A stretch of DNA of 44,285 bases from an uncultured bacterium (GTDB lineage Bacteria > Verrucomicrobiota > Kiritimatiellia > UBA8416 > CAMZLY01). Numbering within the stretch: position 1 is the stretch's first letter; each line of letters opens with the position of its first letter. This document shows, one piece after another, positions 1 to 44,285 of this stretch. Position numbers and translations under genes: made by a program. The stretch covers positions 1 to 44,285 of the forward strand of contig CAMZLY010000083.1 in NCBI GenBank assembly GCA_947311825.1. Reading direction: 5' to 3'. The notes beneath the pieces are model-generated. The model searched no databases and was not told the origin of the DNA. It saw only the letters and a program-made list of their open reading frames with translations.

Positions 1-148
1 TGTTGCTGCAATAAATGAGGATCAGAAACAAACAGGTGGTTTTACCAAGGCATTACTAAAATCAATTGCACTACTAAAAGAACGCCGAGCAGCCCTTATA
101 ACCGCTGCCGTTACAGGGCAGATTAAACAGGAGGAGATGATTGCATGA
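1..148 (+). CDS. hsdS: Type I R-M specificity subunit, C-terminal fragment (truncated by window start)
   Basis: Not in the ORF track. Frame 2 reads VAAINEDQKQTGGFTKALLKSIALLKERRAALITAAVTGQIKQEEMIA*; LLKERRAALITAAVTGQI matches the typical HsdS C-terminal helix. TGA 146-148 overlaps the next ATG (ATGA); hsdR lies downstream. Confidence 0.85.
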   Translation, partial: VAAINEDQKQTGGFTKALLKSIALLKERRAALITAAVTGQIKQEEMIA

Positions 149-1494
149 AATTGAAGAGGATTGCATTAGTAAATTTTAGAGGGTTTACAAAAATTGATAT
201 AGACTTCCACAATAATATAACCGTTATTGCAGGAGTCAATGGCAGTGGCAAATCCAGCATTCTCAAAGCTATTGCTGGGTTGGCCTCCTATCTTGTTCCA
301 GAAATATCACCTGCCAAGCGGAATGTGATTTCTTTCGATGATGATGATATTCAATACGGTGGACGTGCATTTAGTATAGACATGCAATTTAAGGGTGAAA
401 ATATTCAAACCTCCGCTCAGGTATTACGTTCTATACCTGATCCCCATAAAATTAAAGATTATCAGCAGGAGGTAGAAGATCTTCGAGCAAAGCGTCGTTT
501 TCTAAAAAAGGAATCAAAAGAAGATAATGATATTTTCGCACGTATTATAACCCTTGAACACATTTTGGGCGATAGTGAGGATGTTTTTATGCATCAGTCA
601 ATTCCAATTGAAGCCGCAACGGATAAGACCAAACCATCAGAATTGCTCGTTGTTCTTTATCCCACAAATCGCCATTTCACGAATCTTCCCACTCGCCTTG
701 CGGTTGTAAAAGCAACCACTACTTCAGATGCCTATGCAAATGCTTTACATGCAAAATCTATTTCGCTTAATGATTTTGCACATTGGTTTCGAGCCATAAA
801 GAATGGAAGCATAGGCAACGATGACTTCTGTAAAACTATTATTGAAATGCTTGAATCTACTATAGCCAACATGCTGCCTGGATTTCATAATCTAGATATA
901 GACACCACCCGCAAACCTCGTTTTACAATTGAAAAAGAGGGAAAACGATTAAGTTTAAATCAACTTTCAGACGGTGAACGCGGATTACTTGCTCTTGCTT
1001 TTGACCTGACTCGCCGACTAACAATTGCAAACCCAGAAAAAAAGAATCCTGTCCAAGAAGGCGAAGCCATTGTTTTAATTGATGAAACAGAATTACACCT
1101 GCATCCAAAGTGGCAACGTGAAGTGCTGAGGCGATTAACAACAACATTTAAGAACTGTCAGTTTATTGTGACAACTCATTCACCGCAAGTTATTGGAGAA
1201 GTTAAAGCCGGCAGCCTTAGACTCCTTTCAACAAATGAGAATAAGATTTTTGTTGAAACTCCCGGCATGGCCTACGGAACAGATTCAAACTGGATTCTTA
1301 ATGTCTTGATGGGTGGAAAAGATATGAATGCCGATGTTGAACAAGAATTAAATAACATTAATAAATGTATCTCCGAGAAAGAACTTGATACAGCAGAGAC
1401 TCTTATTCAGGCATTACGAGATAAAGTTGGCAATACGGTATCAATTCAGAAAGCATCTTCAATTATCGAAAGAATGAGGGTTCTAGGACGATGA
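145..1494 (+). CDS. ABC/AAA_21-type ATPase, Septu PtuA-like defence ATPase
   Basis: Walker A GVNGSGKS, signature-like LSDGE, Walker B/D-loop VLIDETELHLHPKWQ, H-loop TTHSP; coupled to a downstream HNH-like gene. Confidence 0.8.
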   Translation: MKLKRIALVNFRGFTKIDIDFHNNITVIAGVNGSGKSSILKAIAGLASYLVPEISPAKRNVISFDDDDIQYGGRAFSIDMQFKGENIQTSAQVLRSIPDPHKIKDYQQEVEDLRAKRRFLKKESKEDNDIFARIITLEHILGDSEDVFMHQSIPIEAATDKTKPSELLVVLYPTNRHFTNLPTRLAVVKATTTSDAYANALHAKSISLNDFAHWFRAIKNGSIGNDDFCKTIIEMLESTIANMLPGFHNLDIDTTRKPRFTIEKEGKRLSLNQLSDGERGLLALAFDLTRRLTIANPEKKNPVQEGEAIVLIDETELHLHPKWQREVLRRLTTTFKNCQFIVTTHSPQVIGEVKAGSLRLLSTNENKIFVETPGMAYGTDSNWILNVLMGGKDMNADVEQELNNINKCISEKELDTAETLIQALRDKVGNTVSIQKASSIIERMRVLGR

Positions 1495-2195
1495 GAAGAA
1501 TTATAAAATGTGATAGTCCAGATTGCCTAACAACATTTATTGCTGCACAGCAGTCAATAGAACCCGATCCTATAAATCTTACTTATGATGATTTCCCGAG
1601 AAAAACTGAGCTACTAAATATTCTTACCGCAGAACAATACGGGTTATGTGGATATACTGGAGTTGCTGTTGATGATCGTGTGTCAAGGCTTAGACGTGAT
1701 GATTCAATTGTATATTCTAATCATATTGAACACATGAAGTCTCAGAATGCGTGCAGACAAGAACTTGTCGACAATGGTTTAAATTATGGAACAGATTTAG
1801 CTGACGACTTAAATTACTCAAATATGATCGCCGCACTTGAAATAAGAGGTGCTGAAAGTGAGCATTTTGGTGCAGTTATAAAGAAAAACCATACATTACC
1901 GGTTTTGCCGACTGCCGAAGGATGCGAGCAAAGGTTTAGTTTTCAAGAGCCCGATGGAAAAGTTATAGGACTTGATGCTGATGCCTGCGAAAGCATAAAA
2001 GTGCTACAGTTAAACCATGAAACACTAATTGGATGGCGAAAAGCCGCTATTGATGCGTTCCTTGATCCCGAAATAGTTAAAACAATTGAAGACTTTAAGG
2101 CAATTGTTGATACTATAGACACTCTAAAAGAAGATAAGCTAATAGAATTTTCATTTGTCATAAAAAATATAGCAAAACAGTATTTAAAATCATGA
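1491..2195 (+). CDS. HNH-like protein, PtuB/TIGR02646-like, with degenerate Zn ligands
   Basis: N-terminal MRRIIK, EQYGLCGY, HIEH, LNYSNM and late LQLN-x-LIGWRK motifs; ATGA overlap with the ATPase. Confidence 0.7.
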   Translation: MRRIIKCDSPDCLTTFIAAQQSIEPDPINLTYDDFPRKTELLNILTAEQYGLCGYTGVAVDDRVSRLRRDDSIVYSNHIEHMKSQNACRQELVDNGLNYGTDLADDLNYSNMIAALEIRGAESEHFGAVIKKNHTLPVLPTAEGCEQRFSFQEPDGKVIGLDADACESIKVLQLNHETLIGWRKAAIDAFLDPEIVKTIEDFKAIVDTIDTLKEDKLIEFSFVIKNIAKQYLKS

Positions 2196-3073
2196 AACAG
2201 CCATTGAGTCCATTAAGGTATCCGGGCGGGAAGGCCGCGATTGCGCCATTTCTCGAAGATGTTATTGATCTGAATAATTTGCGTGGATGCAGCTATTTTG
2301 AGCCTTATGCCGGAGGTGCGGGGGCGGCACTGACTCTTTTGAAAAACGGTGTTATATCTGAAATACATATCAATGATGCCGACATCCGTATTTATTCGTT
2401 TTGGAAAAATGTATTAACGGAGAAGGATCGTTTTGTGGATAATATCTTTTCAATCCCGTTAACATTGGATGAATGGGGACGACAGAAGAAAATATGCGAC
2501 AACCCGGAAAATCATTCCGGATTTAAAATCGGATTTGCCGCATTTTATATGAACCGTTGTAATCGCTCCGGCATATTGCAGGGTGCAGGGCCGATTGGCG
2601 GGAAACAGCAAAAAGGAAACTGGAAACTGGATGTGCGTTTTAATCGTGAAAAACTTGCTGAGCGCATTATAACAATAGCGATGATGAAAAATTACATAAA
2701 TGTTTACAATGAAGATGCCATAAAGTTTCTTAAACAACAGCTTCCGAAAGGAAGAGGTCGCTCCGGGGCTTTTGCCTACCTTGATCCGCCCTATGTAAAC
2801 AAAGCCGACAAGCTTTATATGAACATTTACAACGAAAAGGATCATAGAGCAATCGCCCGATACCTCTTGCAGCAGAAAAAACTTCACTGGGTGCTTTCAT
2901 ACGATGACACCCCGCTGATTCAAGAAATATACAATGGACAGAAGATATGTAGACAATCTTTACGGTATTCTCTACAATCCAAGAGGATTGCTAAAGAATT
3001 AATAATTTCATCGGCGAAGGTAACACTTCCAAGCCAGTATTTTGAAAAGAAAAGAAAAGAGGCTGCAGCATGA
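2192..3073 (+). CDS. DNA adenine methyltransferase, Dam/D12 class
   Basis: SPLRYPGGK, motif I FEPYAGG, catalytic YLDPPY, WVLSYDD. Confidence 0.92.
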   Translation: MKQPLSPLRYPGGKAAIAPFLEDVIDLNNLRGCSYFEPYAGGAGAALTLLKNGVISEIHINDADIRIYSFWKNVLTEKDRFVDNIFSIPLTLDEWGRQKKICDNPENHSGFKIGFAAFYMNRCNRSGILQGAGPIGGKQQKGNWKLDVRFNREKLAERIITIAMMKNYINVYNEDAIKFLKQQLPKGRGRSGAFAYLDPPYVNKADKLYMNIYNEKDHRAIARYLLQQKKLHWVLSYDDTPLIQEIYNGQKICRQSLRYSLQSKRIAKELIISSAKVTLPSQYFEKKRKEAAA

Positions 3074-4167
3074 ATAAAGAAATAAGATCAATAGAAGTCA
3101 AAGAGCTTGATTTTGACCGCAAAAACCCGCGACTGATTGAATATGGAATCAAGTCAAATGCCACAGATGAAGACTTACTGAAAGTTTTATGGGAAACCAT
3201 GGATGTAATGGAAATTGTCCAATCCATTGCCGCAAGTGGATTTTTTCCGCATGAAGCTCTGATTATTGCGGAAGAAGCCGGAAAAAACATTGTGATAGAA
3301 GGCAACCGCAGATTGGCGGCATTGCGTGTTCTGCTTGATCCTGCAATAGCCGAAAATAATGGATGGACGGTTCCCGCTATAGATGAAGCAATCAAAATGC
3401 AGATAGAATCAGTTCCCTGTATCGTCTCAAGTCGGGATAATGCCTGGCGATATCTTGGATTCAAACATGTAAACGGTCCGGCAAAGTGGTCGAGTTATGC
3501 CAAAGCCGCATATATTGCCAAGGTGCATCATGAATCGGGCATTCCGTTAGCGCAAATTTCAGAGCAGATTGGTGACCGTCACAGAACAGTGCAAAAGCTG
3601 TATCGCGGCTTGATGGTTCTGGAACAGGCGGAACAAAGCGGTGTATATGATAGAGATGACCGCTGGAATACACGATTAGCTTTTTCACACCTTTACACGG
3701 GATTGGATCGCGACGGCATAAAGAATTTCATCAATGTCAGCCCTTTGGACGAAGAGGCGAAAAAGCCTGTACCTGAAGATAAACTTGAAGAGTTAGGCGA
3801 GCTGTGCAAATGGCTTTATGGAAGCAGAAGTGAAAAAGAACCACCGGTTATAAAAAGTCAGAATCCCGACCTGAAGCACCTAGATAAAGTAATAGCAAGC
3901 CGAGAAGCGATTTCCACTCTCAGGGCTACACATGATCTCACAGTTGCCTATGAACTAAGCCGCCCTTCAGGTACAGTTTTTGAGGAATCTCTGCTGGAGG
4001 CGAAACGAGGTCTGCAAAAGGCACATAAACATATGTCAACCGGATTCAACAATTCAACTGATCTATTAAAAATTGCGGGAAGTGTAGCCAACCTTGCCGA
4101 TGATCTCTACGAGCAGATGGAACGCAAGATGGATAAACAGAAAAATCGTATTAGCGAGGACAGCTGA
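3070..4167 (+). CDS. ParB/Srx N-terminal domain protein with uncharacterised C-terminal part
   Basis: FDRKNPR and VIEGNRRLAAL (ParB/Srx GxRR arginine patch); HTH-like AQISEQIGDRHRTVQK; no parA nearby. Confidence 0.8.
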   Translation: MNKEIRSIEVKELDFDRKNPRLIEYGIKSNATDEDLLKVLWETMDVMEIVQSIAASGFFPHEALIIAEEAGKNIVIEGNRRLAALRVLLDPAIAENNGWTVPAIDEAIKMQIESVPCIVSSRDNAWRYLGFKHVNGPAKWSSYAKAAYIAKVHHESGIPLAQISEQIGDRHRTVQKLYRGLMVLEQAEQSGVYDRDDRWNTRLAFSHLYTGLDRDGIKNFINVSPLDEEAKKPVPEDKLEELGELCKWLYGSRSEKEPPVIKSQNPDLKHLDKVIASREAISTLRATHDLTVAYELSRPSGTVFEESLLEAKRGLQKAHKHMSTGFNNSTDLLKIAGSVANLADDLYEQMERKMDKQKNRISEDS

Positions 4168-4169
4168 AT

Positions 4170-5102
4170 ATGTTTCGTCTGCCTGATAACCTACCAACAG
4201 AAAATTCATCTATTTCCGAGCTTGCCGATTTTATTGAAATTCTGGCTCTAAAAACCGGTGCTGCCTCACAACGGGAAATCGAACAGTATTTGTCCCAGCC
4301 AAGTGACAATGATTACAATATAGGCTGTGAAGACAGCGATGTAGAGATTGAGGGTATACTTGACGAGGCACTGAACGAAATAGATACAAGAAAAAAGTCA
4401 TGCGGAAATGATTGTGCTTATCCTTTTAATTTGCAAAATTCAGCAGGAACCGTATGCCGACTGAGTTATGACGAAACCAATCCGCAAAATATCGCATATA
4501 TCTATTTATTGCTTTCGACTAGATTCAACATGTCTGATAATCGCAAGCATGCAGAAATTGACGGCAGTCTTCTGCTTGAAGAACTTTCAGCAGAAGCCCT
4601 CAAAACATATTTAGGCGCTGAACGTGCCGAGTCGCTAGTTTTCGGAACAGCAACATCCGGAGGATTTAAAGAGAAGATAAATGACCTTTGCGGTAAAATT
4701 GGGGAGGGTGCCGGTTATGGCTGTCCTGATGGGGCTGTCAGACATACTCAGGACGGCAAGTTGGATGCCGTTGGTTGGATACCGTTCTCTGATGCCAATC
4801 CGGGGAAACTGATTGTATTTGGCCAATGTAAGACAGGCACAAGTTGGCATGATTCTGTCGCACAATTGCAACCAAGTAACTTTATTAAAAAATTTATGAG
4901 CGGATCACTGCACCTTGATCCCGTAAGAGCATTTTTTGTATCTGAGGCTATTAACCCAACAAAAAGAAACGGTTTAAGCATTGATGCCGGTATATTATTT
5001 GACCGCTGTCGAATTGTTGATTTCTGCGGAGAATTTTCGCCTGAATTAGTTGATAAATTAAAGAGTTGGGTGCATGCGGCAAAAGAAACTATAAATATTT
5101 AG
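4170..5102 (+). CDS. Hypothetical protein, putative PD-(D/E)xK (Mrr-like D...QxK) restriction-endonuclease fold
   Basis: LLEELSAEAL helix followed by DGKLDAVGW...LIVFGQCKTG, i.e. E...D...QxK geometry; in an operon with a methyltransferase. Confidence 0.6.
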   Translation: MFRLPDNLPTENSSISELADFIEILALKTGAASQREIEQYLSQPSDNDYNIGCEDSDVEIEGILDEALNEIDTRKKSCGNDCAYPFNLQNSAGTVCRLSYDETNPQNIAYIYLLLSTRFNMSDNRKHAEIDGSLLLEELSAEALKTYLGAERAESLVFGTATSGGFKEKINDLCGKIGEGAGYGCPDGAVRHTQDGKLDAVGWIPFSDANPGKLIVFGQCKTGTSWHDSVAQLQPSNFIKKFMSGSLHLDPVRAFFVSEAINPTKRNGLSIDAGILFDRCRIVDFCGEFSPELVDKLKSWVHAAKETINI

Positions 5103-5109
5103 AATCACA

Positions 5110-8100
5110 ATGAAACAGACCACAGAAAAAGCTTTTGAAGGTGCGATAGAAGAAGTATTGCTGGCTAATGGATATGAGCAGCATAGCTCAAGTGATTTTG
5201 ACCGTGAACTTGCTATATTTCCTGAGGTCGCTTTAGACTTTATCAGAGAAACCCAGCCGGAAGTATGGAGTAAACTGGAAGCTTTGCATGGCGACAAGAC
5301 TGGCGAGCGGGTTATTGCGGCTCTATGCAGATGGCTGGATTCACATGGTATATTGGCAACGTTACGGCATGGATTCAAGTGCTACGGTAAAACATTGCGG
5401 ATTGCTTTTTTCAAGCCGGCACATGGTCTGAATCCGGCCCTGAAAACCCGCTATGCTGCAAATACAATGGGATTAACCAGACAGCTGCATTTCAGTCCCA
5501 AGAATGAAAAATCACTTGATGTTACTTTAAGCGTGAATGGCATACCTGTGGTTACAATGGAACTGAAAAATCCACTCAGCGGGCAGACTGCAGCCAATGC
5601 CATTCATCAGTATCGTAATGATAGAGACCACCGGGAAAAGATATTCTCATTTAAGAAACGTACGCTTGTCCATTTTGCTGTGGATACCGAAGAGGTTCAC
5701 ATGACTACACGTCTGGCAGGCAGTGCCACGCATTTTCTGCCTTTTAATAAAGGGCGAGATGGTGGTGCAGGAAATCCTTCTGATCCCCATGGCCGCAACT
5801 ATCGCACCGCATACCTGTGGGAAGAGGTCTTGCAGCGCGACAGTCTATTGGATCTTTTAGCACGGTTCCTGCATGTACAGATTGAAGAGAGACGCACTGA
5901 TAACGGGCGAAAGGTAAAGAAGGAAACCATGATCTTTCCTCGTTATCACCAGCTACAAGCTGTTCGCTCTTTAGTGATGACGGCGGCAAAGGAGGGACCG
6001 GGGCATAATTATCTTATTGAACATTCGGCGGGAAGCGGAAAAAGTAATACCATTGGCTGGCTGGCTCATCGTCTTTCCAGCCTACATAATGTGAACGATG
6101 AGCGTGTTTTTGACAGCGTTATCGTTGTAACCGACCGTATTGTTCTTGATCAGCAGTTACAAAACACTATTTATCAGTTTGACCACCGTCAAGGTGTAGT
6201 ATTGAAGATTGATGAGGATTCCAGACAATTGGCTGAAGCATTGAAAAATGCTGTACCTATAATTATTACCACACTTCAAAAATTTCCATTTGTATCTCAG
6301 CAACTGTTAAAAATGTCCGAAGAAAGTGGCGAAGAAAGAACCCACCTGCCAACTCGTAAATGTGCTGTCATTGTAGATGAAGCCCATAGTTCACAATCCG
6401 GAGAAACCGCCACAGAACTAAAAGGGGTCCTAGGGGGAGAAGAGTTACGCAAGAAAGCAAAGAAAATTGCACAGGAAGAAGGCGAATCAAACCTTGAGAA
6501 AATGTATCGCAGCATGGCCAAGCGGGAACAGCAACCTAATCTATGCTTTTTTGCATTTACAGCCACACCGAAACATAAAACCCTTAAACTGTTTGGCCGT
6601 AATGGAAAATCATTTGATAAATATACAATGCGGCAGGCTATTGAAGAGCGGTTTATTGAAGATGTTTTGCAAAATTATGTCACATATAAAACTTATTACA
6701 AACTTCTAAAAGCATGTGAAGACGACCCCAATGTTGAGCGCAAGAAAGCCGCAAAAGCACTTAGTCGATATATGCGTCTGCATCCATATAATATTTCTCA
6801 GAAAACTTCTATTATGGTTGAGCATTTTCAAAACTTCACCCGCCATAAGATCGGGGGGCATGCAAAAGCGATGGTAGTTACCGGGTCACGACTGGAAGCT
6901 GTTCGTTATAAACAGGCTTTCGACAAGCTCATAGCAAAAAAAGGTTATCCAATAAAGAGTTTGGTTGCTTTTTCCGGTAGTGTTGTCGATGATAAGATTC
7001 CGGGAAAAACCTATACAGAAACAGAAATGAACAACGGCATACGGGAAAAAGATTTGCCTGACGAGTTTGCGACAATAGATTATCAGGTTTTGCTTGTAGC
7101 AGAAAAATACCAAACCGGTTTTGACCAACCTTTACTGCACACTATGTATGTGGATAAGCGTCTGGCAGGCATTCAGGCTGTGCAGACACTGTCAAGACTT
7201 AACCGTACCCACCCTCTTAAAGATGGAACTTTTGTTCTGGATTTTGTGAATAATCCGGATGAAATTCAAGAGGCATTCAAAGTATATTACGATGGTGCAA
7301 CCATGGGGGAAGATGTTGAGCCGGAACGCCTTTATGATATTAAAGCTGAATTGGATGAGTCCGGCATATATCTACAGGAGGAAATAAATGAATTCTGCAT
7401 GGTGTTTTTCGCACCTAAACAGCGTCAAAGTGCCTCCGACCACAAGACCATGAATGCTATATTAGACAAAGCCGCTAATCGCTTTAAGCTGTTACAGGAT
7501 GCCGAAGAAGATGAAGCAGAATTATGGCGAGGCAAACTATACGCATTTCGCAATCTTTATGGATTTCTCAGTCAGGTTATACCATATCAAGATAGCGACT
7601 TGGAAAAGCTTTATACGTATCTGAAACATTTGTCACTCAAATTGCCAAAGCGTAAATCCGGACCGGGGTATCAGTTTGATGATGAAGTTCAACTTGAATA
7701 TTACCGCCTACAGAAAATCAGCGAAGGATCAATTAGCCTGAATGATGGACTTGCAAAGCCTCTTGATGGACCAAAAGAGGTTGGTAGCGGTGCCGTTAGA
7801 GAAGATAATGTGCAACTCTCCAAATTAATAGATATCATTAACGAGCGATTTGGCGAAGAACTCAATGAGGCTGATCAGCTTTTCTTTGATCAGATGACAG
7901 AGACTGCAAGTCGCATGGATGCACTTAAACAGGCGGCTGAGAATAATCCTATCGGGAAATTTCAACTCGTTTTCAAACAGATACTTGAATCCCTATTCAT
8001 TGAACGCATGGACATGAACGAAGACCTATTTGCACGCTATATGAATGACCCTGAATTTCAAGAAGTGGTAGCCGGCTGGCTAGGACAGCAAGTTTACTCA

Positions 8101-8130
8101 AAAATCCCTAAACAAGTTTCATACCCATAA
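5110..8130 (+). CDS. hsdR: Type I restriction endonuclease subunit R
   Basis: Nuclease motif DVTLSVNGIPVVTMELK, Walker A HSAGSGKS, IVDEAH, FTATP, QTGFDQP, QTLSRLNR; 1006 aa. Confidence 0.96.
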   Translation: MKQTTEKAFEGAIEEVLLANGYEQHSSSDFDRELAIFPEVALDFIRETQPEVWSKLEALHGDKTGERVIAALCRWLDSHGILATLRHGFKCYGKTLRIAFFKPAHGLNPALKTRYAANTMGLTRQLHFSPKNEKSLDVTLSVNGIPVVTMELKNPLSGQTAANAIHQYRNDRDHREKIFSFKKRTLVHFAVDTEEVHMTTRLAGSATHFLPFNKGRDGGAGNPSDPHGRNYRTAYLWEEVLQRDSLLDLLARFLHVQIEERRTDNGRKVKKETMIFPRYHQLQAVRSLVMTAAKEGPGHNYLIEHSAGSGKSNTIGWLAHRLSSLHNVNDERVFDSVIVVTDRIVLDQQLQNTIYQFDHRQGVVLKIDEDSRQLAEALKNAVPIIITTLQKFPFVSQQLLKMSEESGEERTHLPTRKCAVIVDEAHSSQSGETATELKGVLGGEELRKKAKKIAQEEGESNLEKMYRSMAKREQQPNLCFFAFTATPKHKTLKLFGRNGKSFDKYTMRQAIEERFIEDVLQNYVTYKTYYKLLKACEDDPNVERKKAAKALSRYMRLHPYNISQKTSIMVEHFQNFTRHKIGGHAKAMVVTGSRLEAVRYKQAFDKLIAKKGYPIKSLVAFSGSVVDDKIPGKTYTETEMNNGIREKDLPDEFATIDYQVLLVAEKYQTGFDQPLLHTMYVDKRLAGIQAVQTLSRLNRTHPLKDGTFVLDFVNNPDEIQEAFKVYYDGATMGEDVEPERLYDIKAELDESGIYLQEEINEFCMVFFAPKQRQSASDHKTMNAILDKAANRFKLLQDAEEDEAELWRGKLYAFRNLYGFLSQVIPYQDSDLEKLYTYLKHLSLKLPKRKSGPGYQFDDEVQLEYYRLQKISEGSISLNDGLAKPLDGPKEVGSGAVREDNVQLSKLIDIINERFGEELNEADQLFFDQMTETASRMDALKQAAENNPIGKFQLVFKQILESLFIERMDMNEDLFARYMNDPEFQEVVAGWLGQQVYSKIPKQVSYP

Positions 8131-8152
8131 ATATATTAAAATTAACAGCAAA

Positions 8153-8833
8153 ATGAATTCCAACATCATATTCATAACCGGCATAGGCACTGACGTAGGC
8201 AAAACATTCGTTGCCGGACTATTTGCACGCTATCTGCACAAACAGGGACACTCCGTTATTACTCAGAAAATCGCACAAACCGGTTGTGTTGATCTATCGG
8301 AAGATATTACAACACATCGTGACTTAATGGGAATCGAACTCACGGCGGAAGATAAAATCGGTCTTACCTGCCCTTATATTTTCGAGCCTCCTATGTCACC
8401 GCATCTTGCGGCAAAACTAGCGGCAACGGAAATAGAAATCTCAAAAATAAATGCGGCAACGGATGAACTGGCAAAAAAATATGATTTCGTAATCGTCGAA
8501 GGTGTTGGCGGGCTATATGTACCATTAAATGACAACACAACAGTTATTGACTTCATTACAGAACGGGATTACCCCGTCATACTTGTCAGTTCAGCGACTC
8601 TAGGCAGCATCAATCATACCCTCATGTCCATAGAACTCTTAAAGCAAAACAATATCAACCTGCTGGGCATCGCCTACAATCTGCATAACGCCACTAATCC
8701 AATTATCACCGAAGATTCCAGAAACATATTCAAAAACGCCCTAAAAACCCATAACTACCCACCTGTTATTATAGATATTCCAGCGGTTAAGACGGATACA
8801 GTACCGGACATAGATTTTTCAGAAATATATTAA
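8153..8833 (+). CDS. bioD: Dethiobiotin synthase
   Basis: FITGIGTDVGKT, SPHLAA, VEGVGG, LGSINHT. Confidence 0.95.
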   Translation: MNSNIIFITGIGTDVGKTFVAGLFARYLHKQGHSVITQKIAQTGCVDLSEDITTHRDLMGIELTAEDKIGLTCPYIFEPPMSPHLAAKLAATEIEISKINAATDELAKKYDFVIVEGVGGLYVPLNDNTTVIDFITERDYPVILVSSATLGSINHTLMSIELLKQNNINLLGIAYNLHNATNPIITEDSRNIFKNALKTHNYPPVIIDIPAVKTDTVPDIDFSEIY

Positions 8834-8846
8834 AAAAATCTTTTAC

Positions 8847-8911
8847 AATTCGTGCATTCGTGGCAAAACTGAGCAACACACATTCGTAATAAATTCGTGC
8901 ATTCGTGGCAA
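8847..8911. repeat. Direct repeat AATTCGTGCATTCGTGGCAA x2 (period 45 bp)
   Basis: Identical 20-mers at 8847-8866 and 8892-8911 between convergent genes; inverted copy with 1 mismatch at 32497-32515. Confidence 0.85.
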
Positions 8912-8922
8912 GAAACAAGCAA

Positions 8923-11724
8923 CTACATCTGAATAACATCGGCAAGTTCACGTGCCAAATCGTTAATTCTAAACGGCTTAACTAGGCGTCCCTTAAATCC
9001 ATAATCCGTATAATTCGCCAATACCGGATCAACGGAATAACCACTAGAGACAATAACCTTAACATCTGAGTTTACCTCTAAAAACTTATTAATCGCATCC
9101 TTACCGCCCATACCACCAGGAATGGTTAGATCCATAATCACTATATCAAATGGAGTCCCTGCCTTATCCGCAGCAATATATTTTTCAAGTGCCTCAACAC
9201 CATCACGGGCAGACTCGCAAGTATAGCCACACGCTTTCAACATAGCCTTTGATATTTTTATAATTATTTCTTCATCATCCATTACCAATATATGCCCCAA
9301 TGGAGATTCTGTTTTTCTTATAACTTCAATTTTGGTTGCTTTATTAAGTTTCTCAGAAGATTTCTCTGCCGGCAATAGAACTGTAAATGTTGTACCAACA
9401 CCCACCGTAGAAACAACACTAATATCACCATTATGCTTAGCAATAATGCTCTGTACAGTTGCTAGTCCTAAGCCATTGCCGGATTGTTTTGTACTAAAAT
9501 ATGGATCAAAAATCTTATCTAAATCTTTTGCCGCAATACCACAGCCATTATCGCTAATAGTAAGTTTAACAAAATCTCCAGACAATTCGGGATGTGCAGA
9601 ATCGGAAATGTTCTTAACATTTTCAGCATCAATACATAAAGTGCCACCCTGCGGCATCGCCTGATCAGCATTAATTGTTAAATTGGCAACCACCTGATTG
9701 AGCTGACCTTTGTCAGCCTTAACCTGCCACAAATCATCGGGCAAGTTAAACTGAGCCTTTACATTACTTCCACTTAGATTAAACTTTACGGACTCAGTAA
9801 CCACATCCTGCAACTCTACTGCGGCTAGAATAGGAACCCCACCTTTCGCAAAAGTTAAAAGTTGCTTTGTTAAATTTTTAGCCCTACTCAGAGCCTGTTC
9901 TGCCATTTCTATGTATTGATATGAGCTATGTTCTTTCAACAATTCACACTTTGCTAGTTCAATATTGCCAAAAAGACCCGTAAGGACATTATTAAAATCA
10001 TGGGCAATGCCACCAGCGAGTACTCCAATTGACTCAAGCTTCTTGGCATTAAGCAGTGCAGACTCAGCCTTTCGTTGAGTTGTTACATCACGGAAAACCA
10101 AAACGACACCACGAATACTGCTATCTGCCCCCCTTATAGGTGCCGCACTATCAGAAATATAATACTCTTTACCATCCTTAGAAATCAAAATAGAATCGCT
10201 TGCCAACTCGACAATATGTCCTTTTGCTAAAACCCGATCTACGGGATTGATCACTATTTCCCTTGTCTCTTCATGTATAATACAAAACACTTCCGGCAAC
10301 ATCTTGCCCGCAGCCTCAGCCATACGCCAGCCGGTAATATCCTCAGCGACCGTATTCATCAACTCAATACGCCCAGCAGTGTCTGTTGTAATAACCCCGT
10401 CACCAATAGAATGCAAGGTAACAGCAAGTTGTTCTTTCTCATTATCAAGAGCTTGTCTTGCGAATATTTTATCTTGCAACATTTCATTAGCACTAATCGC
10501 CAACTCATCAAACTCTGAAAACTTTATAGCCCTATGGTCTACCGGCTCATTAGAATGTACCGCTCTCTTGAAGAATGCAATAAATTGACTAAAATCTTTG
10601 TCAAGCCTTGCACTAACTCTATTAAAGAACCACAAGAACAGCAGAATTGTTACAGTAATAAAAGCAATAAACAACAGAAGCTTTTTCTTGATCTGTTGAT
10701 TTAATATCGCTTGTTTTGCTAATATAATCGGCTCAATATCATCTAAATATACACCCGTTGCCAAACAACACCCCCATTCCGGCAAGCCCACAGCAAATGT
10801 AATCTTCTGGCGTTCATCTTCACTTTCTGGTTTGTGCCACCAGTATTTTACACAACCACCATGCTTGTATTTGGAAACCGCAATAAGTTTCTGAACAAAT
10901 TTTGTTCCTTTACTATCAGCCAAATCCCACATGTTTCTATTTATGTGTGTAGGCTGGGTACTATGTGCTAGCACGACACCCTTCCAGTTAATGGCAAAAA
11001 AGTATCCATTTCTCCCGTAATGAGTGCTATTAACTCGTTCTAAGAAATTAGCCTTAACTAGCTTCTCAGCATCATCCATATAAAAACCAGTTCCAATAAT
11101 CCAGTTATACGGCTTGAACATTCTAACATATACTACCCTTCTATACCGATCACCATTTTTATCTGGTTTATTACGGAAGAACTCATAAAAACCTTGTTCT
11201 GACTCTTCCGAAATCTTAATCATATCTTTAACATAATAGTTTCCTGCAACATCCTGACTGTCAAAAAAATTCTTCCCTTCAAGCTCCGGATCATTTTTAC
11301 ATAGAATTTTTGTTCCATCTGAAGAATAAATAAAATAATAACCCTGATTCTGGTCAAATCTTATTGTACGTAAAGCATCTATAATGACCTTTTTTATTTC
11401 AGTATCCGATTTAATATCTTTGTTTTGTTGATAAATATTCTGTGCTATACTACATGCAACATAAGCTCTTGATTTAAGTTTTTTTCTTTCATTAGTGATG
11501 ATTTTTCGTCTATTTACATCAATTAAATCAACAAACCGCTCAGCCTCCCGCTTAATTATCTGCATCTGCTGTTCAATGTAATCAGTACGCATTTTTTTTG
11601 CACTGATATTAAAATCGCGATATGTACTAAAAACATCAATCGAAATTATGCTTATCCCTAATGAAAGCAATAATACCAGCCCCCATAACTTAATAAACTT
11701 AATATAACTGATCTTTTTTTTCAT
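8923..11724 (-). CDS. Membrane hybrid sensor histidine kinase (tandem Cache_2-like, PAS, HisKA, HATPase, REC)
   Basis: Two TM segments flanking two Cache-like units (GYYFIY, GYFFAI), PAS SIGDGVITTD, H-box AGGIAHDFNN, FDPYFSTK/GNGLGL, REC ILVMDDE...DLTIPGG. Confidence 0.92.
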   Translation of the reverse strand: MKKKISYIKFIKLWGLVLLLSLGISIISIDVFSTYRDFNISAKKMRTDYIEQQMQIIKREAERFVDLIDVNRRKIITNERKKLKSRAYVACSIAQNIYQQNKDIKSDTEIKKVIIDALRTIRFDQNQGYYFIYSSDGTKILCKNDPELEGKNFFDSQDVAGNYYVKDMIKISEESEQGFYEFFRNKPDKNGDRYRRVVYVRMFKPYNWIIGTGFYMDDAEKLVKANFLERVNSTHYGRNGYFFAINWKGVVLAHSTQPTHINRNMWDLADSKGTKFVQKLIAVSKYKHGGCVKYWWHKPESEDERQKITFAVGLPEWGCCLATGVYLDDIEPIILAKQAILNQQIKKKLLLFIAFITVTILLFLWFFNRVSARLDKDFSQFIAFFKRAVHSNEPVDHRAIKFSEFDELAISANEMLQDKIFARQALDNEKEQLAVTLHSIGDGVITTDTAGRIELMNTVAEDITGWRMAEAAGKMLPEVFCIIHEETREIVINPVDRVLAKGHIVELASDSILISKDGKEYYISDSAAPIRGADSSIRGVVLVFRDVTTQRKAESALLNAKKLESIGVLAGGIAHDFNNVLTGLFGNIELAKCELLKEHSSYQYIEMAEQALSRAKNLTKQLLTFAKGGVPILAAVELQDVVTESVKFNLSGSNVKAQFNLPDDLWQVKADKGQLNQVVANLTINADQAMPQGGTLCIDAENVKNISDSAHPELSGDFVKLTISDNGCGIAAKDLDKIFDPYFSTKQSGNGLGLATVQSIIAKHNGDISVVSTVGVGTTFTVLLPAEKSSEKLNKATKIEVIRKTESPLGHILVMDDEEIIIKISKAMLKACGYTCESARDGVEALEKYIAADKAGTPFDIVIMDLTIPGGMGGKDAINKFLEVNSDVKVIVSSGYSVDPVLANYTDYGFKGRLVKPFRINDLARELADVIQM

Positions 11725-11841
11725 AATTAATCACTTCATCATAATACAGTGAGAAAAATCACACGACTTATCGTGCCACACATTACTCCCGCAACAAACA
11801 TATTACAAGACATTTATCTTAAAATATATTTTATAGTTTTC

Positions 11842-11871
11842 TTGCTTATAGGTTATATAAGGATTTATAGT
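11842..11871 (+). promoter_or_regulatory. Candidate sigma70 promoter upstream of the structured element and rlmN
   Basis: TTGCTT (11842-47), 18 bp, TATAGT (11866-71); AT-rich context, so a chance match is possible. Confidence 0.35.
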
Positions 11872-11878
11872 ACTGAAT

Positions 11879-12224
11879 ATTAAACCGTTTATTTTACGTT
11901 TGTCGTAAGTTCTCAAAAATATATAGATTTGGGGATATACCACCAGTGGGACAAGCTCACGGGGCCTGTTCCTGTAGGGAGTTTCAGGGATTGCCGTCTA
12001 TGTAGCTGCCGTGTTATGCCACCACAGGGCTTGTCCCAGTGGAGCATTGATTGAAAACTAACATAGCCTGAGGTAACACCCCCTTCCCACCATTTGTGCC
12101 GCTTTGCGGCACAAATGGTGGGGAGGGGAGTTGTGATATCTGTTTTTAGCGAGGTAATCATCGTCCCACTGAGACAAGCCCAGTGGTGACGTTACATAAA
12201 TGTTGTTTAAAAATTAAACCGTTT
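11879..12224. repeat. Structured intergenic element: three REP-like GACAAG-core hairpins plus a 23-bp stem-loop, bounded by a 12-bp direct repeat
   Basis: CCA(C/G)TG(G/A)GACAAGC-type units at 11943-63 (+), 12022-42 (-), 12166-86 (+); stem 12080-12102 pairs with 12106-12128; ATTAAACCGTTT at 11879-90 and 12213-24. Confidence 0.7.
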
Positions 12225-12244
12225 GTCCGGAGAATAGAATATTT

Positions 12245-13279
12245 ATGTTAGACTTAATAAACCTTAAAAACCTTACTTTGCCTGAACTGAAAGAACTAGC
12301 CGCCAGTATTAACGAACCGGCATCAAAAGCAGATCAACTTTTCTCGCATCTTTACCGACCTACTTCTAAATTTTGCCAAATGCATAATATCTCAAGAAAA
12401 TTCCTATCCAAACTAAACAAAATCTCATTTATTACAGAAATGTTGCTACATAAAAGGGAAATATCCGACGACGGTACCATTAAATACGCATTTAAACTTG
12501 CCGATGACAATATTATCGAAAGCGTACTTATCCCAAGCAACGGACGGAACACACTATGCATATCAGCACAAGCAGGATGTGCAATGGGCTGTAAATTTTG
12601 CCTCACCTCAACCATCGGCTTAAAACGCAACCTACAATCATCAGAAATTGTCGGTCAAGTACTATTTGTCATAAAAGAAGTAAAAACCATCCACCAGCAC
12701 ATCAACAACATAGTATTCATGGGCATGGGCGAACCTCTAGCCAACTACGAAAACACCCTAAAAGCATTAGAAATACTACAAGATGAAAAAGGACTGGGCT
12801 TTTCAGACCGTAAAATAACCATTTCAACCTGCGGCATCACCCCCAAACTTATGGAACTAGCAAAAATAAGTAACGTAAACTTAGCAATCTCACTACACGC
12901 TATAGATGAAGCAATGAGAACTGAACTTATGCCAATAAATAAAAAATATCCGCTAAAAGACCTGCTTGCCAACTGCCGAGAGCTATCTGCCGAACAGGGT
13001 CGACAAATACTAATAGAATATATTCTTCTTAAAGGAATAAACGACAGCGAAGCCGATGCCGCATGTTTAGCCAAACAATTAAAAGGATTTAACTGTAAAA
13101 TAAACCTTATCCCATATAACGAAACCCCAGACTTACCCTATAAACAGTCTTCACCAGAAACTACACAAAAGTTCATGGATATCCTATGTAAATCAGGCCA
13201 CCTTACAATCATCCGCCACAGCCGTGGCAACGATATTTCCGCCGCCTGCGGTCAACTTGCCGGGCAACTGAAATTGTAA
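12245..13279 (+). CDS. rlmN: 23S rRNA m2A2503 / tRNA radical-SAM methyltransferase
   Basis: CAMGCKFC radical-SAM motif, FMGMGEP, ISLHA, DISAACGQL. Confidence 0.95.
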   Translation: MLDLINLKNLTLPELKELAASINEPASKADQLFSHLYRPTSKFCQMHNISRKFLSKLNKISFITEMLLHKREISDDGTIKYAFKLADDNIIESVLIPSNGRNTLCISAQAGCAMGCKFCLTSTIGLKRNLQSSEIVGQVLFVIKEVKTIHQHINNIVFMGMGEPLANYENTLKALEILQDEKGLGFSDRKITISTCGITPKLMELAKISNVNLAISLHAIDEAMRTELMPINKKYPLKDLLANCRELSAEQGRQILIEYILLKGINDSEADAACLAKQLKGFNCKINLIPYNETPDLPYKQSSPETTQKFMDILCKSGHLTIIRHSRGNDISAACGQLAGQLKL

Positions 13280-13292
13280 CTGCATTTAAAGA

Positions 13293-13395
13293 TGTAGCGT
13301 TAGCCGTCTCTGCTGTGCCCTCCGTAGCTCGAAGAGCGAAGGATGGGGCCAATCGTCCACGCAGTGGACACAATGTAGAGGGCTTTGCCGCTACA
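13293..13395. repeat. GTAG-bounded inverted element (REP/REPIN-like) with internal hairpins
   Basis: TGTAGCG...CGCTACA inverted termini; internal CC(C)TCC...GGA(T)GG and GTCCAC-GCA-GTGGAC stems. Confidence 0.5.
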
Positions 13396-13407
13396 ACAAG
13401 CAGGCAG

Positions 13408-13523
13408 TAATCTGCGAAAATCTGCGTAATCTGCGGACCACCCTTCTTTTTAATCTGCGAAAATCTGCGTAATCTGCGGATCACCCTTCTTTTTAATCTG
13501 CGAAAATCTGCGTAATCTGCGGA
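13408..13523. repeat. Tandem repeat, 43-bp period, 30-bp core TAATCTGCGAAAATCTGCGTAATCTGCGGA x3
   Basis: Cores at 13408-37, 13451-80, 13494-523 with near-identical 13-bp linkers; exact reverse-complement core at 32434-63. Confidence 0.92.
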
Positions 13524-13640
13524 TTTAGATTGACCTATCATCGTATTTCGCTATAGTTTGCCACGTCTTTTATGAGAACCAAGTTTTTGTTATATACTAT
13601 AAGGTATTGAAATTAAATAAATACAAAGGAGAAGTTAATA

Positions 13641-14585
13641 ATGATCGTTACAACAAAACAACTATTTGACCATGCGTATGGCAAATATGCAGTGGGTGGT
13701 TACAACATCAACAACGCTGAACAAATTATGGGTCTATTCCAGGGTTGCATTGAAAGCAAAGCCCCTTTCATCATCCAACTTTCCCGTGGCGCACGTGCTT
13801 ATACAGATAAACGTATGCTCGAAGGCATGATCCGTTCTGCCGATGAAATCTTTCCTGAAGCTATTTTTGCTGTCCATCTGGACCACGGTACAGAAGAAGT
13901 TGCCATGGATTGTATCAACAGCGGCTTCTACAGCTCTGTTATGATTGATGCCAGCCATGAATCATTTGACGAAAACATCGCTATCACAAAACGTGTAGTT
14001 GATGCCGCTCATGCCAAAGGTATTTCTGTAGAAGCTGAACTTGGTCAGCTCGGTGGCGTAGAAGAAGATATCGTAGTAAGCGAAGAAAGTGCTAACTTGA
14101 CAGTTCCTTCCGAAGCTAAAGAATTTATCGAACGTAGTGGTTGCGATAGCCTTGCCTGTGCATTTGGTACAAGCCACGGTGCATACAAATTCACAAGTTC
14201 ACAAGGACTACACTTCGAAGTAATCAAAGAAATTGCTGCTCTAGTACCAGGATTTCCTATTGTAATGCACGGTTCAAGCTCTGTTCCTCAGGACGAAGTT
14301 GAACGCATCAACGCAGCAGGCGGCAAGCTTGGTGGTGCTAAAGGTGTTGCAGAAGAAGATATTTCTAAAGCTGCACCAATGGGTGTAACGAAAGTAAACA
14401 TTGATACTGATGGTCGCTTGGTATGGTGTCGCGTACATCGTGAATACTTCCGTGATAATCCTGAAGGTTTTGACCTGCGCCCTGCTGGTAAAATTTTCAT
14501 GAGCGAATATGCAAAATATATTGTTCATAAAAATGAAGTACTCGGCAGTGCAGGACAGATTGATGACCTTCGTAAAACTTTATAA
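13641..14585 (+). CDS. fba: Class II fructose-1,6-bisphosphate aldolase
   Basis: VHLDHG, SVMIDAS, VEAELG, GTSHGAYKF, VMHGSS, KVNIDTD; AAGGAG RBS. Confidence 0.95.
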   Translation: MIVTTKQLFDHAYGKYAVGGYNINNAEQIMGLFQGCIESKAPFIIQLSRGARAYTDKRMLEGMIRSADEIFPEAIFAVHLDHGTEEVAMDCINSGFYSSVMIDASHESFDENIAITKRVVDAAHAKGISVEAELGQLGGVEEDIVVSEESANLTVPSEAKEFIERSGCDSLACAFGTSHGAYKFTSSQGLHFEVIKEIAALVPGFPIVMHGSSSVPQDEVERINAAGGKLGGAKGVAEEDISKAAPMGVTKVNIDTDGRLVWCRVHREYFRDNPEGFDLRPAGKIFMSEYAKYIVHKNEVLGSAGQIDDLRKTL

Positions 14586-14694
14586 TTAAACAAAATTTAA
14601 AGCACCCTCTGGACATCAATTATCACAACGATATGCGAACTAAAGAGGGTGCTAACGTGTCCGGCATACAACACCGGCAAACAAGGAGAAACAA

Positions 14695-17600
14695 ATGTCA
14701 GATAAAAATATGATTATGATTGACGGTAATACAGCCGCCGCTCAGGTAGCTCATGCACTCAGCGAAGTGTGTGCAATTTATCCAATCACGCCATCTTCTG
14801 CGATGGGTGAAACTGCAGACGAACTCAGTGCTGCCGGTGTAAAGAATATCTGGGGAACCATCCCTGATGTAGTCGAAATGCAATCCGAAGGTGGTGCTGC
14901 CGGTGCAGTTCACGGTGCACTTACCGCAGGCTCTATGACAACAACATTTACAGCATCCCAGGGATTGCTACTAATGATTCCTAACATGTACAAAATTGCC
15001 GGCGAACTTACTGCTGCAGTATTCCATGTATCAGCCCGCTCAATTGCATGTCAGGCTCTATCCATTTTCGGCGACCATTCCGACGTAATGTCCGTTCGCT
15101 CGACCGGCTGGGCTTTACTTGCCGCAAGTAGCATTCAAGAAATCGGCGATATGGCTCTTCTTGCCCATGCATCAACATTAGAATCAAGAATCCCGTTCGT
15201 ACATTTCTTTGACGGATTCCGTAACTCACACGAGATTCAAAAAGTTGACCAAGTATCACGCGAAACAATCCGTGCTATGATAGATGACGAAATGGTATTT
15301 GCACATCGCGAACGCGGACTAACACCAGATCACCCATCCATTCGCGGTACCGCACAAAACCCTGACGTATTCTTCCAAGGACGCGAAACAGTCAACAAAT
15401 ACTATGACGCAACAGCTGGTATCGTTCAAAAGAACATGGACAAACTTGCAAAAATGACAGGTCGTCAATACAATCTATTTGATTATGTTGGTGCTCCTGA
15501 TGCAGAAAAAATTATTGTTATCATGGGCTCAGGTGCAGAAACTGTGCATGAAGTTGTTGAATACATGAACACAACTGGTGAAAAAGTCGGATTAGTAAAA
15601 GTACGTCTCTACCGTCCTTTTGACGTAAAAGCTTTTGCCGCATCACTTCCTGCATCAGTTAAATCAATTGCCGTACTTGATCGCACAAAAGAGCCTGGCT
15701 CAATTGGCGAACCGCTTTATATTGATGTACGCTCCGCTCTCGGCGAAGCCATGGAAAACAAATGGTATACTGGCGGATGGCCAAGAGTTCTTGGCGGACG
15801 TTATGGCCTAGGTTCAAAAGAATTCACACCGGCAATGGTTAAAGCTATATTTGACAACCTTTCAGCCGAAACTCCTAAAAACCACTTCACCATCGGTATC
15901 AACGACGACGTAACCAACACAAGTCTTGAAGTAGATACGTCTTGGCACATTGCCGATTCCGACAGTTTTGAATGTATGTTCTATGGTTTAGGATCTGATG
16001 GTACTGTTGGTGCCAACAAAAACTCAATCAAGATCATTGGTACAGATACAGACAACTATGCACAGGGGTACTTCGTATATGACTCGAAAAAAGCCGGTGC
16101 AATGACAGTGTCACATCTACGTTTCGGCAAAAAACTCATTCGTAGTCCATACCTATGTACACATGCCGATTTCGTTGCATGCCATAACTTCTCCTTCTTG
16201 GAAAAATATGACATGCTGGCAAACGCCAAAGATGAATCAGTATTCCTACTCGCCAGCCCCTATTCCGCAGAAGAAGTTTGGGATCACATGCCGGACAAAA
16301 TCGAACAGCAAATTATTGATAAAAAAATCAAATTCTACGTAATCGATGCAATCAAAATTGCACATGATCTCGGACTTGGTGCACGTATCAATACTATCAT
16401 GCAGGCATGCTTCTTTGAAATATCCGGTATTTTACCTAGCGAACAAGCTGTAGCTTCCTTAAAGAATGCTATCAAGAAATCGTACGGCAAAAAAGGTGAT
16501 GCAGTTGTTCAAATGAACTACAGTGCCGTTGATGGTGCAGTAGCAGGTCTGGCAAAGGTAGAAGTTCCTGCCGCAGTTGCTGGCAAAGTTAAAATGCCAT
16601 TAACCGTATCTGCTGATGCTCCTGACTTTGTTCAAGATGTAACAGCAGTACTAATGCGTCAAGAAGGAGACTCGCTACCAGTAAGCAAGATGCCTGCTGA
16701 TGGAACATGGCCAACCTCAACTACACAATACGAAAAACGTAATATCGCAGTTGATGTACCAGCTTGGGACAACAGCCTATGTATCCAATGTGGACGCTGT
16801 TCATTAGTTTGCCCACATGCCGCAATACGTATCAAAGCTTATGATCCAAAAGCACTTGATAACGCTCCTGAAAGCTTCAAATCACTTGACGCTAAGGGCA
16901 AAGATTATGCTGGCATGAAATACACTGTTCAGGTTGCTCCTGAAGATTGTACCGGTTGCGGAATTTGCGTTGAAATGTGCCCTGGTCGCGAACGTGACGA
17001 AAATAAACAGGAAACAGGTCGTCGTGCAATCAACATGGAACCACAACTTCCAATCCGTGAGCAAGAAGAAACAAACTTTGAATTCTTCCTCACTGTACCT
17101 GAAGTAGATTCAGACCTTTACAATGTTGCAACAATAAAAGGAAGCCAGATGGCACAGCCATTATTTGAGTTCTCCGGTGCTTGTGCAGGTTGTGGGGAAA
17201 CACCATACATCAAGTTGCTAACACAGCTCGTTGGTGACCGGGCGTTAATTGCAAATGCAACAGGTTGTTCATCAATCTACGGTGGTAACCTACCAACCAC
17301 ACCATACTGTACACGTCCAGATGGACGTGGTCCTGCATGGTCCAACTCACTCTTCGAAGATAACGCAGAGTTTGGTCTTGGTATGTGTCTGACAGTAGAT
17401 AAGTTCACCGCTTATGCACGTGAACTTGCCGAAACAATCAAAACAGAGGAATGCTGTAGTGAAGTTTCAAATGACCTTCTAACAGCCGTACTTGACGCTG
17501 ATCAATCAACAAAGAACCTAATCGAAGCACAGCGAAAACGTGTTGCAGAGCTAAAAACTCAACTCGAAAAATGCGATTGTGCAAGCTGTAAAAACCTATT

Positions 17601-18267
17601 CACACTTGCCGATTACCTCGTCAAGAAATCCATCTGGATTGTTGGTGGTGACGGCTGGGCTTATGACATCGGTTACGGTGGTTTAGATCATACCTTGGCA
17701 TCAGGACGTAACATCAACGTACTCGTACTTGATACCGAAGTATATTCCAACACCGGTGGACAAGCCTCAAAAGCAACTCCAATGGGTGCCGTAGCTAAGT
17801 TTGCTGCCTCCGGCAAACCTTCAATGAAGAAGGAACTCGGACTAATGGCAATGACTTATGGTGATGTATACGTAGCCACAGTTGCAATGGGAGCAAATGC
17901 AAATCAAGTAGTAAAGGCATTCATCGAAGCAGAAGCTTACGACGGACCTTCACTGATCATTGCATACTCACACTGTATTGCACATGGTATCGATATGAAA
18001 AAGGGATACGCAGAACAGGATGATGCCGTAAAATCCGGTCATTATCCACTATACCGTTACAACCCTGACCTAACAGCTCAAGGCAAAAACCCATTCATAT
18101 TGGACAGCAAAAAGCCAACCATGAAATTCAGTGAACATGCTCTAAAAGAAAACCGGTTCCGTGTACTAACAACCACCAAACCGGAAAACTCAAAAGAGCT
18201 ACTAGCCACAGCCGATAGAATTGTCGAAGAACGCTTCGCCAAACTAGAAAAAATGGCTGAACAATAA
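14695..18267 (+). CDS. nifJ: Pyruvate:ferredoxin/flavodoxin oxidoreductase (NifJ type)
   Basis: YPITPS, MQSEGGAAG, two CxxCxxCxxxCP ferredoxin motifs, GACAGCGE, GGDGWAYDIG TPP motif; 1190 aa. Confidence 0.97.
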   Translation: MSDKNMIMIDGNTAAAQVAHALSEVCAIYPITPSSAMGETADELSAAGVKNIWGTIPDVVEMQSEGGAAGAVHGALTAGSMTTTFTASQGLLLMIPNMYKIAGELTAAVFHVSARSIACQALSIFGDHSDVMSVRSTGWALLAASSIQEIGDMALLAHASTLESRIPFVHFFDGFRNSHEIQKVDQVSRETIRAMIDDEMVFAHRERGLTPDHPSIRGTAQNPDVFFQGRETVNKYYDATAGIVQKNMDKLAKMTGRQYNLFDYVGAPDAEKIIVIMGSGAETVHEVVEYMNTTGEKVGLVKVRLYRPFDVKAFAASLPASVKSIAVLDRTKEPGSIGEPLYIDVRSALGEAMENKWYTGGWPRVLGGRYGLGSKEFTPAMVKAIFDNLSAETPKNHFTIGINDDVTNTSLEVDTSWHIADSDSFECMFYGLGSDGTVGANKNSIKIIGTDTDNYAQGYFVYDSKKAGAMTVSHLRFGKKLIRSPYLCTHADFVACHNFSFLEKYDMLANAKDESVFLLASPYSAEEVWDHMPDKIEQQIIDKKIKFYVIDAIKIAHDLGLGARINTIMQACFFEISGILPSEQAVASLKNAIKKSYGKKGDAVVQMNYSAVDGAVAGLAKVEVPAAVAGKVKMPLTVSADAPDFVQDVTAVLMRQEGDSLPVSKMPADGTWPTSTTQYEKRNIAVDVPAWDNSLCIQCGRCSLVCPHAAIRIKAYDPKALDNAPESFKSLDAKGKDYAGMKYTVQVAPEDCTGCGICVEMCPGRERDENKQETGRRAINMEPQLPIREQEETNFEFFLTVPEVDSDLYNVATIKGSQMAQPLFEFSGACAGCGETPYIKLLTQLVGDRALIANATGCSSIYGGNLPTTPYCTRPDGRGPAWSNSLFEDNAEFGLGMCLTVDKFTAYARELAETIKTEECCSEVSNDLLTAVLDADQSTKNLIEAQRKRVAELKTQLEKCDCASCKNLFTLADYLVKKSIWIVGGDGWAYDIGYGGLDHTLASGRNINVLVLDTEVYSNTGGQASKATPMGAVAKFAASGKPSMKKELGLMAMTYGDVYVATVAMGANANQVVKAFIEAEAYDGPSLIIAYSHCIAHGIDMKKGYAEQDDAVKSGHYPLYRYNPDLTAQGKNPFILDSKKPTMKFSEHALKENRFRVLTTTKPENSKELLATADRIVEERFAKLEKMAEQ

Positions 18268-18279
18268 AAAACACAAACC

Positions 18280-18313
18280 AAAGCCGGACTGAGCAATCAG
18301 TCCGGCTTTTTTT
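18280..18313 (+). terminator. Rho-independent terminator after PFOR
   Basis: AAAGCCGGACTGA-GCAA-TCAGTCCGGCTTT stem with GNRA loop ending in a T-tract. Confidence 0.9.
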
Positions 18314-18396
18314 GTACCAGTCTTTTTCACAGTCATTTCCACACTTAGTCTCTCACATTTAGTCGTCGAAGTGAAAAGGACTAGGTGTACAAAAGG

Positions 18397-19038
18397 CTAA
18401 GCCCTGCAAAGACGGGTTATAAAATCACTTTGTCTAAGAACAACAAATGCAATTATCCCGGTAAGTACACCACCAGCATGACAAATCGTTAGTGGCGTTC
18501 CCACATCACCAAGGTGTAAAAAAGCAAACATAACTTTACCTGTTAATACCTCTATAATACTTTTTATGACTACTACCCACAGTCCAATTATTCCTATACG
18601 CTGTAATTTAATATCAGCCGATGATGTAGCAATCTCTAATGCACTCACCGCCATCAGACCATGTGCTATACCGGATAATCCACAAAGGCCTCCGTCAAAT
18701 ATTTCCGGTGATAACATCGAAATCCCAAGGCTACCTATCGCACAAAAAACCACATACAAAACTCGCTTTAACCAAGACGGCTCTAATATTCCGTGATACA
18801 AAAGCATAAACGCACCTACATCAAGCAATAAATGATACCAGGAAACATGGATGAAAGGATAAGTTATAACCCGCCACCATTCCCCCGCACCAACCTCTGC
18901 CGGGGAAAAAATATAATTATAAAACTGATGACCAAAGAGCATCGGAATATTAATTATACAAATCACCGCCAGGAACAACCAAAGTTCTAAGCGATGAATT
19001 ATTTTATCAGTAAAAAAGTTTTTTGCTATCGTTTTCAT
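18397..19038 (-). CDS. rrtA: Rhombosortase-like rhomboid intramembrane serine protease
   Basis: GEWWRVIT, HVSWYHLLLD, catalytic GLSGIAHG and ICHAGG. Start uncertain: ATG 19038 preferred, ORF open to 19110. Directly downstream of a protein with a GlyGly-CTERM-like tail. Confidence 0.8.
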   Translation of the reverse strand: MKTIAKNFFTDKIIHRLELWLFLAVICIINIPMLFGHQFYNYIFSPAEVGAGEWWRVITYPFIHVSWYHLLLDVGAFMLLYHGILEPSWLKRVLYVVFCAIGSLGISMLSPEIFDGGLCGLSGIAHGLMAVSALEIATSSADIKLQRIGIIGLWVVVIKSIIEVLTGKVMFAFLHLGDVGTPLTICHAGGVLTGIIAFVVLRQSDFITRLCRA

Positions 19039-19121
19039 TTTTGTATCCAGTGAGATTTTTGTGACAGAATCATCTTTTTTTTGAGTATGCGGGCGATCTC
19101 TCGCCCACACACTCGGATAAT

Positions 19122-21215
19122 CTATCCACGTATTTGTTTCTTCTTTCTGTTCATCCAGGCAACTGCACCAAGAAAGATCAACCCCACCGGGCCTGTTCCG
19201 GGCGATAAATTTCTTCTACGTCTATGTGATGATTTATGCGGCTGACTAGTCTGCTGTGTCTGCCGAACTTGTTGTTGCTGTGTTGCCGGAACATTATTAG
19301 CAACCTGCTGCACGCTTTCTACGTCACGGGCTTCCTGTGGTCCAATATCAGATGATGCCATACGACGTGCTTCATCAAGGCTGTCACGTAACTGTTTCTG
19401 CGCATTACGATCACGTTTTATTCTTCTCTGATTGAGTCTTTTTATTTTCCAGCGTTTATATTCGTTGTCATTTTCCAGCACTAGAAATGATGTATATTCA
19501 GTTACTATCGAATACATCTCGCCCAATGATACTACCTGAGCAGTAACAGAATCTCTACTACCGTTTCTATCAGCCATTTTTAATAAGCTATCTATTCGTT
19601 TCCATGCCCACATACGCTCAACCTCCGGATTATCATCGTTCGTTGCCGGAAAGTTGAATGTTTGATTCATAGTTAAGGCAACCCCTTGAATATCTGCATT
19701 CAGTTTAACTTTTGTTTTCCCGTTGCCTTTATAGCGACCATAAACTCTAATTGGTGCACCGTAATATAAGTTAGGCAATATCTTAGGTTCGACATCATAG
19801 ACCTTGATTCCTTCGAATCTAACATCAAGATCAGTTGCTGCCGGATGTATAAGCTTACGTCTGAACGCATCTGCCATTCTTGCAAAATTGCTTCCTCTTG
19901 AAATAAACTCGGCAATCCCGCCGGAGTCCTTTGCCATCTGCTGAAGTAATGGGCGGTTAACATTATTACCAACACCAATACAGAATACACGTGCATTACG
20001 AGGTCTGGCTTTTATTCTATTGAGCAATATTTTTCTTTCACGTTGTTCAGTCATACCATCACTAAGAATCACTACGTTCAAAGTGCGGTCTGGGTCTGCA
20101 TATTTATATGCAACCGACATTGCCGGATCAAGAACTGTTCCGCCTCTAGCTTTTTGCGATGACATAAAATCAACTGCCGCCACAATGTTTTCTGCTGTAG
20201 CATTTTGAAGCGATCCAAAATGTGCATTTGGTTTTATGTTAAATGTCATAACATCAAAACGATCATCTCTGCTTAACGACTTAATAAAGCTCGCAACAGA
20301 ATTTTTTGACATTGCCAATTTACGGTCATTGCCCATGCTACCGGATATATCAATCAGAAAAACATAGTCCATGCCGGTATCTAGCTTGCCGAGATCTTCA
20401 CCAGCTGTAACTGTCATGCAAAAGTATCCATCTTCACCGGATTCTTTCGATGTAATCAAATCCATCCCGCTTTTCGGACGCATCATTTCACAAGCAAGCA
20501 CAACATCACGATTCAACTCGCCGCCGGTAGTTTCCAAGCTAGCTTGATAGTATGAGTCTGAATGCCCAACAATAATAAAGTCATCAGCATGGCTTGAACT
20601 TTCAACCTGCTTGATGGGAACCTCAGATTTAATTTCAAATGTGATTGCAAATTTTCCGTGTGTTTGCGAATCAACATTAGCTTTAGCTGTTGTTGCCAAT
20701 GGATAGACGTAATTTATCCAATCGTGATCAAAATCCATTTCCTGATAATATGTAATTTCAACCTTCTGTTCAGCACCGGCAGCAATCGGGAATATACGCA
20801 TCTCAAACGTTTTATAATCCATCTGCTCCAGCAAACCAGGATCACGTTTCTTTACCTTATAACTATTATATATCTCGCGTGCCCGTTTCTTCTCCAAGAC
20901 TTCACCTATCATTTCCTTGCCATTTATCCACATGCTGAAATTGGCAACTGATGCTCCTTTTGGCACAGGAAACGTATATAACGCTTCCACTTGCCTCTTC
21001 TCGGTATTCTTAAATACCTGAGTAACCTTCGTGACAGCAATTCCGTTATTGATGGTGACTTTTACATCATGCTCAACAATCTCAAGCACGCCGCCCAAAC
21101 CTCCATCTGCGATAAGAAGCCCTGCCGCATTACTACTGCAAGCTCCAAATTCTGTAGCCGTTATAACCAATGCTACTACCAACGCCTTCCATCCTACTAC
21201 TTTCCTCTTCATCAT
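19122..21215 (-). CDS. Secreted VIT + vWA domain protein with C-terminal sorting signal
   Basis: Signal peptide, VIT (VTQVFKN...EALYTFPVP...DPGLLEQ), MIDAS DISGS...ILSDG, VTEYTSFLVLE, Q-rich linker, tail PGTGPVGLIFLGAVAWMNRKKK; AGGAGG RBS. Confidence 0.9.
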   Translation of the reverse strand: MMKRKVVGWKALVVALVITATEFGACSSNAAGLLIADGGLGGVLEIVEHDVKVTINNGIAVTKVTQVFKNTEKRQVEALYTFPVPKGASVANFSMWINGKEMIGEVLEKKRAREIYNSYKVKKRDPGLLEQMDYKTFEMRIFPIAAGAEQKVEITYYQEMDFDHDWINYVYPLATTAKANVDSQTHGKFAITFEIKSEVPIKQVESSSHADDFIIVGHSDSYYQASLETTGGELNRDVVLACEMMRPKSGMDLITSKESGEDGYFCMTVTAGEDLGKLDTGMDYVFLIDISGSMGNDRKLAMSKNSVASFIKSLSRDDRFDVMTFNIKPNAHFGSLQNATAENIVAAVDFMSSQKARGGTVLDPAMSVAYKYADPDRTLNVVILSDGMTEQRERKILLNRIKARPRNARVFCIGVGNNVNRPLLQQMAKDSGGIAEFISRGSNFARMADAFRRKLIHPAATDLDVRFEGIKVYDVEPKILPNLYYGAPIRVYGRYKGNGKTKVKLNADIQGVALTMNQTFNFPATNDDNPEVERMWAWKRIDSLLKMADRNGSRDSVTAQVVSLGEMYSIVTEYTSFLVLENDNEYKRWKIKRLNQRRIKRDRNAQKQLRDSLDEARRMASSDIGPQEARDVESVQQVANNVPATQQQQVRQTQQTSQPHKSSHRRRRNLSPGTGPVGLIFLGAVAWMNRKKKQIRG

Positions 21216-21279
21216 CCTACCCTCCTAATGTGAGCCTGCACGCCATTCGTGCAGTTTAACTCACACGCCTACCTCTATC

Positions 21280-21295
21280 GCAAAGAGCGTGCCAA
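21280..21295 (-). promoter_or_regulatory. Sigma54 (-24/-12) promoter of the VIT-vWA/rhombosortase operon
   Basis: Minus strand TTGGCACGCTCTTTGC = TGGCAC-N5-TTGC, 65 bp upstream of the start codon and next to a GAFTGA activator gene. Confidence 0.88.
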
Positions 21296-21322
21296 CCCTA
21301 CGGCAAAATATAAGTACCTTTA

Positions 21323-21335
21323 TATCAACATGTTA
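21323..21335. promoter_or_regulatory. IHF binding site candidate
   Basis: TATCAACATGTTA matches WATCAANNNNTTR and lies between the sigma54 promoter and the candidate UAS. Confidence 0.7.
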
Positions 21336-21374
21336 GACATTTGGCATATAATTTATTAAAACATCTATAGACTT

Positions 21375-21399
21375 ACAATGTATATTGATGCTACATTGT
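21375..21399. promoter_or_regulatory. Candidate upstream activator sequence (inverted repeat)
   Basis: ACAATGTA-N9-TACATTGT perfect 8-bp inverted repeat ~80-105 bp upstream of the -24 box, immediately before the activator ATG. Confidence 0.6.
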
Positions 21400-21403
21400 T
21401 TGT

Positions 21404-22903
21404 ATGAGAAATAAAAAAATATTATCGGACAATGACCGCCACTTCTTTGAACTTGTGACCGAGTCGACATTTGCTAATCCCTTCAGCAATGAGCGAGAAG
21501 AGTTAAATCAAAAAATTCTGAAACTATCGCCAACCATAGACAAAAAAGAGGCAATTGAGCAGATTATGGCGGCATTATCTTTACGATTAAACAAATTACG
21601 TAAGAATAATGCGGATAATATCAACAGTTACAGCCATGCAGACAGCAAACTGCTCAAATTTGCCATTCTATTTGACCTATTTCATCAATATTGTCAGCAA
21701 TTCGATGATCACATTCTCGCACAAGCATCAGAGCCAGCTGTCAATCTGCCATTATCATTTGCAAATGAAATGATGCAAGCAATGACAAAACATGGAATAT
21801 CTGAAAGAGAAGCACTGCACTATTTTGCACTTTCCTATCAGGTACGCCGTGCGTTCTTCTTTATAAATGGTAGCCTGCTCGGTACATCAGAATCTATGCG
21901 TCACTTACGCAAGCAACTCTGGAACAATATTTTTACCTGTGACGTGCACCGCTACATGGAATCCATGTGGAATCGTATGGAAGATTTCTCAACACTGTTA
22001 CTTGGCGGTACAGGAACCGGCAAAGGAACAGCGGCAGCCGCTATTGGACGATCGGGTTATATTCCATTTGATAAAAAAAACAACTTCTTTACAGAATCAT
22101 TTACGACATCTTTTGTATCGCTTAACCTGTCCCAGTTTCCTGAATCACTGATTGAATCAGAAATATTCGGTCATCGAAAAGGAGCATTTACCGGTGCCAT
22201 AGATAATCATAAAGGAATTTTCTCACGCTGCAGTGAACATGGTGCCATTTTTCTTGATGAAATAGGAGACGTTACCATTCCTGTTCAGATTAAATTGCTT
22301 CAAGTATTGCAAGAACGAACCTTCTCCCCTGTCGGTAGTCATAGCACAGAAAACTTTAAAGGCCGCGTCATAGCGGCAACTAACAGACCACTTGACAATT
22401 TGCGTACTAAAGGAGTTTTTCGAGATGATTTCTATTATAGACTTTGCTCAGACGAGATTACCGTTCCATCATTACATCAGCGGATTATGGAAGATGAAAA
22501 TGAATTAAAAATACTTCTCAGTCATATTCTAAAAAAATTACTCGGCGACAATGCAGAGAACTTTCTATCGCAAACCTTGAGCACAATCATAAAAGACGTG
22601 GGCAAAGACTACAAATGGCCCGGCAACGTTCGAGAGTTAGAACAGGCAACTCGCCGGATACTTCTAAACGGTCATTATCGAGGTGATACCGCAGAAAAAC
22701 CCGATAACACAAAAAACAACCTACTTACCAATATAGACGATGGGGCACTTAATGCCGACGAACTTATAACCGAATACTGCAAAATGCTATATAAGCGACA
22801 TCCAACTTACGGAGAAGTTGCACGCCACACCGGACTAGACTGGCGTACAGTTAAAAAATATATAGCCGCAAAAGAACGCAAGGAGCCCAAACATTTCTAT
22901 TAA
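21404..22903 (+). CDS. Sigma54-dependent enhancer-binding protein with unrecognised N-terminal domain
   Basis: Walker A GGTGTGKG, ESEIFGHRKGAFTGA, FLDEIG, FRDDFYYRL, WPGNVREL, HTH YGEVARHTGLDWRTVKKY; no REC/GAF/PAS recognised in the first ~190 aa. Confidence 0.92.
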   Translation: MRNKKILSDNDRHFFELVTESTFANPFSNEREELNQKILKLSPTIDKKEAIEQIMAALSLRLNKLRKNNADNINSYSHADSKLLKFAILFDLFHQYCQQFDDHILAQASEPAVNLPLSFANEMMQAMTKHGISEREALHYFALSYQVRRAFFFINGSLLGTSESMRHLRKQLWNNIFTCDVHRYMESMWNRMEDFSTLLLGGTGTGKGTAAAAIGRSGYIPFDKKNNFFTESFTTSFVSLNLSQFPESLIESEIFGHRKGAFTGAIDNHKGIFSRCSEHGAIFLDEIGDVTIPVQIKLLQVLQERTFSPVGSHSTENFKGRVIAATNRPLDNLRTKGVFRDDFYYRLCSDEITVPSLHQRIMEDENELKILLSHILKKLLGDNAENFLSQTLSTIIKDVGKDYKWPGNVRELEQATRRILLNGHYRGDTAEKPDNTKNNLLTNIDDGALNADELITEYCKMLYKRHPTYGEVARHTGLDWRTVKKYIAAKERKEPKHFY

Positions 22904-22906
22904 CTG

Positions 22907-23072
22907 GAGGTGCTTGCAAAACTACTGTGCGAGGCAATTTTTCGTGTTTTAGGCGAGCAAATTCTGCCTTTTGAACAATTGGAGCATACCCGTAGGGTCT
23001 GTAAAATTGCGAAAAAGCAGAATATGCCGCATAAAATCAAAAAGTGCCCGCAGATAGTTTTGCAAGTGCCTC
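22907..23072. mobile_element. MITE-like fold-back element, copy 1 (166 bp)
   Basis: 18-bp TIRs GAGGTGCTTGCAAAACTA / TAGTTTTGCAAGTGCCTC (2 mismatches); near-identical copies start at 31204 and 44177. Confidence 0.88.
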
Positions 23073-23197
23073 GTTTGTTAATATTGATTATTTTGCTACT
23101 GGAATTACCAATGCTACAGTTAAGAATGTGAAGTATTGTTGGAGAGTTGAATGTGAGACTATGCGCTCGGTAGGTTTGTTGATTTGAGGTATATTAT

Positions 23198-24061
23198 ATG
23201 AATAAGATTGTTAGTAAGAAGAAGTTGGCGGCGGCGGTTTATGAAATGGAAGTTGAGGCTCCACTTATTGCGGAGGAACGGCAGGCGGGGCAGTTTATTA
23301 TTTTTCAGCTTGATACTGATTCAGGTGAACGGGTTCCATTGACCATTGCGGATGCTGATAGGGATAGGGGTACTATAACTTTGGTTTTTCAGACTGTAGG
23401 AAAGACTACCCATGATTTGGGAGAACTTGAAGTTGGGGATAGTATTAAACATCTGCTTGGTCCGCTGGGAACACCAACAAAGATTGAGAATGTTGGGCAT
23501 GTTGTTTGTGTTGGTGGCGGGATTGGTGTTGCACCGCTTCATCCAATTGCGAAAGCAATGAAGGCCGCGGGTAATAAGGTTACAATTATTCTTGGTGCCC
23601 GTAATAAGGAGTTAGTGGTTTTTGAAGATCGTATGCGTGCTATTGCTGATGAATTGATTATTTGTACTGACGATGGCTCTTATGGGCGTAAGGATTTGGT
23701 GACAGCTCCGCTTAAGGAACTTTGTGAGATGGATTCTAAGCCGGATGAGGTGATTGCGATTGGTCCGCCTATTATGATGAAGTTTTGTGCCGAGACAACG
23801 CGCCCATACGAGGTTCATACTTTGGTTTCGCTTAATACGATCATGATTGATGGTACGGGGATGTGTGGCGGTTGCCGCGTTACTGTAGGTGGTGAGACTA
23901 AGTTTGTTTGTGTTGACGGTCCAGAGTTTGATGGTCATCTGGTGGATTTTGATAATATGATGAATCGTCTTGGTGCTTATAAGAAGATTGAAGATGAAGA
24001 CCATAAGAAGTGTCATCTTGAGATCGCTGCCGAGAAGAAGGAGGCGGAACTTAATGCATAA
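23198..24061 (+). CDS. nfnA: Electron-bifurcating transhydrogenase small subunit (NfnA/SudB-like)
   Basis: GERVPLTI, VGGGIG, TDDGSYG, DGTGMCGGCR...CVDGPEF 2Fe-2S motif. Confidence 0.9.
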   Translation: MNKIVSKKKLAAAVYEMEVEAPLIAEERQAGQFIIFQLDTDSGERVPLTIADADRDRGTITLVFQTVGKTTHDLGELEVGDSIKHLLGPLGTPTKIENVGHVVCVGGGIGVAPLHPIAKAMKAAGNKVTIILGARNKELVVFEDRMRAIADELIICTDDGSYGRKDLVTAPLKELCEMDSKPDEVIAIGPPIMMKFCAETTRPYEVHTLVSLNTIMIDGTGMCGGCRVTVGGETKFVCVDGPEFDGHLVDFDNMMNRLGAYKKIEDEDHKKCHLEIAAEKKEAELNA

Positions 24062-25544
24062 ATCATCTAAAGAGCTTTTTGAAGAGGCAATCGTACAGCT
24101 TAAAGATTTGGAGCTGCGCATGGGGGAGCTTACCATGCGGGACAGGTTATCTATTCCGTTACAGGAAATGCCTAATCAGGATCCAAATGAGCGCCGAATT
24201 AATATGGGTGAGGTTGCTCTTGGGTATAGTGTTGAACAGGCCCGGGTAGAGGCAATGCGTTGTATTCAGTGTAAAACTAAGCCGTGTATTAAGGGGTGTC
24301 CGGTTGGTATTGATATTCCTGCATTTATTCAGGCTATTGCTAATAATGATCTTGAGAAAAGTATTGATATAATTAAGCAGAGCAGTCTGTTGCCGGCAGT
24401 TTGTGGGCGAGTCTGTCCGCAGGAAACGCAGTGTCAGTTATATTGTACCGTTGGTAAGTCGCTTAAAGATGTTGAAAAATCAGTCTCCATAGGGCGGCTA
24501 GAGCGGTTTGTTGCTGATTGGGAACGTGAGAATGGTATTAAGAAGCCGATTATTAAGCAGGAAACCGGTAAAAAAGTTGCCGTTATTGGTAGCGGTCCAG
24601 CCAGTATCACCGTGGCAGCTGATGTGCGGCGGGAGGGGCATGAAGTTGTTATGTTTGAAGCGTTTCATAAACCTGGCGGGGTTTTGATGTATGGAATTCC
24701 TGAATTTCGTTTGCCGAAAGCTATTGTGCAGCAGGAGATTGAAGGTCTACTTGATATGGGGGTTGAAATTAGAACAGATTTTGTGGTTGGGCGTACAAGG
24801 AAATTGCATGACCTTATTGCGAAAGATGGTTTTGATGCAGTTTTTGTTGGAACAGGTGCCGGGCTTCCTAAGTTTATGAATATTGAAGGTGAGAATCTTA
24901 TAGGCGTGTTTTCTGCTAATGAGTTTCTTACTCGTGTAAATCTAATGAAGGCGTATGACCGTGATAATGCTGATACGCCGGTTGTTGAGTCTGAAAGTTT
25001 AGCTGTTTTGGGTGGTGGCAATGTTGCTATGGATGCCGCACGAACGGCGATCCGCCTTGGTGCAAAAAAGGTCTATTTAGTATATCGTCGTACTGAAGAG
25101 GAAATGCCTGCAAGAATTGAGGAGGTTGCACATGCCCGAGAAGAGGGGGTGGAGTTTTGTATGCTTCAGAACGCCAAGGGGATTGTTGGTGATGAGTATG
25201 GGCGTGTTACTGGAATGAAATGTGTACGTTATGAACTTGGTGAGCCGGATGATTCGGGGCGAAGAAGACCGGTAGAGATTGCCGGTAGCGAATTTGTGAT
25301 GGAAGTGGACACTGTTATTGTTGCTATTGGGAATGATTCTAATCCGTTGATCAAACAGACAACACCTGCATTAGAAACAAATAAATGGGGTAATATTATT
25401 GTAGATGATACCGGCAAAACTTCACTTGATGCAGTCTATGCCGGTGGTGATATTGTTCTTGGTGCAGCTACGGTTATTCTTGCTATGGGGGAAGGTCGTC
25501 GTGCAGCGGCGGCAATTATAGAGCAGTTAGCAGTGAACAGTTAG
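24054..25544 (+). CDS. nfnB: NfnB/SudA-like large subunit (GltD-like flavo-FeS protein)
   Basis: RCIQC...CIKGCP, CGRVCPQETQC, GSGPAS, GGGNVAMDAAR, AGGDIV. Start moved to ATG 24054, which has an AAGGAGG RBS; the ORF track extends to 23970. Confidence 0.9.
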   Translation: MHKSSKELFEEAIVQLKDLELRMGELTMRDRLSIPLQEMPNQDPNERRINMGEVALGYSVEQARVEAMRCIQCKTKPCIKGCPVGIDIPAFIQAIANNDLEKSIDIIKQSSLLPAVCGRVCPQETQCQLYCTVGKSLKDVEKSVSIGRLERFVADWERENGIKKPIIKQETGKKVAVIGSGPASITVAADVRREGHEVVMFEAFHKPGGVLMYGIPEFRLPKAIVQQEIEGLLDMGVEIRTDFVVGRTRKLHDLIAKDGFDAVFVGTGAGLPKFMNIEGENLIGVFSANEFLTRVNLMKAYDRDNADTPVVESESLAVLGGGNVAMDAARTAIRLGAKKVYLVYRRTEEEMPARIEEVAHAREEGVEFCMLQNAKGIVGDEYGRVTGMKCVRYELGEPDDSGRRRPVEIAGSEFVMEVDTVIVAIGNDSNPLIKQTTPALETNKWGNIIVDDTGKTSLDAVYAGGDIVLGAATVILAMGEGRRAAAAIIEQLAVNS

Positions 25545-25558
25545 CAGTGAATAGTGAG
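25524..25558 (+). repeat. Heptamer tandem repeat (C/T)AGT(T/G)A(G/A) x5 overlapping the nfnB stop
   Basis: cagttag cagtgaa cagttag cagtgaa tagtgag; related array at 44081-44108. Confidence 0.75.
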
Positions 25559-25632
25559 TTCTTTTTGAGGTCTTTGATAAGTTTGGTAAAGATTATCCAG
25601 CGGCATCAAGGTGGTAGGTAGAGGGATTTATA

Positions 25633-26184
25633 ATGGAAAAGCAAATGGTAATATCGGTTATGTCCAAGGATAGACCGGGAATTATTGCAGATGTTACGGG
25701 TGTGATATATGAGCTGAACGGTAATTTGGCAGATTTAAAGCAGTCAGTACTTTGTGGTTATTTCACGATGATTCTAATGGTTTCTTTTGGTGATGATATA
25801 ACTGCTGGAGAGATTGCTGAGAAAATATCCAGCGTAGAATCTGAAACTAGACTTGAAGTTGTCGTTAAAGATTTTGTTGGGACTCTTGATTCTGGTTCTG
25901 TGATAGGTAGTAATATTTATGTTATTACTGCACAGGGTGCAAATAAAAATGGGCTAGTTGCACGTATGGGGAGGTTGTGCTTTGCCTACGGGATTAATAT
26001 TCTTGATTTTGATACCGCGGTTTCTGATGGATTATACAGTATGATTTTGCATGTAGACCTTGCTGGTGTTGCATCATTAGATGATATATATATGGCAGTT
26101 GAGGATTTTGGCAGAGAGGTTGAACTTAATGTTGTGATGCAGCATATTGATATTTTTAAAGCTACTAGTGATATATCACTATAA
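25633..26184 (+). CDS. Tandem ACT-domain protein (GcvR-like)
   Basis: VISVMSKDRPGIIA and VITAQGANKNGLVA ACT starts; C-terminal QHIDIF resembles ACT proteins found next to DUF711 genes. Confidence 0.85.
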   Translation: MEKQMVISVMSKDRPGIIADVTGVIYELNGNLADLKQSVLCGYFTMILMVSFGDDITAGEIAEKISSVESETRLEVVVKDFVGTLDSGSVIGSNIYVITAQGANKNGLVARMGRLCFAYGINILDFDTAVSDGLYSMILHVDLAGVASLDDIYMAVEDFGREVELNVVMQHIDIFKATSDISL

Positions 26185-26196
26185 ATAAGGATTATT

Positions 26197-27576
26197 ATGA
26201 GTGCATCAAGAAACATTCTTGCAACAATAGATATGATACAGAAGGAGCATTTAGATGTTAGAACTGTAACGATGGGAATAAACCTAATGGAATGTTGTGG
26301 CAGTAATGTTCAGGAAACATGTCGGAAGGTGGAGAGTAAAATAATATCCGTTGCCGGCTCTTTTGTGGGCATTTGTGATGAGGTAGGTAAGACCTACGGA
26401 ATTCCGGTAGTAAATAAACGCATTTCTATAACCCCTATTGTTCATATCGGGGCTAGCTTTGATCGTTACGGATTTATTGAGCTGGCAAAAGCACTTGATC
26501 GTGCGGCAACGACTGTAGGTGTTGATATTTTAGGCGGCTTCTCTGCACAGGTGGAAAAGGGTATGACGGCAACGGATTTAGAGTATATTGCATCATTACC
26601 GGAAGCTATATCAACCACGGGTAAAATTTGTGCATCAATAAATATAGCCACCACTAAAAAGGGCATAAATATGGATGCACTTAAATTAGTGGGACAGACG
26701 GTAAAAGACTTGGCAGAGAATACTAAAGAAAATGATGGGTTTGGTGCCGCCAAGTTTGTGGTGTTTTGTAATCAGCCAGGTGACAATCCCTTTATGGCAG
26801 GTGCAATTCATGGACTAGAAGAAGCTGATGTTGTTTTGAATGTTGGTGTTAGTGGCCCTGGTGTTATTGCTCGGGCATTGGACCGCATTATAAAAAATGT
26901 TGGGTGTGCAAATCTTAGACTTGATGATCTTGCAGAGGAAATTAAACAGACTACATTTCGTGTTACACGTTGTGGCGAACTGATTGGTCGGCGTGTGTCT
27001 GAAAAGCTAGGAGTGGAGTTTGGGGTAGTAGATCTTTCGTTAGCACCTACGCCAACAATAGGGGATAGTGTTGGTGAAATTTTCCAGATTCTGGGCGTCG
27101 ATGATGTAGGTGCACCAGGGTCAACGGCAATTCTTGCAATGCTGAATGATGCTGTAAAAAAAGGCGGAGTATTTGCCAGTAAAACTGTCGGTGGATTAAG
27201 TGGTGCATTTATTCCTGTTATGGAAGATGCGGTGTTGGCAGATGCTGTAGAAAAAGGATCACTTAGTCTTGAAAAACTGGAAGCCATGACTTGTGTCTGC
27301 TCGGTTGGATTGGATATGGTTCCTATTCCTGGTTCAGTAGGTGCTGATACTATTTCGGCAATTATTGCTGACGAGATGGCGTTAGGTATGATTAATCAAA
27401 AAACTACCGCCGCACGTCTTATTCCTGTTCCTGGAAAAAAAGCTGGTGAGCATGTGAGCTTTGGTGGGCTCTTTGGTGCCAGTCCGATATTACCGGTTAA
27501 TAATATTGGTAAATCAAAACGGTTTATAGAGTGGGGAGGACGTATCCCCGCACCAATACATAGTTTTAAAAACTAG
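26197..27576 (+). CDS. DUF711 / UPF0210 (PFL-like) family protein
   Basis: LDVRTVTMGI, VNKRISITP, DNPFMAGA, VDLSLAPTP, VCSVGLDM, GGRIPAPIHSFKN. Confidence 0.92.
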   Translation: MSASRNILATIDMIQKEHLDVRTVTMGINLMECCGSNVQETCRKVESKIISVAGSFVGICDEVGKTYGIPVVNKRISITPIVHIGASFDRYGFIELAKALDRAATTVGVDILGGFSAQVEKGMTATDLEYIASLPEAISTTGKICASINIATTKKGINMDALKLVGQTVKDLAENTKENDGFGAAKFVVFCNQPGDNPFMAGAIHGLEEADVVLNVGVSGPGVIARALDRIIKNVGCANLRLDDLAEEIKQTTFRVTRCGELIGRRVSEKLGVEFGVVDLSLAPTPTIGDSVGEIFQILGVDDVGAPGSTAILAMLNDAVKKGGVFASKTVGGLSGAFIPVMEDAVLADAVEKGSLSLEKLEAMTCVCSVGLDMVPIPGSVGADTISAIIADEMALGMINQKTTAARLIPVPGKKAGEHVSFGGLFGASPILPVNNIGKSKRFIEWGGRIPAPIHSFKN

Positions 27577-27670
27577 CCAATGAGGTTGCTATTAATATTC
27601 CCAAAACAAATAAGTCCGATGGGCACAACCAGCACCAAATAGTTAAGAATAAAAATCCGTTGCCTTAAAT

Positions 27671-29971
27671 TTAGTGATATGATGTTCCGCATTTACTACA
27701 GTGGTAAACATCGCCGTATAAGGCGTGAGTGTGATGAATTTTGTTGTAAGTTCCACATTTTGGACACGCCATGCCGCTTTGAACTGGTTTGGGGGCAGGT
27801 TGAGATATTTCTGTTGTTTTTGTTGGTTCTTCTGGCAAGGATGTGCCTGGAGCACTTGCTGGTTCGGCAGATGTTCTTTGGCGTATTTGTTTGTATCCGC
27901 ATAGTCTGCAGAAACGATATAAATAGGTTGGGTTATCATTTCTCCATGGTCCCATCTTTCCTACGTTACACATGGGGCATGAGCCACTGTTTTTAGGTTT
28001 GTTGCCGGAGGTCTTTCGTATTCTTCCGGTATTTGACGCTCGGCGTGTTCCTTTGTTGCTGGATACTTGGCGTTGACCTTTACCACCGCCTGATGATTCA
28101 GCAACTTTGTCACCATTAACTTCCGCTCCATCACCGCCTTGCCATTCTTCTCTACGGTCTTCACGATGTTTATCTCCTACAATTTTGCGTGCCATGGCTT
28201 GACCTATTGCGGTGCCGACTGCTGTACCGGCTGTTTCAAATCCTTGCTTGATCCCTTCAGTGACTTCGGTGGACATCTGCTCGCCGAAACTATTGTCGTT
28301 ATAGTCGGCGGTTGATTTGTCGGCTGCCGTTACCTTTATTTCTTCACCTTCTGTATTTGCTTGGTCAATTTTTGTTTGGCTATCTCTAACAGTTTGATCT
28401 CCACTGGTTGCGGCATCTGCCATTTCGTTTTTAGATTTGTTTACTTCGGCACTGAAAGCATTTTCTTTTTGCCTTTTAAGTTCTTTGCGTAAAATGGCCA
28501 TCTCGGCAGTATCTTTCTGATCATCATCAGGCAGATCAACGTAGTCATCACTATATTCATTATCACGTAAATTTTTGTTATTCTCAGCAGTAGCGGACTG
28601 ACCCTTGTCATGTTTATTAGCAAAAATATCGTCTGCCGCATCTTTTACTTTTACAGACTTAGTAGCATTCTTATTTTTATCATCAAATAAATCATTTGCC
28701 GCTTTTTCTGCTTTTAATTTTGCTTTTCGCTCTCGCAGAGTTTTTGCTAGTTTAATTGCTTTCTCTGGGTTGCCTTTTGAATAATCATTTGCGGCAGCCC
28801 GAGCCTCTTGCTTGGTTGCTCCAGCTTTACGGAATACTTTATAGGCGTTGTTTTCACGTTGCTGTTCATCTTTTTCTGCAAGGTCTTTTTTGTCTAGATA
28901 TTCTAGTACTTTGTTTGGAGCCCGCATCATTTTTTTTGAACGATCTTTCCAGGCTTGTGCTTCTTTGTCGATTATATCTTCGCCATAATCATCAGATTCA
29001 AAGGTTGAGGTTTTTCCTGCTGCCGAGAGTCCTTCGTTTTTTGAAGGATCTTCCTTGCCATCTTTCGCAAGTTGTTTGGCTATTTTGTTGAATTCTTCAG
29101 GATGTCCTTTTCGCTTTGCGTCAATTGCTGCTCGTGCTTGTTTATAAGGTATGCCTTTACGCATCATTTTTTTGACCACAGCATTGTCGACTTCATCTTG
29201 AATACCGCGTTGGGTTTGGTCTTGTTCCTTGTTTAGTTTTTTTAGTTCTTTATCGGATGCTTGTCGTTTCTGTATTGTTCCGCCAAAAAGATCATCCACT
29301 TTTTTAGCAGTGGTTTTTGCCCCTTCATAAAGTTGATCTTTGAGGTTAAATTCATCATCATTTTTGCCGTCGGCGGTGAGACCGTGTGTGCTTTGTTCTT
29401 TATCTTTAATACCTTTTTTCTTTATCTCTTTAACCGCATTCCGAAAGCCTTTTTTGTCACCATTGTCATATTTTTTCATTGCAGCTTCTGCTTCTTCTTT
29501 GGTGGCTCCTTTTCTCCGTAATTTTGCTTTTAGAGCCTGCCGAACTTCAGCTTCTTTTGCGGTAAGGGTTTTGCTTTCTTCCTTTTCGTATTCTTTTGCA
29601 TCTTTAGCAGAAATTTTATCGGCTGTATCCTGTCCAACAACTACTGAGCTAACTTTAGCGGCGTCGCCTTCCTCTATTCCTTCAATAACGGTCATTACTT
29701 TATCTTCAATATCGAGAAGATCGTCTACCACGCCTAAAGCATTCTTGGCTTTGCCTACTTTGTCTCCTGCCGAATGACCAATAATCTTTTTTGTTGCCTT
29801 GTCAACAGCTTTATCAATTGCATCATCTGCGTCACTACTGGCATCATCAAAATCAGCAGCGGCTTTTCTCCAGCCGGTTTTTACCTTCTCTTTTTCTTTT
29901 TCGGCATAAATCGGTAACGATAAAAATATTAATAGTATTATAAATGTTTTTAGCATTATATTTTTCATCAT
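27671..29971 (-). CDS. Hypothetical secreted protein with three helical repeats and two C-terminal Zn-ribbon-like motifs
   Basis: Long ORF open to 30058; signal peptide MLKTFIILLIFLSLPIYA suggests a start at 29971-29956; CPMC..CRLC and CPKC..CSKC near the C-terminus. Confidence 0.75.
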   Translation of the reverse strand: MMKNIMLKTFIILLIFLSLPIYAEKEKEKVKTGWRKAAADFDDASSDADDAIDKAVDKATKKIIGHSAGDKVGKAKNALGVVDDLLDIEDKVMTVIEGIEEGDAAKVSSVVVGQDTADKISAKDAKEYEKEESKTLTAKEAEVRQALKAKLRRKGATKEEAEAAMKKYDNGDKKGFRNAVKEIKKKGIKDKEQSTHGLTADGKNDDEFNLKDQLYEGAKTTAKKVDDLFGGTIQKRQASDKELKKLNKEQDQTQRGIQDEVDNAVVKKMMRKGIPYKQARAAIDAKRKGHPEEFNKIAKQLAKDGKEDPSKNEGLSAAGKTSTFESDDYGEDIIDKEAQAWKDRSKKMMRAPNKVLEYLDKKDLAEKDEQQRENNAYKVFRKAGATKQEARAAANDYSKGNPEKAIKLAKTLRERKAKLKAEKAANDLFDDKNKNATKSVKVKDAADDIFANKHDKGQSATAENNKNLRDNEYSDDYVDLPDDDQKDTAEMAILRKELKRQKENAFSAEVNKSKNEMADAATSGDQTVRDSQTKIDQANTEGEEIKVTAADKSTADYNDNSFGEQMSTEVTEGIKQGFETAGTAVGTAIGQAMARKIVGDKHREDRREEWQGGDGAEVNGDKVAESSGGGKGQRQVSSNKGTRRASNTGRIRKTSGNKPKNSGSCPMCNVGKMGPWRNDNPTYLYRFCRLCGYKQIRQRTSAEPASAPGTSLPEEPTKTTEISQPAPKPVQSGMACPKCGTYNKIHHTHALYGDVYHCSKCGTSYH

Positions 29972-30209
29972 TTGTTTCTTTATATGCTTGGTTAAATTAT
30001 TTTCTTTTGTTGACATGGCGATACTCCTCAAATATTTATACATATGAGCTTCTTGCAAAACTAAAAAAATTGGCTCATAGAGCCAACGTTACAACCGTTC
30101 TTATTAGTCATAATATATCATATAAAAATATTAGTTCAATTTTATATTGTTAATAAATGTAACTATATACATCTACTATTTGAACAGCAATTCTCGTTTT
30201 GAGAGGATA

Positions 30210-30229
30210 CCGCCTTACGGCGGAACTAC
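30210..30229 (-). repeat. Single GTAG-type REP-like hairpin
   Basis: Minus strand GTAG-TT-CCGCC-GTAA-GGCGG. Confidence 0.5.
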
Positions 30230-30298
30230 AAACAGTGAATTATCGGAGAAAATGTTTTTGTTCTGTTACTTTTTGGCTATATATGGCAGACTGATTTT

Positions 30299-31138
30299 AT
30301 GACATTGATAGGAAAGAAAAATATTTTAGTGATACTACGTGAAGCAGAGCAGGGGCTTTATCTCGATGGCGGGAAAGAGCATGGCGATATACTGCTTCCG
30401 AGGCGTTACGTGCCAAAAGGCGTAAAAGTCGGTGATTCCATAAATGTTTTTATTTATCTGGATTCTGATGAGCGTCTTATAGCAACAACCGAAACGCCCC
30501 TTGCAGAAGTTGGTGATTTTGCTTACTTAAAAGTGGTAAGCATTAATGAAAAAGCAGGTGCGTTTCTTGATTTAGGGATATCAAAAGATGTATTACTGCC
30601 ATTTCGTGAGCAGGCGAAGCCGTTAACTCCAGGCGACCGTGTTATTGTTTATATTAATCTGGATAAATTATCAGAGAGAATTATCGCAACTACCAGATAT
30701 TCCAGGCATTTATCAAAAGAAATACCACTGGTAAAAGAAGGCGATAAAGTAAAATTTCTTGTTGCAGGTATGACACCGCTTGGGTATAACGCCATTGTTG
30801 AGAATGCTTATGCAGGGTTGCTTTATCATAGTGATATAGCAACACCGTTATCTACCGGGAAAATTATTGAAGGATATGTGCGTGCTGTACGTCCAGATGG
30901 TAAAATTGACCTAGGGTTAGATCGTTCTGGTTATAAGAGAATTGCACCTTTAACCGAACAGATTATTTTGGCCTTAGAAGCAAATGATGGAGAGATGAAG
31001 TTTAATGACAAAAGCTCCCCCGAAAGTATCAGAGAAGTATTTAATGTAAGTAAGAAGGCTTTTAAACAGGCTTTGGGTGCTTTATATAAGAAAAAACTTA
31101 TACAGTTTACTGATAATGGAGTAAGGCTAGAGAGGTGA
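30299..31138 (+). CDS. cvfB: CvfB/YitL-family S1 RNA-binding protein
   Basis: GLYLDG..ILLP, VFIYLDSDERLIATT, GAFLDLG, C-terminal winged helix SKKAFKQALGALYK. Confidence 0.88.
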   Translation: MTLIGKKNILVILREAEQGLYLDGGKEHGDILLPRRYVPKGVKVGDSINVFIYLDSDERLIATTETPLAEVGDFAYLKVVSINEKAGAFLDLGISKDVLLPFREQAKPLTPGDRVIVYINLDKLSERIIATTRYSRHLSKEIPLVKEGDKVKFLVAGMTPLGYNAIVENAYAGLLYHSDIATPLSTGKIIEGYVRAVRPDGKIDLGLDRSGYKRIAPLTEQIILALEANDGEMKFNDKSSPESIREVFNVSKKAFKQALGALYKKKLIQFTDNGVRLER

Positions 31139-31203
31139 GGGTGAGGGTGGGGGTGGACTAAGAATGTGAGGCTAAGGAGTAGGTATTAATGTGATAGAAA
31201 ATA

Positions 31204-31370
31204 GAGGTGCTTGCAAAACTACTGTGCTAGGCGATTTTTTGTATTTTAGGCGAGCAGATTCTGTCTTTTGAGCAATTGGAGCATACCCGTAGGGTCTGTA
31301 AAATTGCGAAAAAGCGGAATATGCCGCATGAAATCAAAAAAGTGCCCGCAGATAGTTTTGCAAGTGCCTC
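31204..31370. mobile_element. MITE-like fold-back element, copy 2 (167 bp)
   Basis: Same TIRs as copy 1; 9 substitutions and 1 indel by manual alignment; TA on both flanks; between convergent genes. Confidence 0.88.
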
Positions 31371-31384
31371 TATAAACAATCTTT

Positions 31385-32359
31385 CTACTTTTGTCTTTTT
31401 AATATTGCGGCATCTAGTTTTTTGTCGCGGGGTGAACCGAGCTCGACGGCTTTGATATAGTATTTTGCGATTGCTTCTGTGTCATCTGGATTTGTTTTAA
31501 AAAGTAGTTTTGCCATATTGAGGTTCGCTTCTTTGTGGAATGAGTTTGTTTTAAGAGCTTGTTTGAGCTGGGTGATTGCAGCTTTGTTGCGGTTAATTCC
31601 ACAATATGCGGTTGCTAGAATTACGTGTGCATTGGCATTGCCGGGGTGTTCTTCTATAAGTGTTTCTAAGAGGTAACTTGCGTCATTGTATTGTTTTAGC
31701 CTGCATTGGACAATGCCTATCATAAGTCTTGTACGTGTACTATCAGGGTCATCCATTAATGCCTTTATGAGTATGTCTCTGGCTTCTTTGTTTTTATTTT
31801 CCATCATTAGTATTTTTGCTTTTGTGAGTGCTTTATTGTTTTTTTGTTTGGATAAATTTATTTTCTTTTTTGGGGCTTCTACATCGGTTGTTTCGCCTTT
31901 ATTTGCCTCTTTAAGCAGTTCTTTTAGATGATATTCACAGTGATTACGGTGAAATTTTATTACTGCCGGTTGCCAGTCTGGATATTCATTTTGTATGTTG
32001 GCATAGCTTTTGATTGCTTTATCGTATATCCACATAGCTATGATGGGGTCTTTTTCTGCTCTTGCTTTGTCGGCATCGGACAGGAACGTGTGTGCTATAG
32101 CGAATTGTTCTGGTGCTGTTTTGTGTTGTTTTACAGTTGGATTAGTAGGTTGTTCTATTTGTGGCACGTCACTTTTATCTATATCTTGAGTTCTTTCAAG
32201 TTTGTTAAATCTTTTAGGGCTATTATTGGTTTCTATTAGTATGGACCACGCATTCTCCGGTAGTTTTTTTTGCGTTTCTTTCTTTTTCCCCCATGCATGC
32301 GAGGTTAGTGGTAATGTGGCTGTTAGTAGTGCTGTTAAAAATAGTACTTTTGTTTTCAT
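31385..32359 (-). CDS. Exported TPR-repeat protein
   Basis: Signal peptide MKTKVLFLTALLTATLPLTSHA (start 32359), TPR-like repeats in the C-terminal half. Confidence 0.8.
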   Translation of the reverse strand: MKTKVLFLTALLTATLPLTSHAWGKKKETQKKLPENAWSILIETNNSPKRFNKLERTQDIDKSDVPQIEQPTNPTVKQHKTAPEQFAIAHTFLSDADKARAEKDPIIAMWIYDKAIKSYANIQNEYPDWQPAVIKFHRNHCEYHLKELLKEANKGETTDVEAPKKKINLSKQKNNKALTKAKILMMENKNKEARDILIKALMDDPDSTRTRLMIGIVQCRLKQYNDASYLLETLIEEHPGNANAHVILATAYCGINRNKAAITQLKQALKTNSFHKEANLNMAKLLFKTNPDDTEAIAKYYIKAVELGSPRDKKLDAAILKRQK

Positions 32360-32433
32360 GGTGTGTATCCTGCGTGATAGTGGTGCTGTAGTCAAGACAA
32401 GAAAGAGTTACTATCTTAATAAAAATATTGTTA

Positions 32434-32515
32434 TCCGCAGATTACGCAGATTTTCGCAGATTAAAATATTGTGGTGGTTCTGTTCTACAGGATGTTTTGC
32501 CACTAATGCACGAAT
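32434..32515. repeat. Composite of the AATCTGCG-family core (inverted) and the ATTCGTGC-family unit (inverted)
   Basis: 32434-63 is the reverse complement of the 13408 core; 32497-515 is the reverse complement of the 8847 unit with 1 mismatch; 32456-79 is repeated exactly at 34026-49. Confidence 0.85.
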
Positions 32516-32646
32516 GAAAATATTGTATCATATTCTAATTTGTTGTTGTATTTCGCATATTTTTTGTTTGTTATTGTCAGTTATTATAATTTGTTGTAGT
32601 ATTTATGAATTAATTTTTTGTACTGAAGATAAGGTGAGTTTTAATT

Positions 32647-33981
32647 ATGAGTTTTTTTAATTCTGAGAATAAAGAGACGGTTCATCTTTGGGTGGCGATT
32701 GCAATAACTATTATACTTGCTCTGTTCCGGTCTTTGTCGTTGATTCCTGCGTCGAGTGGCATTTGTCAGTTTATTCCGGTATTACCTACAATGGTTTATA
32801 TCTTAATGTCTTTGTTTGTTGTGATTTTGCTCTGGGTAGCTTATCAGCGCTGGATTGCTACTATACATCACCGGGAGGAGCTTGAATTTGTGATCAAGAG
32901 TATTGGCCCAGATATGATTATGGTGATTGACCCTAAAATGACTATAACTATGTGCAACAATGCGGTTGAAGAAATTTTCGGTTACAGGCCAGATGAGGTG
33001 ATTGGTCAGAAAACAAATATGCTTTATTTTGATCGGCGTATAACTGGCGATAAAAAAGAGGTATATAACCGTATTATAACTATTGGTATTCATGCCGGTT
33101 TTGCAAAGGGGAAATGTAAAGATGGACGTATTATTCCGCTTGAAATTATAACTGGAGACTTGCCGCATCAACCGGGGGCAGTAATTCTTATTCGTGATAT
33201 TACGGAAAGAAAAATGTTCGAGGATGAGCTTATTAAAGCAAAAGAGAAGGCGGAAGAAGCAACGGTGAAGTTAAAGAAGATTGAAGGTATGCGTGATAGT
33301 CTTTCCAATATGATTGTGCATGATCTGAAATCACCTTTAACAGCGATTAGTGGATATTTGGAATTGATAAACAGGACTCCTGATAATAATCTTGATGATT
33401 CTTGTTCTGTATTTTTGGATGAGGCGTTGAAAATGACTCATCAGCTGGGTGATATGATTAATTCGTTGCTTGATATAAGTCGTTTAGAGCATCATGAAAT
33501 GCCATTGAATAAGTCGGTGTTTGATGTTAAGGAGTGCTGTGATAAGGCTATGGAGGTTATTAGACCTGATTGTGCAAGTAAGAATATTGTAATAATTCTT
33601 CCGTCAGAGGCGGTGCTTGCTTTTGGTGATTCTGATATAGTGCAGCGTATAGTGATGAATTTGATGAGTAATGCTATTAAATTTACTCCTGAAGGTGGGT
33701 TGGTTACGGTTAGAACTGAATCTGTAGATGAATTTGTGAGAGTTATGGTGTCTGATACTGGTATGGGTATTCCGAAAGAGTTTCATGAGAAAATATTTTC
33801 TAAGTTTGCACAGCTTGAAGCAAAGAAGTTTTCTACTGGTATTGGGCTTACTTTCTGCAAGCTGGCAGCTGAAGCACATGGTGGAGAAATTGGTATTGAG
33901 AGCGAGATGGGGCATGGGAGTAAGCTATGGTTTACTATACCTGCTACACCAACGTCCGTTAGTGATCTATTCGAGGCTTGA
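32647..33981 (+). CDS. Membrane PAS-domain sensor histidine kinase (no adjacent response regulator)
   Basis: Two TM helices, PAS (NNAVEEIFGY...DITERK), H-box VHDLKSPL, NLMSNAIKF, DTGMGI, GIGL. Confidence 0.92.
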   Translation: MSFFNSENKETVHLWVAIAITIILALFRSLSLIPASSGICQFIPVLPTMVYILMSLFVVILLWVAYQRWIATIHHREELEFVIKSIGPDMIMVIDPKMTITMCNNAVEEIFGYRPDEVIGQKTNMLYFDRRITGDKKEVYNRIITIGIHAGFAKGKCKDGRIIPLEIITGDLPHQPGAVILIRDITERKMFEDELIKAKEKAEEATVKLKKIEGMRDSLSNMIVHDLKSPLTAISGYLELINRTPDNNLDDSCSVFLDEALKMTHQLGDMINSLLDISRLEHHEMPLNKSVFDVKECCDKAMEVIRPDCASKNIVIILPSEAVLAFGDSDIVQRIVMNLMSNAIKFTPEGGLVTVRTESVDEFVRVMVSDTGMGIPKEFHEKIFSKFAQLEAKKFSTGIGLTFCKLAAEAHGGEIGIESEMGHGSKLWFTIPATPTSVSDLFEA

Positions 33982-34258
33982 ACCGCTAATTAGGTGAATT
34001 AAGCGAATATTATCCGTATATTTTTGCAGATTAAAATATTGTGGTGGTTATGTAAAAGCTAGGCGGGTGGGCGGTAATGTCGTTGCATTTACATCTTTAA
34101 CTTTGTTCTTGCTGTGTTTCTCTGGGGACATTGCTACGAATGCGTATGAACAAGGCTATGTATCCTATCGTTATGTCGGTGGCCATCCATGCTCGTCTAC
34201 TTACTTGTCGAGTCACTTAGCACGTAGGACGACCGTTAATCGGCACGGGGGATTTCTT

Positions 34259-35689
34259 TTATGTTTCCGGGTGATATTCTTTTATGTCGCATGAGTTCGC
34301 ACTGATTTCAGGTGCGTGTTTCCAATCGGAAAGTTCTCCGCTTACGTAGGCTTGCAAAAGGATGTTTCCGGTGGCAGTTGCTTCGGAGGGTCCTGCATAT
34401 ACATCAAGCCCAGTGGCGTCGGCTGTGAGTTGGCATTGCAGTTCTGATTGCGAACCGCCGCCAATCATGTGTATCCTGTTTATTTCGAATGGTGCAAGTG
34501 TGCGGAGTTCATTCAGTACTTTGTTGTAGGTATTTGCGAGGCTTTCTGTAATTACTCGCATAAATTCGGCTGGTGTTTGTGGTTCACGTTGATTTGTATT
34601 TCTTGCATATTCACAAATTGCTTCTGGCATGTTTGGTGGATTTTCAAACATTGGATCGTTGGGGTCAACAATACAGGTTCCTGAAGGTGCGGTTAGTACT
34701 TCTTTATCGAGAACGGAGAAGCTGGTTTCAAGTCTATCTTTTTTCCATTGTTTGCGGCATTCTTCTAGTAGCCACATTCCAGTTACATTTTTTAGAAAGC
34801 GTGTGGTGCCGAATACACCTTGTTCGTTTGAGTAGTTAAGTGCTTCTGCTTCCGGCGTGATTATAGGTTTTGGTGCGATTATACCGAGAAGTGACCAAGT
34901 TCCGCTGCTGATAAACATACTGCCTTCTGGATTGGCTGGAATTGCGGCAACGGCTGATGCTGTGTCGTGTCCGGCAATTAGGCATACTCTTATATCTCTG
35001 TTTGTGCAGTTTAACTTTTTGGCTATAGCGGGTGATAGTGTTCCTAGTTCTACGCCGGGTTCAAAAAGATCTGGCAGCAGATGTGATGGCAGGTTAAGGT
35101 CTTTGATTATTTTATCGCTCCAGGTTCTGGTGTGTGGATTAAAAAGTTGTGAGGTTGATGCCATGCTTGTGTCGCAAGCTTTTTTACCGCAGAGCAGGTA
35201 GTTGAATAGGTCGCTCATGAAGAGTAGTTTTCCGGCACAGGCGGTGAGTTCCGGTTCGCGTTTATTTAGTTCGTACAGTTGAAATATGGAGTTGATGTGC
35301 ATTGTTTGAATACCGGTTTCTGCATATATTTCAGCCTGTGAAATTTTTTTGAAGACTTCTTTAGGAATAGTTGAGGTGCGTGGGTCGCGGTATGCATAAG
35401 GGGAAAGGCATATTTCACCATGAGGTGAAAGTAGTCCGGAGTCTACGCCCCAAGTGTCAACTCCAATAGAAATTTTATTGGCATCGGTTTTTTGTATAGC
35501 GGATGAAAGACCTTCTAACATGTTTTCAAATAATCCGATAATGTTCCAGTGTAGGTGGTTGCCGACAAGATGAAATTTGTGCGGGAATCGGTTGATGACT
35601 TCCATCTGTACGGTTTCGTTTTCGATGTGTGCTAGAATTGTTCGTCCGCTGGTTGCACCAAGATCGAAAGCTATGTATGCGTGTTTCAT
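34259..35689 (-). CDS. rhaB: Rhamnulokinase
   Basis: AFDLGATSGR, DTWGVD, GHDTASAV, SSGTWSLLG, LKNVTGMWL; in an operon with rhaA and rhaD. Confidence 0.92.
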   Translation of the reverse strand: MKHAYIAFDLGATSGRTILAHIENETVQMEVINRFPHKFHLVGNHLHWNIIGLFENMLEGLSSAIQKTDANKISIGVDTWGVDSGLLSPHGEICLSPYAYRDPRTSTIPKEVFKKISQAEIYAETGIQTMHINSIFQLYELNKREPELTACAGKLLFMSDLFNYLLCGKKACDTSMASTSQLFNPHTRTWSDKIIKDLNLPSHLLPDLFEPGVELGTLSPAIAKKLNCTNRDIRVCLIAGHDTASAVAAIPANPEGSMFISSGTWSLLGIIAPKPIITPEAEALNYSNEQGVFGTTRFLKNVTGMWLLEECRKQWKKDRLETSFSVLDKEVLTAPSGTCIVDPNDPMFENPPNMPEAICEYARNTNQREPQTPAEFMRVITESLANTYNKVLNELRTLAPFEINRIHMIGGGSQSELQCQLTADATGLDVYAGPSEATATGNILLQAYVSGELSDWKHAPEISANSCDIKEYHPET

Positions 35690-35711
35690 GTTTTCTCCTT
35701 TGTTTTGTTTA

Positions 35712-35738
35712 GATCAGTCGGATCTGACGGATCGGGCT
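35712..35738. repeat. 9-bp-period GATC repeat (rhaD-rhaB spacer)
   Basis: gatcagtcg gatctgacg gatcgggct. Confidence 0.65.
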
Positions 35739-35777
35739 GCTCTGCTTCCGCTTTTGGGTAGTGGCGGAGAGTTTGTG

Positions 35778-36572
35778 TTAACATTTGTTTACTAGAATGC
35801 GTTCCATTTCTGCTAGGTTATCTTGCGATAATCCTTCGGGCCAATATCCGGCGGCCATACATTTTAATATAATGGTTGCTGATTTGTTGGCTACATCAAT
35901 GAAGTCGAAGGCTTCGACAATGTTGCGACCGGTTCCTAGGGCACCATGTTTTTCCCATAGTATTACGTCAAAGTTATGTAGGGCGGCACCGGTAAGTTTG
36001 CTTAGTTCTGCTCCTCCGGGAATAGCATATTTTGTTATTTCTGCACCGCGTGGTACAAATACACGTGATTCAGGCATGGTGCTCCATAGCATTGTGCGTA
36101 GTCGTGCAGGGTCTTTTGAAAGTTCTGGATGGTGTGTTAGGCAGATTAGTTCAATAGGGTGTGTATGCAAAACGGCACGATATTCAGGATTATCTGCAAT
36201 CATTTTTGATTGTAGTTCGAGATGTGATCCTATTTCCATTGTCGGTTTGACATTTTTTTCTCCTTGACCGCATTCTAGAAAATGATACCCAGTTGTATCG
36301 TTAGATATTTTTATGACTGCACCGTATTTGAATGGGGCGCGGGCAAGATCGCGCATACGGCAACCTGTGCCGGATATATATAATATGGCATTTGCCAAGT
36401 TTTCCGGAATATCTTTTAGTGGTATCAGTTCATTTCTAGTTTCGCCGTCCCATGCTTTAAGTCGTAATGAAATATTTCCGCCATTACGTTCTGCCCAGCC
36501 GCGTTCCCATAGGTAGCCGGCAATTTCTTTTATTTCATCGATGTCTTGGTTGTGTTGTTCGTTGTTTGTCAT
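35778..36572 (-). CDS. rhaD: Rhamnulose-1-phosphate aldolase
   Basis: GWAERNGGNIS, PTMEIGSH, HTHP, WEKHG class II aldolase motifs. Confidence 0.92.
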   Translation of the reverse strand: MTNNEQHNQDIDEIKEIAGYLWERGWAERNGGNISLRLKAWDGETRNELIPLKDIPENLANAILYISGTGCRMRDLARAPFKYGAVIKISNDTTGYHFLECGQGEKNVKPTMEIGSHLELQSKMIADNPEYRAVLHTHPIELICLTHHPELSKDPARLRTMLWSTMPESRVFVPRGAEITKYAIPGGAELSKLTGAALHNFDVILWEKHGALGTGRNIVEAFDFIDVANKSATIILKCMAAGYWPEGLSQDNLAEMERILVNKC

Positions 36573-36597
36573 GTGTTTTCCTTTGTGAGTTTTAAAA

Positions 36598-36633
36598 GAT
36601 CGGACTGATCTGTCGGATCAGGCTGATCTGGGG
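36598..36633. repeat. 9-bp-period GATC repeat (rhaA-rhaD spacer)
   Basis: gatcggact gatctgtcg gatcaggct gatctgggg. Confidence 0.65.
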
Positions 36634-36646
36634 TATGCCTGTGGTC

Positions 36647-37921
36647 TTATCTTTTTGCTAGTACGTTTTTTTCGTATTCGTTCATGTAGTTAAGCCAGGC
36701 GGAGCCGACCGGAGTGTTCTGCTGTAGGCAGAATTGATCCCAGATTGCACCCATTGGCAATGTTTTGAATGCTTCCATTATGGCAAGTTTTTCGGCTCCA
36801 CGGTTTTCTAGTTCTAGTTGTTTTAGTAGTGTGGTTGGCTCTAGCATTGCTTGTAATAATGCTTGCTGTGTTGCGCGAAGTCCTATTACCCAGGCTCCTA
36901 TACGGCAGATGGAGGCATCAAAAAAGTCGGTTGCGATATTTATGCGGTCAAATGCATCGCCTCGTACAATCTCGCGAGCAAGATCCAGTAAATTGTCATT
37001 TAGGATTACTACATGATCAGAATCCCATCTGATAGGGCGGCTTACATGGAGCAGTATTTCCGGTATAAATGTGAGAATTGACGAGAGTTTATCGTGAATG
37101 GTCTCGGTTGGGTGGAAGTGTCCCATATCTAGGCAGAGTAGTTTTTCTCTGGTTATGGCGTATCCCATATAGAATTCGTGACTACCGACAACAAATTCTT
37201 CGCTACCGATGCCGAATAGTTTGCACTCTACGGCTTCTTTTACTCGTGGATCTGTTTTTGTTAAAAAGATTTCGTCGTAAGATTCTACTAGCCTTTTACG
37301 TGCGTCCCAGCGGTCTACGGTTAAGTCTTTTGTGCCGTCAGGGATCCAGAAAGAGTTTACCATTGGCTCGTCTAATGCTTCGGCAAAGGCGGCTGCTATT
37401 TCGCGGGAGCGTTTACCATGTTCAATCCAGAAGTTTCGGATACTGTCGTCTGTATGAGATAGTGTCATGCCGTCAGCTGCTTTTGGATGAGAGAAGAATG
37501 AGGGATTAAAATCTATGCCGACTTTTTTTTCTTTAGCCCAGTCGATCCAGCTGGCAAAGTGTGATGGTTCAATGGCATCGCGGTCAACAAATTTGCCGCC
37601 GTCTTCTCGGTAGAGAGCGTGGAGGTTTAGGCGATGTGAACCAGGGATAAGGCTCATTGCCATTTCTATATCGGCACGTAGCTCTTCTGGAGTGTGGGCT
37701 TTGCCGGGATGATTGCCAGTTGCCATTATGCCGCCACTAATGGCGGCATCGGGTGATTCGAAGCCGCCAACATCATCGCCTTGCCAGCAGTGCATTGAAA
37801 TAGGTATTGTTGCCAGCTTAGAAATTATGCTGTCTGTGTCAATTTTAAAATCTGAATAGCGTGTACGTGCTTGTTTGTATGCTTGTTCAATTTCTTGTGT
37901 GCTTGTTGCCGGATATTTCAT
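36647..37921 (-). CDS. rhaA: L-rhamnose isomerase
   Basis: SMHCWQGDDV, ECKLFGIGSE, GHFHPTE, RWDSDHV, DFFDASI. Confidence 0.96.
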   Translation of the reverse strand: MKYPATSTQEIEQAYKQARTRYSDFKIDTDSIISKLATIPISMHCWQGDDVGGFESPDAAISGGIMATGNHPGKAHTPEELRADIEMAMSLIPGSHRLNLHALYREDGGKFVDRDAIEPSHFASWIDWAKEKKVGIDFNPSFFSHPKAADGMTLSHTDDSIRNFWIEHGKRSREIAAAFAEALDEPMVNSFWIPDGTKDLTVDRWDARKRLVESYDEIFLTKTDPRVKEAVECKLFGIGSEEFVVGSHEFYMGYAITREKLLCLDMGHFHPTETIHDKLSSILTFIPEILLHVSRPIRWDSDHVVILNDNLLDLAREIVRGDAFDRINIATDFFDASICRIGAWVIGLRATQQALLQAMLEPTTLLKQLELENRGAEKLAIMEAFKTLPMGAIWDQFCLQQNTPVGSAWLNYMNEYEKNVLAKR

Positions 37922-38037
37922 GATGGTTCCTTTGCTTATTTTTTATTTCAGGGAGTAACTTGCCCTAAAATGACTGTTTAGACAAGAGAAATCAACAAAA
38001 TCGGTAGTTTTTTTATGTTTATTAAGAAAAAATATCT

Positions 38038-38097
38038 GTTTTTGCGGTTTTTGTGCGAAATACTGTTGACATGATGCCCGTTTTTGTGGTTTTATGG
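38038..38097. promoter_or_regulatory. Candidate DeoR operator direct repeats around a TTGACA box
   Basis: GTTTTTG(C/T)GGTTTT starting at 38038 and 38080 (42 bp apart) flanking TTGACA 38066-71 in the rhaA/deoR divergent spacer; no convincing -10. Confidence 0.4.
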
Positions 38098-38189
38098 TTA
38101 CTCGACGGAAAAAAGGGTTGCGATGGAGGCTTTGTTATAGTGTTGGACAGAAGGACTGATGATGGGGTGCTGAGACTTGAGGATGAATT

Positions 38190-38951
38190 ATGCTGGCAGT
38201 AGATAGACAACGGGAAATAGGGGTAAAGGTTGTGCGTGAGGGAAGTGTTCGCGTTGATAATCTTGCTGAGTTGTTTTCTGTTGCACGGGAGACTATACGG
38301 CGTGACTTGGCTAAGTTGGAAGAGGAGGGGCGTGTTAAACGTAGTCATGGTGGTGCGGTTCGTATTGCGAGTAGTGATTATGCTTCAACTTTTAGTGAGC
38401 GTCGAATAATTAATATTGAAGAAAAGCGTGCGATAGCATCTGAGGCAATTCGATTTGTGGAAGAGGGTGATTCTATTATTCTTGATGCGAGTACTACAAC
38501 TTGGCAGATGGCAAAGTTGTTGCCTGATATTCCTATGACAGTTTTGACTAACTCTATCAAAGTGATTGTTGAGCTTGTGCGTTGTAAGAATATTCATGTT
38601 ATTGGTACCGGTGGTGAGTTTTCAGGATCATATTTAGCTTTTGTGGGTAGTCGTGCGGAGCAGGCTATACTTGGTTATCATGTTAATAAAGTTTTTATGT
38701 CTTGTAGCGGTTGTGATCTTGAGTATAGTCTTAGCGATACCAATGAGTTGCAGGCTGAGCTTAAACGGAAAATGATACAGTCTGCCGATTCCAGTTATTT
38801 ATTGGTTGATCATAGTAAGATAGGAACAAGAAATTTGATAAATATAGCAAAGGTTGATGTTTTTGATTATATGGTTATTGATAAGAAATTATCAAAAAAA
38901 GATAGTGAACTTTTAAATAAGAAGAATGTGGAAGTTGTTGTTAGTGGTTAG
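38190..38951 (+). CDS. DeoR/GlpR-family transcriptional regulator
   Basis: HTH LAELFSVARETIRRDL, RSHGGA, LDASTT, LTNS, DHSK. Confidence 0.93.
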   Translation: MLAVDRQREIGVKVVREGSVRVDNLAELFSVARETIRRDLAKLEEEGRVKRSHGGAVRIASSDYASTFSERRIINIEEKRAIASEAIRFVEEGDSIILDASTTTWQMAKLLPDIPMTVLTNSIKVIVELVRCKNIHVIGTGGEFSGSYLAFVGSRAEQAILGYHVNKVFMSCSGCDLEYSLSDTNELQAELKRKMIQSADSSYLLVDHSKIGTRNLINIAKVDVFDYMVIDKKLSKKDSELLNKKNVEVVVSG

Positions 38952-39036
38952 TAATGGGATGAAATCCCGGGATTATAAAAATTTATAGTGGTGTGATATT
39001 TGCACTTGAAATAGTTAAAATAAAGGAAGAAAAGAA

Positions 39037-41325
39037 ATGCCGAATTACCTAAGTGATATGCGTCCTGATTTTAAGGCGCAAACAATAGATTGTGGAACGA
39101 TTAAGGCGTATAGTTATAGAAAAAACCTTAAATCTGAATTGAAAGCAAAAAGTATAATGGCTTCTGAATCTATTGCCGTTTTGGAAGATATGTTGACTAT
39201 CAGAGAGTTTGAACAGATGATTATTAAGCTTCGGTCGGGTGCATATCAGCCAATTTCAGATTTTGATTATCGCGGACCTACTCATGTTTCTATTGGTCAG
39301 GAAGCTGCGTCAGTTGGATGTTGTGTTGGTATTGATCCGCTTGATTATATTACATCAACTCACCGTGGACATGGTGATAGTATTGCCAAGGGATGTGTTG
39401 CAATCCGTGCTATGTCAATAGAGCAGTTGCGTGAACGTATTCCGAATAGTACGGCAACAACAAAAAAGGCATTACTTGATGAGGCATTGGAAGATCATGT
39501 TTATAAGACTATTGCCGAACTTTTTGGAAAAGAAGCCGGTTATTGCAAGGGACGTGGTGGCGGTATGCATATTGCCGATTTTACGGTTGGTCATCTTGGT
39601 GCTAATGCAATTGTAGGTGGCGGTGTTCCTATTGCTACCGGTGCGGCAACGGCATCTCGCTATTTTGATAATGATCGTGTCGTGTGTTGTATTGCTGGTG
39701 ATGGTGCTTATGCAAATGGCGTGGTTCTTGAATCTCTTAACTGGGCTGCTATGAAGCAGCATACAAATGAGCTTGCAAGAGATAAGGCGTTTGGTTTGCC
39801 GGTTATTTATGTTATTCAGAATAATCATTATGGCATGACTCATCGTACTGATAATGAGGTCATGGGCATTGAGTTTATGGCAAAACGTGCGGCGGGATTT
39901 GCTGATAACAATATGCATGCTGAAGTTGTAAACGGTATGGATGTGCTTGCTGTTCGCAATGCTATTCAACGTGCGGCAAAGATTTGCCGTAGTGGTAAAG
40001 GCCCTGCATTGCTTGAAATTAATACGTATCGTTATTATGGGCATTCGTTGAGTGACCCGCGCAATGAATATCGCACTAGAGAAGAGGAGGCTGCTTGGCG
40101 TGAGATCGATCCGATTGATACATTTTCGGCACAGCTTATAAAGAATGGTGTTCTTACCGAACGTAAGCTTGCGGCTCTTAAGAAACGTGTGATAGATCGC
40201 AATGCGATTGCAGCACAACGCGCAGCGGCATCGGCTGATCCTTTGCCGGAGGATGTACTAAAATATATGTATACTGATACAAAGGTTGATGAGGTTCCAG
40301 AGGAGTTCACAAAGTTTGAAGTTATCAATCCGTTGCCGGAAATCAAGCGTGTAAATGGTGAGCTTACATATAAAGATGCTATTAAAGAAGCTATTATGGA
40401 AGAGATGGATCGAGATTCACGGGTTATTCTTTTTGGTGAAGATGTTTCTGATTATGGTGGTGCATTTAAGGTGACTAAAGATTTGCTTGAAAGTTTTGGG
40501 CGATCTAGGGTTTTTAATTCGCCTATTTCCGAAGCATGTATTTGTGGGGTAGCCGTCGGGGCATCAATGACGGGGTTACGTCCTATTGCAGAATTAATGT
40601 ATATGGATTTTGCCTTGATGGCATCAGATCAGATTAGTAATCAGGCGGCTAAGTGGCATTATATGTCCGGATCGAAGGTTAAGGTTCCGGTTGTTTACCG
40701 TGCTTCTGTTGGCGGTGGTAAGGGTTATGGTGGACAACATTCGCAGTCGTTGGAAACAATGTTTGCACATATTCCGGGGTTATATGTAGCATACCCAGCA
40801 ACGCCGTATGATGCAAAAGGTATGTTGAAGGCGGCAATTCGCGATAATAATCCGATGATGTTTGTTGAATCACAGGTTCTCTATGGTATTAAGGGTGAAG
40901 TTCCAGAAGAAGAATACATTATTGAACTTGGTGTTGCTGATGTTAAGAAAGAGGGTAGTGATCTTACTATTGTAACTTGGGGACCGGCATTGCACGATGT
41001 GCTTAAGGTTGCTGATACGTTGGGTGAAGAGGGAACAAGTGTTGAGGTTGTTGATTTGCGCAGTTTGGTTCCTCTGGATATGGACACAGTTCTTGCATCT
41101 GTTCGTAAGACGGGGCGTTGTGTTGTTGTTAGCCAGTGTGTTGACATTGCCAGTTTTACCGGTGAGATTGCTTCACGTATTATGATAGATGCGTTTGATT
41201 ATCTTGATGCACCTGTAATGCGTGTTGGTGCCAAAGATGGTATTGCACCGCAGTCGCATATTCTTGAGCAGGCATTTATGCCGGATGCTGATGATATTAT
41301 GGATGCATGTAGGAATATTTTATAA
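39037..41325 (+). CDS. Fused E1 alpha/beta subunit of a 2-oxoacid/acetoin dehydrogenase-type complex
   Basis: THRGHG, GRGGGMH, TPP motif GDG...NN, YRYYGHS; beta part FGEDV, PISEA, GGQHSQ, VVDLRSL. Confidence 0.92.
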   Translation: MPNYLSDMRPDFKAQTIDCGTIKAYSYRKNLKSELKAKSIMASESIAVLEDMLTIREFEQMIIKLRSGAYQPISDFDYRGPTHVSIGQEAASVGCCVGIDPLDYITSTHRGHGDSIAKGCVAIRAMSIEQLRERIPNSTATTKKALLDEALEDHVYKTIAELFGKEAGYCKGRGGGMHIADFTVGHLGANAIVGGGVPIATGAATASRYFDNDRVVCCIAGDGAYANGVVLESLNWAAMKQHTNELARDKAFGLPVIYVIQNNHYGMTHRTDNEVMGIEFMAKRAAGFADNNMHAEVVNGMDVLAVRNAIQRAAKICRSGKGPALLEINTYRYYGHSLSDPRNEYRTREEEAAWREIDPIDTFSAQLIKNGVLTERKLAALKKRVIDRNAIAAQRAAASADPLPEDVLKYMYTDTKVDEVPEEFTKFEVINPLPEIKRVNGELTYKDAIKEAIMEEMDRDSRVILFGEDVSDYGGAFKVTKDLLESFGRSRVFNSPISEACICGVAVGASMTGLRPIAELMYMDFALMASDQISNQAAKWHYMSGSKVKVPVVYRASVGGGKGYGGQHSQSLETMFAHIPGLYVAYPATPYDAKGMLKAAIRDNNPMMFVESQVLYGIKGEVPEEEYIIELGVADVKKEGSDLTIVTWGPALHDVLKVADTLGEEGTSVEVVDLRSLVPLDMDTVLASVRKTGRCVVVSQCVDIASFTGEIASRIMIDAFDYLDAPVMRVGAKDGIAPQSHILEQAFMPDADDIMDACRNIL

Positions 41326-41336
41326 GGAGAATTATT

Positions 41337-42704
41337 ATGGCACAACCTGTGTTATTACCCAAATTGGGACAGACAGTGGAAGAAGCAAGTATTGTTAAGT
41401 GGCATGTGAGTGTCGGCGATACTGTTAAACAGGGAGATGTCCTGTTTGAAATTGAGACAGATAAGGCGGTATTGGAAGCTGAAAGCTTTTTTGATGGTAC
41501 TGTGTTAAAAATATTTGTTAAAGAAGGGGAGACAGTACCTGTTTCCACTGTAGTTGCTTACATTGGAGATAAGGGAGAGAAAGTTCCTGATAAACCGCCG
41601 ATGCCGGAAGTAGCAAAAAAGGCGGAATCTGCACCTGCACCGTCTAAGGCTAAACCTGTGGCGGAAGAGAAAAAAGCTGTTAAGCAAGTTTCAACGCCTG
41701 TGGTAGAGACTGTCGTTGCGGCACCTGCACCAGCTGCTGTACCTGTTGCTGCGACGGAGCAAAGGATATTTATTTCGCCGCGGGCACGTGCATTTGCTAA
41801 GGCAAAGTGTATTAGCTTTAAGGCCATAACCGGTTCCGGACCTAATGGGCGGATTACGGTTAAAGATGTTGAGTCTTATTTAGAAAATAGCGGATACAAC
41901 AATTTACGAATAAGTCCGGCAGCAAAACGACTGGCGGCGAAGCATAAAATTGATTTGTTGTCAGTTAGAGCAACTGGTTTGTCCGGGCGTATTATGGTTC
42001 ACGATGTAGAGCGTAGTGTAGAGGCTCAGCCGAAAGAAATGAGCAAGATGCGTAAGATTATTGCTAGCCGTCTAACCGAAAGTTTCCGGGATATACCTCA
42101 TTTTTATGTGACGGTCACTGTTGATATGACTGATTTGTTGATATATCGTCAGGAGTTGAAGGCTCAAGGGCAGGCGTTTAAAGTTACTGATTTTATTTTG
42201 GAGTCCACTGTATTATCGCTGGAAGAATTTAAGGCCATGAACAGCAGTACGGACGGGGTAAATGTAAGTTGGAACGAAAGTGTTAATCTCGGGTTGGCTA
42301 TTGGGCTTGATTCAGGGCTTGTTGTTGCGGCTATTCGTAATGCTCAGGATTTGACACTTAGAGAATTAAGCGAGCAAGTTGCGTCTATGGGGGCCAAAGC
42401 TAGAGGCGGCAAGCTTATGCCGGATGAAATGACAGGAAGTACTTTTACTGTTACCAATATGGGAATGTTGGGCGTAGAAAGTTTTGGTGCAATTATCAAT
42501 CCAGGCGAAGGCGGAATCCTTGCTGTTGCAAGTACGATACCGACACCGGTTGTTGTTGATGGTAAAGTTGTGGTTCGACAGATAATGAAAATCACATTGT
42601 CTGCAGATCATCGTATTGTTGATGGAACAACAGGTGCAGCTTTTGTTAATGCTATAAAGAATAAATTAGAGGATGTGGAGTTATGGAAACATTTAACGTC
42701 GTAG
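41337..42704 (+). CDS. Dihydrolipoamide acyltransferase (E2)
   Basis: Lipoyl domain EIETDKA, two subunit-binding domains (ISPRAR..., ISPAAK...), catalytic DHRIVDG. Confidence 0.93.
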   Translation: MAQPVLLPKLGQTVEEASIVKWHVSVGDTVKQGDVLFEIETDKAVLEAESFFDGTVLKIFVKEGETVPVSTVVAYIGDKGEKVPDKPPMPEVAKKAESAPAPSKAKPVAEEKKAVKQVSTPVVETVVAAPAPAAVPVAATEQRIFISPRARAFAKAKCISFKAITGSGPNGRITVKDVESYLENSGYNNLRISPAAKRLAAKHKIDLLSVRATGLSGRIMVHDVERSVEAQPKEMSKMRKIIASRLTESFRDIPHFYVTVTVDMTDLLIYRQELKAQGQAFKVTDFILESTVLSLEEFKAMNSSTDGVNVSWNESVNLGLAIGLDSGLVVAAIRNAQDLTLRELSEQVASMGAKARGGKLMPDEMTGSTFTVTNMGMLGVESFGAIINPGEGGILAVASTIPTPVVVDGKVVVRQIMKITLSADHRIVDGTTGAAFVNAIKNKLEDVELWKHLTS

Positions 42705-44083
42705 TTATAGGGAGTGGTCCGGGCGGGTATCCGGCAGCAATACGGGCAGCACAATTAGGTGCGTCAGTGGCGATTATAGAAAAAGAGCAAGCAGGAGGTA
42801 CTTGCTTGAACTGTGGATGTATTCCTACGAAGACATTAATTGCCAGTGGAGATTTATTTCACCGTATATCTAAGTCCGAAGAGTTAGGGATTACAGTTGG
42901 CTCAGTTGCTTATGAATATAAGAAGTTTGCTGCTCGTAAGGATGAAGTGATTAAAAAACTTCGTGGCGGTATTGAGGGATTGCTTAAAGCTAATGGTGTC
43001 ACTTTATTTCGCGGTACCGGTTCTTTTGTTTCTCGTAATCGCATTGCCATTACCGGAGCAGATGGCACGGTAGAGATAGGTGCAGAAAAAACCATTATTG
43101 CCACCGGTTCTGATTCAGTTATGCCTGGATTTATACCTAAATCAAAATCTATTTTGGATAGTCGAGCATTTCTTGAATTAAAGAAACTACCAAACTCGTT
43201 GTTGATTCTTGGCGGTGGTGTTATCGGGTGTGAATTTGCCTGCTTAGCTGCTCAATTAGGCGTTAAGGTTACTGTTGTTGAGATGCTTGATGATATTATG
43301 CCTATGCTGGATAAAGATGTTCGTCGCCAGGTTCGTAAGTCTATGGAGAAAGAGCTTGGTATAGAAGTTTTAACCGGAGCACCTTTAGAAAATATTACTG
43401 CAACAACAAGGGCGGTAAAAGGTAAGGTTGCCGATAAATCAGTTCAGGCTGATATGATGCTTGTGTCAATTGGTCGTCGCCCGGTAACTGATGGGCTTGC
43501 TGTTGAAAATGCAGGTGTTAAATTAAATGAGCGTGGTTTTATTTCGATTAAAGATGATTGCTCAACTTCTATGGCTACAGTCTATGCTGTTGGTGATGTT
43601 GTTGCGGGAACTACGCAATTGGCACATGCTGCTACAGCACAGGGAACTATAGCGGCGGAGAATGCCGTACAGAAAAATTCAAAGAAGGCGGAAGTGCTTG
43701 TTCCTGCGTGTATTTTTACTGCACCGGAGATTGGTGTTGTTGGATTATCAGAGACAGAAGCCAAAGAAACTGGGCGTGAGATTGCTGTTGGTAAGTTCGC
43801 TTTTGCGGCATTGGGTAAAGCGATGGCAATGGGTGAGACTATTGGGTTTGTTAAATGGATTGCCGATGCAGAAACTGATCAATTGCTTGGTGCACAGGCG
43901 ATAGGACCACATGCAACGGAGTTGATTGCAGAAGCTGGAGTTGCTATTCGTGCGGAATTAACAGTAACGGAAATTGGTAGTACTGTTCATTCGCATCCGA
44001 CTCTTTCAGAAGCCTGGATGGAAGCAGCTCATGTTTTGCACGGTAATTGTGTGCATACACCGCCATCGAGACGGGGAAGATAG
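42683..44083 (+). CDS. lpdA: Dihydrolipoamide dehydrogenase (E3)
   Basis: GSGPGGY, GGTCLNCGCIPTK, GGGVIGCE, HSHPTLSE. Confidence 0.95.
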   Translation: METFNVVVIGSGPGGYPAAIRAAQLGASVAIIEKEQAGGTCLNCGCIPTKTLIASGDLFHRISKSEELGITVGSVAYEYKKFAARKDEVIKKLRGGIEGLLKANGVTLFRGTGSFVSRNRIAITGADGTVEIGAEKTIIATGSDSVMPGFIPKSKSILDSRAFLELKKLPNSLLILGGGVIGCEFACLAAQLGVKVTVVEMLDDIMPMLDKDVRRQVRKSMEKELGIEVLTGAPLENITATTRAVKGKVADKSVQADMMLVSIGRRPVTDGLAVENAGVKLNERGFISIKDDCSTSMATVYAVGDVVAGTTQLAHAATAQGTIAAENAVQKNSKKAEVLVPACIFTAPEIGVVGLSETEAKETGREIAVGKFAFAALGKAMAMGETIGFVKWIADAETDQLLGAQAIGPHATELIAEAGVAIRAELTVTEIGSTVHSHPTLSEAWMEAAHVLHGNCVHTPPSRRGR

Positions 44084-44108
44084 TTGATAGTGAATAGTGA
44101 ATAGTGAA
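44081..44108 (+). repeat. Heptamer tandem repeat (TAGTGAA-type) x4 starting at the lpdA stop
   Basis: tagttga tagtgaa tagtgaa tagtgaa. Confidence 0.75.
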
Positions 44109-44176
44109 AAAGAAAATGAACGTTCAACTATGAATGAAACGGTAAATCGATGCAGGTGGGTTATTAAAAAATAAAA

Positions 44177-44285
44177 GAGGTGCTTGCAAAACTACTGTGC
44201 GAGGCAATTTTTTGTATTTTAGGCGAGCAGATTCTGCCTTTTGAGAAATTGGAGCATACCCGTAGGGTCTGTAAAATTGCGAAAA
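44177..44285. mobile_element. MITE-like fold-back element, copy 3 (truncated by window end)
   Basis: Left TIR and first 109 bp near-identical to copies 1 and 2, same orientation. Confidence 0.85.

What the first reader, a model, noticed from the sequence alone, without database searches (positions are those of the whole stretch)
1..8130. Type I R-M operon carrying two complete-looking defence modules between hsdS and hsdR
Seen: hsdS-ATPase-HNH-MTase-ParB are chained by four successive ATGA stop/start overlaps (145, 1491, 2192, 3070), then gaps of only 2 and 7 nt to the nuclease-like gene and hsdR. No room remains for internal intergenic promoters and no mobile-element scars are visible. Known: the hsdS-hsdR interval can host guard effectors such as PrrC in EcoprrI. 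Inference: five integrated cargo genes form a layered system, possibly backing up or monitoring the Type I enzyme against anti-restriction proteins.
Basis: partly seen in the sequence, partly recalled or inferred. Interest (0 to 1): 0.75.

Follow-up and report, generated by a model that had tools for sequence, protein, structure and literature searches.

The report
Type I restriction operon with two embedded defence cassettes
A bacterial Type I restriction operon carries two separate anti-phage modules between its specificity and nuclease genes, a known kind of arrangement, but one module is a widespread three-gene system that has not been characterised.

Summary
Window 2-8130 reads hsdS (3' end), ptuA, ptuB, a Dam-class methyltransferase, a ParB-like protein, a winged-helix/PD-(D/E)xK nuclease, then hsdR. 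There are four ATGA overlaps and gaps of 2 and 7 nt.

Module 1 is Septu (PtuA/PtuB). Module 2 is a conserved three-gene cassette. Its methyltransferase and the ParB N-domain match PD-Lambda-5 models; its nuclease matches no family library.

The cassette is autonomous. Among 80 loci holding the nuclease, the ParB-like gene is adjacent in 77, the same-type methyltransferase in 52, and only 7 hold an HsdR.

The hsdS-hsdR slot of this HsdR clade is a cargo site. It is never empty in 64 of 64 assessable metagenomic relatives. Septu fills it in 35; the rest include DarTG, SoFic, IetAS and GmrSD-like genes. Only the window combines Septu with the trio.

Contigs from the source sample also show a Septu-less allele, with hsdS joined directly to the methyltransferase at a 7-nt repeat.

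Embedding defence genes in Type I operons is already published. No evidence supports the idea that the cargo monitors the Type I enzyme. The new elements are the trio, which looks like a restriction-modification system, and the near-invariant ATGA junction after hsdS.

The parts
2..148 (+). 3' end of hsdS (last 48 codons plus stop); cut by the contig start
   Evidence: Translation. It is 54-62% identical to the C-termini of HsdS in cognate loci. The junction sequence is homologous to hsdS/ptuA junctions in L097, L105, L110 and L128.
145..1494 (+). ptuA, the Septu ABC-type ATPase (449 aa)
   Evidence: PADLOC PtuA model PDLC00271, E 7.9e-118, full length. Pfam AAA_15, AAA_21 and SMC_N. Walker A (GVNGSGKS), signature (LSDGE) and Walker B (LIDETE) are visible. 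The NCBIfam retron-type PtuA model scores 271.9 bits, below its 500-bit cut-off.
1491..2195 (+). ptuB, the Septu HNH-type nuclease partner (234 aa)
   Evidence: PADLOC PtuB model PDLC00346, E 1e-33, full length. NCBIfam PtuB and TIGR02646 score below their cut-offs. No Pfam hit.
2192..3073 (+). D12-class (Dam-like) N6-adenine DNA methyltransferase (293 aa)
   Evidence: Pfam MethyltransfD12, E 1.1e-15. PADLOC PD-Lambda-5_B model PDLC04018, E 5.6e-107, full length. The DPPY motif and an FEPYAGGAG SAM-binding loop are visible.
3070..4167 (+). ParB/Srx-fold protein: ParB N-domain, HTH and a helical C-terminal part (365 aa)
   Evidence: PADLOC PD-Lambda-5_A matches residues 7-168 only, against profile positions 13-176 of 473 (E 4.9e-21); PDC-M38A matches residues 45-354. 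AlphaFold model pLDDT 90.0. Foldseek matches KorB, ParB and Noc at E 1.8e-6 to 5e-6, probability 1.0. The GNRR motif aligns with the GERR motif of ParB 4umk. No Pfam or NCBIfam hit.
4170..5102 (+). Winged-helix plus PD-(D/E)xK-type nuclease (310 aa), in no family library
   Evidence: No hit in Pfam, NCBIfam or PADLOC. Model pLDDT 90.2. The best fold match is the MspJI cleavage domain, Z 7.0, rmsd 4.2 over 151 residues, Foldseek E 1.4e-3. Winged-helix matches cover residues 12 to about 120. D195, D199, Q219 and K221 are invariant in 35 sequences.
5110..8130 (+). hsdR, the Type I restriction subunit (1006 aa)
   Evidence: Pfam HSDR_N, SWI2_SNF2, ResIII and T1R_D3-like are all above their cut-offs. 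PADLOC REase_I, E 1.3e-39. TIGR00348 scores 206 bits, below its 284.55-bit cut-off. Metagenomic HsdR proteins that sit in hsdM-hsdS-cargo-hsdR operons are 70-83% identical.
144..150 (+). CATGAAA, left copy of the 7-nt direct repeat bounding the Septu cassette (spans the hsdS stop and ptuA start)
   Evidence: The joint is ambiguous by exactly 7 nt.
2191..2200 (+). CATGAAA, right copy (2191-2197), overlapping ATGAAACAG (2192-2200), the left copy of the 9-nt repeat bounding the trio
5110..5118 (+). ATGAAACAG, right copy of the 9-nt repeat, at the hsdR start
   Evidence: The 9-mer occurs 3 times in the 44-kb window, 2 of them at these gene starts.

Best explanation
The locus is a Type I restriction-modification operon whose hsdS-hsdR interval serves as a cargo slot. 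Here it holds two autonomous anti-phage modules, translationally chained to the Type I genes.

The inferred order is hsdM (probably at the end of contig C157), hsdS, ptuA-ptuB, the methyltransferase, the ParB-like gene, the nuclease, then hsdR.

Module 1 is a type I Septu system. PtuA is an ABC-type ATPase that holds the HNH nuclease PtuB. Characterised relatives cleave tRNA-Tyr on infection.

Module 2 is a three-gene system that looks like restriction-modification and is related to PD-Lambda-5. I infer that:
- the Dam-class methyltransferase marks host DNA;
- the ParB-like protein, an NTP-binding DNA-binding or clamp-type fold with an HTH, finds unmarked DNA;
- it then licenses the winged-helix/PD-(D/E)xK nuclease, whose cleavage domain resembles those of MspJI and FokI, to cut.

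The modules do not need the Type I enzyme. They share its transcription (inferred), so the cell expresses three defences with different targets together.

Shown: the gene identities, the junctions, the autonomy and spread of the trio, the variability of the slot, and the Septu presence/absence polymorphism.

Inferred: co-transcription, the order of events in the trio, and the link between C157 and the window.
For: Identities: families; folds; invariant residues.

The trio is a unit.
- In 80 loci holding a homologue of the nuclease (the best 80 of 203 confirmed in 185,579 species genomes), the ParB-like gene is directly upstream in 77 and the same-type D12 methyltransferase is adjacent in 52.
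- In many loci the ParB-like stop abuts or overlaps the nuclease start by about 1 nt (inferred from the coordinates).
- These loci span many phyla.
- Other methyltransferases can take the place: a second D12 clade in L021, L027, L063 and L076; a NotI-like REase plus a D12 MTase in L041 and L053; a C5 methyltransferase beside a ParB-like gene and a 330-aa partner at the portal-adjacent site of P2-like phages.

The trio is autonomous. Only 7 of 80 loci hold an HsdR. In the Pfam scan of 89 upstream neighbours, others had unrelated neighbours such as sigma-70, rpoC and sulfatase genes; many gave no Pfam hit.

The slot is a cargo site.
- 64 of 80 metagenomic loci with HsdR 70-83% identical were assessable, and none had an empty interval (772-4763 nt).
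- PtuA was present in 35, the trio in 1 (L088) and an Old-like gene in 1.
- Among the other 27, the representatives scanned gave DarTG, SoFic, dCTPase-like, HEC-06, IetAS, PDC-M23, PDC-M24, M78 peptidase with DUF4411, Zeta-like kinase and Schlafen/AlbA.
- Double cargo occurs elsewhere, in L094, L009, L075 and L081.

The modules are separable. A joint 143-2191, skipping 2047 nt, is seen in contigs of runs X3 and X4.

Other points.
- Cargo proteins are 43-61% identical across these loci, while HsdR is 71-80% identical.
- The HsdM at the end of C157 is 85% identical to the HsdM of L088.
- PD-Lambda-5 was cloned in an mrr-deleted host and is described as a compacted 'RM+Abi' system (PMC9519451, passages read).
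- Septu and PtuAB cleave tRNA-Tyr (abstract openings of PMC13096335 and PMC12673091 in the listing).
Against: - No expression data exist: no RNA run holds the locus, so co-transcription is inferred from spacing alone.
- The order of events in the trio is untested.
- About a fifth of the ParB-nuclease pairs have no D12 methyltransferase detected in the locus. A strict restriction-modification logic would not predict this.
- The fold match of the nuclease is only middling (Z 7.0, in the range the tool calls common).
- The K of the QxK motif is not kept in the P2-phage partner.
- Outside Type I loci the trio is not embedded among known defence genes: 5 of 93 downstream neighbours match PADLOC at E <= 1e-25.
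- Septu fills 35 of 64 slots in this HsdR clade. Besides inheritance, this could reflect a functional tie to Type I that I did not test.
- The 80 loci include near-duplicates (for example L158, L160 and L161; L135 and L136), so the counts are not independent.
- The ptuB/methyltransferase junction rests on this one assembled contig.
Confidence: 0.72

Rival explanations
1. Guard model. The cargo, Septu above all, is kept latent by the HsdMSR complex. It fires when a phage anti-restriction protein disables the Type I enzyme, as PrrC does with EcoprrI.
For: - Septu occupies the slot in 35 of 64 relatives of this HsdR, with a conserved hsdS/ptuA junction.
- PtuA is an ABC ATPase that also hits AriA models (E 2e-29). 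From memory, AriA of PARIS is triggered by Ocr.
- PrrC is almost exclusively embedded in Type I systems (10.1101/2024.01.29.577857, section 10).
- The tight translational chaining would fix the stoichiometry.
Against: - The same slot holds at least ten unrelated systems, and in 29 of 64 relatives it holds no Septu.
- A Septu-less allele of this very operon coexists in the sample.
- Septu is described as widespread outside such contexts, and only 0.7% of Septu systems are embedded in Hma (passage read).
- The trio is outside Type I loci in 73 of 80 cases.
- No interaction was tested.
Confidence: 0.12
2. The trio is not a self/non-self restriction-modification system. In this reading the ParB-like protein and the nuclease form a sensor-effector pair: either an abortive-infection type, or a Type IV-like pair aimed at modified or otherwise marked phage DNA. 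The methyltransferase would be an independent or regulatory companion.
For: - PD-Lambda-5 is called 'RM+Abi' by its discoverers.
- ParB/Srx-type N-domains joined to nucleases are the hallmark of Type IV enzymes such as GmrSD and BrxU (PMC12839542 and PMC11411939, passages).
- The best fold match of the nuclease is MspJI, a modification-dependent enzyme.
- Some ParB-nuclease pairs have no methyltransferase detected nearby.
Against: - 52 of 80 loci have the same-type methyltransferase immediately upstream, in the same orientation and with the gene ends abutting or overlapping (inferred from the coordinates; counts).
- Further loci carry another D12 or a C5 methyltransferase.
- A Type IV enzyme would be expected to avoid a co-encoded methyltransferase unless it is blind to that mark.
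Confidence: 0.18
3. Assembly artefact. The contig merges two strain alleles, one hsdS-Septu-hsdR and one hsdS-trio-hsdR, so no real molecule carries both cassettes.
For: - The window comes from a metagenome-assembled genome (214 contigs, 88% complete).
- At least two alleles exist in the sample.
- No other locus among 80 + 80 examined combines Septu with the trio.
- None of the 32 contig pieces listed spans position 2192 in the with-Septu form (34 further pieces were not shown).
Against: - The two candidate alleles would share only 9 nt (ATGAAACAG) at the would-be crossover. That is too short to cause a false join in a k-mer assembly (inference).
- No ptuB-to-hsdR joint (2191 to 5110) was reported. 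This absence is weak evidence.
- The ptuB stop and methyltransferase start form a clean ATGA overlap.
Confidence: 0.05

Closest known systems
Defence systems embedded between hsdS and hsdR of Type I operons: DarTG2 in the EPEC RRDM island (PMC12255303), TgvAB in V. cholerae VPI-2 (PMC11411939), PrrC in EcoprrI, and the 'guilt-by-embedding' survey (10.1101/2024.01.29.577857)
   Same: Autonomous defence genes sit inside a Type I operon, mostly between hsdS and hsdR, co-oriented and apparently co-expressed. The site is already proposed to be a recombination hotspot (PMC12255303, passage).
   Different: - Here two cassettes sit in one slot, in a combination (Septu plus trio) not seen in the 160 other loci examined.
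- The slot of this HsdR clade was never empty (64 of 64).
- 56 of 64 relatives have ATGA at the hsdS stop whatever the cargo.
- A presence/absence polymorphism of one cassette is seen directly.
Septu type I (PtuA/PtuB; Doron 2018, recalled; PADLOC models)
   Same: Full-length matches to PtuA and PtuB models, gene order ptuA then ptuB with overlap, intact ATPase motifs, no reverse transcriptase.
   Different: - It is only 41-43% (PtuA) and 52% (PtuB) identical to the Septu pairs checked in related Type I loci (L128, L097).
- It scores below the NCBIfam cut-offs for the retron Ec78 type.
- It is embedded in a Type I operon rather than in Hma, which is the embedding described in the passages I read.
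PD-Lambda-5 (Vassallo et al. 2022, PMC9519451)
   Same: The methyltransferase matches PD-Lambda-5_B over its full length (E 5.6e-107). The ParB N-domain matches PD-Lambda-5_A (E 4.9e-21). Both are compact, restriction-modification-like, and found in mobile contexts.
   Different: - PD-Lambda-5 has two genes. Its A protein is about 430-590 aa, and only its first ~170 positions match.
- Here the rest of the ParB-like protein differs, and a third gene (the nuclease) with no PADLOC model is added.
- I could not read the published domain figure, so the C-terminal domain of PD-Lambda-5_A is unknown to me.
GmrSD/BrxU/SspE/TgvB-type enzymes (ParB/Srx-like NTPase domain plus nuclease)
   Same: A ParB/Srx-fold domain is coupled to a DNA nuclease in a defence context.
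   Different: - Those enzymes have a DUF262-type domain fused to an HNH (DUF1524) domain in one chain and are modification-dependent.
- Here a canonical ParB-like N-domain with an HTH is on one protein, a PD-(D/E)xK nuclease is on another, and a methyltransferase is co-encoded.
P2-like phage hotspot module beside the portal gene Q (for example Escherichia phage vB_EcoM-12474III, NC_049457.1)
   Same: A ParB N-domain protein of 372 aa (30% identity over 89% of the window protein) is followed by an overlapping 330-aa partner that is weakly similar to the nuclease (21% over 284 aa, E 0.002), with an adjacent DNA methyltransferase.
   Different: The methyltransferase is a C5-cytosine enzyme on the opposite strand. 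The partner lacks the K of QxK in the pairwise alignment. The genes are annotated only as hypothetical or ParB-domain proteins.

Membership tests
Type I restriction-modification system | HsdR with an N-terminal nuclease domain, an SF2 motor and a helical domain | tested here: met
   Pfam HSDR_N, SWI2_SNF2, ResIII and T1R_D3-like are above their cut-offs. TIGR00348 scores 206 bits, below its 284.55-bit cut-off.
Type I restriction-modification system | HsdS specificity subunit in the operon | tested here: met
   Only the last 48 aa are present. They align to HsdS C-termini of cognate loci at 54-62% identity, E down to 3e-13. Pfam gives no hit on the fragment.
Type I restriction-modification system | HsdM methyltransferase in the same operon | tested here: inconclusive
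   HsdM is not on the window. The end of contig C157 carries an open HsdM (HsdM_N plus N6_Mtase) that is 85% identical to the HsdM of L088. The join to the window is inferred.
Septu (PtuA/PtuB), type I | PtuA ABC-type ATPase, full length, with intact motifs | tested here: met
   PDLC00271, E 7.9e-118, residues 1-447 against profile 1-417 of 421. Walker A, signature and Walker B are seen.
Septu (PtuA/PtuB), type I | PtuB HNH nuclease encoded immediately downstream | tested here: met
   PDLC00346, E 1e-33, full length, with an ATGA overlap. I did not verify the HNH catalytic residues residue by residue.
Septu (PtuA/PtuB), type I | No reverse transcriptase or retron (which would make it type II / retron I-A) | tested here: met
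   No RT domain in any ORF of 1-8833. NCBIfam retron Ec78 PtuA and PtuB score below their cut-offs.
PD-Lambda-5 | B component: D12-class methyltransferase | tested here: met
   PDLC04018, E 5.6e-107, residues 1-288 against profile 1-284 of 291.
PD-Lambda-5 | A component matched over its length (profiles mostly 430-590 positions) | tested here: not met
   Only residues 7-168 match profile positions 13-176 of 473. All 24 PD-Lambda-5_A models listed match the N-terminal part only.
PD-Lambda-5 | Two-gene architecture | tested here: not met
   There are three genes. The third (4170-5102) has no PADLOC hit and is conserved next to the ParB-like gene in 77 of 80 loci.
ParB/Srx superfamily | ParB N-domain fold with the GxRR arginine motif | tested here: met
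   Foldseek matches KorB, ParB and Noc at E 1.8e-6 to 5e-6, probability 1.0. G78, N79, R80 and R81 are invariant in 40 sequences and align to the GERR motif of 4umk. No Pfam ParB-domain model hit the protein (no family at E <= 10). NTP binding cannot be tested here.
PD-(D/E)xK nuclease superfamily | Restriction-endonuclease-like core with a D...(E/Q)xK catalytic motif | tested here: inconclusive
   Best Z is 7.0, to the MspJI cleavage domain; other REases score Z 5-6; Foldseek E 1.4e-3. D199, Q219 and K221 are invariant. That this motif corresponds to the MspJI D...QxK site is recalled from memory, not tested.
PrrC-type guard of a Type I enzyme | Effector kept latent by HsdMSR and released by a phage anti-restriction factor | not testable with these tools
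   This needs genetics or biochemistry. The context argues against obligate coupling.

The most novel reading that the evidence does not exclude
Two linked ideas.

(1) The methyltransferase, ParB-like protein and winged-helix/PD-(D/E)xK nuclease form a new, phylum-spanning class of restriction-modification-like system. A ParB-type, nucleotide-gated DNA clamp finds unmethylated DNA and licenses a separate FokI/MspJI-like cleavage subunit, and the methyltransferase can be swapped (Dam-class, a second D12 clade, C5).

(2) In this HsdR clade the ATGA at the hsdS stop marks a dedicated cassette-exchange point. Whole defence modules are gained or lost there exactly at start/stop overlaps through very short repeats, as caught here in the Septu-plus/Septu-minus polymorphism of one natural population.
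Probability: 0.3. Interest if true: 0.65.

Novelty: new variant of a known kind. Interest (0 to 1): 0.45.

Why it matters
Embedding defence genes in Type I operons is established, so the locus as first described is one more example.

Three results go further.
- **A candidate new system.** The three-gene methyltransferase/ParB-like/nuclease cassette is widespread: 203 hits in one-genome-per-species data and 736 protein clusters. Its nuclease matches no model in the family libraries searched here (Pfam, NCBIfam, PADLOC). It links ParB-type proteins to restriction. It is a well-defined candidate for experimental work and would extend PD-Lambda-5.
- **A natural catalogue of cargo.** One HsdR clade always has something in the hsdS-hsdR slot, with more than ten cargo types and a near-invariant ATGA junction. 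This could be used both to find new defence genes and to study how cassettes are exchanged.
- **A direct snapshot of cassette turnover.** A Septu-less allele in the same sample shows gain or loss of a cassette at nucleotide resolution.

Tried and rejected
- **Complex prediction** of the ParB-like protein with the nuclease: score 0.25, below the 0.32 mark, so no verdict. I do not use it as evidence.
- **Fused forms of the nuclease** (proteins of 544-2000 aa): none found. The tool rates this as weak evidence.
- **Nuclease against plasmids** (tblastn): no match.
- **Nuclease profile against PDB sequences**: only chance-level hits.
- **ESM Atlas**: the family's own unnamed clusters, plus HaeII- and BsobI-type REases at 0.82 and 0.80, which are leads only.
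- **Finding PD-Lambda-5_A through phage methyltransferase hits**: the Pseudomonas phage fragment has the B-type methyltransferase but no A-type neighbour.
- **RNA evidence**: no RNA holder is listed.
- **Earlier notes of this scan**: nothing returned.
- **A general microhomology rule for cassette ends.** The first script called starts wrongly and is discarded. The corrected one shows that the cargo start and the hsdR start mostly share only ATGA or ATGAA (4-5 nt in 31 of 54 loci scored). The 7- and 9-nt repeats in the window are longer than usual, but I do not claim they are significant.
- **Composition**: GC is 38-47% across the operon, with no sharp boundary.
- **Literature** for the trio and for Septu inside Type I operons (most hits were the word 'septum'): I found no description of either. 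Figures and supplements of the embedding preprint were not seen and may list them.

Full report
**1. The observation**

The window is the first 44,285 bases of contig C83 of a 214-contig, 88%-complete genome. Seven co-directional reading frames fill 2-8130. ATGA start/stop overlaps lie at 145, 1491, 2192 and 3070. A 2-nt gap precedes 4170 and a 7-nt gap precedes 5110.

The 48-codon fragment at 2-148 is not recognised by Pfam. It does align to the last residues of HsdS proteins in loci that encode close relatives of the downstream HsdR, at 54-62% identity and E down to 3e-13. Its junction with the next gene is visibly homologous to hsdS/ptuA junctions elsewhere. The upstream fragment is therefore hsdS, cut by the contig end.

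Consensus promoter and terminator scans give chance-level counts: 22 against 21.0 expected, and 7 against 7.6.

**2. Gene identities**

- **145-1494 is PtuA.** PADLOC PDLC00271 matches at E 7.9e-118 over the full length. The ABC/SMC-type ATPase motifs are intact.
- **1491-2195 is PtuB.** PDLC00346 matches at E 1e-33.
- **These two form a type I Septu system.** There is no reverse transcriptase, and the retron-type NCBIfam models score below their cut-offs.
- **2192-3073 is a D12-class adenine methyltransferase** with a DPPY motif. It matches PD-Lambda-5_B over its full length at E 5.6e-107.
- **3070-4167 is a ParB-like protein.**
  - It has no Pfam or NCBIfam hit.
  - Its first ~170 residues match PD-Lambda-5_A models, and residues 45-354 match PDC-M38A.
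  - A confident model (pLDDT 90.0) matches KorB, ParB and Noc N-domain-plus-HTH structures at Foldseek E 1.8e-6 to 5e-6.
  - The invariant G78-N79-R80-R81 aligns with the GERR motif of a ParB.
- **4170-5102 is a nuclease with no hit in any family library**.
  - Its model (pLDDT 90.2) has an N-terminal winged helix and a C-terminal restriction-endonuclease-like domain.
  - The best match is the MspJI cleavage domain: Z 7.0, rmsd 4.2 over 151 residues, Foldseek E 1.4e-3. Other REases follow at Z 5-6.
  - D195, D199, Q219 and K221 are invariant in 35 homologues.
  - The fold score is only middling, so I call this a probable PD-(D/E)xK nuclease.
- **5110-8130 is HsdR**.
- **8153-8833 is bioD**, where the island ends.

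**3. The upstream part of the operon**

No hsdM is in the window. In the same genome, contig C157 ends in an open HsdM (HsdM_N plus N6_Mtase), preceded by a Fic-domain gene. This HsdM is 75-85% identical to the HsdM proteins that accompany close relatives of the window's HsdR. The hsdM fragment at the end of contig C175 is only 25-31% identical. I infer that C157 is followed by a gap (the end of hsdM and most of hsdS) and then by the window. This is not shown.

**4. The trio is an autonomous, widespread cassette**

The nuclease family has 736 clusters at E <= 1e-3 in the protein collection, all about 300-350 aa and without Pfam domains. A scan of one genome per species gave 203 confirmed loci, of which I examined the best 80.

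- The ParB-like gene lies directly upstream of the nuclease in 77 of 80. Of the three exceptions, one has the nuclease at the locus edge.
- In many of these loci the ParB-like stop abuts or overlaps the nuclease start by about 1 nt. I infer this from the ORF coordinates and did not count it.
- The same-type D12 methyltransferase is adjacent in 52 of 80.
- Other loci carry a second D12 clade, on the opposite strand or fused (L021, L027, L063, L076), or a NotI-like REase with a D12 MTase (L041, L053).
- Only 7 of 80 loci contain an HsdR. Pfam finds an HsdS directly upstream of the methyltransferase in 6 of them, out of 89 neighbour proteins scanned.
- Other loci are set among unrelated genes; many neighbours gave no Pfam hit.
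- Of 93 downstream neighbours scanned, 5 matched PADLOC models at E <= 1e-25. Outside Type I operons the trio is therefore mostly a solo element.

P2-like phages carry a cognate module beside the portal gene. It consists of a 372-aa ParB N-domain protein (30% identity over 89% of the window protein), an overlapping 330-aa partner weakly similar to the nuclease (21% over 284 aa, E 0.002), and a C5 methyltransferase on the other strand.

The constant core is thus the ParB-like protein and its partner, with exchangeable methyltransferases. This is what a restriction module with a protective methylase would look like. PD-Lambda-5, the nearest named system, was cloned in an mrr-deleted host, and its discoverers call it a compacted RM+Abi system (PMC9519451, passages read).

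**5. The hsdS-hsdR interval is a cargo slot in this HsdR clade**

A metagenome scan with HsdR returned 317 relatives. I examined the best 80, which are 70-83% identical.

- 64 loci contained both an upstream hsdS and the start of hsdR. Five lacked the HsdR start and eleven lacked an upstream hsdS within the DNA held.
- None of the 64 had an empty interval. Lengths run from 772 to 4763 nt; the window's interval is 4961 nt.
- PtuA-type genes fill 35, the trio fills 1 (L088), an Old-like ATPase fills 1, and other cargo fills 27.
- PADLOC and Pfam scans of representatives (45 and 30 proteins) identified: DarT/DarG, SoFic, dCTPase-like, HEC-06 (GmrSD-like), IetA/IetS, PDC-M23 (Hachiman-like), PDC-M24, M78 peptidase with DUF4411, Zeta-like kinase, PIN, 23S-rRNA-IVP-like proteins and Schlafen/AlbA-HATPase proteins.
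- Double or multiple cargo occurs elsewhere: L094 (M78/DUF4411 plus PtuAB), L009 (trio plus a Schlafen/AlbA-Fic_C protein), L075 and L081 (TIR or GmrSD between hsdM and hsdS, then the trio, then further genes before hsdR).
- No locus other than the window combines Septu with the trio.
- Cargo proteins are much less conserved than the frame. Against L088, HsdR is 80% identical, the methyltransferase 59%, the ParB-like protein 56% and the nuclease 44%. Against L128, HsdR is 76%, PtuA 43% and PtuB 52%.
- These loci include near-duplicates, so the counts are descriptive and not independent.

**6. Junctions and turnover**

In 56 of the 64 loci the hsdS stop reads ATGA, and in 2 more it reads GTGA. 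The first cargo gene is therefore coupled to hsdS in the same way whatever the cargo is. I have no explanation beyond selection for translational coupling or exchange by recombination in the conserved flanks.

In the window, CATGAAA occurs at both ends of the Septu cassette (144-150 and 2191-2197). ATGAAACAG occurs at both ends of the trio (2192 and 5110). In relatives, the cargo start and the hsdR start mostly share only 4-5 nt (31 of 54 loci scored), so I do not claim these repeats are significant.

Independently assembled contigs of four runs of one sample were laid on the locus. They gave a joint from 143 to 2191, skipping 2047 nt, in two runs (flank lengths 22 and 67 nt; joint ambiguous by 7 nt). 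Single-base differences at 112 and 2305 appear in the same run (X4) as the better-supported joint contig. A closely related allele with hsdS joined directly to the methyltransferase therefore coexists in the sample. This is the arrangement seen in L006, L009 and L088. The depth is low (about 2.4-2.9), and all four runs are one sample.

In 40 relatives of the genome, no match to the cargo region beyond short fragments was found. The one same-genus genome (74% complete) has bioD but no match to the operon.

**7. Mechanism**

Shown: three defence modules of different kinds are chained in one direction with no intergenic space.

Inferred: they are transcribed together from the Type I promoter, which would lie upstream of hsdM on another contig.

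- **Type I enzyme.** It cuts DNA lacking its own methylation.
- **Septu.** By analogy with characterised PtuAB, which cleaves tRNA-Tyr on infection (abstract openings), it would act on the host translation apparatus.
- **Trio.** My proposal is that the Dam-class enzyme methylates a short motif. The ParB-like protein uses its HTH and its nucleotide-binding N-domain to recognise or load at unmethylated sites. It then recruits or activates the winged-helix nuclease.

I give the restriction-modification reading of the trio roughly 45-50%. The overall 'autonomous cassettes in a cargo slot' reading gets about 0.7.

**8. Relation to what is known, and novelty**

Defence genes embedded in Type I operons are in print.
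- PrrC.
- RloF and TgvAB (PMC11411939, passages).
- DarTG2 between hsdS and hsdR, with the site called a potential recombination hotspot (PMC12255303, passages).

In the passages I read, Septu embedding is described for Hma. I found no text on Septu inside Type I operons or on the three-gene cassette. I did not see figures or supplements, and they may list them.

The locus is therefore a new example and a new combination of a known kind. The trio is an uncharacterised variant related to PD-Lambda-5. It fails two of that family's three defining features as tested: the full-length A protein and the two-gene architecture.

The guard hypothesis is not excluded, but nothing found here supports it.

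Noticed in passing
G000 contig C157:12194-13660 (locus L175:3194-4660), directly upstream of the open hsdM at the contig end: A 488-aa protein with a Fic/DOC domain (Pfam E 1.3e-10) precedes hsdM. SoFic-type Fic proteins are also a common cargo in the hsdS-hsdR slot of related operons (the L098 type, eight loci with a 1181-1182-nt interval, only L098 scanned).
   Followed up: partly
G000 contig C175:17095-18101 and contig C181:739-4424: The genome holds at least two further Type I-like loci. C175 ends with a half-size HsdS (204 aa) followed by the N-terminus of a different HsdM, only 25-31% identical to the clade studied. C181 carries a 922-aa open frame with N6_Mtase, followed by Methylase_S hits, one of them with an in-frame TGA.
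   Followed up: no
L086-L165 (metagenomic relatives of HsdR), at the hsdS stop: 56 of 64 loci have ATGA, and 2 have GTGA, at the hsdS stop regardless of cargo type, so the first cargo gene is always coupled to hsdS in the same way. The cause is unexplained.
   Followed up: partly
L075:4693-5619, L081:3446-5554, L060:3260-5041: In some Type I operons that carry the trio, a second slot between hsdM and hsdS is also occupied: by a ThsB-like TIR protein, a GmrSD-type enzyme and a reverse-transcriptase-domain protein respectively.
   Followed up: no
L119:429-1223, L132:9279-10004; own genome L175:910-1566: Proteins with a weak match to the 23S rRNA intervening-sequence protein family (below the Pfam cut-off) recur as small cargo in the slot and near the hsdM contig of the window's genome.
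   Followed up: no
L041:6903-7868, L053:6963-7784: In two Pseudomonadota genomes, a NotI-like restriction endonuclease with its own D12 methyltransferase sits directly upstream of the ParB-like/nuclease pair, in place of the usual methyltransferase.
   Followed up: no
window 8923-11724 (- strand): A hybrid sensor kinase (dCache, PAS, HisKA, HATPase and receiver domains) lies downstream of bioD. It is unrelated to the defence locus.
   Followed up: no

Follow-up and report, generated by a model that had tools for sequence, protein, structure and literature searches.

The window analysed here (the whole stretch of 44,285 nucleotides) contains a cassette of three genes. One encodes a sigma-54 activator, another a secreted VIT-vWA protein that carries a membrane-anchoring tail, and the third, next to it, a rhomboid protease. 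Together they probably make up a dedicated rhombosortase system, with one protease for one substrate, that is controlled by sigma-54. All of the parts listed in the original prediction, which had been made from the sequence alone, were found again in the places it gave or within a few bases of them (Table 1), and its anatomical description of the trio, motifs included, stands. Very few bacterial rhomboid proteases have known native substrates or known regulation. The cassette is a compact natural system for studying both; judging from its genes it would combine a single protease and a single cargo, which has a metal-dependent adhesion domain, with one invariant tail motif and a defined inducible promoter that comes with its activator and enhancer.

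Table 1. Features of the cassette and its surroundings (positions are those of the window)
Feature	Position	Strand	Basis or remark
Terminator-like hairpin, bidirectional, 13 pairs	18280..18309		between the convergent nifJ-like gene and the rhombosortase gene
Rhombosortase, variant clade	18397..19110	-	TIGR03902 profile match, catalytic motifs, orthologue alignment
Secreted VIT-vWA protein, 697 aa	19122..21215	-	Pfam VIT and VWA matches; MIDAS alignment
C-terminal sorting tail, SPGTGPVGLIFLGAVAWMNRKKKQIRG	19125..19205 (19122-19205 with stop codon)	-	G-T-G-P-V-G motif, hydrophobic helix, basic cluster
vWA domain	19866-20363	-	
MIDAS DISGS of vWA domain	20337-20351	-	
VIT domain	20748-21077	-	
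N-terminal signal sequence of VIT-vWA protein	about 21123-21215	-	
5'-UTR hairpin CTGCACG-AATGG-CGTGCAG	21236..21254	-	two compensatory pairs in congener G001
Sigma-54 -24/-12 promoter, TGGCACGCTCTTTGC	21280..21294	-	predicted driver of the VIT-vWA-rhombosortase operon
Second sigma-70-like site	21336-21307	-	consensus scan
IHF-consensus match, TATCAACATGTTA	21323..21335	+	overlaps -35 of the sigma-70-like promoter
Sigma-70-like promoter TCAACA-16-TATAAT	21325..21352	+	10/12 consensus positions; candidate activator promoter
Predicted enhancer (UAS), inverted repeat ACAATGTA-N9-TACATTGT	21375..21399		81-119 bp upstream of -24, just before the activator ATG
Sigma-54 enhancer-binding protein (activator), 499 aa	21404..22903	+	Sigma54_activat match, AAA+ motifs
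All-alpha N-terminal domain of activator	21404-21988	+	unmatched fold
Walker A GGTGTGKG of activator AAA+ core	22004-22027	+	
GAFTGA of activator, residues 260-265	22181-22198	+	
Walker B IFLDE of activator	22247-22261	+	
C-terminal HTH-like segment of activator	22808-22864	+	

Conservation of the neighbourhood had been proposed as a check, and the trio does recur across phyla: our survey covers 80 related loci in eight or more phyla, ranging from Verrucomicrobiota and Planctomycetota to Desulfobacterota and Nitrospirota, and this recurrence puts the cassette beyond chance. The rhombosortase reading frame lies directly downstream on the same strand in 70 of the 71 survey loci that have at least 800 nt of downstream sequence. 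A divergent activator gene accompanies 34 of the 41 loci with the window's tail class, G-[ST]-G-P-V-G-P (here called GPVG), the other seven having no activator nearby, and 13 of the 25 loci with GGAxDP tails. In a same-order sample the VIT-vWA/rhombosortase pair is found in eight of 41 genomes; a -24/-12 element is present at all eight of these pairs and an adjacent activator at six.

The protease passes the rhombosortase model TIGR03902 with 87.6 bits (89.1 in a six-frame search), only 3.6 bits above the cut-off of 84, and by the six-frame search it is the one rhombosortase above cut-off in the whole genome. Its GPVG-type relatives in other genomes score 63–94 bits, and in the phylum sample four of seven such relatives lie below the cut-off; the Pfam Rhomboid score of the reading frame is 39 bits. 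The catalytic Ser and His of the predicted rhomboid are both in place, as Ser146 in GLSG (residues 144–147; codon 18673–18675, minus strand) and His211 in CHAGG (residues 210–214; codon 18478–18480, minus strand). Both are 100% conserved in 53 aligned sequences, where H88, H93, G144, G147, K183 and G214 are also invariant. The longest reading frame opens with GTG 19110; translation more probably begins at ATG 19038, since most alignments with orthologues start around residue 40.

The VIT-vWA protein matches Pfam VIT with 114.6 bits and VWA families with 60–66 bits (VWA_3 66.1). Its MIDAS was correctly described as intact, since D289, S291, S293, T360 and D386 are invariant in an alignment of eight orthologues, and the ribosome-binding site is AGGAGG, 8 nt upstream of the ATG start. 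At the extreme C-terminus of this signal peptide-bearing protein a Gly-rich motif is followed by a hydrophobic helix and a basic cluster, and G673, G675, P676, G678, F681, W687 and R690 are invariant in the eight orthologues. It is the single reading frame in the genome with such a tail (the sole other candidate was FeoB). The tail is presumably the region recognized and cleaved by the rhombosortase, and the adjoining VIT-vWA protein presumably the tail-bearing partner of that enzyme, with tail cleavage a prediction from the paired genes. The tripartite architecture of the expected sorting tail is thus present, but its expected agreement with the GlyGly-CTERM model is not: TIGR03501 (cut-off 15.5 bits) gave no match at the tail in a genome-wide search at E up to 1, nor any match to four GPVG tails at E up to 10, and the tail scores below the cut-off of every NCBIfam C-terminal sorting model, so that canonical GlyGly-CTERM-like processing is an extrapolation. 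The rhombosortase tree falls into two clades (each with SH-aLRT support of 100) that track tail type. One clade is GPVG in 44 of 44 rows, and the tail label changes twice on the tree, as against about 20 times in shuffles; this match is by itself no proof of enzyme-substrate co-evolution, since tail and protease are inherited in one operon. By these comparisons the GPVG-type tail falls outside the GlyGly-CTERM model and pairs with a deep rhombosortase clade of its own.

That the tail fails all of the sorting models and that the protease belongs to a separate clade straddling the TIGR03902 cut-off would also suit regulated shedding, in which the helix is a plain anchor and a classical-type rhomboid frees the VIT-vWA ectodomain to the periplasm or medium, with no lipid re-attachment or surface display. 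The P-V-G-P motif, too, consists of helix-breaking residues, which general rhomboids reportedly need in their substrates. We nevertheless consider shedding unlikely: the tail retains the tripartite plan common to all known sorting signals, the protease fits the rhombosortase model far better than that of GlpG (21.4 bits for the same protein), and both the tails and the proteases of the sister class match canonical models.

The predicted TGGCAC-N5-TTGC promoter, with GG and GC doublets 10 bp apart, lies upstream of the VIT-vWA gene in the sense orientation. It is the sole match to the promoter pattern in the window, and since one or more matches turn up in 13 of 100 shuffles, this lone occurrence is weak evidence by itself. 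Taken with the sigma-70-like site on the minus strand (Table 1), it would allow the match to be fortuitous and the operon to be transcribed from an ordinary sigma-70 promoter. The case for a sigma-54 promoter rests on the comparative data, which make this alternative highly improbable. All eight order-level orthologues have the element in the same position; among GPVG loci it is found on the sense strand in 46 of 50 and on the antisense strand in one of 50, and over all survey loci the corresponding figures are 54 and 5 of 80, with a background of 0.055 per 330 nt. The -12 element of relatives is often TTGG, TTGA or ATGA instead of TTGC.

The inverted repeat before the activator gene, whose conservation was another proposed check, represents a conserved AATGT[AC] enhancer motif that the activator is predicted to bind; such sites number 45 in the survey against 13.9 in shuffles (maximum 26 in 200) and cluster at -116/-94. 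The 2.5 Mb assembly has a single copy of the repeat's core, AATGTA-N7-11-TACATT, and the repeat accompanies just one of the genome's 27 TGGCAY-N5-TTGC sites. The proposed IHF site fared less well; the pattern WATCAANNNNTTR is present, but its five matches in the window are at chance level (4.27 expected). The sigma-70-like sites come from a consensus scan only, and their total in the region is not above that in shuffles. Hairpins similar to that in the 5'-UTR were found in six of 55 UTRs (shuffle mean 0.76, maximum 4).

The activator matches Sigma54_activat (PF00158) with 143.8–146 bits, well above the cut-off of 20.2, and has the predicted GAFTGA loop as well as both Walker motifs. It is the lowest of nine strong matches to this family in the genome, the other eight scoring 221–251 bits. 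The genome also encodes rpoN (TIGR02395, 435.8 bits; cut-off 277.35). A Pfam search of the protein at E up to 0.01 gave no HTH family for the C-terminus, and the segment EVAR.TGLDWRTVKK is conserved in orthologues. The protein has no receiver domain, and no partner kinase gene adjoins the trio. Its N-terminal domain has a confident fold for which no match was found, and is for that reason a candidate new sensor domain.

The connection between activator and operon varies among relatives. Of 13 same-class genomes with an orthologous activator, eight have it beside other genes, and seven of those eight are also without a VIT-vWA orthologue; of 30 other genomes of the phylum that hold the N-domain, 20 have no VIT-vWA or rhombosortase gene within about 7 kb. 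Neighbours of activators with the same N-domain elsewhere include an MFS-acyltransferase-AMP-binding fusion, an alpha/beta hydrolase, DUF2157 membrane proteins and an OmpA-like barrel, and several of these have a divergent -24/-12 element 45–170 nt away. Since related activators also adjoin other envelope genes, the trio is frequent but not obligatory. These neighbours, and the orthologue's separation from the VIT-vWA operon in two relatives (G030 and G017), are what one would expect if the activator served several targets as a general regulator of envelope or lipids, the VIT-vWA operon being one regulon member that is adjacent by chance. In this genome, however, the N-domain occurs once, and the rarity of the enhancer repeat together with the adjacency at most GPVG loci also speaks against such a role, which we regard as improbable. 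In this genome there is a single candidate target for the protease and a single enhancer repeat, but with so many activator orthologues beside other genes the unit, described as self-contained, is not strictly closed.

The dedicated rhombosortase system that we favour might work as follows. The activator would be expressed from its own divergent promoter and bind to AATGT[AC] repeats that lie roughly 100 bp upstream of the sigma-54 promoter. Some signal would relieve its all-alpha N-terminal domain, and the AAA+ ring, through its GAFTGA loop, would open the sigma-54 closed complex, leading to transcription of the two-gene operon. The signal peptide would export the VIT-vWA protein and the C-terminal helix hold it in the inner membrane, where the co-transcribed rhombosortase (Ser146/His211) may cut inside the conserved G-[ST]-G-P-V-G-P motif or beside it. 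By analogy with VesB of Vibrio cholerae (PMC6219818), a lipid-like moiety could then be attached to the new C-terminus. The type II secretion system encoded in the genome, where two GspD secretins score above cut-off, would probably carry the metal-dependent vWA adhesion domain to the cell surface. A bolder and rather doubtful version is that the GPVG tail and its deep protease clade form a distinct C-terminal sorting system, with its own recognition rule and perhaps its own anchor, switched on by a one-component sigma-54 activator whose N-domain senses a membrane-lipid or envelope signal; the last point takes its hint from sister activators that adjoin lysophospholipid-repair-type and outer-membrane genes. 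If true, many phyla would share a natural, inducible system in which a single bacterial rhomboid is paired with a single native substrate. Annotation under-reports the cassette, because its tail escapes the GlyGly-CTERM model and many of its proteases lie just under the rhombosortase cut-off.

Several known systems share some of these properties. PrsR (TIGR02915) of the PEP-CTERM/exosortase systems is a precedent for sigma-54 control of C-terminal sorting, and the XrtN system VIT protein (TIGR04477) for a VIT-domain cargo of a dedicated exosortase; both models score below cut-off here (148.1 bits against 502.6 and 72.2 against 250, respectively), and, unlike the PEP-CTERM systems, the trio has no PEP motif, exosortase, receiver domain or adjoining partner kinase. 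The best whole-protein match of the VIT-vWA protein is TIGR03788 (marine proteobacterial sortase target), with 251.6 bits, well short of its cut-off of 551.65, and the tail has no LPXTG motif. The proteobacterial TIGR03788/TIGR03784 sortase cassette carries its own two-component regulators, whereas here the regulator is a one-component sigma-54 activator and the sorting enzyme a rhomboid rather than a sortase. The two are alike in their VIT-vWA cargo family and in having one sorting enzyme with one adjacent target (PMC3237569).

Adjacent, dedicated rhombosortase/target pairs, with a single target in 16 of 21 genomes, were described by Haft & Varghese (2011, PMC3237569), whose Figure 3C legend places VIT/vWA homologues among the GlyGly-CTERM proteins and whose Table 3 includes the PVC members Opitutus terrae and Rhodopirellula baltica. 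The protease/target half of the supposedly undescribed three-gene unit was thus predicted in 2011, and current understanding is not overturned; no published account of the sigma-54 layer or of the activator's unmatched N-terminal domain was found, and this regulatory layer appears to be undescribed. As in the 2011 pairs, a TIGR03902-type protease adjoins the genome's only protein with a matching tripartite tail; here, by contrast, that tail is of the GPVG type and below TIGR03501, the protease is in a separate deep clade, and the cassette includes a sigma-54 activator, enhancer and promoter (the term 'sigma-54' is absent from that paper). The V. cholerae rhombosortase and VesB (Gadwal et al. 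2018, PMC6219818) provide the working model for how the protease may act. In Vibrio one protease serves several unlinked substrates, which are proteases and nucleases, whereas the present system is predicted to be a one-to-one operon with a vWA adhesion-type cargo.

The cassette of a sigma-54 activator, a secreted VIT-vWA protein and a rhombosortase is best explained as a dedicated rhombosortase system that carries its own sigma-54 switch. There is direct support for the parts, their order and conservation, for a conserved promoter and enhancer, and for two matched tail/protease subtypes. The original prediction, an activator/VIT-vWA substrate/dedicated rhombosortase module read from the sequence, is confirmed as an observation. 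As an interpretation it is broadly right and needs correcting on four points: the protease/target pair had been described before, the tail is of a variant type, the IHF site lacks support, and the activator also occurs outside the cassette. Three ORFs occupy positions 18397–22903 (table below). Of the sequencing runs listed as containing the stretch, five, from two studies, are of DNA and none is of RNA.

Features of the cassette, and stretches in other genomes where activators with the same N-terminal domain (N-domain) face other genes
Feature	Position	Strand or direction	Evidence or remarks
Rhombosortase ORF, 237 aa	18397-19110	-	TIGR03902 and Pfam Rhomboid
VIT-vWA ORF, 697 aa	19122-21215	-	Pfam VIT and VWA; upstream of and same strand as rhombosortase
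5'-UTR hairpin CTGCACG-AATGG-CGTGCAG	21236-21254	-	between promoter and RBS
Sigma-54 -24/-12 promoter TGGCACGCTCTTTGC	21280-21294	facing VIT-vWA gene	pattern match
IHF-pattern match	21323-21335		5 matches in window vs 4.27 expected
Sigma-70-like TCAACA-16-TATAAT	21325-21352	+, toward activator gene	-35 hexamer overlaps IHF-pattern match
Inverted repeat ACAATGTA-N9-TACATTGT	21375-21399		within spacer
Sigma-54 activator ORF, 499 aa	21404-22903	divergent from VIT-vWA gene	Sigma54_activat 143.8 bits
Locus L131, with an N-domain activator	8575-11910		faces other genes
Locus L132, with an N-domain activator	4107-7472		faces other genes
Locus L134, with an N-domain activator	8456-9196		faces other genes
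Locus L129, with an N-domain activator	5556-6869		faces other genes
Locus L127, with an N-domain activator	2317-3024		faces other genes

The VIT-vWA protein was predicted to be secreted with an intact MIDAS, and this is borne out: it has an N-terminal signal sequence, scores 114.6 bits with Pfam VIT and 60–66 bits with VWA, and its MIDAS residues (D289, S291, S293, T360 and D386) are invariant across eight orthologues. The predicted RBS is also present, as an RBS-like AGGAGG 8 nt 5' of the ATG. The protein ends in the sequence SPGTGPVGLIFLGAVAWMNRKKKQIRG, in which G673, G675, P676, G678, F681, W687 and R690 are invariant among order-level orthologues. The proposed sorting tail is thus present and conserved, but it is a variant without a match to the GlyGly-CTERM model; nothing in the genome of the window (G000; 2.5 Mb in 214 contigs, of which the window is C83; 88% complete) reached the GlyGly-CTERM cut-off in a genome-wide search, and none of four tails of this type matched a C-terminal sorting model. 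Because the tail fails every sorting model, plain shedding of the VIT-vWA protein, without re-anchoring, stays live as the main, though less probable, rival to a putative cut followed by re-anchoring at the surface. When all G000 ORFs of 120 aa or more were scanned in six frames, the VIT-vWA protein alone had a tail of the G-x-G-P-V-G type; a second tail-like ORF, on contig C41, was rejected as FeoB, a multi-pass transporter with an only loosely similar ending. Other VIT-vWA paralogues of the order have a different soluble terminal domain and no membrane tail, and one (locus L021) carries the second tail type described below.

The predicted rhomboid with catalytic Ser and His is likewise found. 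The protease scores 87.6 bits on TIGR03902 against a cut-off of 84 (89.1 bits in a six-frame genome search) and 39 bits on Pfam Rhomboid, with GLSG at residues 144–147 and the His in CHAGG at 210–214. An alignment of it with the downstream ORFs of 52 related loci shows 100% conservation of H88, H93, G144, S146, G147, K183, H211 and G214. It is the only rhombosortase above cut-off in a search of G000, where one further rhomboid scores 49.4 bits. Between its gene and a convergent pyruvate:ferredoxin oxidoreductase-like gene (14695–18267) lies a 13-pair hairpin (18280–18309) with a T-run on the plus strand only, which is probably a shared terminator.

Among 41 genomes of the same order (including G000), many have full-length VIT-vWA relatives, and only eight (G000, its congener G001, G004, G017, G024, G030, G032 and G039) have a rhomboid homologue directly downstream; the VIT-vWA proteins of these eight share between 84% and 33% of their residues with that of the window. 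TGGCA[CT]-N5-xTGC lies upstream of the VIT-vWA gene in all eight pairs, and a divergent activator in six. The two without it, G030 and G017, encode an orthologous activator N-domain elsewhere (246 and 230 bits, respectively). In these large genomes of one family (loci L025, L026, L125 and L126) the VIT-vWA/rhombosortase operon retains its sigma-54 promoter and the activator is on another contig, with a divergent -24/-12 element about 680 nt upstream in a partly masked stretch. In a pattern scan that took one genome for each prokaryotic species, at least 583 of 599 candidates were confirmed as relatives, of which the best 80, 54–83% identical to the window protein, were used here. They are labelled as Verrucomicrobiota, Planctomycetota, Kiritimatiellota, Lentisphaerota, Thermodesulfobacteriota, Nitrospirota, Acidobacteriota, Chlamydiota, Hydrogenedentota and Binatota, though a few MAG labels (Klebsiella, Bifidobacterium, Akkermansia) are probably wrong. 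Among these best 80, an HMM of the downstream ORFs was applied to the 71 loci that extend 800 nt or more downstream, and in 70 of them it finds a same-strand rhombosortase-like ORF: 64 lie inside the adjacency window, five are over-extended ORFs that overlap the end of the VIT-vWA gene, and in locus L109 an ankyrin-repeat gene separates the two genes. The sole exception is L099, in which the HMM found no downstream rhombosortase ORF. In another locus, L135 (G177:C38, 2354–4609, minus strand), the VIT-vWA gene is split into two neighbouring ORFs by a frameshift or assembly error, with the tail and downstream rhombosortase intact.

The tails of the best 80 relatives are of two classes, GPVG (G-[ST]-G-P-V-G-P; 50 loci and the window) and GGAxDP (G-G-[AG]-x-[DE]-P; 25 loci, and L106 assigned by eye); four of the VIT-vWA genes run off their contig. 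Where there is enough upstream sequence, 34 of 41 GPVG loci have a divergent activator, as do 13 of 25 GGAxDP loci (in L066 it is located downstream instead). The proteases are divided in the same manner. With the window protease as query, tblastn matched the downstream gene in 42 of 45 GPVG loci and, weakly, in three of 25 GGAxDP loci; the GGAxDP proteases that it missed were recovered by HMM. Six GPVG-type proteases besides that of the window, from a sample of the phylum, straddle the TIGR03902 cut-off (94, 86.3, 83.6, 81.8, 77 and 63.4 bits), four GGAxDP-class proteases score 90–120 bits, and one GGAxDP tail, at 21.1 bits, passes the cut-off of 19.7 for the GlyGly-CTERM-form MprA tail model. 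A maximum-likelihood tree (quick search) of 71 proteases splits deeply into two clades, both supported at 100 SH-aLRT and with stem lengths of about 1.6. One consists of 44 rows, all GPVG; the other unites 24 GGAxDP rows with L106 and with the pair L078/L083, which have tails of the form GGGPVGP[LF]G. Tail labels change twice on this tree, vs about 20 times in shuffles. Since protease and target are inherited in one operon, this indicates two module subtypes and is not proof of co-evolution. The GGAxDP-class tails (L055–L110; for example L076, L087 and L104) have a conserved Asp-Pro behind the glycine run. The mammalian inter-alpha-trypsin-inhibitor heavy chains, which are eukaryotic VIT-vWA proteins, undergo cleavage at an Asp-Pro bond, after which the Asp left at the C-terminus forms an ester with a glycan, and this parallel in C-terminal cleavage and attachment may deserve attention.

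The divergent VIT-vWA and activator genes are separated by a 188 bp spacer, in which TGGCACGCTCTTTGC is the sole promoter-pattern match of the whole window (13 of 100 shuffles contain a match). The predicted sigma-54 promoter is borne out by comparison, as NGGCA[CT]-N5-NTGN is found within 300 nt upstream in 54 of the best 80 loci in the sense direction vs five of 80 on the opposite strand (background 0.055 per 330 nt). With a slightly wider -12 rule the promoter is present in 46 of 50 GPVG loci (antisense 1/50) and 11 of 26 GGAxDP loci (antisense 2/26). A strict scan that required the -12 GC missed about half of the loci, since their -12 element is TTGG, TTGA or ATGA; many promoters of L033–L072 have one of these in place of TTGC and retain the -24 TGGCA[CT]. 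For a sigma-54 promoter family, such a -12 element is unusually relaxed.

We searched for enhancers in the 200 nt 5' of the promoter in 42 regions (the window and 41 loci with both promoter and activator). Among 7-mers, AATGTAT shows the strongest enrichment and is present in 17 of the 42 (background 1.2%, not matched for A+T content). Its core, AATGT[AC], occurs 45 times vs 13.9 in shuffles that approximately preserve dinucleotide content (maximum 26 in 200), and at least twice in 15 regions (shuffle mean 2.1, maximum 7); it is absent from 16. Its positions are fixed, at -116 and -94 on the sense strand or -124 and -102 on the other, and the AATGTA-N9-TACATT arrangement of the window is found again in L036, L054 and L086. 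This enrichment, fixed placement and recurrence argue that the inverted repeat is a real enhancer element, conserved upstream of orthologues. Within G000 the core AATGTA-N7-11-TACATT has one copy in the entire assembly, in this spacer, and only the window site among 27 TGGCAY-N5-TTGC sites has it upstream. The proposed IHF site, on the other hand, is unsupported, its pattern matching at chance level in the window. The repeat lies after the -10 hexamer of the sigma-70-like promoter and before the activator ATG, and from this placement the activator may repress its own synthesis. The 5'-UTR hairpin has an equivalent in the congener G001, CTATACG-AATGG-CGTATAG, with two compensatory pairs; an ATGG-loop hairpin was rejected as a general feature (6 of 55 UTRs; shuffle mean 0.76, maximum 4).

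The activator has the predicted GAFTGA motif at residues 260–265. It also has Walker A (GGTGTGKG) and Walker B (IFLDE) motifs and a C-terminal HTH-like segment, and G000 has an rpoN gene (435.8 bits). It has the lowest score of nine strong Sigma54_activat matches in the genome (146 bits vs 221–251), and no NCBIfam activator model reached its cut-off. Its first 195 residues are alignable in 42 orthologues, with N25, F27, Q146, R149, A150 and G160 invariant and an N-P-F-[ST]-x-E-R motif. AlphaFold2 on this alignment gives a confident all-alpha model of nine helices (pLDDT 90.4, pTM 0.86). A Pfam search of residues 1–190 found no family. With the model, Foldseek found no PDB match at E ≤0.001 (TM-scores about 0.2), the best hit of a wide VIA-align search (Z 6.1 over 62 residues) is at the level of unrelated helical hairpins, and a protein atlas search returned unnamed clusters only.

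A profile of this N-domain matched 31 of 151 evenly sampled genomes from the phylum (G000 among the 31), always once per genome. In the flanks of the 30 other matches (about 7–8 kb per side, shorter at contig ends) the VIT-vWA and protease genes adjoin the activator in 10 and not in 20. Thirteen genomes of the same class have the activator, five with the trio and eight without; seven of these eight (94–97% complete) have no VIT-vWA orthologue at E ≤1e-40, and the eighth has only a tail-less paralogue. G138 has the VIT-vWA/rhombosortase pair and promoter without an N-domain match. Where the pair is missing, a -24/-12 element often lies opposite the activator, 45–170 nt away, and the divergent partners of the activator include an MFS-acyltransferase-AMP-binding fusion (two genomes of one genus), which we take to be of the lysophospholipid re-acylation type, an alpha/beta hydrolase, DUF2157 membrane proteins, a B12/radical-SAM enzyme, small membrane proteins and an OmpA-like barrel. 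With such varied divergent genes beside it, the activator family is wider than the cassette. The partners are mostly envelope or lipid genes, which hints at a lipid or envelope signal, a lead rather than a result. The trio is conserved in its protease and, in the GPVG class, largely in its activator, but the activator is not exclusive to it. With one protease, one tail-bearing target and one enhancer, the cassette looks closed in G000.

In the preferred account, a dedicated system under its own sigma-54 switch, the activator would bind the AATGT[AC] repeats and be released by a signal acting through its N-domain; the protease would then cleave the tail at the G-x-G-P-V-G-P motif, and the cut VIT-vWA protein would be re-anchored, with its metal-dependent adhesion domain displayed on the surface. 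According to the available text of Gadwal et al. (2018; PMC6219818), rhombosortase cleaves VesB, which acquires a glycerophosphoethanolamine-containing moiety and reaches the surface through the type II secretion system; G000 has two GspD secretins above cut-off. LT3126, a 708-aa VIT-vWA protein of Limnobacter thiooxidans, is described in the available text of a 2026 preprint (10.64898/2026.05.23.727404) as strongly gamma-ray-induced and protective on overexpression.

The original prediction knew of no description of the three-gene unit. This stands for the sigma-54 layer, which we did not find in print: a search mostly at the level of titles found nothing in which rhombosortase or GlyGly-CTERM is linked to sigma-54 or to an enhancer-binding protein, or that combines sigma-54, von Willebrand and rhomboid, and Francke (2011; PMC3162934) does not mention Willebrand, rhomboid, PEP-CTERM or sortase. 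It does not stand for the protease/target pair. Haft & Varghese (2011; PMC3237569) defined rhombosortase and GlyGly-CTERM, and their available text reports that the two genes tend to adjoin in single-target genomes (16 of 21), lists Opitutus terrae PB90-1 and Rhodopirellula baltica SH1 in its Table 3 as having such adjoining pairs, and describes VIT/vWA homologues with GlyGly-CTERM, PEP-CTERM or LPXTG tails; "Sigma-54" is absent from that text, supplements aside, and the literature search found GlyGly-CTERM together with VIT/VWA terms nowhere else. The rhombosortase/target pair is the part already known; what is new is the sigma-54 layer, together with the GPVG tail and the protease clade that goes with it, and the unmatched putative sensor domain.
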